Shown here: positions 1-64,000 of the stretch, piece after piece
Position numbering within the stretch: position 1 is the first letter of the stretch
Layout: each line of letters starts with the position of its first letter
Assembly: GCA_950097015.1 (NCBI GenBank)
Contig: CATNEN010000008.1
Location: 930,001 to 994,000 of the forward strand
Reading direction: 5' to 3'
DNA length: 64,000 bases
Source of the DNA: Macrostomum hystrix
Taxonomy: Eukaryota; Animalia; Platyhelminthes
Made by a program: the position numbers and the translations under genes
Notes under the pieces: generated by a model
The model's input: only the letters and a program-made list of their open reading frames with translations
Told to the model about the DNA's origin: nothing
Databases searched by the model: none

Positions 1-3000
1 ACCATCACAAGATTGAACCATCTCAAGATTGAACCATCACAAGATGGTACAATCTCAAGATTGAACCATCACAAGATTGAACCATCTTAAGATTGAACCA
101 TCTCAAGGTTGAACCATCACAAACTTGAACCATCACAAGATTGAACCATCACAAGATTGAACCATCTCAAGATTGAACAATCTCAAACTTGAACCATCTT
201 AAGATTGAAACCTCACATGATCGAAACATCCCAAGATTGAATTATCACAAGATTGAACCATCTCAAGATTGAACAATCTCAAGGTTGAACCATCACAAAC
301 TTGAACCATCACAAGATTGAACCATCTCAAGATTGAACAATCTCAAGGTTGAACCATCTCAAGATTGAACCATCTCAAGATTGAACAATCTCAAGGTTGA
401 ACCATCACAAACTTGAACCATCACAAGATTGAACCATCACAAGATTGAACCATCTCAAGATTGAACAATCTCAAGGTTGAACCATCTCAAGATTGAACCA
501 TCACAAGATTGAACCATCACAAACTTGAACCATCACAAGATTGAACCAACTCAAGATTGAACCATCTCAAGATTGAAACCTCACAAGATTGAACCATCTC
601 AAGATTGAACCATCACAAGATTGAACCATCACAAACTTGAACCATCACAAGATTGAACCAACTCAAACTTGAACCATCACAAGATTGAAACCTCACATGA
701 TCGAAACATCCCAAGATTGAATTATCACAAGATTGAACCATCTCAAGATTGAAACCTCACATGATCGAAACATCCCAAGATTGAATTATCACAAGATTGA
801 ACCATCACAAGATTGAACCATCACAAGATTGAACCATCTCAAGATTGAACCATCACAAGATTGAACCATCTCAAGATTGAACCATCTCAAGATTGAACCA
901 TCTCAAGATTGAACCATCTCAAGATTGAACCATCTCAAGATTGAACCATCTCAAGATTGAACCATCACAAGATTGAACCATCACAAGATTGAACCATCTC
1001 AAGATTGAACAATCTCAAGGTTGAACCATCACAAACTCGAACCATCTCAAGATTGAACCATCTCAAGATTAAACCATCTCAAGATTGAACCATCTCAAGA
1101 TTAAACCATCTCAAGATTGAACAATCTCAAGGTTAAACCATCACAAACTTAAACCATCTCAAGATTGAAACCTCACATGATCGAAACATCCCAAGATTGA
1201 ATTATCACAAGATTGAACCATCACAAGATTGAAGCATCAAGATTAAAATATCTTAAGCATCGAACCATCACAAACTTGAAACATGACATGATTGAAACAT
1301 CACAAACTTGGAATGTCACATGATTGAAACATCACAAACTTGAACCATTACAGGATCGAAATAGCACAAGATTGAAGCATGACGTCAAGATTAATGCCTT
1401 TGAATCTCCAATTCTCAAGATTGAACCATCTCAAGATTGAACCATCTCAAGATTGAACCATCACAAGATTGAACCATCACAAGATTGAACCATCACAAAC
1501 TTGAACCATCTCAAGATTGAAACATCACAAGATTGAACCATCACAAGATTGAACCATCTCAAGATTGAACCATCACAAGATTGAACCATCTCAAGATTGA
1601 ACCATCACAAGATTGAACCATCTCAAGATTGAACCATCTCAAGATTGAACCATCTCAAGATTGAACCATCTCAAGATTGAACCATCTCAAGATTGAACCA
1701 TCACAAGATTGAACCATCACAAGATTGAACCATCTCAAGATTGAACCATCACAAGATTGAACCATCACAAGATTGAACCATCTCAAGATTGAACCATCAC
1801 AAGATGGTACAATCTCAAGATTGAACCATCACAAGATTGAACCATCTTAAGATTGAACCATCTCAAGATTGAACCATCTCAAGATTGAACCATCTCAAGA
1901 TTGAACCATCTCAAGATTGAACCATCTCAAGATTGAACCATCTCAAGATTGAACCATCTCAAGATTGAACCATCTCAAGATTGAACCATCTCAAGATTGA
2001 ACCATCTCAAGATTGAACCATCTCAAGATTGAACCATCTCAAGATTGAACCATCTCAAGATTGAACCATCACAAGATTGAACCATCACAAGATTGAACCA
2101 TCTCAAGATTGAACAATCTCAAGGTTGAACCATCACAAACTCGAACCATCTCAAGATTGAACCATCTCAAGATTAAACCATCTCAAGATTGAACCATCTC
2201 AAGATTAAACCATCTCAAGATTGAACAATCTCAAGGTTAAACCATCACAAACTTAAACCATCTCAAGATTGAAACCTCACATGATCGAAACATCCCAAGA
2301 TTGAATTATCACAAGATTGAACCATCACAAGATTGAAGCATCAAGATTAAAATATCTTAAGCATCGAACCATCACAAACTTGAAACATGACATGATTGAA
2401 ACATCACAAACTTGGAATGTCACATGATTGAAACATCACAAACTTGAACCATTACAGGATCGAAATAGCACAAGATTGAAGCATGACGTCAAGATTAATG
2501 CCTTTGAATCTCCAATTCTCAAGATTGAACCATCTCAAGATTGAACCATCTCAAGATTGAACCATCACAAGATTGAACCATCACAAGATTGAACCATCAC
2601 AAACTTGAACCATCTCAAGATTGAAACATCACAAGATTGAACCATCACAAGATTGAACCATCTCAAGATTGAACCATCACAAGATTGAACCATCTCAAGA
2701 TTGAACCATCACAAGATTGAACCATCTCAAGATTGAACCATCTCAAGATTGAACCATCTCAAGATTGAACCATCTCAAGATTGAACCATCTCAAGATTGA
2801 ACCATCACAAGATTGAACCATCACAAGATTGAACCATCTCAAGATTGAACCATCACAAGATTGAACCATCACAAGATTGAACCATCTCAAGATTGAACCA
2901 TCACAAGATGGTACAATCTCAAGATTGAACCATCACAAGATTGAACCATCTTAAGATTGAACCATCTCAAGGTTGAACCATCACAAACTTGAACCATCAC

Positions 3001-5572
3001 AAGATTGAACCATCACAAGATTGAACCATCTCAAGATTGAACAATCTCAAACTTGAACCATCTTAAGATTGAAACCTCACATGATCGAAACATCCCAAGA
3101 TTGAATTATCACAAGATTGAACCATCTCAAGATTGAACAATCTCAAGGTTGAACCATCACAAACTTGAACCATCACAAGATTGAACCATCTCAAGATTGA
3201 ACAATCTCAAGGTTGAACCATCTCAAGATTGAACCATCTCAAGATTGAACCATCACAAGATTGAACCATCACAAGATTGAACCATCACAAACTTGAACCA
3301 TCTCAAGATTGAAACATCACAAGATTGAACCATCACAAGATTGAACCATCTCAAGATTGAACCATCACAAGATTGAACCATCTCAAGATTGAACCATCAC
3401 AAGATTGAACCATCTCAAGATTGAACCATCTCAAGATTGAACCATCTCAAGATTGAACCATCTCAAGATTGAACCATCTCAAGATTGAACCATCACAAGA
3501 TTGAACCATCACAAGATTGAACCATCTCAAGATTGAACCATCACAAGATTGAACCATCACAAGATTGAACCATCTCAAGATTGAACCATCACAAGATGGT
3601 ACAATCTCAAGATTGAACCATCACAAGATTGAACCATCTTAAGATTGAACCATCTCAAGGTTGAACCATCACAAACTTGAACCATCACAAGATTGAACCA
3701 TCACAAGATTGAACCATCTCAAGATTGAACAATCTCAAACTTGAACCATCTTAAGATTGAAACCTCACATGATCGAAACATCCCAAGATTGAATTATCAC
3801 AAGATTGAACCATCTCAAGATTGAACAATCTCAAGGTTGAACCATCACAAACTTGAACCATCACAAGATTGAACCATCTCAAGATTGAACAATCTCAAGG
3901 TTGAACCATCTCAAGATTGAACCATCTCAAGATTGAACAATCTCAAGGTTGAACCATCACAAACTTGAACCATCACAAGATTGAACCATCACAAGATTGA
4001 ACCATCTCAAGATTGAACAATCTCAAGGTTGAACCATCTCAAGATTGAACCATCACAAGATTGAACCATCACAAACTTGAACCATCACAAGATTGAACCA
4101 ACTCAAGATTGAACCATCTCAAGATTGAAACCTCACAAGATTGAACCATCTCAAGATTGAACCATCACAAGATTGAACCATCACAAACTTGAACCATCAC
4201 AAGATTGAACCAACTCAAACTTGAACCATCACAAGATTGAAACCTCACATGATCGAAACATCCCAAGATTGAATTATCACAAGATTGAACCATCTCAAGA
4301 TTGAAACCTCACATGATCGAAACATCCCAAGATTGAATTATCACAAGATTGAACCATCACAAGATTGAACCATCACAAGATTGAACCATCTCAAGATTGA
4401 ACCATCACAAGATTGAACCATCACAAGATTGAACCATCACAAACTTGAACCATCACAAGATTGAACCATCACAAGATTGAACCATCTCAAGATTGAACAA
4501 TCTCAAGGTTGAACCATCTCAAGATTGAACCATCACAAGATTGAACCATCTCAAGATTGAACAATCTCAAGGTTGAACCATCTCAAGATTGAACCATCTC
4601 AAGATTGAACAATCTCAAGGTTGAACCATCACAAACTTGAACCATCACAAGATTGAACCATCACAAGATTGAACCATCTCAAGATTGAACAATCTCAAGG
4701 TTGAACCATCTCAAGATTGAACCATCACAAGATTGAACCATCACAAGATTGAACCATCACAAACTTGAACCATCTCAAGATTGAACAATCTCAAGGTTGA
4801 ACCATCTCAAGATTGAACCATCACAAGATTGAACCATCTCAAGATTGAACAATCTCAAGGTTGAACCATCTCAAGATTGAACCATCTCAAGATTGAACAA
4901 TCTCAAGGTTGAACCATCACAAACTTGAACCATCACAAGATTGAACCATCACAAGATTGAACCATCTCAAGATTGAACAATCTCAAGGTTGAACCATCTC
5001 AAGATTGAACCATCACAAGATTGAACCAACTCAAGATTGAACCATCACAAGATTGAACCATCTCAAGATTGAACAATCTCAAGGTTGAACCATCACAAGA
5101 TTGAACCATCACAAACTTGAACCATCACAAGATTGAACCATCACAAGATTGAACCATCTCAAGATTGAACAATCTCAAGGTTGAACCATCTCAAGATTGA
5201 AACCTCACATGATCGAAACATCCCAAGATTGAATTATCACAAGATTGAACCATCTCAAGATTGAAACCTCACATGATCGAAACATCCCAAGATTGAATTA
5301 TCACAAGATTGAACCATCTCAAGATTGAAACCTCACATGATCGAAACATCCCAAGATTGAATTATCACAAGATTGAACCATCACAAGATTGAAGCATCAA
5401 GATTAAAATATCTTAAGCATCACAAACCATCACAAACTTGAAACATGACATGATTGAAACATCACAAACTTGGAATGTCACATGATTGAAACATCACAAA
5501 CTTGAACCATTACAGGATCGAAACAAGATTGAAGCATGACGTCAAGATTAATGCCTTTGAATCTCCAATTCT
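1..5572. repeat. 16-bp tandem satellite (consensus TTGAACCATC[T/A]CAAGA) with higher-order duplications; continues off the left edge
   Basis: About 340 units of 16 bp. The marker variant AAGATGGTACAATC recurs at 41, 1801, 2905 and 3593 (spacings 1760, 1104, 688 = multiples of 16). Ends abruptly at ...CTCCAATTCT 5572. Stop codons occur in all frames. Confidence 0.98.
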
Positions 5573-6524
5573 AGCAGGCTAGGCATAAGAGAAATGGCTT
5601 ACGTTTAGTTTTGTATGAACCAGAAATTGTCCAGGCTGCATAAAATTTTGCCTGCAGAACATTAAATGCGGTCGGATGTGCCCAAAACTGACAAGGACTT
5701 CCTAGTTGCCAGGCTGGAAAAGATCGTATTGATATCGGCTGCGTTCAGGTTTTAAACCTTTCGCGCGGCTTTTAAAATGCCCGAAAATCCCCAGAACGAG
5801 AGACGGGGAGAGAGACCGGTGGGATGCTGGTCAAACGTACAACTTCAGCGCAAAAGTTCCCGCCGGGCGCAAGAAGAAACTATCACGGAGCCATTGCGTC
5901 CAACCCGCTCCCAGCAATGGTTCAGATGCACTGTCCCCGCCTCTCTGATCCTCACAGTTTCCTATCCGTTGCTTGCAGATTGGCACGTGTGGGCACCCTT
6001 AGGCGCTTCCATTATATTCAGTAGAAGAATAGGCTTCCTGGAGAATCCACTCCACTTTTTTCTTTCCCTATTCCCATAGGTTGAAGTGTACAAATATTTT
6101 TCTTTCATGGCCCTCCTCAGTTCCGCCCCATCTGTCTTCAGGGTCATTAGCTCTTCGTCTGGCAATGAAGGCAACGTTAGCTTATTGCACCTGACTGTCG
6201 TGAACACAAAACTGGGCGATACACCTGCCCTCAGCCTAATAGCTTTCGGGTATGCACCAATCCAGCAATTCATATTTGACTAACTTATTTCGCCGTTTGG
6301 ACTAGTGTGCTCAGTGGATTCAAAGCAAAACTGCACGGCGGTATTTTATGAGCCTGCAAATTAATAATTATATTGTTTCTTAGCGAGGCCAGCACTGGAG
6401 ACTTTGTAATACACAAATATTGTCTTCGAAACTTCTTGATTTAGTGATGCTCTTTAATCTTGCATTATCACACTCTCGCTCGCTGGTGTACCTCTAACAA
6501 TAACCCCTCCCTCCTTACTCACTG

Positions 6525-6835
6525 GTACACCCACCTCACGCCCTGGCCCTCTACTTACTCTCGGATGCGCCACCCCAATCCCTGTGCCTCTCTCTGGAAC
6601 ACCCACCCCACTCCTTGGCCCTCCTCTTACTCTCGGGTGCGCCCACCACCCCACTCCTTGGCCCTCTACTTACTCTTGGGTGCGCCCACCACCCCACTCC
6701 TATGTCCTCTACTTACTCTTGGGTGCGCCCACCACCCCACTCCTATGTCCTCTACTTACTCTTGGGTGCGCCCACCACCCCACTCCTTGGCCTTCTTCTC
6801 ACTTTCGGCTACACCCACCTCACCTCCTGGCCCTT
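6525..6835. repeat. 43-bp minisatellite (CTCTACTTACTCTTGGGTGCGCCCACCACCCCACTCCTATGTC), about 7 units
   Basis: Unit starts at 6664 and 6707 are 43 bp apart; flanking units are degenerate. The overlapping ORFs are repeat artefacts. Confidence 0.9.
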
Positions 6836-8172
6836 TCGTGCATTGACCTCACTCTCTCTCGCCTTTTTGCTCTCTTGTTATTCATTTTACTCTGCGTGTA
6901 GATTTTTTCCTGTTTTATTCACGACAGATCGTATAAAATGAAAACAATTTATCCTAGAAGTTAGCTTACCATGTAAAAATTTCTTGAAGACAAAGAAAAC
7001 TTACTTAAATTAGCCACTCTGTCAAAACGCCCCTGGATAAGAAGCCATATCATGTTACCGCAACCACTGACCCGTGACCCGCCAGAATCAAAGACTAGCT
7101 TATTTGGCGACAAATTGTTTATTTATTACCTCTGTCACCGTGTGAATCGAGAAAAACTAACTACAATGCCTAATTTTGGTGAACTGGCTGTGTGCCAGCG
7201 ACTACCAATGAAGCGATTCATTATTTCCCTGCTGCAATTTCGGCAAAACAAACTGCCGAATAAATTTGTGGAACACCCGAATAGGAAGGTGAGAAATTAA
7301 TGAAATCAGACTGCAAGAACCAATAAACAATTGAGAACCATCGATTGTAAACAATTTGGTAAGATAGGAATCTGGACCGGATCTCCCTTCCAGATAACAA
7401 AGAATTTGGCTAAAGCTCCGAAGAAGCCACGCCATTAAAAGTGCAAGCCTGAGCGGGAGTGTCAGCTTGCCAGAACGGGATGGAAGTTTCGCTAGGAGGT
7501 CAGGTATTGGGCAGGTGTTTACATTGGATAAACAAAAAAACCGCGAGAGAGTCTAAATATGCGAACATTTCAAGCGTTTTTTGTGGATTACTGAACGGAA
7601 GACTTGTCTGTATTATTCCCAATCCTCATTGTCCAAGCCTGATTGAAAGCCCTGGTCGATTCCCATTGCTCTGTTTATCCCATAGCTTTCTGCTTTCTCG
7701 TTTAGAATTATGCCAATAGTAGCCTCTTCAATATATAGCAAAGCTGAATCGGTGGACAAACCAGGTGGACCTACCTGACAGTGGCTAAACAAAAATATGA
7801 ATAATTAACATCAGGTAACGTGTTTCAACAGATTAGAATCTTCTTATTGGAAATATTCAGAGAGGAAAATATCTAGTTATACGAGTAAATATTCGGGGCA
7901 ATGTACGGTTTTTTTTAAACAAGAGTTCAAATGGCAGATGGTCTATTTAGACAAAGTCGATTACAAAATTCAACGTGCGAAATTTTGCGGAGAAAAAAAA
8001 TTTTTGGAAAGATATTTTTAACTGCGATAGCTAATTCTAAGAATTTATCCGTGTTACCTGCCGAGGCTCAACTTACAATTAAGTCGCGCTGTAGCGACAT
8101 GACAGTAAGGAGAAGTAAAAAAGCTTGAAAAAGTCAGCAGCTACAGCCTCTGCTGCCGTTGATGCCGAAATT

Positions 8173-8570
8173 CGTGGTTGTGGTGGTGGTGGTGCTGCTG
8201 CTGCTGCTTTTGGTGGCAGTGAAGTTGCTGCTGCTGCTTTTGATAGCAGTGGTGGTGGTGCTGCTGCTGCTGCTGCTTTTGATAGCAGTGGTGGTGGTGG
8301 TGGTGCTGCTGCTGCTTTTGGTAGCAGTGGTGGTGGTGGTGCTGCTGCTGCTGCTTTTGATAGCAGTGGTGGTGGTGCTGCTGCTGCTGCTGCTTTTGGT
8401 AGCAGTGGTGGTGGTGGTGCTGCTGCTGCTGCTTTTGGTAGCAGTGGTGGTGGTGGTGCTGCTGCTGCTGCTTTTGGTAGCAGTGGTGCTGCTGCTGCTG
8501 CTTTTGGTAGCAGTGGTGCTGCTGCTGCTGCTTTTGGTAGCAGTGGTGGTGGTGCTGCTGCTATTGCTGC
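8173..8570. repeat. Compound (GGT)n(GCT)n-TTTG[G/A]TAGCAGT triplet minisatellite
   Basis: About 12 units of variable length, all multiples of 3 nt, so several frames stay open (G/A/S-rich, V/L-rich, S/T-rich). Confidence 0.9.
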
Positions 8571-10960
8571 TTCGTCGTTCTAGAAGTGTGCTACCAGTCA
8601 CCTTTCGGCTTAAATGCAGCACCGCATAAAATAAACGGCATAAAAGAAAGGTAGAGAGACAAAGAGCAGGCTGTTTTACTAATAAACAATGAGATGAATC
8701 GGTCCTAAAATATCTAACAGCCCCCCTGCTACTATATCCAGCTAGCCTGTCTCATGTTTCCAAGCGTGCTGGTCAAATGTAAATCTTCGTAGACCATTGA
8801 TAGAGAAATAGAATGAGAAAGAGAATTGAAGGGACGAAAGTGGTTTAATAAAATTCCTGTGTGTGTGTCTGTCAGTGTGTGTGCGTGTGTGCGTGCGGAC
8901 TCAAGTTTCTATTCTCTTAGTTGCCCTGGTTGGGGCTCGCAGATAGATAGATGGTCCGCCTTAGTCTCTCTGCACCTTACTTCATCAACTAACTCTGTCT
9001 CTAGGGAGGGGGCGGTAGGGTACCTCAATGGACGTTCAAAGAAATATGCTTGCCACTTCAACAAAAATAGACAAATAGACAGAAACAAAAGAAATGCAGT
9101 TCAGAAAAGGGTATTAGCTCGTAAGTACAGATACAGACATTCGGACGAATCCGCTTCTTAGACTCTGCAGTGGTACTCAAAATAAAAACGAGATTTGCTC
9201 TATTTTTATGTAAATTTTTATGTCAAATATTTATTTTATATTTAATTAAAGCTTACTGAAATAGGCAAAGATAATATTTCAAGATTGTGCTAATCTTGCA
9301 GTTATTACATGGATAAAATGAAATTTGAGGAAGTTCATTTGATTCATTCTAATTACTCGTTGACTAGTACTTTTCCGAGTTTCTGTTAAGAGTTTTCCTG
9401 TTTTAAGTTTTCTACCGCTTTCTCTCCGAGACATTGCTATTAGAATTAAATAACTAGAAGCAATGAAACAGAGAAAGGGCCATATTAGCGATATGAAAGT
9501 AGCTAAAATAAAATTGCAAGCCAGATTTTATACTACTATCTAGTAGGGTCAGAGCTAGTTTATTTTATAGAATTTCAGACGAGCGATATTGAATAAGTGC
9601 AATAGTTAATATGTTTTTATGCGTTAAAAAATTATAAATCCATTGAGATTTCAATGCTAAAAACGAGTATAAATTGCTATCAGGTCAGGTCAAGAAGAAG
9701 AAGAAAGGCACTGCATGAGAGATAATGATCACGTGATCTCAGTGAACCGGGAGGCCACCAAGGTCATTCGGGCTTGACTCGGCTAAACCTGTATGCGCCT
9801 GAGCCTAAATCAACAGAAGGAGAATAACAATAGAGGAAAGAGTCGCTATTTTGGGGAATAATTCGAAATCTGAGCAAACCAACTGCCCCAGCAGACTGTG
9901 ACTCAGTTTTGGCAGCACGGAGACCACTCTCATGTCTATTTTTGCTTTTTCCTTAGTTGCTTGGGTAGCTTGTGCCGTTGGCAACGGGCGTTGCTGCTGA
10001 CTTTAGAAGAGCTATTTTTAGCAACACCAGACGGGCAGGCGCAGACAAAACTGTCCCAGAAAGAGAGAAATCAGCCATAGAAACTAGTTGGCAATTTAGC
10101 AGTTGCTCAACAATGTGGGGGATAGAAAAATGGGAGCAACAGGCTAAAGCTGTTTGCACACGATCTCTGGGGAAGGGGGGCTGGCACACAGTGTGGAGCG
10201 ACTCGTTACACAGAAGCACTTTCAACTCAATCGGAATGTGCGGAATTATTGCAGCACAGGTTGCCTGCGCACCTCTTTTTTCCTGTCCGTGTGCCTGGAT
10301 GCACCGCGGCGATCGATCGGGGCCTCCGATCGGGGGTTGGGCCGTGATTCAATCGATTGCAGATTGTTCTCTCTTTTCTCCTTTCTCTCTCTTTGCTCGC
10401 CCAGAGAAGGGAATTTTGGTTCTCAACTAGGGAAAGGAATTCGTGTAGCAGAAAACTGCTCAACGCGCGCGCCCTCCCGGAGACCTCCCGCAGTGACAAG
10501 AACGCACTCCCGGGAGCCATTCAAAATTTGTCTGTCTGGACTGCAGGGTTCAGCTGAGCTGCAAACGTAAGCAAGAAAGGACATAGGAAGCGGGTCACCA
10601 GATATAGCCGCAACACTCAGAGAGCGCGATTTTCGATCTGCAGATCCGCGAAGCATTGTGTGCGCCGCTGCTTCTGAAGCGCACAATTGCCCAAATCTTC
10701 AATCGATCAAAATCGCAAATTCTAGCCCATTGCTAGCTATCTATTTGCCCATTCTTCTCCACCCAAAGCCCCTCCGTACCCTTCCGACCTCCTGCCATAA
10801 TTTTTCTTGCCGTTTCGTGGCCATGCCAGATCGTAGCATGGCCTGATCCCACCAGAAAGGCGAGACCACTCCTGCTACCAAAGCCCGCACTACTGAAACA
10901 ATTGACGACAGTTCACAGCAAGGATTCTCAAGCAGCCGATCTGGTGCATCAGCAAGCGCA

Positions 10961-13900
10961 ATGGACCGCGCCAAAGTGCCCCAGATTGCTGCACCACCGC
11001 ACCTAGCCTCCGGCTTCATTGTTCTCAGCGGCGGCGTGGACTTCAAGGGGCATCAAGTCGCGTGCTTCCCGCCAAAGAACCTCCTCCGCATGCACCTGAA
11101 CAGTCTGAGCAGCGCAGATCTAGTGTCCCTGGTGGAGTACTACATTGCAATCACGAAGCCCGAGCAGAGAATGAGCGGCCTGGCCTTTTTGGCCGACTTC
11201 CGCGCCTGCTCTCAGTCGATTTTTCGTGTTGTTATCGACGCTTTGGAGACGCTGCAGGTGAGATATCATAAACATTGACCTGTTATTTATGTTTCTGCTC
11301 TCTGAATTGCAGTAAAGTGTCATTTTCCATGATCTGCACAGTTTTGAAAGTAAAAATGGCTCAACTACTCGTTAACACGGCTGCGGTCACTGGCAAATCA
11401 TTTAGTAACAGTCGACCCGCAGCCAGCGAGGAGGCACACGCACGCACACAGATACTGTACGGAGGCTCACACTCACACCGGTGTGCACATCTGCCCTAAC
11501 TTCACATTGTTAGGCAGTGTAAACTCTGCGCCTTGGGGGTTGAACTTTAAGGTCGTAAATTGCACGACAAGTCCCCAAAGCCTTGTTATCGCGACTGCGC
11601 CTGAACTGAATGTGGCCTCGCCACGGAATCGAAGCATTTGATGAAATTGCAAACGAGCCTTAGTCGTCTATTTTTCTGATTCCCTTGCAGCAGCAGAATC
11701 GCGGCAGTGTGGCCGCATTCTATGTTCTGACACCCAAAGGCAAGGAGCTAGTGAAGAGCCTGCAGAAGATGCTTGGTCTCTACCAGAAGAAGAGTTTCTT
11801 TAGTAGAAAGTCCGCTGATGGTGCACAGCCCAAGTCTTTTCAGGTGAGTCTGTTGTTTTCTTTTACCATTTACTGTTCCTGTAGCAATTGATTTGCCGAT
11901 ATCAGTAATCTTCAGCTCTACTTCAGCAATGTAAATCACATTTAATTGTAGAGTATTTTGCTGTCCAGCGCCCAGGAGCTCTTCCAGTTTGTCAGCCGCG
12001 ACCAACTCATGTCGGACTTTGGTGGCACGCTGAATTATGATCACCAGGCTTGGATGAAGCTGCGAACGGTGAGTTCAGTTTGTGATGGCTCGGAAAATAA
12101 CAAAACTCCACGATACCGTCAACTCAAAACTTCCAGTCATTCGACGAGGTTCTGACGCAGGTGAACAGCATCACTGAGTCGGTGCCGGAAGCCCTCAGCC
12201 GACTGGAGATGCTTAAAGAGTTTGAGAACCCAGTCGACGAAGAAGAATGCCAAGAGATGGCACGCTGGATGCAGAACCGCTTCCAGGAGGTGACGGCCGG
12301 CCTGCTGCTGGATGCCGCCTCGCAGCGGGCCACCCGCCTGGCCGAGGCCTGCCGCCGGCCGGAGCTGAACGCCGACCTGCTGCCATTAGCCAGGAACCCG
12401 CAGCTGATGCCGCACGCTGACAAACTCGAGCGCCTGGTGGCTAAGCTTGAAGAGCTGCGTCAACTGTTGCGCCGGAAGTGGCGCGAAGCCGAGCGGAAGT
12501 TAATCTGCGTCGGCCAGCTGGGCGTCTATCGACGCTCCGCTGAGAGCGCCCTAGAAGGCTTGGAGAAGGCGACAGCCGCCGCCAATCGAATCCGGGCCAA
12601 CGGCGGTGACATTGCCAGCCAGCAGGCAGTAGAGGATGCACGAGAGCGACTGCGGCTGCAGTCTTCGGCGCCGGCAGCGGCTCGCCTGGCCGAGGCTCGC
12701 GAACTATTAAAGAAAGTGCGCCGGTTGGCCATGTCTGCTGAGCCGACTGGCGATCGGGACAGCGGACGCGACGAATCGCTGAGGCGGAAGCCGGCTAACT
12801 ACGCGGCTGAGCTGGAGGCGAGGGTGAACAGCTGCTCGGAGACGCTGCGGGCCGTTGAAGACTGGCTCGCCGGGCTTAGTGCCTTCTTTGAAGGCTGCGC
12901 TACGGTGAGGCCTGAGGGTGCCCTAGTGGCTTATTGGATTTTAGATATTGCACTTGACACCTTGATCTTCTTGGTCCATCCTTGTAGAACTCAGTCGAGA
13001 TTATCCCATATGCTCGTAATGGTTTTCCATTGATATCTGCTAGTTATCACCCTCTCAGATCGGGGGGTTCAGTGGCAGAGCGGTCTAACGCGTTTGCCTC
13101 TCGCACCAAGGCCCATTGATTCATTTGTGACGCAGACGCGGCGAGAAGGCTTGGGGGCTTTTCGTGCAATTTACGCCGTTAGGTGCCAACCTCCAAGGCG
13201 AGAGAGAGTGGGATTGTGACGATTCGAAAGTCAGGGCAGGTGTACACACACCTATGTGACTGTGTTCTTATGAGTCAACGGAATGGGCAGAATTGCCTCC
13301 TTGCAGTAAAAATTATCAAATTTTTGTGCAAGTGCCCACAGCCCTGGTGAAACCCCATACGAATTCATAAATATTCATTGACAAGCCTCCCATAACTTGT
13401 TTGTTGCCTAATCTTGCCCGTTCAGTTTCTAGCCAGGTCTTTCAAAACAAGATTGCTGCTGGATGATCAGAAGCTGCATTGAAAACTTTGGAAGTGGTGA
13501 TATGTGGAAAGGGTGGAGTAATTCCCAAACAGATTGATGCATAAGGCAGATGAGGAATATTAGTTTTGCCATGCCCACAACTTCCTGGGTTAGATGGACA
13601 GTTTGCAGTAAAAAATGGCGCACCTTTACACAATCCATTGCAGCTAATGCGATGGTACTCGCTCTGTCTGGACCAACTACCGGTGCAGTTGCTCGAGCAC
13701 CATCAGCGAATGCAGCCGGCCGAGTCGCTCAACTTGACCAGTCGTTGGGTGGAGGCTGTCCGACCGCTGTTATCCAAGCATCCGTGCCCAAAGCCGGCCC
13801 AGCTTGGGGACCTGCGGCAGGCAATAGCGCAGGTTGATAACTCAGAAGTGCGCAGAGAAGCATCGTTTCTGCTGCAGCGGTGAGGATCTTCGGTGTAGAA

Positions 13901-16585
13901 ACGGGTTTTATCATTTTAACGAGTTGGAATCCTATTAGACCAGGTCAGATTTATATATCTATCGAAACACATAATTTGGTGACAGTAGACCCGCAGCCAG
14001 CACACACGCACAGAGGTGTACATCTGCCCTGACTTTCTCATAGCCAGGCAGTGTACACCTTCCTAGGGGTTGGCTCTCTAGGGCTTAAGTTAGACGACAA
14101 GTCCCAGGCCTTCTCTCCACAGCTGAGCCCAAAATGAATGTTGCTTCGAGATTCTAGCTCATACAGACGCGATAACCGCTCTGGCATTATAAAAAACTGC
14201 GATCAGCTGATTTTACCAACATCACTTACGTTACCTTACTATTGACGTAACAAAAATAATTGCGTTTTGCTTAAAGCCATTTCTGTAACATTTTGCAGGG
14301 TGGAGCTACTGATACGCCTGCTAGACAAGCGCAGCGTTACGGTGGCCGAATTTCGTGAGCTGCTCGGCTGGCGCGATAAGGCTGCCTCACCGCAGGGCGA
14401 CCCTGACCTGGCAGGACTGGACCCCGGACCCAGTGGCAGCGATGACGTTCCAGATGGTGACTTTTTTGAAGCTGAGCTTCGCGACCTGGAGGACTCGATT
14501 TCACAGCACAATGCACAACCAGACGTCAGCCGTGGGAGTCGCATTGGTGGCAGCGGCGGTGGTCCTGGGTCATACGTCACCACTGGATCATCAGACACGC
14601 GGAAGTATCGCAAAAAGCGGGAATCAAAAATTCAACCAGAGCCCCAGCAGCTGCATCAGCAGCAGCAGCCATTCCAACAGCAGCAACCACAGCAGCAGCC
14701 TGCAGTGCGCGAGTATCGCCCGCGGTCAAACCTTGGCGTTGACATTGATTACGATGTTCGCACCGGGCCGCAGGGCGTCGCTCTAGAGTCGCAGCCCAAA
14801 GCCGAGACGGTGTGGAAGTTCCTTGAAAATATGGCCAGTCCGCATTCCTCAGACTCTCTGCCTGCATCCTACAGGACTGACGAGCGAGATGACTCGCTAA
14901 ACCAGCCTGCTTCGTCGCTGGACTACCCATTCGGTAGTTACGGAGGGCAGCGAGCACGGGGAATACCAGCGACTGCCGCTTCAAATGGCGCGCCGCAATC
15001 GGCTTATTCTGCTCGGCCTATCGGCGGGGTAGAACCGCGAGCTGCAAGCACGGGCGGGCCAAGATCTACCCGAAGCTATGGAAGCGGCTCCCGCGGTGGT
15101 CGATCTCTATCGGATCTGGTAGGTGAGCTCAAGGAGCTTGGTGATGTCTTATTCAGCGGTGGGAAACAGAAGCAGCCACCAGTGTCACGGAAACAGCAGA
15201 AATTGTCAAAGCACCAGCCACAGTGGCTCCCAGGTGGTGACTATGGCAGATCGTTGCCGATGCGCGGGAGTCGCTCCGTGGAAAATCTTGTGTTCGTCAG
15301 CCCAGAAGGGGATCCAATGCGGCGGGTTACCACACCGCGTCAACTTGGCAACTCCAGCGGCCCAGGTGCCTCAGCAACACTACCTTCGCGCGCCGCCTCA
15401 GAGCGACTTTTGATTGACGCCGATGACGACGCAGAGGTCTGGGAGTCTCATCTGGAGCCGGAGGAATTTGCCCTGCTAGCGGTCGAACCACCGCTACAAA
15501 GTCAGAAAGCTGTGTCCACTTTAGTGCAGACAGGCGGCAAGAAGGCAAAGTCTGACAGTGGCTTGAGCGCTGTTTCAGCAGTTGACTCGGCGTTAAACAA
15601 CTTTCACAGAAGTCGGGAGGACCGGGAGCGCCGTGAGCGTGATCGCCGTCTGCAGCAGCTTCTACAAGAGGCTGACAGAAGTCTAGCTCAAGTGGAGGAC
15701 AATCAGTCCGACTCTGGACTAAGTGATCACACCATGCCACAATCTGTCATCGACTTTCGAAGTCGAGCCGCCTGGGGAAAGTCAAAGCCCGTGACACAGC
15801 AGCCACCACAGACCCGAGGATCCGCCATGGCTGCCACGGGCCCAGGAAATAATCACGACAGCGGCAGACCCAGCTCTGATACGGAGGACGTCGAGCAGAT
15901 TATCAGTGACATCCACGACATTGCCAACGGACGTTATCCACGGTTGCATAATCAGCAGCAAAGACAGCAACAACCGCACCAGCAGCTGCTGACGCCACCA
16001 AGACGGGGTCGGGCCTTCAGCGACTATGACTATGATGGTGAAGACACGCCCATTGAGCCGCACCTTCGTCTTGGACAGCGTCAAGAGCGGCCATTACATA
16101 AGGAATCGCCGCAGCGACCGCCGACGCAGCTGACCTCCGCGTCTCATCTTCAGCGTCCTGTACCGTCAATGACGCGCATGTCAGACACGGACCTGGCTGG
16201 AGGCGGTCTCGCTGGATCGCCTTCACCGTCTTCCTCTCTGCAACAGATGCGGCCGTCAAGGCACTCTGACAACTTCTTATTAAGTGGAGGGGCGGCTTCC
16301 ACTGCCAGGTCGCACAGCCCTCTGCTGGTATCGCCTCCGCCGTCAATACCAGAAGACGACTCGGACGATCTTTCTGGTGGTAGGGCGCGACCGGGGCAGT
16401 ATCATTCTCAGCAGCAGCCGAGGAACTATCTGAATGTGCGCCGGTATAACCGAGACACACCGGATGCGATAAATCCCCTAAGCGATGGTGAACTTCAGGA
16501 GCGATATCCTGCGAAAGTACCAAGCACACATCAGCAGCAGCAGCGGCAGCAGCAACAGCAGGCTGGTAGCAGTGTCTTCTATTAA
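10961..16585 (+). CDS. Sec14/CRAL-TRIO-like + spectrin-like repeat protein with long disordered Q/S/P-rich tail (SESTD1-like / Trio-Dbl N-terminal architecture, no DH-PH), about 1285 aa
   Basis: Exons 10961-11257, 11691-11843, 11952-12068, 12137-12904, 13644-13879, 14299-16585. All introns are GT-AG with compatible phases (0,0,0,0,2); total 3858 nt. An in-frame TGA at 10844 lies upstream of the ATG. Motifs LSGGVDFKG..VACFP, GLAFLADFR and QLMSDFGGTLNYDHQAWMKLR match the Sec14-like domain of the Trio/Kalirin/MCF2L/SESTD1 family; helical spectrin-like segments follow. Confidence 0.82.
11401..11636 (-). mobile_element. tRNA-derived SINE family A, 5'-truncated copy (intron 1 of the Sec14 gene)
   Basis: Shares body motifs GACCCGCAGCCAGCGAGGAGGCA, CACAGATACTGTAC, GTAAATTGC.CGACAAG and AATGTGGCCTCGCC.CGGAATCGA with the full copies at 32745 and 33521. 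Confidence 0.8.
13062..13306 (+). mobile_element. tRNA-derived SINE family A copy (intron 4 of the Sec14 gene)
   Basis: Head GGGGGTTCAGTGGCAGAGCGGTCTAACGCGTTTGCCTCTCGCACCAAGG, followed by a degenerate body (GCAATTTACGCC, GGGCAGAATTGCCTCC). Confidence 0.8.
13975..14154 (-). mobile_element. tRNA-derived SINE family A, degenerate copy (intron 5 of the Sec14 gene)
   Basis: TTTGGTGACAGTAGACCCGCAGCCAG, TGTACATCTGCCCTGACTTTCTCAT, CGACAAG and AAATGAATG match the other copies. Confidence 0.72.
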
Positions 16586-18969
16586 TGTTCTTCTTACCGC
16601 TCGCTTGGTTGTGTGTAAATTTAGTTAACAATTGAAAAGACAAAATCGAATTCGAATATGCAATAATTGAAAGCAGCAGCGAATTGAAATGGATGCATCA
16701 TTAGAGGTCAATGTTTTGGTGTTACTTTTCTCAGCTTTGGACTACGCCGTTAAACAGAGCTACAGAGCTGTAAATTGACTATATTGGATGTGCATCTTAT
16801 TTTAAGTTAACAATTTTGTCAATGCCTATACCCTAATACTCGTACTTGTCAGGCTTACGCGCCATTACGTTACCTGATGCTGATGTACTTATGCTACCTA
16901 CGCATATTCTCTTTTTCCTTAGCTTCCTTTTCTTTCCGAAAATGTTATCTATGGAACTTTATGTTAATTACGCGCCCATACTGACGATTTCACGTGAGTC
17001 TTACATCCCGCTATGAAGTGATTGTCGCTACAGCACTGTAAATTTTAAAACGCAATAATCTTCACCTGTTCAGTTTGCTCATTTAACACTCGTAGCTCAG
17101 AGGGCAGACTAATATCGATTTTTTTAGTTCGATATCAACCGATATTGAAAAATTCAAAAGAAGTTTTTTTGTTGAAACTTTAGTTGCTCGTCACGCTGAC
17201 TTCTAAATCATCTAAACGTACCCGTTAACATTCTGTACTTTAGCTATGAAAGCACGAAAACGAGGCCCTAGTGTTCTACTGTGCTTGTTTTTTGCATAGA
17301 TTTTGCCTCTGATGTAATTTAGCAATAGCCTTTAGTGTAGGCCGATCTATTTAAAAAAAGCTGATCAATTTGCATATGGAGTTCTGAACAATTTTCCGTC
17401 TTAACAATTGAATTGAATTAAATGAAAACCTACTTTACAATACTGCTGCATCTTGCACTGTAAATCCTAAACCTGTACTGGTACTCCCTGCACCAGTAGC
17501 ATTTCCAGCAAGCATACCTTATAAGCACTCACGTATGCACCCTCTGATCTCTCTCTCCCGATCAGCCTGGAAATGCAGAATTATTTTTTTAAATAAAATA
17601 ATAACTAAGTGTACTGTAATTTTAGTATGGCACTAAAATTACTAATTCTATAAACGTCTACGTATCCCTATATAATTAAGGATAATAAGCGATATGATTT
17701 TAAGTATACTGCAACTGAAAATACGAACCAAAACCGTGGCAATTTATTTGTCAATTTTCAGTCTATTCTCAATTATCAACTATTTCAGTAACGAGTAAAT
17801 AATAATTCAATAAACGAGTAAGAATTGAATAATTTATGAAAGCATGTTCTGCTTCTGCTGTATTGCCTTGAACGTGCTCAGCTAGCTGTTTTTTAATTTC
17901 AGCTGAAATAAAAATAATAAAACTGCTGGGCCGTCTGCTTTCGAAGGAGCTACATTAATGAGGGCTGGCTTGTTGACAGCAGCAGCTAAAGATGATACAT
18001 CGGCAGTGGGTAGTCATACTTATTGTTAAGCATATAGTTGATTCAGTGAATAGATTCTCAAAACTTGGACATTTTCTTGAAATCTAAATGTAAGCTCTTC
18101 GGTCGTTTCCTACACAGGCAACGCAATTGACAGTGTCATATGAGAGTTTCAGCTCCTCAAACATGTCGGGGTAGTTGATTGAACCTCAGCGGAGGTTGGA
18201 TAAATGTACTCTGAATGACAATATATGTTGGAATACAATGGTCTAAACTGCAAGTAGTTCAGTCACGAAAAATCCGGCGTTAAGATACTATAATGAAATC
18301 CGTTAGACAAGAGTTTCACACTTATTTTAAATAAAAAATAAGAAACAAATATAGAATTAATTTTACTTTTTTTAACTTGCCTAAGGTTTTGACAATCAAC
18401 TTGTTGGCCAAAAGTTTAACATTACATTGTCGTGGAGTTTTTTACTTTAATATTGCAGCTGGTACTATAATGTGTACTCAGAAGTGCATGCAGATTTGGT
18501 ATTTACTGAAAAAATGACCTGAAGTTCTATGTACTGACTGCTAAGTTACGTAGCCTAGTCTTGGCAATAACTATTTTTTATAATTTTTCCACTCAATTAC
18601 TATGCAATCAACTGTCCGACTGTACGTGACAATTTAAAAGTTTCTTTAAATTTTAACTACAATCGATAGCTAGTCGCTATAGTCGATCTGTTCAAAATAA
18701 AATAAAAAAACTGAGCGATCAAAATGAAGTGACTGACAGCTTAGGCTGTCCTTTTCTTAAATGTAGGCAGTAGAGCTTTTTGCCTGACTGAAGGCTTCTT
18801 GGGCTCACCCAGCAGCAGCCACTACATTTCCTTCTCTTCTCATCAGTTGTGGACCGCCTGACCTTGTCAGGTGTATAAAATAGTTGGTATGAGTTTCTGG
18901 CCTTTCAACACCTTGCATGGCTATATTCGTGCGCAAGCAGTTTCAAGCGACAAATCAGAAAATTCGACC

Positions 18970-21900
18970 ATGTTTTACTTTGGAGCAAAGAATCCTAATA
19001 AAAAGAAAAAGAAAAAATCGAAGCATTCCCCGGCACATATTAGTACATTTCCTGACAATAATAATCAGGAAAGTACACGAACTGCTAGGAATGAGCATGG
19101 ATTGCTAGTTGTTAAGAGACAAGATAGATTTGAATATTATCGTGTGCCTTTGTCAAAGAATGAAAGTCTTCATACCATTGCAATGAAGTTTGGATGTTCA
19201 GTAAGTCTTAATAGCCTTGGCTTTATAATTCATATTTGTTAAGGACAAGAAAGATTTCTGTTAAAGCTAATTAAAATATGTATTTGTCACTTGACAATTT
19301 TTAGACCCAGTATTATTATTAGTGGATCAAGTTAGTTAATACCCATGCCCAGGTATATGGCCTATCTATCAATATCAGTCAGCAGTCAGTGAGTCAGCTC
19401 TGCCCCAAATTTGAAACTGCTAGTTGGAGCTTCAGAATATTAGCTGCTGTTCCATGAGTTGGCTATATTGGTCAATGAATAGTTGACTTAGTATCCATAA
19501 TCAATGACACTTTATTACAGTGATTGATCTTAAGGTCCTAGAGGTTGGCCAATGTCCCCAACTTGGTAGATTATAGTTTCAGGTGCTTTAGACATGATAT
19601 TAGACATATAGACATGATTTGCACTGAAAATGACTAAAACAGGTCAAAATAAATTTAACAAGGGAAACATGGATATTGAGACTAGAGTGTTGGATAGCTA
19701 GCTAGTCAATATATCTGACTTGTTTTTGTAGGCTAGTTGCCAAAACCAAAACCACAAACTCAAGTTTTTTGTTTAGCTTGAACTTATAGTAGCAAAGACC
19801 AGATTTGGCCCTGAACACCTTGTCTGAGGCATAACCATAAAGAGTAGGTATTTGCAATTATGTTTTTTCTATATAGGAATATGGACCAACTAAGTATTTT
19901 GCATGCACATTTGAGAGTCAAAGTATACATACACTGGTTCATAATATTGTTATAGGCCCCTAGCCTATAGGGTCCCAGGTCATTTCGGTGACAAGACATT
20001 TCGGTGACACAATTGGTCAGATTGGTGACAACTATTTTTGCACCTAAATATGCTAAAAAACAGCCTTCCATTTTAACTATGCACACATATAAAATATTAA
20101 TTAAATAATGCTAAAAGTATTAATAAGAAGCTGCATCACTATGTTAAAGTCTGTGTTTTACTTTAAATGAGTTAAATTATTAAATTATTTAATGAGTAGT
20201 CAATAGTTTCAATAGTTATTCATTCCTAATTAAATGTGTATAATAATCCTTTTTCAAGTTTTGGATTGACAAGGCAAGTGCAGGCTTTAAGCAGCTGCTG
20301 GATTGTGGAAGGCTGTTTTCTTAGCATATTTAGGTGCAAAAATAGTTGTCACCGAACTGACCAATTCTGTCACCGAAATGACTGTCACCGAAATGTCTTG
20401 TCACCGAAATGACTTGGGACCGCCTATAGCTATCTCTCTATAGCTATAGGCTATAGAGCTATAGCTAATATAAAAACTAAGAATATACAATAAAAATTAA
20501 AGGCATGCCTTTGTGCAAATGTGACTTTACCTTGCTAGGCCTAGCTATGTATCATGTCTATATACATATATATATTGGCTCAGAGGTAGATAAAATTCTT
20601 TTTTTGCTTGCTGCAAGTCAAAAAATATGTCAGTGTCTATAGTCATTCTCCTAAATAATTGTATTGTAACATATTGTAAAGGTTTTAATTTATTTGTGTT
20701 CTTTATTTTTTGTTAGTATTAAGTGCTAGCTAGCTTACTTATAATGGTCCCAGGTCATTTCGGTGACAGAATTGGTCAATTTGGTGACAACTATTTTTGC
20801 ACCTAAATATGCTGAGAAAACAGCCTTCCATGTGAACTATGCATACCATTTAACCCATTTAACTCATTTAAAGTAAAACCCAGACTTAAGCAGAGCAATG
20901 CAGCTTCTTATTAATAGTTATATCATTATTTAATAATAGTTTATAAGTGTGCATAGTTCAAATGGAAGGCAGTTTTTTACATATTTAGGTGCAAAAATTG
21001 TTGTCACCAATCTGACCAATTGTGTCACCGAAATGACCTGGGACCCTTATAATATAACTAGCTGTAGCTTCCTAGCCCAACTTCTTTGTGAAATTTAGCA
21101 AACATATTTTAATTACAGAGTCCTGTTATAATTAAAAACATGTACATTACCATGTGACTCACAACCCTAAAGTAACTATGCCTTGTCACAATTGTAGGCA
21201 TGCTATATACCTATTATGCATGATAGTCTGCTCTTGCTTTTGCTTATAACTAAATACTTTGTCTCGGTAACATAAACTTGTTAAATCTTTTTAAGTCTAA
21301 AACACAGGACCTGAAAATATTTTATATATGCTAGTTATTTATTCGATGGCTACAATATTTTACATATTTAATATTTAAGTCTATTATTACTATTAATTAT
21401 CTAATAAAACTGTCTGCTTTAACTAAGCAAAATATAGCTCAATGCAAAGTTGCAAGAATAAATATTTCGCTTAAGATTTAGCTTTTGCTTAAGATAGTGC
21501 GTTTTTGCCTTCACAACCAATCAAGGTGTGGGAGCTAAAACGCGCCAACCGTTTATGGGGCCTGCAAGATGTTCACGCCTTGTCCAGCTTGGTGGTGCCA
21601 GCACCGCGCGACAGTTTCCGAGCCGAACTCCTGGCTAAGTCCGGCGGCCGCCTAGTTGGTCGGCATCGGTACGATGATAGCACAAACGACGACCAAGCTG
21701 ACGGAGCTTCGGCTGCCACTGTTGTCGATCTGTACGATGTCGACGAGGATCTTCATGATGCGGCTGGCGACCTAGCCGCTGGAACCATGTCGGTTGGCAG
21801 TAAGACGGCGACTTCTGCTACCGCCGGCGACGATCAGCGTCGGCCAGTAAGTTGCAGGGCTGTCATCATCATCGGCGATGAGCTCATTTCATCAACTATG

Positions 21901-22751
21901 ACCCTTCCCTGGTCAATTGACAATCTATGACCTTTCCCTGGTCACTTGAAAATCTATAACCCTTTCCTGGTCACTTGACAATCTATGACCTTTCCCTGGT
22001 CACTTCAAAATCTATGACTCTTCCCTGGTCACTTTAAAATCTTCGAGTATGACGTTTCCCTGGTCACTCGACAATCTATGACCTTTCCCTGGTCACTCGA
22101 CAATCTATGACCTCTCTCTGGTCACTTGTCAATCTATGACCTCTCCCTGGTCACTTGAAAATCTATGACTTTTCCCTGGTCATTTGACAATCTATGACCC
22201 TTCGCTGGTCATTTGACAATCTATATCTATTGCCTTTCTCTGTTTTTTTAAATAGGATCCTTGTTTAAGTCACGTCATGTGGTCAGAAAATTTGCCTGTT
22301 GATTTCTCTAGCCCTTGCTATTGGATGAGCCAAGTCACTTACAGCCTGGGTATTGTGCAGGCTTCAAGCCTACTGCAAGTAGTGCAGTTAGAACACACTG
22401 TCTCTCCCAAACTTCGCCCAGGTGAGCCTTCGGCAGGCCATGTCATCCAGCGACTCGCTGACGGCCACAGACTGCGATAGATTCCTTCGTACGCTTGATG
22501 CCGACCTCGAGCAGATCAAACAGTCCACCTGCTTCCTGAAGGACTCATTGACTGAAGCTGCCGACTATCTGAACACCCCCTCCGTGCTGCCACCGGCGCC
22601 ATATTCAGCGTCGCCCAGCTGGCTTCGCCGATTGAAGGGCAGCGGCGCTGACGGCGGCCTGTCCTGGCGCGGTGCCGTCTGCCTGATGTGTGTCCTCTGC
22701 CTGCTGGTGCCAGCCCTGATCTACTTTGTCATTGTGCATCGTCAGCATTAG
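18970..22751 (+). CDS. LYSMD3: LysM and putative peptidoglycan-binding domain protein with C-terminal TM (LYSMD3/4-like), 293 aa
   Basis: Exons 18970-19200, 21526-21846, 22422-22751, all phase 0. The LysM motif ESLHTIAMKFGCS|VWELKRANRLWGLQDVHALSSLVVP is split by intron 1. C-terminal GADGGLSWRGAVCLMCVLCLLVPALIYFV matches the GAD-G--W + TM signature of LYSMD3/4. Candidate AATAAA near 23468. Confidence 0.88.
19971..20421. mobile_element. MITE, 451 bp, about 100-115 bp TIRs starting GGTCCCA(G/A)GTCATTTCGGTGACA, 8-bp TSD GCCTATAG
   Basis: TSD at 19963-19970 and 20422-20429. TIRs contain internal direct repeats CATTTCGGTGACA. No ORF. Confidence 0.92.
20746..21045. mobile_element. MITE of the same family, 300 bp, opposite orientation, 8-bp TSD CTTATAAT
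   Basis: TSD at 20738-20745 and 21046-21053. TIR GGTCCCAGGTCATTTCGGTGACA...TGTCACCGAAATGACCTGGGACC. The internal segment is the reverse complement of that in the first copy. Confidence 0.92.
21893..22224. repeat. 29-bp minisatellite (CTATGACCTTTCCCTGGTCACTTGACAAT), about 11 units, in LysM intron 2
   Basis: Direct reading of the tandem units. Confidence 0.92.
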
Positions 22752-23644
22752 TGTGCAGTAGAGTCTGCTGCTGCTGCTGCTGCTGCTAGTCCGGACTCTA
22801 ACACAGTTTATTTCCTTATCTGTTATTCATGTCTTTGCACGGGAAATTGAAAGCGTTATTTTATTTATTTAAAACTATACTTTAATATGGATATTTTTGC
22901 TCACCCAAGCTTATTCATTGTCGTTCATGTCTTGTTCAATTGTGCATCAAAATTAGCATATTTTTTCAAGGTTTAAAATATTCCTTTGAATTGGGATTTT
23001 AATGTCACGAGTAAATTATCACCCTGTAGAATTTAAAAGTGCTTGTTGATCGTATTTTGTTTAAATGTGTTCTCTGTTCTCATGTGATTGGTTGATCTGC
23101 TTTGTAGTAATTGTGCCGTATTGTGACAGACTATTAAAAAGACCAATTTAAACTGAGAGATTCAGTACAGCTTGACGAGTGCCTGCGCCATACACACAGG
23201 TAAATGTGTTTATTATGCATTCCTTTCTGTGTCTTAAAAATAACAAGCTTTCTCAGTCTACTGGTTGTTTGTTTTATCTATTGCTTCATTTGTTCTCCAT
23301 TGTTTTTCTTGGCTGCTCAACATTTCTGCAAAGTTGCTTCGATGCTTCCGTTAAATTTAATCTTTGATCTAGAAATGATTTAGCAAATGTATGTATAAAT
23401 ATATATGCGCTGGTTTGCACAACTGATTAATTAATCATTATCTGTTGCTTTGGCGGTGGAGTTTAAAAATAAATTGACTTGATTCATTACTTACTTTGTG
23501 TACACATTGCTGCGTCATTTATCGTTATTCTCATTGTAATGCATATGATTGTTGCTAGCATGACTTTCTAAATTATTTTTGTCATGTTACTACCACTGTT
23601 TTTATGCAAGCATAATGACTTTGCCACTTGATCTTTCTGGGACA

Positions 23645-24256
23645 TTTGTCACGTGATCAGTCTAGTATCATTTGTCACGTGATCAGTCTAGTATCATTTA
23701 TCACGTGATCATTCTAGATCATTTGTCACGTGATCAGTCTAGTATCATTTGTCACGTGATCAGTCTAGATCATTTGTCACGTGATCAGTCTAGTATCATT
23801 TGTCACGTGATCAGTCTAGATCATTTGTCACGTGATCAGTCTAGTATCATTTGTCACGTGATCAGTCTAGATCATTTGTCACGTGATCATTCTAGTGTCA
23901 ATTTTCTCTTGGTCAGTCTAGTATCATTTGTCACGTGATCAGTCTAGATCATTTGTCACGTGATCAGTCTAGTATCATTTGTCACGTGATCAGTCTAGAT
24001 CATTTGTCACGTGATCAGTCTAGTATCATTTGTCACGTGATCGTTCTAGTATCATTTGTCACGTGATCAGTCTAGTATCATTTGTCACGTGATCAGTCTA
24101 GATCATTTGTCACGTGATCAGTCTAGTATCATTTGTCACGTGATCAGTCTAGTATCATTTGTCACGTGATCAGTCTAGTATCATTTGTCACGTGATCATT
24201 CTAGTAACATTTGTCACGTGATCATTCTTGTAACATTTGTCACGTGATCATTCTAC
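23645..24256. repeat. 25/26-bp minisatellite (GTCACGTGATCAGTCTAG[T]ATCATTT) carrying 23 TCACGTGA E-box palindromes
   Basis: Units often alternate 26 and 25 bp (51-bp dimer). I counted 23 CACGTG sites; there is one interruption near 23892-23915. Confidence 0.95.
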
Positions 24257-25376
24257 GTAGAAGCGTTCATTATTTAATCGCGAAAGAAACTAGAAAGTTT
24301 GGAGTCCCTTCTGTAGTTCGTCGTATTATTTTTTCTAATTTACCCGCTTACATTCGAGGACCACTAGTAGTAGACTACTCTACAACTGTCGTCACATGCC
24401 GAGTGCGTTTTGGCTCGAAAATACGTCTTACATCGTGCCAAAAAAGAATTAGTTTCAATTGTACGCCCCTGTTCACCAAATTCCCGATGACTCATTGCGT
24501 TCTAACTACTGCTACATGTGTACAGGTTTGCTTGGCACCAGCTGCGCAGCCTTCACGGCACTCACAGTGCCCGAATCTGAATTTGCCAGCCGCGCTATTG
24601 GCGAAAGGGCTTAGTAAACAATATATTTCGCATGCATGCATCTAGCTAATGCGATCGGTGCAGGCCTGCGTGCTTCAAACATTAAGGCTATAAACAGTCT
24701 GGCTTCGCTGTTGTACACTAGAAAAAGTTCTAATTAATTTTCACTCTTCAACAATTTTGTCATGTTGTTATCCGTCTAATACCCAGCCTATGAGGATAAC
24801 TTGCAATCCAGATAATGACATAATTGTTTTCGACTTATTATGACACTTGTATATGCAGTATACACTTCAGGTTTAGTCTCAATATGATGGATCCTCAGGC
24901 TTGGTCTCAATATGATGGATCCTCAGGTTTGGTCTCAATATGATGGATCCTCAGGCTTGGTCTCTATATGATGGATCCTCAGGTTTGGTCTCTCTATGAT
25001 GGATCCTCAGGCTTGGTCTCTATATGATGGATCCTCAAGCTTGGTCTCTATATGATGGATCCTCAGGCTTGGTCTCTATATGATGGATCCTCAGGTTTAG
25101 TCTCAATATGATGGATCCTCAGGTTTGGTCTCTATATGATGGATCCTCAGGTTTGGTTTCTATATGATGGATCCTCAGGTTTGGCCTCTATATGATGGAT
25201 CCTCAGGTTTGGTCTCTATATGATGGATCCTCAGGTTTGGTTTCTATATGATGGATCCTCCCTCCTTAGGTTTGGTCTCTATATGATGGATCCTCAGGTT
25301 TGGTCTCTCTATGATGGATCCTCAGGCTTGGTCTCTATATGATGGATCCTCAGGTTTGGTCTCTATATGATGGATC

Positions 25377-28300
25377 TGTCAAGCCGTGCTCAGGAGTATA
25401 AGGCAAGACTGCCCGTAGGCTTGGTTTGGGTTAGTAGCGAATTTAGTTTATTAGTCACGATGTTACACGATACACTTGCATATATATATAAGTAGACGAG
25501 TCAACAAGGCTTAAAAGTCAACAGGTGTTGAGTACATCAATAATCAATATTCAGGCTGCGTACATTGGGTCAGAGTGCGGTTGGCGCGCAGGCCTGCAGA
25601 TCTACCACAGTTCACTTGCTTAACACAGTTCACGGTTCATTCACGGCTCAAACCCCGGCACGTCATCTCCCCCCTTCGAACCGCTCGGGCGGCACGCCCC
25701 GATTCGCACGGAGGTTGTAGCTCGGTCTCTGGGGAGTCGCGGCCGGTGACGGCACTCTGCCACTGGCCGCTGGCGGCGGATCTGCGGTCTCGCCTGGCGC
25801 GCTTGCCTGGGTCAAGGACGCAGGCATGTTTTCATGTCGCGCTTCAGGCAAGTCGGCGGGTCTCGGAGCAACTTCGTGGCTGACTGCGGCTGTCGCAACG
25901 TCTCCATTGCCGCCGGCTTCGTGCCGACGCAGTTGGTCTAGGTGGGCGAGCGTGACCCGGTCACCCTGTCGCATGATCAGCGCCGTGTTGGACCCTTTTT
26001 GCGCCAGGAACTCCGCCTTCTCCGGTGTGGCACTCGGCGTTGGAGCGTACCAGACCTCAGAGCGGATCGCTGTCTTCATGGTGATGGGGTTTCGCAGCTG
26101 CCTTCCCATTAGTTGCGCCGGGCTGAACTCCCTTCCGGCGTGCGGTACACATCGGTAGTTCAGTAGGATCCGTGCCAGGAACGCGTCGTACGGCTCCTGC
26201 TGATCCCAGCCCGCCGAGGCCACCTTGATTGTCTGCACCATTCGCTCGGCCAGGCCGTTGGACTGGGGATGATATGGTGGGGTTTTCACAGCGCGGCAGC
26301 CGATTCTGTGCAGCCAGCTCATCAACCCCTCATCATGGAACTCTGCAGCATTGTCACTCACCAGGGTTCTCGGCACTCCGTTGCGGGCGAAGACCTCCTG
26401 GAGGACCCGCCTGACGGTGGCGGCGCTCTTGTCGGGCACTCGGATAGCCTCCGGCCAGGCAGACATGGCGTCGACCAGGATCAGCAGGAGCCCGACCTTC
26501 GGAACGTGAGCGTGGTCCATGTGCACGCGCCCCCAAGGCTCAGACTCGGCGGGCCATTGGTGGACACTGCTGTGACTACTTTGACGTTGCTTGGCGCAGG
26601 TGTGGCAGGCACGGACGAATCCTTCGACGTCACCGCAGTAGCCTGGCCACCAGACGGAGTTGCGGACCAGCGCTCGAGTGCTCGTGGCGCCCGGATGCGC
26701 CCCGCTGTGCACCAATTCCAGGACGCGACTGCGTAGTGAAGCAGGAATGACCGGGCGATCGCCGTAGCACACCACCGAGCCGTCTAGAGTGAGCGCATGT
26801 CGAATTGCTTTGAATTGCCGTTCCGCAGGCGAGCAACCCGACCAACGGTTTCCAGCTATCCTTCGAGTGATGTCCGCTAGCAGTCTATCGCGCTTTGTCT
26901 CCTCTGCCAGCTCAGTCCAGCCGATGACGCTTTCACCGGCCCAATGCACCAGGTGTTGTTGGGGTGCCGCCTCATATGGATCGTCCGGGACGTCAGCGAA
27001 GTCAAGACGAGACAACGCATCGGCGTGCGGGATGTCGACTCCGCGGGCGTACTCAATAGCGAAGTCAAATCCCATGAGGCGGATCGCCCAGCGCAGGATG
27101 CGGGCATTGGCGACTTTAGGGAGCTGCTGCCGTGCCCCGAACAGAAACTCGAGAGGGCGGTGGTCGGTTCGCAGAGTGAAGCGCTTGCCCAGTAGGAACT
27201 GACGGGACCTCTCCATTGACCACACAATCGCCAGCGCCTCCCGTTCGATGTTGGAGTAGCGTGTCTCTGCCTCCGTCAACCGCCTGCTGAAGTAGATGAC
27301 GGGACGACCTTCTTGCGTGAGCACGGCGGCCACCGCCTTCTCACTGGCGTCGGTCGTGAGCGTTGTTTCCTTTGTCCGGTCGTATGGCTGGATGATCGGG
27401 CTGGAGCTCAGGAGCTTCTTTAGCTGGTGGAAGGCCGCTTCCTGTGCAGTTGTCCAAGTGAACTCCACTCCCTTCTTGCGCAGCTGGTTCAGGGGCTCGA
27501 CGATGTGCGCATAATTGTTGACGAACCTTCCGAAGAAATTGCAGAGGCCGAGGAAGGACTCCAACTGGCGACGGTCGCGTGGTGCAGAGATTTCTTTGAT
27601 CTTGCTGACCAGTCCAGGGTCCGGAGAGATTCCTTCTGCACCGATTCTGTAGCCGAGGAACTTGACGCTCTTGGCGCCCAAGTTGGACTTGGCGAGATTT
27701 ATGTTCATTCCGGCTGCCTGGAGGATCTTAATTACTTCATCGACTTTGGCTTTGAGATCTTCGCTGGAGCGACCTCCGAGCAGAATATCGTCTTGATAGA
27801 TGACCTTGCCGTTCACCTCCTCAAGGGTAGTCTCCATGGCCTTTTGAAAGATGGCGGATGCTGACTTGAGGCCCGGCACGAGTCGGGTGTAGCGAAACAG
27901 ACCGAGTGGGGTCGCAATCGTAGTGACTTCCCTGCTCTTCTCCTCGAGTTCAATCTGTAGATACGCGTCAGATAGGTCGAGGGTCGCGAAGTCAGTCATT
28001 CCGGCGACATCCGAGAAGATGGTCTCGACGGTTGGCATTGGATAGGTGTCTCCGCACACTTGATGATTGACCCCCGCCTTGTAATCGGCACAAATTCTGA
28101 TGTTGCCGTTGGGTTTGAGGACGCAGACGATTGGTGACGCCCACTCGCTACCGCCTTCGGTCACTGGTTCAATTATTCCTTCAGCCTGGAGGCGCTTCAG
28201 CTCTTGGTTGACGCGGTCGCGCAGGTGCAGCGGCACCGCTCTGGCTGCGCAGTAGAATGGCTTGGCACCTTCGATCAGCTTGATTCTGGCTTGGAAACCC

Positions 28301-29803
28301 TTCAGGCAATTGAGGTGCTGTACTGCAGTGCCTTGGCCACCGACTGTCTGCCTCTCAGAGTTCCAATCCAGGTTGTCGAGGCCCAACAGCCCGTGTGACT
28401 TGTGTGCTGCAGTGACAACCAAGTCGACAGTGCGGAACTTGTCTTTATCATTCCACGTTGCTGTGAACTCGCCCAGGGTCTTGATTATTGATCCATCAAA
28501 TTGCCTCAGGATTCGCTTGGACTTCCTCAGCGCTGGACGCCCGAGCATCTCCCAGTGGCCCCTGGGAATGAGGCTTACGTCGGCGCCTGTGTCCACTTGC
28601 ATCTGCAGCTCTTTGCCGTTGATCTTGACGCGCCGGAAGATGCCTTTTCGCTCCTTGTTCTCCGGTCTGATGACGAAGACGTTGGCGGCATCTGGCTTCG
28701 GGGCGGCATCATCGTCCTCCTCCCAGGTCTCCAAGTGCACAGTGCGGGACCTGCAAACGGCTGCGTAGTGGTTTTTCTTGTTGCAGGTGGTGCACCTTTT
28801 GCCGAAGGCGGGGCATGAGCCCTGCTGGTGCGAACCGCCACAGTATTGGCACTTCGTCCTGGTTGTGTGCCTCGGCGATCTGGTGTCCGGAGGAAGCTGT
28901 GGAGGTGCGGCGCGCCGACCTGCATAGGCGATGCTTGACTCGGTGGTGACGGTGGGCCCGGTGCCGGCGTTGTAGTAGCGAATCTGCTCCAACTGCTCAA
29001 GCTCTTGCAGCACATCGGTCAGCAGCATGTCGATGCCCTGCATCCTCTCCAGCAGTCTGCGCTTGTGGTCCACGGAGGCAAGACCGTCCACGAGCCTCAT
29101 GGTGATGAGTTCGTCCTCACAGGTCTGTTTCGAGCCTAGCTTCTCAAAACTGCACGAGGCAGCAGCTGCTCGGAGCCGGCGGTAGTACGATGCGACGCCT
29201 TCGCTCGGATCCTGCCTGAGGGAGAGGAATTTCACCCTCTCGGCAATGGTGAGGCGCCGCTTGGGCCGAATGGTTGCATCGATGATGTCGCGGATCTGTG
29301 CGAATGTTTTGGTCTCCAGGCTGTCTGGGGCAGCCATGAGGGTCAGGGTTCTCAGTGCCTTGAGGCCTGCCCTCGAGAGGAATAGATCAGTGATCTGGTG
29401 TTCCTCTTCCGAATCCTTCAGTTTCTTGGTCCGTGCAGCGGCCGCGAAACTGAGCAGCCAGGCTTCGGCTGTGTCTGGATCTTCCAGGTTTAGTTCAGAT
29501 GCTTGCGATGCCATTGTCAAGCCGTGCTCAGGAGTATAAGGCAAGACTGCCCGTAGGCTTGGTTTGGGTTAGTAGCGAATTTAGTTTATTAGTCACGATG
29601 TTACACGATACACTTGCATATATATATAAGTAGACGAGTCAACAAGGCTTAAAAGTCAACAGGTGTTGAGTACATCAATAATCAATATTCAGGCTGCGTA
29701 CATTGGGTCAGAGTGCGGTTGGCGCGCAGGCCTGCAGATCTACCACAGTTCACTTGCTTAACACAGTTCACGGTTCATTCACGGCTCAAACCCCGGCACG
29801 TCA
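25377..29803 (-). mobile_element. Full-length Ty3/Gypsy LTR retrotransposon (Mag-like), 4427 bp, 5-bp TSD GGATC
   Basis: Two 289-bp LTRs (25377-25665 and 29515-29803), TG...CA, identical by eye. TSD at 25372-25376 and 29804-29808. PPT GAAGGGGGGAGA (25666-25677, minus strand) abuts the 3' LTR. PBS-like TGGCATCGC starts 1 nt after the 5' LTR. Confidence 0.98.
25663..29514 (-). CDS. Gag-Pol polyprotein (1283 aa): Gag with two Zn knuckles, protease, RT, RNase H, integrase
   Basis: CQYCGGSH...C and CTTCNKKNHYAAVC knuckles, DTGA protease, YQDD RT, TDAS RNase H, HHCC and D-D-E integrase. The order PR-RT-RH-IN is Gypsy-type. Single uninterrupted ORF. Confidence 0.97.
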   Translation of the reverse strand: MASQASELNLEDPDTAEAWLLSFAAAARTKKLKDSEEEHQITDLFLSRAGLKALRTLTLMAAPDSLETKTFAQIRDIIDATIRPKRRLTIAERVKFLSLRQDPSEGVASYYRRLRAAAASCSFEKLGSKQTCEDELITMRLVDGLASVDHKRRLLERMQGIDMLLTDVLQELEQLEQIRYYNAGTGPTVTTESSIAYAGRRAAPPQLPPDTRSPRHTTRTKCQYCGGSHQQGSCPAFGKRCTTCNKKNHYAAVCRSRTVHLETWEEDDDAAPKPDAANVFVIRPENKERKGIFRRVKINGKELQMQVDTGADVSLIPRGHWEMLGRPALRKSKRILRQFDGSIIKTLGEFTATWNDKDKFRTVDLVVTAAHKSHGLLGLDNLDWNSERQTVGGQGTAVQHLNCLKGFQARIKLIEGAKPFYCAARAVPLHLRDRVNQELKRLQAEGIIEPVTEGGSEWASPIVCVLKPNGNIRICADYKAGVNHQVCGDTYPMPTVETIFSDVAGMTDFATLDLSDAYLQIELEEKSREVTTIATPLGLFRYTRLVPGLKSASAIFQKAMETTLEEVNGKVIYQDDILLGGRSSEDLKAKVDEVIKILQAAGMNINLAKSNLGAKSVKFLGYRIGAEGISPDPGLVSKIKEISAPRDRRQLESFLGLCNFFGRFVNNYAHIVEPLNQLRKKGVEFTWTTAQEAAFHQLKKLLSSSPIIQPYDRTKETTLTTDASEKAVAAVLTQEGRPVIYFSRRLTEAETRYSNIEREALAIVWSMERSRQFLLGKRFTLRTDHRPLEFLFGARQQLPKVANARILRWAIRLMGFDFAIEYARGVDIPHADALSRLDFADVPDDPYEAAPQQHLVHWAGESVIGWTELAEETKRDRLLADITRRIAGNRWSGCSPAERQFKAIRHALTLDGSVVCYGDRPVIPASLRSRVLELVHSGAHPGATSTRALVRNSVWWPGYCGDVEGFVRACHTCAKQRQSSHSSVHQWPAESEPWGRVHMDHAHVPKVGLLLILVDAMSAWPEAIRVPDKSAATVRRVLQEVFARNGVPRTLVSDNAAEFHDEGLMSWLHRIGCRAVKTPPYHPQSNGLAERMVQTIKVASAGWDQQEPYDAFLARILLNYRCVPHAGREFSPAQLMGRQLRNPITMKTAIRSEVWYAPTPSATPEKAEFLAQKGSNTALIMRQGDRVTLAHLDQLRRHEAGGNGDVATAAVSHEVAPRPADLPEARHENMPASLTQASAPGETADPPPAASGRVPSPAATPQRPSYNLRANRGVPPERFEGGR

Positions 29804-31571
29804 GGATCCTCAGGTTTGGTCTCTCTATGAAGGATCCTCAGGTTTGGTCTCTATATGATGGATCCTCAGGCTTGGTCTCTATATGATGGATCCTCAGGTT
29901 TGGTCTCTATATGATGGATCCTCAGGTTTGGTTTCTATATGATGGATCCTCAGTTTTGCCTCTATATGATGGATCCTCAGGTTTGGTCTCTATATGATGG
30001 ATCCTCAGGTTTGGTCTCTATATGATGGATCCTCAGGTTTGGTCTCTATATGATGGATCCCTGGTTTGGCCTCTATATGATGGATCCCTGGTTTGGTCTC
30101 TATATGATGGATCCTCAGGTTTGGTCTTAATATGATGGATACTCAGGTTTGGTCTCTATATGATGGATCCTCAGGTTTGGTCTTAATATGATGGATCTTT
30201 GGAAGTTATCAACTTGCTTTGATAATGCTGAATTCGCCAACCTATCAATGACTTCATATAGTAGATATTATTTACAAATCCACAAGCCGTAAGATTGCTA
30301 TATGTCTTAAAAATAAGGAACAGAAGCTAGTTTTTCCGGACCAGTTATTTCTTTCAGATTTTTCTAGAAACGAAGCAGACAATAAAGCTTTTAAACGCAT
30401 TCTGAAATTGAGCGATCGTGAAAGCAGAATTCCTGGCATGTCTTATAGCTTCTGTAAGCGGAGGCCGCATATGCAGTATTTTACTTCGCACACACTTGAA
30501 ATGGTCCAAAACAAGTCTTGGCAGAATAAATCTAATAGGGGCTCGATGCTAACACAGAGTAGCGTATTGCGCCGTGCAAAGTTTATGACCTTGGTATCCT
30601 TCACTCGTGCTAAAGTTTAAGCAGATCTTTGCAATAGAAAGCCTATTGAATAAGCGGCTAAACTAGTTTCATCGTGTTAATAGCTAACTTTAACGGGTAT
30701 CTCTGTTATTGAAGATTTGTATCGCCAAGTTTTAAACACTATTTTTGCTACGAGTTTGTGCTAGCAGTAAAACTACGAATCTCGTAATTACTTCACAATT
30801 ACTTTTTATAGCCCATAGTAGAATGAAAATCTATGGATAGATAAATGTAGCTTTGTAACGCTCAACAGTTTATCATATTTGACTTCAATAAAAATGAAAA
30901 AAAATAATTTTCTCTTGAAATTTTTCATGTCGCTTTCACAGAAGAGAAAATGTGTATTAATATTAAAAGGCGCGCGTGTTTCTTAGAAACGTTCACTCGC
31001 CGCTCCAGGTGCACGAATATCGATTAACTGCACAGGAAGGCGTGGCTATCGCGATCGTAAAAGGCAGGTGGCGCGTCCAACACCTGCTGTTTGTATATCT
31101 GTCCGCTGTCATGTATAGCTCGGGATGACTGATTCACATTGTCGCAAGCACGTGACCATCTATATGATCGGGGTTTTAAGGGCGCATGAAAGCGACGGGG
31201 TGAGACATTTTTGCGCTAGATTTCCGTGGCATAAACATGAGCGCGAAGCAATCACTCATCAGGGGGGGTTGCTCGCACATCTTCGGAGGGTGAACGCCCT
31301 ACAGCATTCGGCTGTGTGCACATTTTCTTATATACACAGCAGTATGGTAAGCCAGTTTGTCTAGCCTAGACTGGGTATAAAACTAAGTGCAGCGAAGCGG
31401 ATTTTACTCACTTCTGCGCCCAGCAACACACTGCCCGCAGCTCTAGCCATTTGCTTCCAGAGGTAAGTCGCCTTCTATGCTGTAAGCCTGTACTATTGAT
31501 TTAAAAATCGTGCGCTAATCTACAGCACAATGATCCCACCCCGAAATCTTAGATTCTAAGAAATTCTTACA

Positions 31572-31832
31572 ATGTCTGACGACAGCGCCAAGGCAGTTTT
31601 GTCCGACATCAGCAGCTTCAACGCCGACCAGCTGAAGAAGGTGGAGGCCCAGGAGAAGGTGGTTCTGCCCAGCGCCGAGCAAGTTGAACAGGAGAAGCGC
31701 GAAGTCAGTCTGAGAGAGGCGATCGAGAAGGGCACCGACCTGAAGCACGTCGAGGTGCAGGAGAAGAGCGTCCTGCCGTCCAAGGAGGAGATTGAAGAAG
31801 AGAAGCGACTGTCACAGGACAAAAGCTCGTGA
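31572..31832 (+). CDS. Two-repeat beta-thymosin/WH2 actin-binding protein, 86 aa
   Basis: Repeats ISSFNADQLKKVEAQEKVVLPSAEQVEQEK and IEKGTDLKHVEVQEKSVLPSKEEIEEEK (LKKx...EK..LPS.E.IE.EK). Likely 5' UTR intron with donor GTAAGT at 31463. AATAAA near 32013 and 32082. Confidence 0.93.
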   Translation: MSDDSAKAVLSDISSFNADQLKKVEAQEKVVLPSAEQVEQEKREVSLREAIEKGTDLKHVEVQEKSVLPSKEEIEEEKRLSQDKSS

Positions 31833-32744
31833 CCAGCCTCTGCCCTGGTTGTCGAGCACTGCTCAGTTGACTCGGTTGCTTGCTAAACAGTAGCCCTCCT
31901 TCTTTCTGAACCTATTATAAAGTGCAAGTGTACCCTTCCCACAAACCCCAACTTATTCGTAAGCCCAGCCAATGTCTCTATCTAGCCGTACGCAGTTAAA
32001 ATTATTCTCGCTGATAAAATTAAATAAAGCCTAACCGGTTCAACTAAGGGCAATGGTTTTCCTTACAAAGTCCTCATTTATCAATAAAAATTGCATAATA
32101 ATGCTGTATCGGCGATTCGCAGTGATTGCTCCTCTTAATATATGTTTATCTGCTAAGACCTAGTCAAGGTATTTCCCGTCTCCTGCTCCTGGTCTGATCA
32201 GGTCAAAACAAAATTCAGCACAGTACAACAATTCGATTGCTTATGTATTCGGTTTCAACATTTTGTTGTAATTTTGATAAAGTTAAAGAAATTTCTCACT
32301 CCTCCCTATACAGGCTACTGTCAGTAGCCGAATCGAAATGATTCCGTGAATTGTTTTCGAAATAATTTTGTCTTCATTTGTGATCGGAATGGAACTACGA
32401 CACGGATAGGTTTGGCATAGATGCTAACAAGAACGGAAACGCAACTACGGTAGGAATAATTTCTGGAGATCACTTTTAAACCGATAGAAGTTCTCGACAA
32501 ACAACATGAAAACCGAAAGATAAAACAGGATCAACTATCCAGATTGTGTGAAAGAAAACATTTAATTCAGATAACAATACCATTTATCAAGACACAACAG
32601 TCTAGACTAGGATTAATAGCTGTCACTTTAAAAAAAATGTGCCAAAATAAATGTGCATTGTTCGGATCTAAGCTCCTATACTACAGGCATTCAGGCTTCA
32701 ATTATTCTGGAGTGAAAATCTGCAAGCTTATTACCGACAAACAC

Positions 32745-33103
32745 CGGAGGCTGGTAGAGCGGTTAACGCGTTTGCCTCTCGCGCCAAGGTCCCTAAGTTC
32801 GATTCCGCGACGAGGCCACATTCATTAATGGCGCAGCCGCGGAGAAAAGGCTGTCGGGCTTGTCGGGCAATTTACGCCCTTGAGGGCTAACCTCAATGCC
32901 ACAGTGAAAGTATACACTGCCTGACGATGAGAAAGTTAGCGCAGATGTACACACCTGTGTGAGCGTGTGCCTGCGTACAGTATCTGTGTTCGTGTGTGCT
33001 CAGGAGTCAGCAAAGCGGGCAGCATTGCCTCCTCGCTGGCTGTAGGTCTAGTGTCACCAAATGATGTGCCATCGCCCGGAGCCCTCCTGAAATTATTATT
33101 ATT
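32745..33103 (+). mobile_element. tRNA-derived SINE family A, near full-length (about 360 bp) with (ATT)n tail
   Basis: A-box-like TGGTAGAGCGG, B-box GTTCGATTCC, unique body, tail AATTATTATTATT. Flanking TSD CGACA(A/G)ACAC at 32735-32744 and 33104-33113. Confidence 0.9.
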
Positions 33104-33520
33104 CGACAGACACGCTAAAAACACACAAGACAGCAGATGAAGCTATTGTAGTATCAGTTGAAGTGAAAGCCTGTTTACAAGCTGCTCCACCTGTTCGAAT
33201 AGGAATTTCGAGGCGCTCAAATGCTGGACTCTCGGATCATGAGCTCCACAGCGCCAGACGGCCGACACTTGGCAGCGCCGGCTGCGCCCGCCGTCGAAGC
33301 TGAGGAGGCCGCAGCTGACGCGGGTACGGCGTCTCGAGCGGCTCGACTTTCTGCTGTAGTCGCCGCCGGAGGAGGAACTTTTGGCGAACTGGATGCTGAA
33401 CTCGCCCGCTGCCAGACACCGTCGCCAATCGTCATAGTCGATGCTGGCTCGCCGGAGTTGCTGGCAGCTGTGCGCTTGCCTGCTCGGGAGTGTTTTAGTA
33501 AGCGTACATTTAGTGTCGGG

Positions 33521-33880
33521 AATAATATAAATAATAATAACTGCAGGAGGGCTGCGGGCAATGGCACATCATTTGGTGACAGTAGACACGCAGCCAGCGA
33601 GGAGGCAATTCTGCCCATTTCGCAGACTCCTGAGCACACACGCACACAGATACCGTACGCAGGCACACACTCACACAGAAGTTTTCTCATCGTCAGGCAG
33701 TGTACACTTGGACACTCCATGTGCCTTGGAGGCTGGCCCTCAAGGGCGTAAATTGCCCGACAAGCCCGACAGCCTTTTCACCGCAGCTACGCCCCAAATA
33801 AATGTGGCCTCGCCGCGGAATCGAGCTCAGGGACCTTGGTGCGAGAGGCAAACGCGTTAACCACTCTGCCACCGACCCCC
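33521..33880 (-). mobile_element. tRNA-derived SINE family A, full-length, inverted relative to the 32745 copy
   Basis: The minus strand begins GGGGGTCGGTGGCAGAGTGGTTAACGCGTTTGCCTCTCGCACCAAGGTCCCTGAGCTCGATTCC and ends in an ATT-rich tail. Confidence 0.9.
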
Positions 33881-34029
33881 TTTATCGGGTATTAAAGCTG
33901 TATCAATAGAGCCTCAATGGGAAAATTTTTAAATGATATATGCAAAAACATTTATCTTTGTGCTCAAATAAAATTTACCTTGATATCCAGATGAGTGGGA
34001 CATTACTGCTCGTTACCAGAATTTTTTTA

Positions 34030-34086
34030 TTAGATTAGATTAGATTAGATTAGATTAGATTAGATTAGATTAGATTAGATTAGATT
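34030..34086. repeat. (TTAGA)n pentanucleotide microsatellite, about 11-12 units
   Basis: Perfect tandem run. Confidence 0.95.
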
Positions 34087-34412
34087 ATTTTATTACAATA
34101 GCAATTGTAATAATAAGAACTTAATTTTGACAATGCAAATCGATTATGGTTGCTCTTTTCAAAACCAGACATCATACTGATGGACATTTCATATTAAGCT
34201 TCAGGATACTGGATCTCTAGACAGCTACAATTGGACATTGGGTCGCAGCGTTGTGAGCGCCACAATTGGCTGGGAGTCTTTCAGACGAAGATCAAAGGGA
34301 CCCGTTGCAGAATGGGATGCATTGCTATTGGCTACGGCATTTTTACTACTGACAGTTGTTCCTTGCATGCTTGTCTATGGCTGAAATGGTGCTCCCGAGT
34401 CTCGGTTATGTA

Positions 34413-34557
34413 CTAATATATAATATATTATTTATAATTGCAGGAGGGCTGTGGACACTGGCGAGAAGGCAATTCTGCCCTTTCCTTTGTACCGAAAGCA
34501 CCCAAGCTTCCAGGACTCGCCGCGGAATCGAGCTCAGGGACCTTCGTGTTACAAACG
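34413..34557 (-). mobile_element. SINE family A, internally deleted copy
   Basis: Tail plus GCAGGAGGGCTG, GGCAATTCTGCCC and CTCGCCGCGGAATCGAGCTCAGGGACCTT are joined with most of the body missing. Confidence 0.7.
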
Positions 34558-37500
34558 TTTCATCGTACAAAATTTGTTGTTGATTAAAGCCACATTTTAA
34601 TTGACTATTATTACTACGCATGTTATATATAAAAATATTTTGATAATAGCTTATTTCATAACCGCTTATTTAATAACATTAATATTGAAACTTGGTGGCT
34701 AACTGTCTGCCAAGAAAGACTTTGCATGTCGAACGAAATGCTTTACCTGGGAGGCATGACAATGCGCTCAGAGACAGGCCTGACAACTGAAAAAAATTTT
34801 AGAGTGTTTTTGAGTTGCATTTGAGCAGCCGCTTAACCGACCCGCAGGAGCGGAAGTGGCCTGAGCTTGCACGCGACTTGCTTGCCTTTGAAAGCTGAGT
34901 AGCTGATCTCCCTATTCCCCAAACCACAATGCTCTCCCAAATCCCCCGTGGAGCTGCGGCTGAAAACGTCGCATTTTCTCCCAACTCAAAGCTGAGGGAA
35001 ATAATCATAATACTCTGCTACTCTTGAGCGCAGATTAAATTTTGCAGCATGAAATCTACTCTTTAACAATTTCTCTCCTTTGTCTTGAGCTCACAGTAGT
35101 TCTGTAAGAAACACGCAACCTAGAAAAAGCGTGACTTGAGAGCTCATTAAAATTAGTCTGAGCTGCTAGCCAGCCAAGTAATCGGATGAGGCACCGAACT
35201 GAAGGAGTGAAAAATTTTAGCTGGTAATTGGAAGATGTGATCAAAGCTGTAATTCTACTTTGAGCTGTGAACTTTGACCTTAGCCTCGCACTGTCATTAC
35301 ATTTTTAAGGGGTTTTTAGGGCTTAAAATATAATCGGTTAAAAATGCTTAGAATCTTCAGATCTTCACATCTCGTAAATACGAATTACCTAAGGTATATG
35401 GGATTGGAGGTAGAAGTCTTATTGGTTATAGTTTAGGGCATAGTTTAGTTTCTGGTTATAGTTTCTAGCCTGCGGACCAGATGCGGTCCTCGAAGCTCTC
35501 AAATCCGGCCCGTTGCCCCTTCCGACACCTACAGTATCCTGTTTCATCTTACCCTGTCTCATCATCTCTCCTAGGTCTCATCTCCCCCGTGTCTCATCTC
35601 GCCTTGTCATCTCTTCTTTGTCTTATCTCTACCCTGTCTCATATTTCTACAGTCAATGCGGCTCGCTGTAGTAGCTTATGTTCTCTCTTTGGCCCGCTAG
35701 CATGCGTGCCGACCTCTGGTTTAGGTCTTCTGAACAACAGAACCTCACAGAGGTTCACCCAGCTATAAAATAGGTGGAAACTTGGGCTGTAGACAGCTGA
35801 CTGGCTGTAAATCGGAGCCAACTGGGCACTTGTTAATTGATTTCGTCCACCTCCTCCTTCGCAAATTAATCGCATTCTGGAAACCACTTGGCATTGGATA
35901 CCTTTTTTGATTAATGGAACCGATTCGATTCCTAGCTTTCGCTTGAACTACTTTCCACTATCTTCTATTGGGTCTTCGCCATTGATAGCACGATCGCGCT
36001 TGACTGGTCACGGCACACGGATGCAATATCAATAAAATATCCATCCTTTAATCACCCTTCTTCCCTGATGCTCTTATCTTCCGCAGAGCTGATTTCAAAC
36101 AAGGTGTCAGGCAAATGTCGCAACAGGACAGATGAATGGCACAGCGCTGCTGATACAGCGAATGACACGCGTGATAAGAATAGCTTTGGCAGCAGAATGA
36201 TAAAGCAGGTAAGGCAGGAGCACTGGGGATCATAAAATTAGAGGCTCCTCAGTTTTAGGATCATATCCCAGCTGAACAGTTCACATTTATTGGGATAAAA
36301 TTCTCACAGTTTGACAGCTGTTTATCCGGGACACTTGATACCGCTGAACTTTCAACCTCAGATTTATGGGCAGGTGCGAACACAGTGTTCAACATATATT
36401 CACACCCATCCACAGGCATTGATTTTTCAGGTGCTTAAGAGGCCTTTGCAATTGTTTGGAACGTTCTTTAAATTGATAGTCGTTGTCTATGGCCTACTTC
36501 GTATTCAGGCCTCCAGAAAAAGTTTTTCGCAAAAAACCATGCATTGCAATTTTATCTTTGTTTGTCCTCAACTAGTTTTCTCTGTCGATCGCGATTGCTG
36601 CGTCTTGAGTCGCAAAATCCATCCACAGACGACAGTTGAAGGAGCGGAGAAAAAAAATAGCAAACTCAAGAGAACCGACCGAGGAGCCGCGGAGATGAGC
36701 CCTACAAAGACGAGCCCCCCCACACACCCAACCCCCGCCCCAATCCCTAAGCTGCTCTAGGAGTAGCTGGGAATTCAGTTAATCACGAAAAGCTACGGCT
36801 CAGTGCAGTCCGTTCGGGAGGCATTTTGCTCTCAAAGACTCACAACCGTGAACTACCAACTCACCCTCTCTCACACACACACACTCGCTGTCCACCCAAA
36901 TACAGCATCTCCAACAGAAAGCCCCGACTTGCATCATCTACTCGACTCCCACTTTCTCTTCTTCCCCCCTCGGCATGTCGCACTCGAAAACGTTTCCCGT
37001 ACTCTCACTTATACTTCTCCGGTGGAGCAGCTTTTATTCAAGACTTTCCTTTCGACTGAAAGGAGAAGGGAGAAAGAGGGACGGTCGGGAGGACGACCTC
37101 CCAGTGACAGCCCATTATGTGAGGCAAATCCTGCCGAACCAGTTTTCGGCAAGAGTCGAAGCTCTACCTGACATTTTGCCGTGGGCCAGAATAGACTGGG
37201 CCGTTAGGAAGATGGTCGACAATTGCAAAGAAGGCAGTTAGATTAAGTAAATTACCGGCTCACCTCTGCGATGGGAACTATATAGAGCTGGTGCATTCCC
37301 TATCTATAGTGTAATAAAAAATTAAGTGAAGGAAGCATACCACAGTATCGTAATTATCCCCACTTGCCGTCTCCCCTCGAAGAGACTCCGCTCGAGGCCA
37401 CGGAGGCGGAGGTCGTAAATCACTGGCCAGAGGGAGTCGAGCGCGGATCTAACTGAAGTCCGAGCCTCGGACCCGCTGACAGGACTTGAAGGCGATCGAT

Positions 37501-38797
37501 AATGGTGTCCTATAGCCGCAATCAATTATCATAGCCAAACTCGGAGGCTGGTCCTTGGGGTTCGGGTGGGCGAGTTTAGGGCAGCGGCGCTCCCCAAATC
37601 GAGTTCTGCACCGGGGAAAGTAGGGAGAAGCAGAGAGATAGCGAGGGCGAGACCGGGGTAATCAGCGGCTTGGCCAACCGGTCGAGACTTGCTGGAAAAT
37701 TCAATTCCCCCCTCCGCTGTCGCTGCTTAAAGTGAAAAAATCAATCATTCAAATCACTGCTTTTCCTTCAATGATTTCCTTTCTTTCGCTTCTCGAGCAG
37801 CCTCTTCAGCTCCGCGCCGCACCTTTTGTGGCGCACCGGCAGTGCCACTTTGAAATTAGACCGAAGTTGCTAACGATGAAGAGCATAATAGTTTTCCAAG
37901 TACTGAAGAAATCGTGAATAAATTTTGTGCAACTAAATTCAATTTTATGGATTTATTTACTGGTTTGAGTTGTAGTATTACGAAGCATACGAAGCATATA
38001 TAAACATAACATTGATGAACAATGCGCATTAGCATAACTGAAGTGGAAATGTTTGAACGATTTCTCGCGGGGAATCTCACGTAACATTCTACAAGATCTG
38101 GTTAAAGTCTAATTGGTTTCTATCCTGACGATACTTAATAAATTTCGAGCGGGCAGGTGAATGACGTTTACACCGACTCCTCGTCGGAATCATACGGCGA
38201 AATGAAGTTAAAAAAGCTGTCATTTGGCTTAAAGACCTCAACGACCTCGGGTTTGCTGAAATTTGAGGGACCGCTGTTGGCGTAGTTCAGGTTCAGCCGC
38301 TCATTTTCAGTGCTTTTTATGCTGCTCTCATCTGCAAATAGTTTGCAATACAGTCTGATTTTGTTTCACGGGCGCTGAGTATACGCAATAATTTCGGTAA
38401 TTTTTTCTGTGAGGCTAACAAATGACTTAAACACCGACACCGTGCTCAACAACTCCTAGGAGTGGATGGCCTTTCTGATCTGTTCAGCGTGTCATTCCAA
38501 GCTGACGAGAGCGTCGAGATCGAGATTCGATGTAAAGAATGACGCAAACTTTTTCCGGGGCACTGTGGCCTACGGAACAATGGCCGACGCTGCGGCCAGA
38601 AATCCTGCATCCCAGCAGCCTCCTTAAGCCGGATCACCACCACTTCGCGAACTTCATTCGCAACCCAATCTCTACGTGTTTAACATATTCTTCGTATGGG
38701 TTTACTTATTATATTTTCGGACACAACTTGTTACTTAAAGTAATCTTTAGAGAATTACAGTCTGTTTTTTATACTGCCTCAGTAGAGAAACAAAAAA

Positions 38798-41700
38798 TCA
38801 AGGATCAAGCTCACCCAGTGGACTGTCGACCATTTTTTTAACTCTCTTAAGGTCTGATTCCGGCTCAGAGCGACCACTTTCGTTGTCAGCTTTGATAGTT
38901 GACTCCGGAACGATGCAAAATACCTTGGTAGTTGGTGAATTTCAAAGTGTAAAATAGCAAACCTTTATTTCAAAGATTGAGAAAAAAAACCCACAAACCT
39001 TGTCGCTGACGTCAACAATAGTCCTGCGCGGAGGAAAAGTGAAGACAAAGCGACCAGTTGGCTTCTTCTTCTTAGCCATTAGGCGACTCTTGTTCCTCAG
39101 CTGGTAGATGCCCAAACAGATGATACCGAACTGCTCCAGTGAGCTGATGTACAGATCCTCCCAGTAGATGGTCTGAGAAGGGTTGGGGTGGCGGAGCTGT
39201 AAGCCAAGGTACCTCAGCTTGTATGCGGGACTTGCCCATTTGGGCTAACCTACCAAAGCACAGCAACAGTTTACACTACCCGACGATGAAATATTCAGTG
39301 CAGGTATACACACCTGTACGTACTCGTACATGTATGGATGTATTTGCCCACTCACAGCCTTTCCGGCTGCGGGTCATGTGAGCATGCAATTGATGTGCTA
39401 ATGCCATTAATAATAATAATAGTATTAATAATGATAATAAGTAAGTAATGATTGCTGGAGGGCTGCGGGCAATGGGACATCATTTGGCGACACTAGACCC
39501 GCAGTCAGCGAGGAGGCAATTCTGCCCATTTCGCTGACTCCTGAGCACACACGAACACAGATACTGTACGCAGGCACACGCTCACAAAGGTGTGTACATC
39601 GGCTCTGACTTTCTCATCATCTCAGGTAGTTTATATTTCAATGTACTTTAGAGGTTGAACCTTAAGGGCGTAACGACAAGCCTTCTCTCTCAAGCCAGCT
39701 GCGCCCCAAATGAATGCGGCCTCGCCGCGGAATCGAGCTCAGGGACCTTTGTGCGAGAGGCAAACGCGTTAGACCACTCTGCCACTCACCCCCATGAGCT
39801 AATGCCCATTAGCCTATTTAATGGTATTGAGTTCATGCACATGGCGCTGTAGATACTCAACAAATGATTCTTGCCATGACAGTTCATCTGGCCAAGCCAC
39901 CTATCATGAGATCAGAGTCTAGATTGCTGAGTCTACACTGATTGCAGAAATGAAGTTCAATTACCTTTGAGTTGAAAGTGTCAAACATTCTGTTCAGCGG
40001 AGCATCCCGTATCGATAGCTGAGAGATCCGAAACGGATAGGAGCGACTGAGCAGGGCAGCGCATTCAACATCGAGCTCAGATGGCATGCCGGCATGCGAG
40101 CCCACAAAATTGTCCACCATCGCCTGGTTGCTGCCCTGAATCAGGGCCTGGAGAAATTGGGCAACCTCGGGACAATGGAATGTGGCGCTCACCAGCGTTG
40201 CAAGCTGCGTGTCGCTGATGACGAGACCCTCAGCGAATGCCTGAGTTCGAATCACATCAGAATCCTGGTAGTCCTGAATGTTTTGGCATCAAGATTGGGT
40301 TAGTACTCTAAATTAGCTTTTATGATTTTCTTCATTTTATTATTATTTAACCATTTACCCTATCGCGCTCTTTCAGATCGCTGAAGAATGACGCAACCTC
40401 CGGGCTGCTAAGGCGCACGGTGAGGTGAAACTTCTCTCGATAGTACCATTCGCCTTGACGACCGATGACCACTGCGCGCACGTTCTCGGCGCACACAATG
40501 GCGTCGGTGTCCACAAGATCGAAGGCTTCCTGGCCTCGCAACTCTGATTGGTGGCCACCGCTGGTACTGTTGTCTCCGCCACCACTCGAACCACCACTAT
40601 TCTTCTCACCGCCTTCGCCAGCTTCGCCGCGAGATTCATTACGTCCGCTGCCACCTCGGCCTTGAGAAGATGTGTCGCTGACTTTGCCGACCTTCAGTAC
40701 GGCGACAGCGCAGGCTGTGTGAACACGACAGCAGACCAGATGGTCGGTAAACATTCCGGATCCGCGGACAAAGTAGACCTTCACATTTAAATGTGTCGTA
40801 AAATTAATGATGGTTTGGGCAATCGTTACTTTCGGTTAATAAATTCACAGGTGAATAAAGATAAAACGATTCCATTAGCCCCTTAGTCACAAAGATTTAC
40901 AAATCCAAATGTTGTCTAGTGTTGCAGATGGTCAGATGGTTGACTTTGAAATTGTTCAGCACTGTTTTAGTACTCATGCTAAATGACAAGCAAATTGAAA
41001 AATCTTGTTTTTTCGACGGTCATTTTCTGCAAAGAGTCATGCACAAGAGAGCAAATTGCAAGTCATTTCGTTGTATACATATTCCCGGCGCTTACCTGTC
41101 GAAAGTTGCGTACATGAGTCCATTCGAACGCAGCCAAGTTGTCGGCGTCGCCTAATACAACGACGTCGCACAACTGGTCCAGCTCAATCAGACGATTGCG
41201 CAGCGGCAGCAGCAGCGGCGCCAGACCAACCGGTGCCGTCACCTCGCCGAGAACGCAGACAACAACGTGATTGCTCCAAGGCACCTCCTTGGCTCCCTCA
41301 ATGTCGAGTAGGCGACAGCGTCTGTCGGGGGCCCAATGCAAAGTTCCGCTGACGTCAGCTAGTTGTGGCCTGCTGCGTTCGTATCGCCAGGTGCTTGCGT
41401 GGCTCAGCGGTCCCTCCATGTTGGCCTGGATGCCAGCTGCGATGTCGCCTTCGCCACCCTCAACTGCGCGCCGAAATTCGGCTTCCTGCTGACGATCGCG
41501 CAGACAGGTGGGCATCAAGGCAATGTCCTCCCAGCTATAGTCTGCGGTAAAAAGATTGTCCGAACAAGCCATTTAAGAAAGGTTACATAGAGAACTACTG
41601 TATAGTATTTTTGGAAGCCTAACTAACAAGCAACAATGAGCAATAGTGTCGTCTGATGCTCACAAATATTCATTTCGCTGTAAGACTGCCGCATACTCAT

Positions 41701-44700
41701 GCAGTCGTTGGCTTCGTTGCCAAGCTTAATCAGGATGTCCATATCCGTGTTGTTCTTGCTGAACAGGGCGTTCTTTCGCATCTGCTTGTCGCGCAGCAAC
41801 TTCTCGGCTACCGACCCTAAAACGATGTAAGACGTACTTTTAAACTGTCAACTCGATGCTAGTGAAATGACCACAATGACCAACCTTTCAGAGACAAGCT
41901 ACACAGAAAAAATCTAGCGCTCTCACTTTGAATTGCCTCAGCTTTGGGCACAACTTCGTTAGCCGCGTCGCCATCGCAGGTGCAAATGCCGTCAGTCTTA
42001 TTTTTGCAGTAGTTGCAGTAGGTTTCCAATCTGCGCAAATCGCTAGCATTCTTACAGATGACGTACGCCTTCATGATGCTGGGATTGATGACGAAATTGG
42101 GATCGCCCGAAGGATTAACAATGTTCGAGCTGTAGTTGCAGCTGGCCTGATCCACTGACACGCCCAGCAGGATGATGCCCCATCTGTCATAGATGATAGC
42201 GCAGGCCGCCTTGAAAGAGAGGCCGCGGAAGGAGCGAGTGAATCGCACGCAATGAAAACTCGACATCAGGCCGAAGTTGTAGAAGGAGCGCCACTTGTAT
42301 TGCTGAAACTGTAATGCACGTTTGAGAACAATAGTTTGAGACAGAACTGAGTACTACGGCTTGAATAGTTATGTGACCGTGTTGGACGAAACAAGAATAA
42401 AAATCATTCTGATCCCGTCATTGCGAAACGAAGTGGATTGACATCATCTCTCATTGTTATTAAGCCTTTGAGGTGTGCAACAGGTACAATTTTCCCTCGG
42501 GGAGGGGACACACGCTGCAATGACCCACGATAAGCTGATGACTAATAACAATAATTTCTCGATTCCTTGAGCGAAAGCTCTTTCCCTCATTAATGAGCAG
42601 CATCATGCTGAACAATGAGAGCTTACGACATCCGTTTTCCTGGCCTCAGTGCTGCAAAGCAGGTTGATAATCAAGGTAGAGAAACCCGGTGCTACACAGT
42701 TGATTCCCATCAGCCCGTTGACAATTTGGTCATTGCAAATCACCGAGTCCAGGTCCCACAGCGAGTTGTAGGCGCTCTTGTTCCGCCAGCCCGTCAAGTA
42801 GTAGTAGGAGAACTGCAATTTATGTGGGCGCAAGGGATTCTTGGATAAGACATGTCAAGATGTCAAGTTCTCCGACCTTGATTCGCACGTCAAGCTTAAT
42901 GGCCTTGCCTTATTGTAGATACTGTGAATCTGTACGATTGTTCTGACATCGGGAAAGTTGAGTTTTACAGTCATAGCCCGCATGTAATTATCGTAGTCAT
43001 CTTCGTCACGGTTGCTTGGCAACAGGCGAGACAATATGATAATGGCGTTCGCAGAGTAGGCTTTCACATCGGTTAGTTGGCGCGGGTTGACGCTGCTGCC
43101 CCGGATGGCTCTGACACGGCCGGTCATGCCATGGAACAGCCACTGGGTCACCGCCGGCAGAGTACCGCTGCGGTGCAAAATAAGTTTTTGTAGTCAAAGA
43201 TGCAAAAACCTATGCGCTATAGTTCTGTTTTCCGGTTCGCTCACCTGTACAGTGCGCAGCACTTTATATGAGCATTCGCACTGCTGTCCCAACGGCCCTT
43301 ATTGTAGAAGTCGTTCAAGAATGCTCTGGTTGTGCTACCCTCGATGGAGCCGGTCAGCACAATGTGTCTGAGCGAGCAGGATAAAGTAGAAATTATACCA
43401 ATTATACTAAAATTTGTCTCACCATTACGAAAACTCGTCACTTTCGACAAACAATTGAACGAACCTCTGTCCAATGCCCGTAGCGAAGGTGGTCTTCTTG
43501 TTCTTCCTATTCTCCACGAACAGCGATAGAAAGGCCGGAACCGAGGTTAGAAAATATGTCTGCAAAAAATGATGACGCACGAAATTTTTGTTGCTCGTTC
43601 ACGGTGGCAAGAGTTTTTACATTGATAACTTACCCCTGCAACCACAATGCATATCATAATTGTCAGCTGTCCCAGCGTAGTTCTGGGATAAATATCCCCG
43701 TAGCCGACAGTGCTAGCAGTGATGATCAGCATGTAGAAGCTGTTGAAGAAGTTCAATGCTTTGCATGGCTCGAATACTCGCGGGCCAAGGAACGGCCAAA
43801 AGTTGTCAAGGTTCTCTACCTGAACGATTATAATAAAATATGAGTACCATTGTTATATATTTTCCGAGTGCCTGTGGACTATGCTAATGACAAGTCGACC
43901 CGTGAACGCCACCCAAGCCTTATGGGGTGACGCTCCACGTGCAGCCGTAAATATTACGCCACGCTTTCAAAGGCTGTGTACAGCAGCTATTCAGTCCCTG
44001 GACTGGAGTGGCCGCTCCATATTTCTACCCCAACTAATGCTGGTACCCATTTTAAAGCTGGGTGAACTGAAGCAATTAATAAGTGTCTTGATAAATGACA
44101 AAATGTGCCTCAATTTTGTGCTGAGGTGCGAACTTCCGACCTCTCATTCAGAAGTCCAACGCTCTAAAGACAAGCTTCCAAGACAAGAGAACGAAGATCC
44201 AGCGAACTCACCAAGTGAACCAAACCAGCGAGGGTCGACCAGAAACAAAACATCCCAATGACCAGCGAAATCAAACTCTTGGAAGTGGCAGCTGAGATTA
44301 TGTTGAAGGAGATCAGTACCTCCTTGATCGCGGCCAGTCGAATGGCACGAAGGAAGTTGAATACTGCAAGTTTCAGATTGGCAGAAGCTCTGATATTTGA
44401 CATGGCCTTGACAGCTGTATGATTGGTGCGATGTTATACCATGGCACTTCTCAAAAATGCGAGTTTTAACTTACACGAGTGTTTGTCTTCGTTGATTATA
44501 GTGCAGATTGAAGGCCCAATAGTACACACTTCCATGAGGCTGTGAGGCGCCACTAGAAATGATGCTTTGTTGGCACTGGCGATGTACTGTAATTCGAGGG
44601 CATCGATACCTGATCCTAATAGTCTATACCTGATACTAAATGGTTGATACCTGATACTAAATGGTTGATACCTGATACTGAATGGTCGATACCTGATACT

Positions 44701-47700
44701 AAATGGTTGATACCTGATACTGAATGGTCGATACCTGATACTAAATGGTTGATACCTGATACTAAATGGTTGATACCTGATACTAAATGGTTGATACCTG
44801 ATACTGAATGGTCGATACCTGGTACTAAATGGTCGATACCTGATACTGAATGGTCGATACCTGATCCTAATAATCTATTCCTGATCCTAATTTCGATAAG
44901 ACATATGGACTGTGCCTAATCCTAATAATAATATTATTACTCACAGGTGACATGATTTTAACCCGCAATTTCTAATTGCGAAAATGCCTGCTAAAAAAGC
45001 AAAGTCTCACCCGAATAAAGAAGTAGACAAGGAAAAAAATGTTGAAACCCAGGTCGATGTAAGCAAACACCCGATCAACTTCATTCTGACAGAATCGCAG
45101 GAATCTGTAGTGACTGAAATCCGATGCAGTCGATTGAAACGGTACTAATTAGAATATTAATTAGTGTTCCAATGCAATAAAGATATATATTATCAATAAG
45201 AAAAAAGCTTTGGGCTTACGTGTGAGTCTGATACAGATAGAAAAAAAACGACACCACAGAGAAAATGCTCCACATGAGGCCCTGTAGAAATGTTAAACGT
45301 GGATTTGGTTCCGGTTAACAATAGAAAGACCATGCGGGTACGCCCGAAAATGTTCATCTATCTGGTGGACTTTCATGAAAATTTAGGAGCTAATCGTGAA
45401 GTAGGCAGTGTGTATTTGACACAGCCCCGTGGCCTATCCACTGTTAACGGAACAGAAAGCAAATAAGTTTTCATCAAACAAACGAGTCTATCATCATTGT
45501 TGGAAAATGTCCTGTACCTTTTTATTTTGCACATTGGGCAGTTAAAATTAATAGTGTAAATTCTGCAATAAAAATAAACGACACGGGAAGGGAGCGAGGG
45601 GAAGAGTGAGTAGTGCTTGGGAAAATGCAGCAACTGGCTTTGGAAAGCTTGGGTCCGTTACTATTGGCAACCATTCTCTTCCAGCATAGGTAGAGAAATT
45701 TCAATCTCAGTCGAAGTCAGAGGTACCCAACCTGTTTGCTTCCTGCATAACCTACAGCATTCTCACCGGAATCTGCCCAATAAGCTGCAGTCTCACCGGA
45801 ATCTGCCCAATAAGCTGCAGTCTCACCGGAATCTGCCCAATAAGCTACAGTCTCACCGGAATCTGCCCAATAAGCTACATTCTCACCGGAATCTGCCCAA
45901 TAAACTACAGTCTCACCCGAATCTGCCCAATAAGCTACAGTCTCACCGGAATCTGCCCAATAAGCTACAGTCTCACCGGAATCTGCCCAATAAGCTACAT
46001 TCTCACCGGAATCTGCCAATAAGCTACAGTCTCACCGGAATCTGCCCAATATGCTACAGTCTCACCGGAATCTGCCCAATAAGCTACAGTCTCACCGGAA
46101 TCTGCCCAATAAGCTACAGTCTCACCGAAATCTGTCCAATAAGCTACAGTCTCACCCGAATCTGCCCAGTAAGCTACAGTCTCACCGACATCTGCCCAAT
46201 AAGCTACAGTCTCACCGGAATCTGCCCAATAAGCTACAGTCTCACCGGAATCCGCCTAAGCAGCGAATTACATCGCCCCAGAATTCGCTCAACAAAGATT
46301 CAATTGTAGATACTCACAAGAATTTTGCCAGGCCAAGACCAGGGCGTTGATAATCTCTCGCAGATCACGCGGAAGCGACCAAAGCATTTCATGAGTTTTT
46401 CCGGCTGCTGCTTCGGGCCGCTAGACCTCACCTTGCAAAATTTGCTCACCAAAAGTTGAATCATCTGGAGTATCAGCAGGAGGCCCCAGAAGCTCACCAT
46501 GCTGATGATCTCGTACGACAGACTGTCGCTCATCTTGCAGCCGCTCAGATTCTCATCACTGAATTTGAATGAGAGTTGTGTTTGAGTGTGGGTGGTGGGT
46601 GTGCTGGAGTGTGGTGTGCTGGAGTGTGGGTGTGCTGGAGTGTGGGTGTGCTGGAGTGTGGTGTGCAAGAGTGCGGGTGTGCTGGAGTGTGGTGTGCAAG
46701 AGTGCGGGTGTGCTGGAGTGCGGGTGTGCTGGAGTGCGGGTGTGCTGGAGTGTGGGTGTGCTGGAGTGTGGTGTGCAAGAGTGCGGGTGTGCTGGAGTGC
46801 GGGTGTGCTGGAGTGTGGTGTGCAAGAGTGCGGGTGTGCTGGAGTGCGGGTGTGCTGGAGTGTGGTGTGCAAGAGTGCGGGTGTGCTGGAGTGCGGGTGT
46901 GCTGGAGTGTGGGTGTGCAAGAGTGTGGGTGTGCAAGATTGTGGCTGTGCAAGAGTGTGGGTGTGCAAGATTGTGGCTGTGCTGGAGTGTGGGTGTGCTG
47001 GAGTGTGGGTGTGCAAGATTGTGGCTGTGCTGGAGTGTGGGTGTGCTGGAGTGTGGGTGTGCAAGATTGTGGCTGTGCTGGAGTGTGGGTGTGCTGGAGT
47101 GTGGGTGTGCAAGAGTGTGGGTGTGCTGGAGTGTGGTGTGCAAGATTGTGGCTGTGCTGGAGTGTGGGTGTGCTGGAGTGTGGTGTGCAAGAACGCGGGT
47201 GTGCAAGAGTGTGGGTGTGCAAGAGTGTGGGTGTGCAAGATTGTGGCTGTGCTGGAGTGTGGGTGTGCTGGAGTGTGGCTGTGCTGGAGTGTGGCTGTGC
47301 TGAGGTGTGGGTGTGCAAGATTGTGGGTGTGCAAGATTGTTGGTGTGCAAGATTGTGGGTGTGCAAGAGTGTGGGTGTGCTGGAGTGTGGGTGCGCTGTA
47401 GTGTGGGTGTACTGGAGTGTGGGTGCGCTGTAGTGTGGGTGTACTGGAGTGTGGGTGTGCCGGAGTGCGGGTGTGCTGGAGTGTGGGTGAGCTGTAGTTT
47501 GGTGTGCAAGAGTGTTGGTGTGCTGAAGTGTGGGCGTGCTGGAGTGTGGGTGAGCTGAAGTGTGGGTGTGCAAGATTGTAGCTGTGCTGGAGTGTGGGTG
47601 TGCTAGATTATGCAGCTAGTCGGTAACTCACTAGGCAATCGTATCGCGAATGAAGCGCATGGCGTCCTGTCTATCCCGGTGCTTATCCGAGCAATTATTC

Positions 47701-47840
47701 TCTAGCGCGCTGCAGATTTGGTCCATGATGTGCTCAACTCCGTGCGAAGCATTCAAACTGCTAGTCCATACCTGAGTTGTTGCATTCAGTTGTTCCAAAG
47801 AATACTCACATGCGAGTTCACTAATAATAGGATCAGACAT
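38798..47840 (-). CDS. slo: Slo-family (BK/Slo1-Slo3-type) voltage-gated K+ channel alpha subunit, divergent paralog, about 1240-1250 aa; 3' end uncertain
   Basis: 18 phase-compatible exons: 47840-47632, 46558-46318, 45281-45220, 45113-45011, 44586-44475, 44363-44212, 43819-43634, 43559-43465, 43367-43245, 43167-42909 (GC donor), 42812-42627, 42308-41927, 41816-41697 (or 41664), 41541-41096, 40778-40359, 40273-39965, 39196-38999, 38923-38798. Contains S0-S6, S4 FLRAIRL, filter STVGYGD, RCK1 HIVLTG and RCK2 HVVVCVLG/TQAFAEG. Intron positions match my recollection of Slo1 genes. Confidence 0.92.
39411..39793 (-). mobile_element. tRNA-derived SINE family A, full-length (Slo intron 16)
   Basis: tRNA-like head ends at 39793; (TAA)n-like tail; imperfect TSD GCTAATGCC(C)ATTA at 39397-39409 and 39798-39811. 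An opposite-strand fragment lies at about 39265-39335, and another fragment at about 51400-51480. Confidence 0.88.
43905..44095 (-). mobile_element. Probable second SINE family (CORE/Nin-like central domain) fragment
   Basis: The minus strand reads CAAGACACTT...AGTTCACCCAGCTTTAAAATGGGTACCAG, typical of conserved SINE central domains. A related plus-strand piece with a B-box-like GCTCGAATCC and GAGCAAGACACTT lies at about 52170-52260. Confidence 0.4.
44606..44890. repeat. 21-bp minisatellite (ATACCTGATACTAAATGGTTG) in Slo intron 4
   Basis: About 13 tandem units. Confidence 0.93.
45761..46258. repeat. 30-bp minisatellite (TCTCACCGGAATCTGCCCAATAAGCTACAG) in Slo intron 2
   Basis: About 16 units, two of them 29 bp. 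Confidence 0.95.
46575..47605. repeat. GT-rich 16-17-bp minisatellite (GTGTGCTGGAGTGTGG / GTGTGCAAGAGTGCGG) filling Slo intron 1
   Basis: About 60 units; occupies nearly all of intron 46559-47631. Confidence 0.95.
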
Positions 47841-48181
47841 CCTTGCTTCTAGCAGAGATGCACAGATTTCTCTCTTCACTCACCAACAGCTACATTATTT
47901 ATCAGATGCATATTGCAGATCAGGATTCGCTAGAATTGCACGCTTGATTTAATCTACATGCTGCCATAGACATGTCAGCTTCGTATCAGATGCAGAATTT
48001 TATATTCAAAATGTTTTGCTGAAGCCAAAAGATAACAAATCAATAAATAAATCAAAAAGCTGACATTCTTGAAAATATTTTCTGCACCAGCCTAGCTGAC
48101 TTGTTACCAGTCTCCTACTTTATGCAGCTACAAAACTACAACTGCCGCCACTATTATCCCAAAGCTAGTCCACGCTGTAGA

Positions 48182-48503
48182 TGAATCCCAGCCTGACCCA
48201 CAGCCAGACTCCCAGCCTGACCCACAGCGAGAATCCCTACCTGACCCACAGATAGAATCCCAGCCTGACCCACAGCTAGAATCCCAACCTGATCTACAGT
48301 TAGAATCCCAACCTGACTCGCATTTAGAATCCCGACCTGACCCACAGTTAGAATCCCAACTTGACCCACAGTCAGAACCCCAACTTGACCCACAGCAAGA
48401 ATCCCAACCTGACCCGCGGTTAGAACCCAACCTGACCCACAGCCAGAATCCCAACCTGACCCACAGCCAGAATCCCAACCTGACACACTGCCGAAATCCC
48501 ACC
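48182..48503 (+). repeat. About 24-bp minisatellite (AGAATCCCAACCTGACCCACAG..)
   Basis: About 13 degenerate units; related in inverted orientation to the array at 50900-51155. Confidence 0.88.
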
Positions 48504-48899
48504 CTAGTCGCTGCATTACGTACTGCTCGTATATAATGTATTTTTCATGAATCATGAATCAAAGCTTGAAGCTTTACTCTTTGCAGTTTTGTACGTGATG
48601 CACAATGCACAATTTTTGAGTCGATAGAGGACGCTCTACTCAACACTACTCAAGCAGGCAGCCCACATGCATCCAAGTATTCAAGCTTCAAGGGTAAAGC
48701 TCCTATCTCGATTCCATTTAGTCAAACAAAGTGGCTAATAAATTATTTACGACAACAGCCAGAACTCGCAAGATAGAAGGAGGCGCTGAGTGGCTGGGCT
48801 AAGTGCAGCAACCATTTTCCTCTCTTATTTTCGCATATAAAAATGCTTGTGCGACCGTACAGTAGACGATAAATGGTGTGGCTTCTTGTCTTGCCTTCT

Positions 48900-49870
<971 letters not shown>

Positions 49871-50239
49871 CTATTGTCAAAGATTTATTTCCAGGCTTAA
49901 AGTCGGAATCGAAAAAGCGCAAAAAAGTTTTCGGGTTTTCGTTACCTAGATTTTATAGGATTTGATAGACTTTAAGGGACTTAAAAATAAGTATCACAGT
50001 TTTCGCGAGTGCACTTTAGAAGCTTTGCTTCTCGGGTGAAAGGAGCAAGTTGGCGCAGACATTACGAGCTATTCGAGGAACAGACGAGTCGAAGCAGAAA
50101 CATGATTTTTGCAGCAAGCAAAATCTACTCGACTCGGCCGTTAGTTTTGTGCTCATTTGAGAACAGATCATTTTTGGCATTTTTTCGTACAAAATGGGAG
50201 TGATTCGTGCTACGAATCCAGCTTTGGACCCAGCTCATA

Positions 50240-50535
50240 ATCTAGCTACGATTCTAGTACGATTCCAGTCCCTAATCTAGCTACGATTCCAGCTTCTAAA
50301 CTATCTGCGATTCCAGTCCCTAATCTAGCTACGATTCCAGCTTCTAAACTATCTGCGATTCCAGTCCCTAATCTAGCTACGATTCCAGCCCCTAATCTAG
50401 CTACGATTCCAGCTTCTAAACTATCTGCGATTCCAGTCCCTAATCTAGCTACGATTCCAGCCCCTAATCTAGCTACGATTCCAGCCCCTAATCTAGCTAC
50501 GATTCCAGCCCCTAATCTAGCTACGATTCCAGCTC
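50240..50535. repeat. 24-bp minisatellite (CTAGCTACGATTCCAGCCCCTAAT)
   Basis: About 12 units with two alternating variants. Confidence 0.92.
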
Positions 50536-50899
50536 CTAGTATTTCCAAGTCAAGTGAGGGAATGAAAAGACGCACCTATACATGATTACGAGCTAGATAT
50601 CATAATTAAAGCAGGGAATGCGAAGCGTTATTGTCCAAAATATTCAAATGTGAAAAATTACAAAATGAAACCTTAATTGACACAGATTTGTTGAATCGTA
50701 AAACTGATCACTTAAACTAAGAGATACTTATTAAGTTACTGAATCAGAAATAACAGAATCGTATTTTTCGCGAAAGGCATCTATCAATACAAAGGCAGTT
50801 GCAGATAACAAAAGATACCATGAAAATAATAGGAGTAATAATCAGAAGGCGGCATACACAATTCAGTTTAGTTTTAGCATCGCTAACGGCTTAAAATTG

Positions 50900-51155
50900 G
50901 GATTCGGCTGGGTCAGGTGGGATTTTTTGGCTTTGGGTCAGGTTGGGAATTTTTGGCTTTGGGTCAGGTTGGGATTTTTTGGCTTTGGGTTAGGTTGGGA
51001 TTTTTTGGCTTTGGGTCAGGTTGGGATTTTTTGGCTTTGGGTCAGGTTGGGATTTTTTGGCTTTGGGTCAGGTTGGGATTTTTTGGCTTTGGGTCAGGTT
51101 GGGATTTTAGCTGTGGGTCAGGTTGGGATTTTAGCTGTGGGTCAGGTTGGGATTC
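50900..51155 (-). repeat. 24-26-bp minisatellite (reverse complement of AATCCCAACCTGACCCA..)
   Basis: GGGTCAGGTTGGGATTTTTTGGCTTT units; same core as the 48182-48503 array but inverted. Confidence 0.9.
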
Positions 51156-51182
51156 TGTTGAATCAAGTTGAGGCTTTGGCTC

Positions 51183-53429
51183 CTAAACGTCGGCCCTTAT
51201 GAGAACAAACAGGTCATGCAGGTAGATTCCTTTCTCCGTATAGCTCAGTGTGTTCAGGCCGTCCTTATCCATCCCGGCCTTGACCTTGTGCCAGTAGGGC
51301 CACGGCATCGTGTTGGTGACCACATCGTTGGAATGCTGCAGATTAATGAACCTGGTGAATGTTTTTTCGTTTTTTGGGTGGCACTTTAAATCCTTCTTTC
51401 CACCCGCAAGGAGGAAATTCGCGAGCCTGTTCACAGACACACAAATACGTACTCTGGTACACGCTCACACAGGTGTGTACAATTTTCTATTGTAAAAAAT
51501 GTGGGAACAGGGTTCCATTTAACAAAACCAGCTTTTATAGGAACTATAAAGACCACTCAGCCTTTTCAGTGTGATCAGTCGGCTATCACGTGAAATACGC
51601 TCTGGCCTTCGTGTTCAAGACTTCAAAAGAAATATTTTGATAAGCTATCGTTTATGGTTATAGATTGCGTTGTCTATGGTTCCTAAATCGAACGCTGTTT
51701 TTCTTAAATTCAACCAAGTTTCACCATTTTTACCATAGACAGCCACTGAGTGGCAGCCAGTCTTCTGATTTCCAGTTAACATGAAATCTGATGTGTCTAC
51801 CTGGCGATGTGTCCACCGGGATAGTTGATCCGCATGCCTCGAACTCCCAGCCTGGAGGCCAGCTCGTCATCCTCGCGTCCCCAGCCATAGTACCTGTTGG
51901 AGTTGCCGTTAACACGCTCGAACACGGCCTTGCTGATCGCTGCGGAGCCGCCAAGGAAGTTGTTGTACATCCGACCCCTGTGATACTTCAGGACGTCAGA
52001 CTGCTTGCGCATCTCCGAGATCATCAGCTTCGGCGAGTTGGCGCAGTCGTAGAGGTTGCCGACATTCTCGGGGACTTTGTCAGCGTCCTGTGAGCGACCA
52101 AAAAATGAAAAAGAAGTATGAACAATTGGATCGGCTGTTTGCACAGTGGCATTCGACCATGCACCGGCACATTAACATCTGAACGAGAGGTCGTGAGCTC
52201 GAATCCGAGCCCAAGGGAGACGTTTTGTGTTCTCGAGCAAGACACTTTGTTCCCTACTGTAAATCTGCTGGATACATGTAGCTGTAGCCATTACAAGTCA
52301 ACCCGAATAATCTGATGTTCGCTATCACTGTGCATTGGGGGTTGGCCCAAACGGATTCGAATTGCACTACAAGATCTTCTTTCAGTTTATGCGCCCAAAT
52401 TAATTTGGCATCGATTCAAAGCTCATAAGCTTTCAAGTGACGCGTGACGCAAGTCACTCGACCTCCAAAAATGGAAGAGTACAAACTTTTTCGGTAAATA
52501 TTTTCAAGACGTTTGACACCGAAACACATTTAATTTAGTCGACTTGCCTGCAAAATAAAGCAGTCGAACTTAGCAAACTGCTGCGACACCTGAAAGCCAA
52601 CGTTTAACAGCTTGGCACGGTTAAATAACTTCGTATTTGCCTGCTCAATGACGAAAATGCCGAATGCAATGTTCTGCTGCTGCAGCAGGGCCTGCATGTA
52701 CGGGATGAACAGGTCCAGGTTCTCGCTCCGATTTCGGTACGGCACGAGGATGGCAGTGCGCGACAGCGGCGGCCAACAATGGCTTGGTGCCCAGAAGCCG
52801 CCGCGATGTGCGGGTTTCACAAACGGAAAAGTGGAAGTCGGCTGAGCCAGCAGGTGGGCCAGGTTCTTGTCGCCAGGTCGACGGCACTGCTGCAGATTCT
52901 TTGCCGGCGGAGCTTCGAGGAGTTTTGGAGCGACGTTGCCGGGCGGAGTCGCCAGCTTTGTTAGGGCTCGGTAGAGCTTGGGATAGACAATCCGAAATTC
53001 TGGGACGCTCTTACCGCTGTTGTTAGCCGCCAATTTCTGACTGTGAGGCATCATTGCGGCCAGCTCGTTGAACGGGTCAAACAGTCCGCTAGACTCACTG
53101 GACGGTGTTGTCTTCGCGGAAGAAGGCAGCACTTTATCAAAGTCGCTAGCATCATCCGAGGTGACGTTGAAGCCGCTGGCATCGCCAAACATCATTCGCA
53201 GCGGCAGCCAGGCCAACTGCTGGCTGATGATGCGAACACCGCTGTGTCCTTTCTGGCGGAACGTCAGCAGCACAATGCTAGCCAGGCAGAGAGCGCACAG
53301 GACTAGCGTGACAGTCTGCTTGTTTTGCTGACAAAACAGAGCTCGCATCTCCCACTGCTGCCCCTGTCTCTCTGGCTCTCGCTGGCTTGTTTCAGTTAGA
53401 GTGACATTTCGTGTAGCACCTCCTGACAC
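51183..53429 (-). CDS. GT7-family beta-1,4-galactosyl/N-acetylgalactosaminyl-transferase, type II membrane protein, 445 aa
   Basis: Exons 53429-52548 (GC donor CAG|GCAAGT), 52087-51801, 51351-51183. N-terminal TM segment; motifs AILVPYRNR, FNRAKLLNVGF, DCFILQ|DAD (DxD), GWGREDDE, DGLNTLSY. Confidence 0.92.
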
Positions 53430-53777
53430 ATGCCAGCTGGATTTGCCTAGTCTCTCAGTCTCTTAAATCTTTGCTATCTTTTTGCTTCCGCGAGTCTCGC
53501 CTGCTCTTGCGGCTTTTCTATATCAGTGCCCCGCTTCGCGACCAAGTTTATTTTCCATCCCAGGCAGCGAGAAACGTGGGAAAATAGTCCCCTGGGGGTG
53601 GGCATCTCCAGGCATCGGGCCTTCCCCCTTTCACCTCCCGACCACCCAATTGCTGAGCCAGTGTCCATGCCGTTTGCAGCCTCTCTGCGTCCCTCATCAG
53701 TCTCTCCCTTCCTTCTTCTCCCGATTCTCCCCCGCCGCCTTGGCTGTACTCCGATCGCTTGGCCCAATCCGAGACCG

Positions 53778-53915
53778 ATGGCGAGGGAGATTGAATCTGA
53801 GTCAGAGACGGGGAAAACTCGCCGGAGATCGCATCTGAAGAGGACAAATGAACTCAAAAAGTATGCTCATACTGAAGAGGAAGTGAGGATTATTTACAGG
53901 AGATTTAACGCTGAA
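53778..53915 (+). CDS. Possible first exon of a KChIP/neuronal calcium sensor-like protein
   Basis: ATG...HTEEEVRIIYRRFNAE followed by GTGACT resembles the KChIP/NCS EF1 helix (FTKxELQxLYRGFKNE) and its exon end. No downstream exon was found in the window. Confidence 0.3.
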
Positions 53916-54771
53916 GTGACTCAAAAAATGTCACAATGCTTTTATTAAGAAAGCCCTGCCCACAATGGAGCTGTTGCAGTGGCTGCGAAAAGATAACTGA
54001 GTAACCACAAATTTTTCTGGGATGAAAATGAAGTTTTTTTCACACACTGCTTTCAACTGACTAACCTGAGAACACTGTTGCATGGGCTGCCACAATGAGT
54101 GGCCTCATAAATTCACCGAGATATCATAATTGCAGCAGACACTAAAATAATACGTGCAATAGGACTAAACGTCATTGTACGGTACAATTGTGGTGCCATC
54201 GTTCGAACACAAAAATTGATATACTGCCAAGTATCATGCTTTCCGTTGAGCCTCAGAAAGGCAACCAGCTACCAGCTGTATAAAAAAATTCATACTGCCT
54301 CCTCTGTGTTTTGCTCTTCAAACATGGTTGCCATAGCAATTTGAAGCCGCACATGCAAGACCTCAGCCATCAATGACGTACTCACCCACCCCAAACGTCC
54401 TCTCTTTCTCCCCTCCCTCTCTCTAATTCTCCTGTTTGAGTTTCTTCTGGAGTAGCATGATAAAGCAGGCAAGGCGCTTTTTGTCTCCGTGAAGCATCCC
54501 AGCCCGTTATTGCCGGCCTCTTCCCTCCTCCCCTCCCTGAATTCCCTCCCACTGACCTCGCTCCGCGTCCCACACAGTGAGGTGGTGCCGCGCTAGCGAC
54601 CATCCACCCCTGTAGCTGCGTGGGTGTACACTGCCCACAATTGGGACAAAGTCCCCAGTCGGAGCATCCCAACAAGCCGGGCTGCTGTGTGTTAAGCAGC
54701 AATTGCTCTTCCAGCATTGACTCTTGTCAGACTTTCAGAAGGTTACGAAATTATTTTGCACTTAAAATTGC

Positions 54772-57753
54772 TCATGACAATCCCGTCCTTCGTCCTTCAG
54801 TCGAGAGCAAGGTCAACTGGAAGAAGGCTGAAGACGGACAAGCGCATGACCTGATTCGTGTTCCGTAGTCCCCTCCCATAGAAATAGAGTAGCCGCTCCA
54901 CGCGCACCAGGAGCCATTTACCACCACTTGAGTCTCCTTGGCTGCGCCGGAGCAGTCTAAACCGCCGTAGGCTGGGGCAGAACAATTGCAGACTCTGGTC
55001 CTCGTACTGTTAGCTCCAGAAACTATGTATGGTCCCCAAGGGCACCATGTGCCATTTACGACAGCCTGGGTTTCGCTAGCATTACCCGGACATGGTTGAC
55101 CACCGTAAGCTGGAGCTGAGCAGTTGCACAGTCGAGAGCGACTGCTGAAGTCTCCGTAGACCTGATATGCACTCCAGGCGCACCAGCTGCCATCTAACGT
55201 TGTGCCAGACTCACTTCCAGATCCAACGCAGTTAACGCCGCCAAACGCCGGGGCACTGCAGTTACACTCGCGTGTTCTCGTACCGATTCCGGAAGCGACC
55301 GAAAATGCGCTCCAGCCGCACCAACTGCCGTTCACGGCAACCCCAGTATCGTTTGCAGAGCCGGCACAGTCTGAACCTCCATAGGCGGGTGCGCTGCAAC
55401 TGCATAGACGCGTTCTAGTTCCAACACCCTCGACCACGGAGTAGGCACTCCAAGAGCACCAGCTACCATTTACTGCAGCACCAGAGTCGATAGCGGAACC
55501 CACACAGTCTACACCGCCATATTCTGTCGCGCTGCAGTTGCATTGGCGCGTTCTCGTCCCAACACCGGCAACCACAGAGAAGGCGCTCCAGCCGCACCAG
55601 CTACCATTCACTGTTGTTCCGGAATCGTTTCTGAAGCCAGGACAGTCAATGCCACCGTATGCTGGAGCGCTGCAATTGCATTGCCGCGTTCTCGTTCCAA
55701 TGCCAGCAACTACGGTGAAAGCGCTCCATCCGCACCAGGTACCATTAACTACTGCTCCAGAGTCGCTAGCCGAACCGGAGCAGTCGACGCCGCCGTACTC
55801 TGGAGCGCTGCAGTTGCACTGACGCGTTCTCGTTCCGACGTCGGACATAATAGAGTACGCACTCCATCCGCACCAGCTGCCATTAACTGCTGTGCCCGAT
55901 TCACTCGTTGAACCTGCACAGTTTTCGCCGCCGTACGCCGGAGCGCTGCAGTTGCACTGTCGCATCCTCGTCCCCACGCCACCAACAACGGAGAACGCGC
56001 TCCAGCTGCACCAGCTTCCGTTTACAACGGTCCCGGAGTCGACAGTAGGTCCGGGGCAATCGGCGCCGCCGTAAGCGGCTGCGCTACAGTTGCATTGTCT
56101 TGTTCGTGTACCTACACCCAAAGCCAAAGTAAATGCGCTCCAGCTGCACCAGTTGCCATTAACTACGAGTCCGGTGTCGTTTCCACTACCAAAACATTCC
56201 AGGCCGCTGTTTGCGGGCGCCGGACAAGCACAGGTGCGAGTTCTGGTTGCATAACCAGCTGTAGCAGGTGCGTAGGCGGACCACGAGCACCAAGTTCCGT
56301 TGATCACTGGTCGCCAATCTGAACTATTTCCTTGGCAGATTGTGCCATTGCCGGCAGGCGTCGGGCAGCTGCAGTTGCGAGTTCGCATCTGCCAGTCACT
56401 GCTCACTGTACTCCAGTCGCTCCAGTTGCACCAGCCGCCGTTTATGTCTAGCTTATCACAGACGGTTAAGAATGACTTCTCAAGATCAGTGATTTCCTCG
56501 AATAACCAAACAGTGGAGACGTTCTGTTGCACAGAAAGTACGGAGTACCCACTAACAGTCGTTGGAGCCAAATAGTATCCTGCTGTTTCATTGAAGGAAG
56601 ACTGGATTGTGTACAGGCCGCTACCGCCACTTCCACCAGCTGACTTCACAATCCAGAATTCGCGCTCCTTTGTTATATTCTCAAAAGTGGCATCAACGAC
56701 GTCAGTAGACCAGGCATCGGCCGAGGTGTAGCACGGCACCACGGTCCGGAATATGAAGAAGCCGTTAGGCTGCGGCAGAGCTTCCCACATCATGGCAGAA
56801 GCAGTGCTTGGCGCGGCAAGGGCTAGACGCCTGGAACCGTATGCCGCTAGTGGCGCAGTGGAATTGGCCGCCGCGATGCTGGCGTTGCATAAACTTCCGC
56901 CGCTGCTGCAGCCTGTCTGCAAATAGATTCGATAGAAGCCCCAGCGTAGCGGAAGTGTCTTGATGCTGGCATAGCTTCGATAGTATGGACAGAAACGGAT
57001 ACGCCTGTTTGGCTGGTAATAGCGCTCTGTACTGCACCAGATGAGGTACCAAGGGAAGCCGGCTCCGCTTGTGCAGTCATCATAGCACTGGCCATTATAG
57101 TAAAATGGAAATGTGCAATTAGCATATGGATCAGCCTGGGTGTACACGATGGAATAACTGCTAAGCTGTGGTGTAATGTACGCTGGCGCGGTGTAGTTAA
57201 GGCGAGCACAACTTGGCGATGCCACACCCGACAGCGTGTAGGCGCAATACTTAAAGTTCTTGTCTATCAAGGCGCCTTCCGCAGTCGTGGCGCACCACGG
57301 TTCGATTGTAGTAACCACGCAATCGTAGTAGCACTTGCCATTGTACAGAAACGGAAACACGCACTTGGTCCCAGTGCCCATTCCGGCGTACAAGACAGAC
57401 GGCTCTGCACTCTGCACTGCACTAGCTAGCCCTGAGCAGTTGGCCTGAGTAAGATTAGCCAGCCGATAGTTGCAGTAGCGCCACAGAGCGCTGTTCGCGC
57501 CGTAGTCGCAGGATGTTGCGCACCAGAAGCGGCATGTGCCTCCAGTGCAGTATTCAGCGCAATCGCTATGGCTGGTTGAGCCATCAAGGAACGGGAAATA
57601 GCAAACGCTACCGGAGCCGCCGCCAGTAGTGGAGATGGTGACGCTGGTGTTGGGCGCCGAGCTGGCGGGGTTGCAGCCGGCCGTTAGTGACGACCGAATC
57701 AACAGTAGGAGAAGCACAGGCAGCAAGTACTGCAAATTTTTCACTTTAAGCAT
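54772..57753 (-). CDS. Secreted 993-aa protein: signal peptide, 3 fibronectin type II domains, beta-trefoil-like region, 11 complete + 1 partial atypical TSP1 repeats
   Basis: Uninterrupted ORF with a hydrophobic N-terminus. FN2 motifs CYFPF..WCAT..W.YC, CVFPFLYNG..WCATT..F.YC and CTFPFYYNG..WCST..RFC. The 46-47-aa repeats read NG.WC.WSA...G.GTRTR.C.CSAPAYGG..C.G. Confidence 0.9.
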   Translation of the reverse strand: MLKVKNLQYLLPVLLLLLIRSSLTAGCNPASSAPNTSVTISTTGGGSGSVCYFPFLDGSTSHSDCAEYCTGGTCRFWCATSCDYGANSALWRYCNYRLANLTQANCSGLASAVQSAEPSVLYAGMGTGTKCVFPFLYNGKCYYDCVVTTIEPWCATTAEGALIDKNFKYCAYTLSGVASPSCARLNYTAPAYITPQLSSYSIVYTQADPYANCTFPFYYNGQCYDDCTSGAGFPWYLIWCSTERYYQPNRRIRFCPYYRSYASIKTLPLRWGFYRIYLQTGCSSGGSLCNASIAAANSTAPLAAYGSRRLALAAPSTASAMMWEALPQPNGFFIFRTVVPCYTSADAWSTDVVDATFENITKEREFWIVKSAGGSGGSGLYTIQSSFNETAGYYLAPTTVSGYSVLSVQQNVSTVWLFEEITDLEKSFLTVCDKLDINGGWCNWSDWSTVSSDWQMRTRNCSCPTPAGNGTICQGNSSDWRPVINGTWCSWSAYAPATAGYATRTRTCACPAPANSGLECFGSGNDTGLVVNGNWCSWSAFTLALGVGTRTRQCNCSAAAYGGADCPGPTVDSGTVVNGSWCSWSAFSVVGGVGTRMRQCNCSAPAYGGENCAGSTSESGTAVNGSWCGWSAYSIMSDVGTRTRQCNCSAPEYGGVDCSGSASDSGAVVNGTWCGWSAFTVVAGIGTRTRQCNCSAPAYGGIDCPGFRNDSGTTVNGSWCGWSAFSVVAGVGTRTRQCNCSATEYGGVDCVGSAIDSGAAVNGSWCSWSAYSVVEGVGTRTRLCSCSAPAYGGSDCAGSANDTGVAVNGSWCGWSAFSVASGIGTRTRECNCSAPAFGGVNCVGSGSESGTTLDGSWCAWSAYQVYGDFSSRSRLCNCSAPAYGGQPCPGNASETQAVVNGTWCPWGPYIVSGANSTRTRVCNCSAPAYGGLDCSGAAKETQVVVNGSWCAWSGYSISMGGDYGTRIRSCACPSSAFFQLTLLSTEGRRTGLS

Positions 57754-58631
57754 GATCTAGAAACTTCAAGAGAACAAAAAAGTTTCTTGTCCAAAGTTTT
57801 CGGTGGTTGTCAGGTGATAACATATAATCTTAATTTTTTGCTCTCTCCTTTTGAAAGTACCTTTATAAACATTTTTAGTGGAAAGCCATTAGCATTTGAC
57901 GGCAGAAGCATATACAAACCCCCTGCGGCGATTTTGGCGCACATCGTTCCTACTTGTGTGCCTTTTTCAACACCTCGAAGGGTATACAGCTTCTTGTGAA
58001 ATTACTAGCATAAGCGTTGGAAAAATGATAAAGTTGACAGCGGGAGAGAAAAATAGTGGAAGCCAAGGGACTACTTGAGCTTGAAGTGCCCACTCAAGCT
58101 AATGGATGTTATTGGAAGGGTTGGAAGCCGCGGTGTGTGAGTTTCGAGTCCGAATAGAATCGCAGACTTCACTCAGCCAATTCAAGTAGCACTATAATTT
58201 ACCGTGAAAGCCTGAGATGGTAGCAACAGTGAGATGCTGAAATGGAACAGGTGATTAGCCAATTAATGCAAGCTGGAGGCAAAGCAATGCAGCACAGATA
58301 AAACGGCAGGAAAAGGGAATGGAAAATCGGCAGCTCGTGAGAAAAAAACTTGTGAAAAAACAGCGTGTAGCCACCACATCTCACTAAATGGGCCTGTCCC
58401 GCTATATATTTTAATACAATGGAATCGACCTCCACACCTTGTTTTCAACCACCCCAGTTAGAAGAAAATTGCTTTAGTCGCACAATATTTCAAGACAGAA
58501 CTCTAAGATTTAACTAAACTAGTCATATAGCATTTCATGAGGTGACAGTCGAGCACTTGTCAGCTGTCAGTTGGTGTTCGCGAAGTGTCCTCATCTCAAA
58601 CGTGAAGTACAAGCCCCATGACGTTTGATAA

Positions 58632-58775
58632 TCTAATATACTAAAAATGAAAATCTTGCTTGCTTGCTTGCTTGTATGTTTGCAATCGACTAGCTCCCGA
58701 ACGGCTCAACCGATTTTCACAATTCCTTCGCCAAAAGATCACAAATGGGCCGGAATCGGTACACGTATTTTTATT
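58632..58775 (+). mobile_element. Helitron-like (Lep1/HINE-type) non-autonomous 5' end
   Basis: A|TCTAATATACTAAAAATG start, short (GCTT)n run, then AACGGCTCAACCGATTTT, the pattern typical of invertebrate Helitron-N 5' ends. No 3' hairpin/CTRR end was identified. Confidence 0.45.
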
Positions 58776-59596
58776 AAGCTTAAAGACTAAAGACAAAATA
58801 TTGTTTTAATATTTCTTTCATTAGTCCCATGCTGGTGTGAGCTTAAAATTGAAGCACAGCAGATTATCTGGAAGACCGTTTGTAAAGGCAGTTTTACGCA
58901 ATTTTGCATACAAGTTTTTACTAAATCCTTTAATTCTACAGTGAGCATGCTTAGGCGCCTCATCTCAATCCAATGCATGCTCACTGTTCGCTTAAAAACA
59001 TAGCTGTATATATTTGCAAAAGTGGATAAAATATAAACCAGTTTGAGAATCAGGCTCAAAAGACTCTGAGTATAGGAGCATTGAATTCTCCAGGTAAATC
59101 AATTTACGCATTGCTACATTACGGTTTACTGTAGTATGCAAGTAGCTCGTATAGAGGCCAAGCCATTAAACAATAAAAATTATATCAATTCAGAGCTGCG
59201 TAACAAAATGTTATTTACTCTTAAACTATCGGAAAATTGAAAGGCATTATGTTAATCCTCAGAAATTATCTGTAGCACAGCTCTGATTTGATCCTCTGAT
59301 CAGCCATACAACGTAACGATCTATTACTGAAATAAAAACCTCATAATGTAATTAAAATAAGTGTATTCAGATAAAATGAGAAAAAAGGGAATCTATGACC
59401 ATCACTGCATGATCTATAAGGATCTGAAGCATTACAAGTAAGTTTCATCTACTCAAAAATGTAGTCGGTCTGTCTATGAGTACTTCATAGGTAGAATAAG
59501 TGTTTTATAGCGTATTAGATTGATCTGACTCCCAAAATATTTTATATTGAGCCTAGCGCGGAGAAATGGTAAAATGGGCATAAGAGCGAAAGAGAT

Positions 59597-60382
59597 CTAC
59601 TCAGCAATGTAAACATAATAAACCCAATAGCCAAGGTTAAACATAGCAAATGAGAGCGGGAAAGCGGCCCGCGAGATTCTGTCAATCATCTCGGCGCTGC
59701 TCACGTACTCCTCTTCCTGCAGACTGTCTTGACTGCCGCCGAACGGACTTTCTGAGCCGCCACCATCGGTTGTTTGAAAGGCTACTCGTCGGCGCAGTCC
59801 AATCCCACCGCTGCCACCACCTCCAGCTCCGCTAGCGCTGCCGGCTGCTCCGCCAACCCGAACTCCTCCACTGTTGGCACCTCTGATCAGGTTTTCTGTC
59901 TCGCTTGTCTCTGTCGCACCGTCTGCCTCACGATTCATGTACGTCATCATTGGGATCGCTTCGGGGCGATTCTGCATCTGGAATTTTTACAGCAAAATTA
60001 TGCTTTAACAGAAGATCCTGAAGACTTCTTTCCATTGCTTCTTTCCAGGAGTTTTCTCTGAGTATCTTCGACTTAATTGCGAATTAAGCCAAATATTCAG
60101 TGCTTTTGCACGCCAATATCTAAGAAACTAAAAAGTTTTGTCTGCAAGTAAAATAGTCAGAATTGCCTTAATAACAAGATTTACCTTTTTGTTCAGCGCA
60201 GAACCGACGTTGTTACCTGTACTGGCCTCAGCCAATCGGGCGCTACGCTCATCCAGCATCCGGCGCAGGTTTTCCCACCGCTCAAGAGTACTGTGCTGCC
60301 TGGCCAGCACGTTTGCAATGGCGTACTCAATTAGAGCACCAAATACGAATACCAGGCAGGTGGACATCCACACGTCTATCGC
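59597..60382 (-). CDS. Cys-loop anion-selective ligand-gated ion channel (GlyR/GluCl/GABA-A-like), last two exons (M3, intracellular loop, M4)
   Basis: Exon 60382-60185 reads AIDVWMSTCLVFVFGALIEYAIANV (M3, conserved K|AID boundary). Exon 59977-59597 ends IDRISRAAFPLSFAMFNLGYWVYY (M4). The join is phase 0. Upstream exons were not found in the window. Confidence 0.9.
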
Positions 60383-62170
60383 CTAGAGACAATTTAAGAA
60401 AGTTTGTACATGTAACATAGCTCATTTATCCACCATGTACTTGTATTATGTACAGTTAGGTGGATGTACGTGTCAGAGAATATTCAGTGCGCACTTCTCG
60501 CGTTATAGAATTTTCCTTCTGTTCCAGCAGAAATTGCCGGCTAGTGGGCATCTGGTACTCGGTAGCAGGGACACTGTTTACCCACTGCCCAGTTCTCAGG
60601 AAGTCGAATAGAAAGCAAATCATCGTCTTGTTTTTCTCACAAACCAACCAGCCTGAGGCGCGGGACGTTGCAAGCAGTGCCCTGACAAGCAATTTCCTAT
60701 GGAAGTCCATCTCCCCACCATCCCATATATTCATGCTTGTAGATTTTCTTCAACGAAAAGCGAACCCACGATAGGCAACCAGTAAAACCAGCTATGTAAA
60801 AAGCTTTTTTTCTTTTATCAAAGCTGCGAGTCGAAAAACTTTTTCAACCATTTGAGCACTCTCATGTGAGCAGCGATTTGCTGCTTTTAGCACTGCTTCC
60901 GGAGCTGTCAATCAGGCTATCATAATTGTGAGTTCTACTGAATTGAGTGTATTGACCTTAGTTACGAGGTACTCTTACCTAAACGCGTTCATTTCTGTGC
61001 CTTATATAATTTTTAATATGCCATTCGATCAAACCTAAGAAATTGGACTTTAATTCCATGAGCTTCGGTCTTTATTACTGAGAATTTATCGCCCAGTTCT
61101 GAGCATATTCTACTGCATTCACTACTGCCAATTCGTACTGTAGATATAGTAGACAGGCCTTCCCAACTCTCGGAATTCGATTTCTGCACTCCAATACTTC
61201 TCAAGCTCCCCCTAAACTGTGGAAAGACCATCCAACAGGAATGAAGCCGACCTTTTACTTATTGGTGGCGATGGAGCTGCCAAGGGATAAGAATGGCGAG
61301 GCTGAGAGGAAGGAGAGGACAGCAAGACGTTGGCATTCCTGACGAGGAGGCTTTTCCAGGGTCATCTGTCTGCTGCTCAGACTCGCGCTTAAAATTGGAT
61401 CCAAATTGAATTATCCCAATGCTGAAGAGCCTTCTCTCTATACCTTCTCATTCTCTCTCAATGGCAATCCCGATGGGAAATGAAAGTGAATGTGTACATG
61501 AGCATGAGGAGGAGAAGAAAGAGACGCAGAAAGGCTGAAGGAAGTAGGACCGTCTTTGATTCAGAATTTTCACCTCTCGTTTTATGTCTGTCTGTTTGGC
61601 TATCTGACGAAATTCCTAAGTAGGTTTAATCACAGAAAATACTGTTGCAATGTAAAATCCAATCGCCGGTCTCTATTGACATTGAAAACCGCAATGAGCC
61701 AGTAGTCCATTAATGGAACTTTACCGGTTGGGTGCCGAGCAAGTTAATGGCGGTCGATCGAGGCGCGTATCTGGCGGCTGTCGGTCGACAAGCAACGGCG
61801 TTATAGGGGGAGTTGATTTGTCTATGGCCTGAAGCCTTATAATGCTTTTACCGGTTGGTAAAATACTTTAAATGATAATTAAAAGAAACAAATATAAGCG
61901 TCCAAATTTTGTCAGCTTCTGGCTCATGGCGGATTGGCGCAGTTTGTGCCATAGACATGCCATAATCGCTGAGTGATCGTTTATACCATAATACGTTGCT
62001 GAAGCCTTATAATGACTGCTGCCAGTGCCACCCATTTGAGACGCGGCAAAATTGGCGGTCAATAATTTAGACCATTAATGACCGCTGCTGATGTCTATGG
62101 CAAGCACCATGACAGACGAATCCTAGAGGTGGGAGAGAGAAAAAGTGCAGAGTGTGGAAAGAGAGCCCTC

Positions 62171-62955
62171 TTTGTCTATGGTCAAAATCAACACATCTCG
62201 AATCAGAGTGATATTAAGACTGTTTTCCGCCCAGAGCGAATGGAATTTAATCTGATTTTGAAGGAACCGTTTTTGAGCCTACGTACGACAGATTAAGATG
62301 GACGAGACATGCCCATATCCGACTGGTCTGCTTCATTTATCGCAAGGGGACGTCTGTGACCTGACGATGGAACAGATTCAACAGAGAATGAAACGAGAGG
62401 CCGAGATGGAAAGAATGACGACGGAAACCCTGCCCGAGCTAGGAGGAATGGAGGACGTGGATGAACTTCTGAAGGTATACGAAGACTCCAAAACGTAGTG
62501 CAGATATGGCCAGACTATCCAATGTCATCAGCAGTATTGGTTCTGAGGTTCAGGCACTGTCCGTAGCGGCACCGTTGCAAAAACTGGTGCCGAATCAAGT
62601 GACGGCACCGGGCGACAGTGAGCCACCGGTGAATAGGCAAATGGTGGCCTCCGCAATCAGTGGCACTTTCCAAAACTGCACCTTCAATTTGTACATGGGC
62701 AATGCCGATCAGCAGTAAAAAGACAATCGACAAGTGGAAAACTGTCTATCTGACTATCTACCTATGCGACGTTATTCCTGCTACTGTAATACATTTTCAT
62801 GCCGAGAGTATCCATAATGGTGGTCCTTATTTGCCGCCTATATTTGTCTGTGTTTATGCCATGTTTTTTACACAATCAAAAGTGCAAATATATATGTCAG
62901 AAACGCGTGACTGCTTCCTCACGCAGAGAAAAGACAACTTTGTGCCATAGACAAA
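62171..62955 (+). mobile_element. Putative Crypton-like non-autonomous element bounded by 11-bp inverted repeats TTTGTCTATGG / CCATAGACAAA
   Basis: Perfect inverted termini. Two internal out-of-frame ORF pieces (62298-62498, 62506-62718), the second ending ISGTFQNCTFNLY. A similar inverted pair lies at 61817-61957. Confidence 0.4.
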
Positions 62956-63004
62956 ACGTGAGCAGAATTCATTAATGACCGCTGAGAGCGGTTTTCAATG
63001 TAAT

Positions 63005-64000
63005 ATACCTTTTTGCAATTGAATTCGCCGAAACTGCAAAACAATTCCCCATAGAAGCCAATGTGGTCTAAAAATAGTAAGCCCATAGAAATTAAGCTAA
63101 AATTCGAGATTGAATTCGCCGAAATAGCATTTGAATTCGCGTTACGCGCCAATGGCTTGTATTCATTTGACAGGACAAAAAGCTTCGAAGGGGAAACAAT
63201 CAAAGAGGAAACAAAGTTTGCGAACTGATGAAGAATGAAGTCAACCGAACGATCAAAGAAAAGAGCAATCAATTATGCCAAAATGTCTTCATGATTCAGG
63301 CAGCGATTCAAGTAGGTTGCCGTGTGATTTGCCCACTGCAAGCACTTCTGCTGTGTGATCTCCTGTAGGACGACCGTCACCTCACGTCTCAGAATTCCCA
63401 TTCTCCAGGTGTGCAATGTGATGCCAAGGTTTGCTGCTGCAGCCGTATTGAGCAGTTCCGCACGAACTTCAGGCTGTGAGAGCAAGCGTCCGACGGCAGT
63501 CTTTAAGCAGGAGCCAGCCATCTCAGCCGCATTTAAAAAGGGCGAGTATGGAGCCAGCTGTTTGGTGGAATGACCTGCATCAAGCCCAGGAACATTGTTG
63601 TGAGCGCGAGCGCCATCATACACCAGAGTCCATGGCTCGTCCACTAGCTCATTTAACTCAGACAAAAATGCTGCGAAATGGCCGCTTGTGAATCCGCCAT
63701 CCACCAGCGCATGGTGTACCAGACCCCATTGGGGTGAAACCGCCAGACAAATTGTCAGGTTTCTCCCTCGTTGTCCGCTCGTAATCATAACGGCTCGTTC
63801 GCCTCTGGGTGCGCGAGCCCGACTCCTTGCTGTCCATAAATTCACTCCAAACTCGTCCATGAACACCAGATTCCCTCCCATATACCGTCATTCAACATTC
63901 AACTCGCGAACTGCCACCGAGCCTCCTTCACCACGTCCGTGTTCCAGTTCGCAGTAATCTGACGACTTGCCTTTAGAGTGATGAGCTGGCAGTCAAGCAT
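63005..64000 (-). mobile_element. Tc1/mariner-IS630 superfamily DNA transposon, 3' part (runs off the right edge)
   Basis: Probable terminus TA|TACCTTTTTGCAATTG near 63005. Subterminal direct repeats TTGAATTCGCCGAAA near 63019 and 63110. DDE_3-type transposase upstream. Confidence 0.8.
63273..64000 (-). pseudogene. Inactivated DDE transposase (DD30E spacing)
   Basis: LVFMDE / LVYDGARAH / APYSPFLNAAE catalytic motifs. Nonsense TGA at 63899-63901 and a frameshift near 63881 separate the N-terminal part (LITLK...WNT...R.QFAS*) from the catalytic domain. Confidence 0.85.

What the first reader, a model, noticed from the sequence alone, without database searches (positions are those of the whole stretch)
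39965..43367. Slo1-type channel with all known Ca2+-sensing sites degenerate: candidate Ca2+-independent BK paralog
Seen: the Ca-bowl position reads SFFSDLKERDR|DYQDSDVIRTQAFAEG instead of [24 protein letters not shown]. The RCK1 site reads NDFYNKGR instead of KDFLHKDR (D367 to G; the H365 proton sensor to N), and the E535 position reads S (FGLMSSFH vs EGVSNEMY). The pore (STVGYGD) and S0-S6 are intact and all 18 exons splice in frame, so it does not look like a pseudogene. Established: these residues mediate Ca2+ and H+ activation of Slo1 (mouse numbering from memory), and vertebrate Slo3 lost the Ca bowl. Inference: this is an invertebrate Slo paralog gated by something other than Ca2+, possibly convergent with sperm Slo3.
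Basis: partly seen in the sequence, partly recalled or inferred. Interest (0 to 1): 0.72.

Follow-up and report, generated by a model that had tools for sequence, protein, structure and literature searches.

The report
Divergent flatworm BK-type potassium channel
This is an intact, conserved flatworm gene for a very divergent BK-type potassium channel that has lost one calcium sensor and the magnesium sensor but keeps the two key aspartates of the second calcium sensor, so it is an interesting natural variant and not shown to be calcium-blind.

Summary
The quoted sequences are real. They lie in a 19-exon, 1294-residue minus-strand gene (47840 to 38168).

The gene is a Slo1-type (BK-like) channel of a Macrostomum flatworm:
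- It has S0-S6, a TVGYGD filter, two RCK domains and a Slowpoke_C tail.
- It has a syntenic ortholog in M. lignano (72% identity, dN/dS about 0.1), so it is functional and not a pseudogene.

Lost sites, in both species:
- RCK1 Ca2+ site: D367 to G/T, E535 to S/T.
- Mg2+ site: E374, E399 and N172.

Three independent aligners place Asp on both essential ligands (mouse D898/D900, human D895/D897). The local sequence is E-R-D-R-D-Y-Q, identical in both species. The loop is remodelled by a 3-residue insertion, and N449 is L.

"All Ca2+ sites degenerate" is therefore only partly right, and Ca2+ independence is unproven.

In trees the gene sits on a very long branch inside animal Slo1-type channels. 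It is not with vertebrate Slo3, so any likeness to Slo3 is convergent. Its nearest non-Macrostomum relative is a trematode fragment, which hints at an old flatworm paralog.

This scan's first readers have noted other odd Slo genes in this genome; those notes are unchecked.

The parts
38168..47840 (-). Whole coding span of the Slo1-type channel gene: 19 exons, 3885 nt CDS, 1294 aa
   Evidence: Spliced model guided by the M. lignano ortholog. All junctions are GT-AG except one GC-AG, all are in frame, and the only stop is the terminal one.
47632..47840 (-). Exon 1: start codon and extracellular N-terminal domain (4 Cys, 4 N-x-S/T sequons)
   Evidence: 40% identical to the N-terminus of P0001. 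First ATG of the open frame. Sequons counted.
46318..46558 (-). Exon 2: S0 helix (aa 87-105) and S0-S1 linker
   Evidence: Hydropathy peak 1.99. BLAST to Slo1 proteins starts at aa 89.
45220..45281 (-). Exon 3: S1
45011..45113 (-). Exon 4: S2 (D153 and R167 equivalents kept)
44475..44586 (-). Exon 5: S2-S3 linker and S3 (N172 to A; D186 to E)
44212..44363 (-). Exon 6: S4 and S5 (R207 to N; R210, R213 and E219 kept)
43634..43819 (-). Exon 7: pore helix, TVGYGD selectivity filter and start of S6
   Evidence: Pfam Ion_trans_2, E 3.5e-12..
43465..43559 (-). Exon 8: end of S6 and C-linker (E321 to A, E324 to S)
43245..43367 (-). Exon 9: start of RCK1. D362 kept, H365 to N (43301-43303), D367 to G (43295-43297), E374 to H or K
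42909..43167 (-). Exon 10: RCK1 N-lobe. E399 to R (43110-43112), N449 to L (42960-42962). GC-AG donor
   Evidence: Pfam Slo-like_RCK..
42627..42812 (-). Exon 11: RCK1, first half of BK_channel_a
   Evidence: Pfam PF03493, E 7.5e-9..
41927..42308 (-). Exon 12: RCK1 C-lobe. E535 to S (42258-42260)
   Evidence: Alignment to 6v22 numbering..
41664..41816 (-). Exon 13: RCK1-RCK2 linker
41096..41541 (-). Exon 14: linker and start of RCK2
   Evidence: PDB Slo1 hits, E 2e-8. Query of the exhaustive search.
40359..40778 (-). Exon 15: RCK2 with a Gly/Ser-rich loop. It ends in the first half of the Ca bowl, including D1042 (40362-40364), the mouse D898 equivalent
39965..40273 (-). Exon 16: begins with D1042's partner D1044 (40271-40273), the mouse D900 equivalent. 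Rest of the bowl and the TQxFAxG motif
   Evidence: Ungapped phmmer alignment to Aplysia Slo1 905-999..
38999..39172 (-). Exon 17: Slowpoke_C domain
   Evidence: Pfam PF21014, E 8e-11..
38815..38923 (-). Exon 18: C-terminal tail
38168..38331 (-). Exon 19: C-terminal tail and stop codon

Best explanation
The locus is an intact, expressed-looking gene for the pore-forming subunit of a very divergent Slo1-type (BK-like) K+ channel of a Macrostomum flatworm.

Shown:
- It has the full Slo1 layout: an extracellular N-terminus, S0-S6, a TVGYGD filter, tandem RCK1 and RCK2, and a Slowpoke_C tail.
- It has a syntenic ortholog in M. lignano and has evolved under strong purifying selection.
- Most voltage-sensor charges are kept (D153, R167, R210, R213, E219).
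- Both side-chain ligands of the RCK1 Ca2+ site are replaced, as are three Mg2+ ligands (N172, E374, E399).
- Both essential Ca-bowl aspartates are kept, in a loop remodelled to alternate Arg and Asp (R-D-R-D). That loop is identical in the two species.

Inferred:
- The channel is mainly voltage-gated.
- It has lost Mg2+ activation and RCK1-mediated Ca2+ activation.
- Any remaining Ca2+ or divalent sensitivity runs through the modified bowl alone, like a natural D367A/E535A/E399 mutant.
- It probably conducts less than BK, because the E321/E324 charge ring is A/S. The role of that ring is from my memory.

It most likely belongs to an old flatworm-specific Slo paralog line that trematodes also carry. 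It is separate from the flatworm BK gene and unrelated by descent to vertebrate Slo3.
For: Gene model and family:
- Complete in-frame 19-exon model.
- Pfam Ion_trans_2, Slo-like_RCK twice, BK_channel_a and Slowpoke_C on single exons.
- The ortholog P0001 scores 289 bits (E 4e-85) to Drosophila, Aplysia and human Slo1. It scores 72 bits to Slo2.

Orthology and constraint:
- 72% identity to the M. lignano protein; dN 0.21, dS saturated near 2, ratio about 0.10.
- Both flanks are syntenic.

Site map:
- E535 to S.
- D367 to T or G, H365 to N, E374 and E399 non-acidic, N449 to L.
- Bowl D/D kept under three aligners. Ligand roles are from PMC5677106.
- The kept aspartates are at i and i+2, while the residues between and beside them changed to R, R and Y.
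- The bowl loop is 88-93% conserved. The former RCK1 site loop is 64-65% conserved and carries an indel.

Trees and relatives:
- The gene falls inside the animal Slo1-type clade and not with Slo3.
- The best non-Macrostomum hit among 1.84 billion representatives is an Echinostoma caproni fragment. The RCK2 tree pairs the two (SH-aLRT 93; 93/58).
- An upstream exon on that trematode contig is matched only by the Macrostomum proteins, not by canonical or neodermatan BK.
Against: - No transcript evidence could be obtained.
- Keeping two aspartates does not prove Ca2+ binding. The loop has a 3-residue insertion, three added basic residues and far less negative charge. The fifth ligand N449 is Leu.
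- In my alignment whale Slo3 also has E/D at these two positions.
- The Echinostoma relative has H/N there in an ungapped reading, so the pair is not conserved across the putative paralog clade.
- The link to the trematode fragment joins long branches and is only moderately supported.
- I could not show that Macrostomum also has a canonical Slo1.
Confidence: 0.6

Rival explanations
1. One reading: a fully Ca2+-independent Slo channel. It would be gated by voltage alone or with another ligand (pH, Na+, a lipid or nucleotide), functionally convergent with Slo3.
For: - The RCK1 site and Mg2+ site ligands are all replaced in two species.
- The bowl has lost most of its acidic run, gained K, R and R, carries a 3-residue insertion, and N449 is Leu.
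- The Echinostoma relative lacks the Asp pair.
Against: - Both essential bowl aspartates are kept, in a loop that is identical in two species whose synonymous sites are saturated.
- The pattern of changes spares exactly the i and i+2 ligand positions.
- No candidate site for another ligand was found.
Confidence: 0.3
2. It is not a paralog. It would be the Macrostomum ortholog of Slo1/BK that simply evolved very fast.
For: - No canonical Macrostomum Slo1 turned up in the word-limited searches.
- The full-length tree leaves its position inside the animal Slo1-type clade unresolved.
Against: - It does not group with the neodermatan flatworm BK clade in the full-length tree or the two RCK2 trees.
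- It groups, moderately, with a second trematode Slo gene.
- Other Slo loci are noted in this same genome by first readers (unchecked).
- The searches could not have ranked a Macrostomum Slo1 high enough to be listed, so its absence from the lists means little.
Confidence: 0.12
3. A decaying or non-functional gene copy.
For: The branch is extremely long (stem 5.4 changes per site) and several canonical functional residues are lost.
Against: - 3885 nt of open frame over 19 exons with good splice sites.
- dN/dS about 0.1 against a syntenic ortholog.
- Filter, S4 and gating-ring cores are 90-100% conserved between the species.
Confidence: 0.03

Closest known systems
Slo1 / BK channel alpha subunit (KCNMA1, Drosophila slowpoke, Aplysia Slo1; PDB 6v22, 7pxe, 5tj6)
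   Same: - Same S0-S6 plus tandem RCK architecture and GYGD filter.
- S4 R210 and R213 are kept, as are the Slowpoke_C tail and the bowl aspartates mouse D898/D900.
- Best PDB matches, E about 1e-85.
   Different: - Only about 27-30% identity.
- D367 and E535 are lost.
- Mg2+ ligands N172, E374 and E399 are lost, and N449 is Leu.
- The bowl's acidic run is replaced by an R-D-R-D-Y-Q pattern with a 3-residue insertion.
- E321/E324 are A/S and R207 is N.
Slo3 (KCNU1), the vertebrate sperm pH- and voltage-gated channel (PDB 4hpf)
   Same: A Slo1-derived channel whose canonical divalent sites are largely replaced while the overall fold is kept.
   Different: - Independent origin. Slo3 groups with chordate Slo1 and a shark gene, and the Macrostomum gene does not.
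- The Slo3 C-terminal domain scores lower than Slo1 C-terminal domains (144 against 160-166 bits).
- No evidence on pH gating or on expression in sperm.
Macrostomum lignano hypothetical protein BOX15_Mlig020928g1 (P0001)
   Same: Syntenic ortholog with 72% identity. It has the same lost sites and the same E-R-D-R-D-Y-Q bowl.
   Different: - D367 equivalent is T instead of G; E535 equivalent is T instead of S.
- The RCK1 loop is 2 residues longer.
- It is unnamed and unstudied in the record.
Echinostoma caproni fragment VDP79684.1 (P0003) on contig UZAN01043961.1
   Same: - Best non-Macrostomum hit in the exhaustive search.
- Shares HWAPD and the VCV-G motif.
- Pairs with the gene in RCK2 trees.
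- An upstream exon on its contig is matched only by the Macrostomum proteins.
   Different: - Only the RCK2 part is annotated.
- About 31% identity.
- Its bowl lacks the Asp pair in an ungapped reading.
- Orthology is suggestive and not established.
Neodermatan flatworm BK channels (for example Schistosoma mansoni P0157, Clonorchis P0117)
   Same: Flatworm Slo1-type channels with one canonical divalent sensor altered.
   Different: The pattern is the opposite. They keep D367 and E535 but have a degenerate bowl; S. mansoni reads H and G at the two Asp positions. They form a separate clade.

Membership tests
Slo1-type (BK) channel | Extra S0 helix before S1-S6, giving an extracellular N-terminus | tested here: met
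   Hydropathy peak at aa 87-105 ahead of S1. BLAST to Slo1 proteins starts at aa 89.
Slo1-type (BK) channel | K+ selectivity filter T-V-G-Y-G-D | tested here: met
   TVGYGD at aa 330-335, window 43694-43711.
Slo1-type (BK) channel | Tandem RCK1 and RCK2 gating ring with BK_channel_a and Slowpoke_C | tested here: met
   Pfam hits on single exons. PDB Slo1 gating-ring matches.
Slo1-type (BK) channel | Charged S4 and partner charges (D153, R167, D186, R207, R210, R213, E219) | tested here: inconclusive
   D153, R167, R210, R213 and E219 are kept. D186 is E and R207 is N. The voltage dependence itself was not measured.
Slo1-type (BK) channel | RCK1 high-affinity Ca2+ site (D367 and E535 side chains) | tested here: not met
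   D367 is G (T in M. lignano) and E535 is S (T in M. lignano).
Slo1-type (BK) channel | Ca bowl: side chains of mouse D898 and D900, plus N449 from the neighbouring subunit | tested here: inconclusive
   Both aspartates are present as D1042 and D1044 in both species. But N449 is L, there is a 3-residue insertion, and the acidic run is replaced. Binding cannot be tested with these tools.
Slo1-type (BK) channel | Mg2+ site (N172, E374, E399; D99 nearby) | tested here: not met
   N172 is A, E374 is H or K, and E399 is R. The D99 region cannot be aligned.
Slo1-type (BK) channel | Inner-mouth charge ring E321/E324 linked to large conductance (role recalled from memory) | tested here: not met
   A364 and S367 at these positions.
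Slo3 (KCNU1) | Membership of the vertebrate Slo3 clade | tested here: not met
   Slo3 sequences group with chordate Slo1 and a shark gene with full support. The window gene lies elsewhere.
Slo3 (KCNU1) | pH-dependent gating and sperm-specific expression | not testable with these tools
No expression table held the M. lignano gene id.
Slo2 (KCNT, Na+-activated) | Closest sequence kinship to Slo2, with no S0 and an uncharged S4 | tested here: not met
   Slo2 chains score 70-72 bits against 289 for Slo1. S0 and S4 arginines are present.

The most novel reading that the evidence does not exclude
Flatworms may carry two old Slo1-type paralogs that divided the two Ca2+ sensors between them. The BK-type gene keeps the RCK1 site (D367/E535) but has a degenerate bowl. 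This gene lost the RCK1 and Mg2+ sites but, in Macrostomum, keeps the bowl's Asp pair. It would then be a natural single-sensor, bowl-only Slo channel, or one whose frozen R-D-R-D loop now binds something other than Ca2+.
Probability: 0.2. Interest if true: 0.6.

Novelty: new variant of a known kind. Interest (0 to 1): 0.4.

Why it matters
BK channels combine voltage, two Ca2+ sites and a Mg2+ site. The contribution of each has been dissected mainly with laboratory mutants.

A conserved natural channel that has dropped the RCK1 and Mg2+ sites would be a ready-made test. It keeps the two essential bowl carboxylates in an otherwise recharged loop, so it would show what the bowl alone can do and how much of the acidic run is dispensable.

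With the opposite pattern in parasitic-flatworm BK channels, it also suggests that flatworm Slo channels differ in their sensors from the nematode and insect SLO-1 channels studied as anthelmintic targets. The finding is a divergent family member and not a new kind of channel, and its function is untested.

Tried and rejected
Neither exon use nor tissue expression was checked.
- Expression tables: the M. lignano gene id occurs in no held paper and in no supplement of PMC5816591.
- Canonical Macrostomum Slo1: three word-indexed searches did not list one. The first was swamped by the Gly/Ser-rich loop. The third returned 7888 hits and showed only the best 120, so this blank says nothing about absence.
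- Exon 9 and exon 15 alone against the PDB gave only chance or low-complexity hits. These sites were mapped through the ortholog and through profile alignment instead.
- Pseudogene reading: rejected on the open frame and dN/dS.
- Slo2 and Slo3 membership: rejected on scores and trees.
- tRNA or Rfam identity for the repeat in intron 16: none found.
- Structure prediction was not run. The fold tools return no residue-level superposition or side-chain geometry, so they could not decide the bowl question.
- The joined 1294-residue model has no reference. It was used only inside local scripts and was never sent to a database, fold or family search. Those searches used single exons by reference or the M. 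lignano protein id.
- Papers: no study of flatworm Slo paralogs was found.


Full report
**What is there**

The finding lies on the minus strand. Pfam scans of single exons gave Ion_trans_2, Slo-like_RCK twice, BK_channel_a in two halves, and Slowpoke_C.

An exhaustive HMMER search with exon 14 against 1.84 billion representatives found one close relative, P0001 (E 4e-59). All other hits had E of 4e-11 or weaker. P0001 is the Macrostomum lignano hypothetical protein BOX15_Mlig020928g1. Earlier notes of this scan also call this genome a Macrostomum flatworm.

With P0001 as guide I placed every junction in a local script:
- There are 19 coding exons from 47840 to 38168, giving 3885 nt and 1294 residues.
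- All introns are GT-AG except one GC-AG after exon 10. There is no internal stop.

The joined model has no reference. I used it only inside scripts. Every database, family and structure-bank search used single exons by reference or the id P0001.

**Is it a working gene?**

- Against the M. lignano locus L001, 1240 codons align at 72% amino-acid identity. dN is 0.21, synonymous sites are saturated (dS about 2), and the ratio is about 0.10. The ratios that could be computed are 0.08-0.09 for S0-S6, RCK1 and RCK2 and 0.24 for the C-terminal tail; dS was too saturated to give one for the N-terminal domain and the linker. Some aligned pieces ran a little into introns, which can only raise dN.
- ORFs from both flanks of L001 match the window on the expected sides and strand: 51.2-53.4 kb upstream and 31.6-31.8 kb downstream. 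The two genes are therefore syntenic orthologs.
- A pseudogene is very unlikely.

**Family**

- P0001 scores 289 bits (E about 1e-85) to Drosophila, Aplysia and human Slo1 chains.
- It scores 144 bits to the Slo3 gating ring, against 157-166 for Slo1 gating rings, and only 70-72 bits to Slo2.
- Identity to any Slo1 is 27-30%.
- A hydropathy peak at residues 87-105 precedes S1, so S0 is present.

**Site map**

Ligand roles come from Zhou, Yang and Lingle 2017 (PMC5677106):
- RCK1 site: side chains of D367 and E535, plus backbone carbonyls.
- Ca bowl: side chains of mouse D898 and D900 (Aplysia D905/D907, human D895/D897), backbone of Q892 and D895, and N449 from the neighbouring subunit.
- Mg2+ site: N172, E374 and E399, with D99 nearby.

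| Slo1 position | Window | M. lignano |
|---|---|---|
| D362 | D | D |
| H365 | N | N |
| D367 | G411 | T |
| E535 | S593 | T |
| E374 | H or K, depending on the aligner | H or K |
| E399 | R | R |
| N172 | A | A |
| N449 | L | L |

**The Ca bowl**

- phmmer aligns exon 16 without gaps to Aplysia 905-999. This puts the first residue of the exon, D1044, on Aplysia D907.
- With the spliced junction K-E-R-D-R | D-Y-Q, D1042 falls on Aplysia D905.
- MAFFT on 30 Slo proteins and a profile HMM built from 22 canonical Slo1 proteins give the same pairing: R-D-R-D-Y-Q-D-S-D on D-D-D-D-D-P-D-T-E.
- The extra three residues lie upstream of the ligand pair.
- M. lignano has the identical E-R-D-R-D-Y-Q.

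The changes spare exactly the i and i+2 carboxylates and replace their neighbours with R, R and Y.

Conservation between the two species:
- Bowl loop: 88% identical, and 93% over the 72 residues around it.
- Whole protein: 72%.
- Former RCK1 site loop: 64-65%, with an indel.

This fits continued constraint on the bowl loop and relaxed constraint on the old RCK1 site. It does not prove Ca2+ binding, for four reasons:
- The loop is far less acidic.
- N449 is Leu.
- In my alignment whale Slo3 also has E and D at the two positions.
- Human Slo3 is reported as Ca2+-activated (abstract of PMC3966514), and from general knowledge it lacks a canonical bowl. Residue patterns therefore predict function poorly in this family.

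**Other features**

- D153, R167, R210, R213 and E219 are kept. R207 is N and D186 is E.
- The filter is TVGYGD.
- The E321/E324 positions are A and S. From memory, that ring raises BK conductance.

**Phylogeny**

- In a 40-protein tree the window gene and P0001 form a pair on a stem of 5.4 changes per site. The pair sits inside the animal Slo1-type clade (SH-aLRT 99 against protist outgroups), and its position there is unresolved.
- Bird and mammal Slo3 group with a shark gene and chordate Slo1, far from the pair.
- The best non-Macrostomum hit of the exhaustive search is a 428-residue RCK2 fragment of the trematode Echinostoma caproni.
- RCK2-only trees pair that fragment with the Macrostomum genes: SH-aLRT 93 in the quick tree and bootstrap 93 / SH-aLRT 58 in the careful tree. 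Both trees carry long-branch warnings.
- Independently, an exon 10 kb upstream on the same trematode contig matches Macrostomum residues 615-666 (E 1e-4). Canonical and neodermatan BK queries do not find it.
- Trematodes and cestodes also have a separate BK clade that keeps D367 and E535 but has a degenerate bowl.

This suggests, without proving, an old flatworm paralog distinct from flatworm BK.

First readers of this scan noted further unusual Slo genes elsewhere in this genome (s1-286180, s1-346786, s1-346804). I could not read those loci, so they are leads only.

**Verdict**

The gene is real, intact and conserved. It is a strongly divergent Slo1-type channel with the RCK1 Ca2+ and Mg2+ sites lost and a remodelled bowl that keeps both essential aspartates.

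Ca2+ independence, another ligand and a sperm role all remain untested.

I rate it a new variant of a known kind, of moderate interest.

Noticed in passing
window 46595-47604, 45761-46256, 44603-44870: Three introns of the channel gene hold long minisatellites. Intron 1 has 64 copies of a 16-mer, intron 2 has 17 copies of a 30-mer, and intron 4 has 13 copies of a 21-mer. All give long spurious ORFs in several frames.
   Followed up: partly
window 48183-48488 and 48903-49877: Two more tandem arrays lie just upstream of the gene: a 24-mer in 13 copies and CTGT-rich 12/16/28-mers over about 1 kb.
   Followed up: no
window 33817-33841, 34524-34548, 39729-39753: A short interspersed repeat occurs three times on the plus strand (0-1 mismatch over 25 nt, none expected by chance). 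One copy is inside intron 16. ARAGORN and Rfam do not recognise it.
   Followed up: partly
window 42908-42909 (donor of exon 10): A GC-AG intron. The donor reads AAG|GCAAGG, and the join is confirmed by the M. lignano protein.
   Followed up: yes
window 51186-53381 (minus) and 31566-31829: Neighbouring coding regions are conserved in order and strand with the M. lignano contig NIVC01001255.1 (up to 56-83% identity). This shows local synteny. I did not identify the genes.
   Followed up: partly
window 26242-28380 (minus): A long ORF upstream of the M. lignano gene matches here at 29-33% identity over more than 500 residues. It is out of syntenic order and may be a repeated or mobile element.
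   Followed up: no
proteins P0117, P0148, P0157, P0160-P0164 (neodermatan BK channels): Parasitic-flatworm BK channels keep D367 and E535, but their Ca bowl is degenerate. Schistosoma mansoni reads H and G at the two essential Asp positions in an ungapped alignment. E399 is K.
   Followed up: partly
L002 267-413 (Echinostoma caproni UZAN01043961.1): A 52-residue "gene" annotated on its own is really an RCK1 C-lobe exon of the Slo-like gene. The rest of that gene is annotated 10 kb downstream as VDP79684.1.
   Followed up: partly
protein P0046 (Hemiscyllium ocellatum): A shark Slo gene that is sister to bird and mammal Slo3 has an E-D-R-D-D-P bowl. A D-R-D core therefore also occurs in the vertebrate Slo3 stem lineage.
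   Followed up: no
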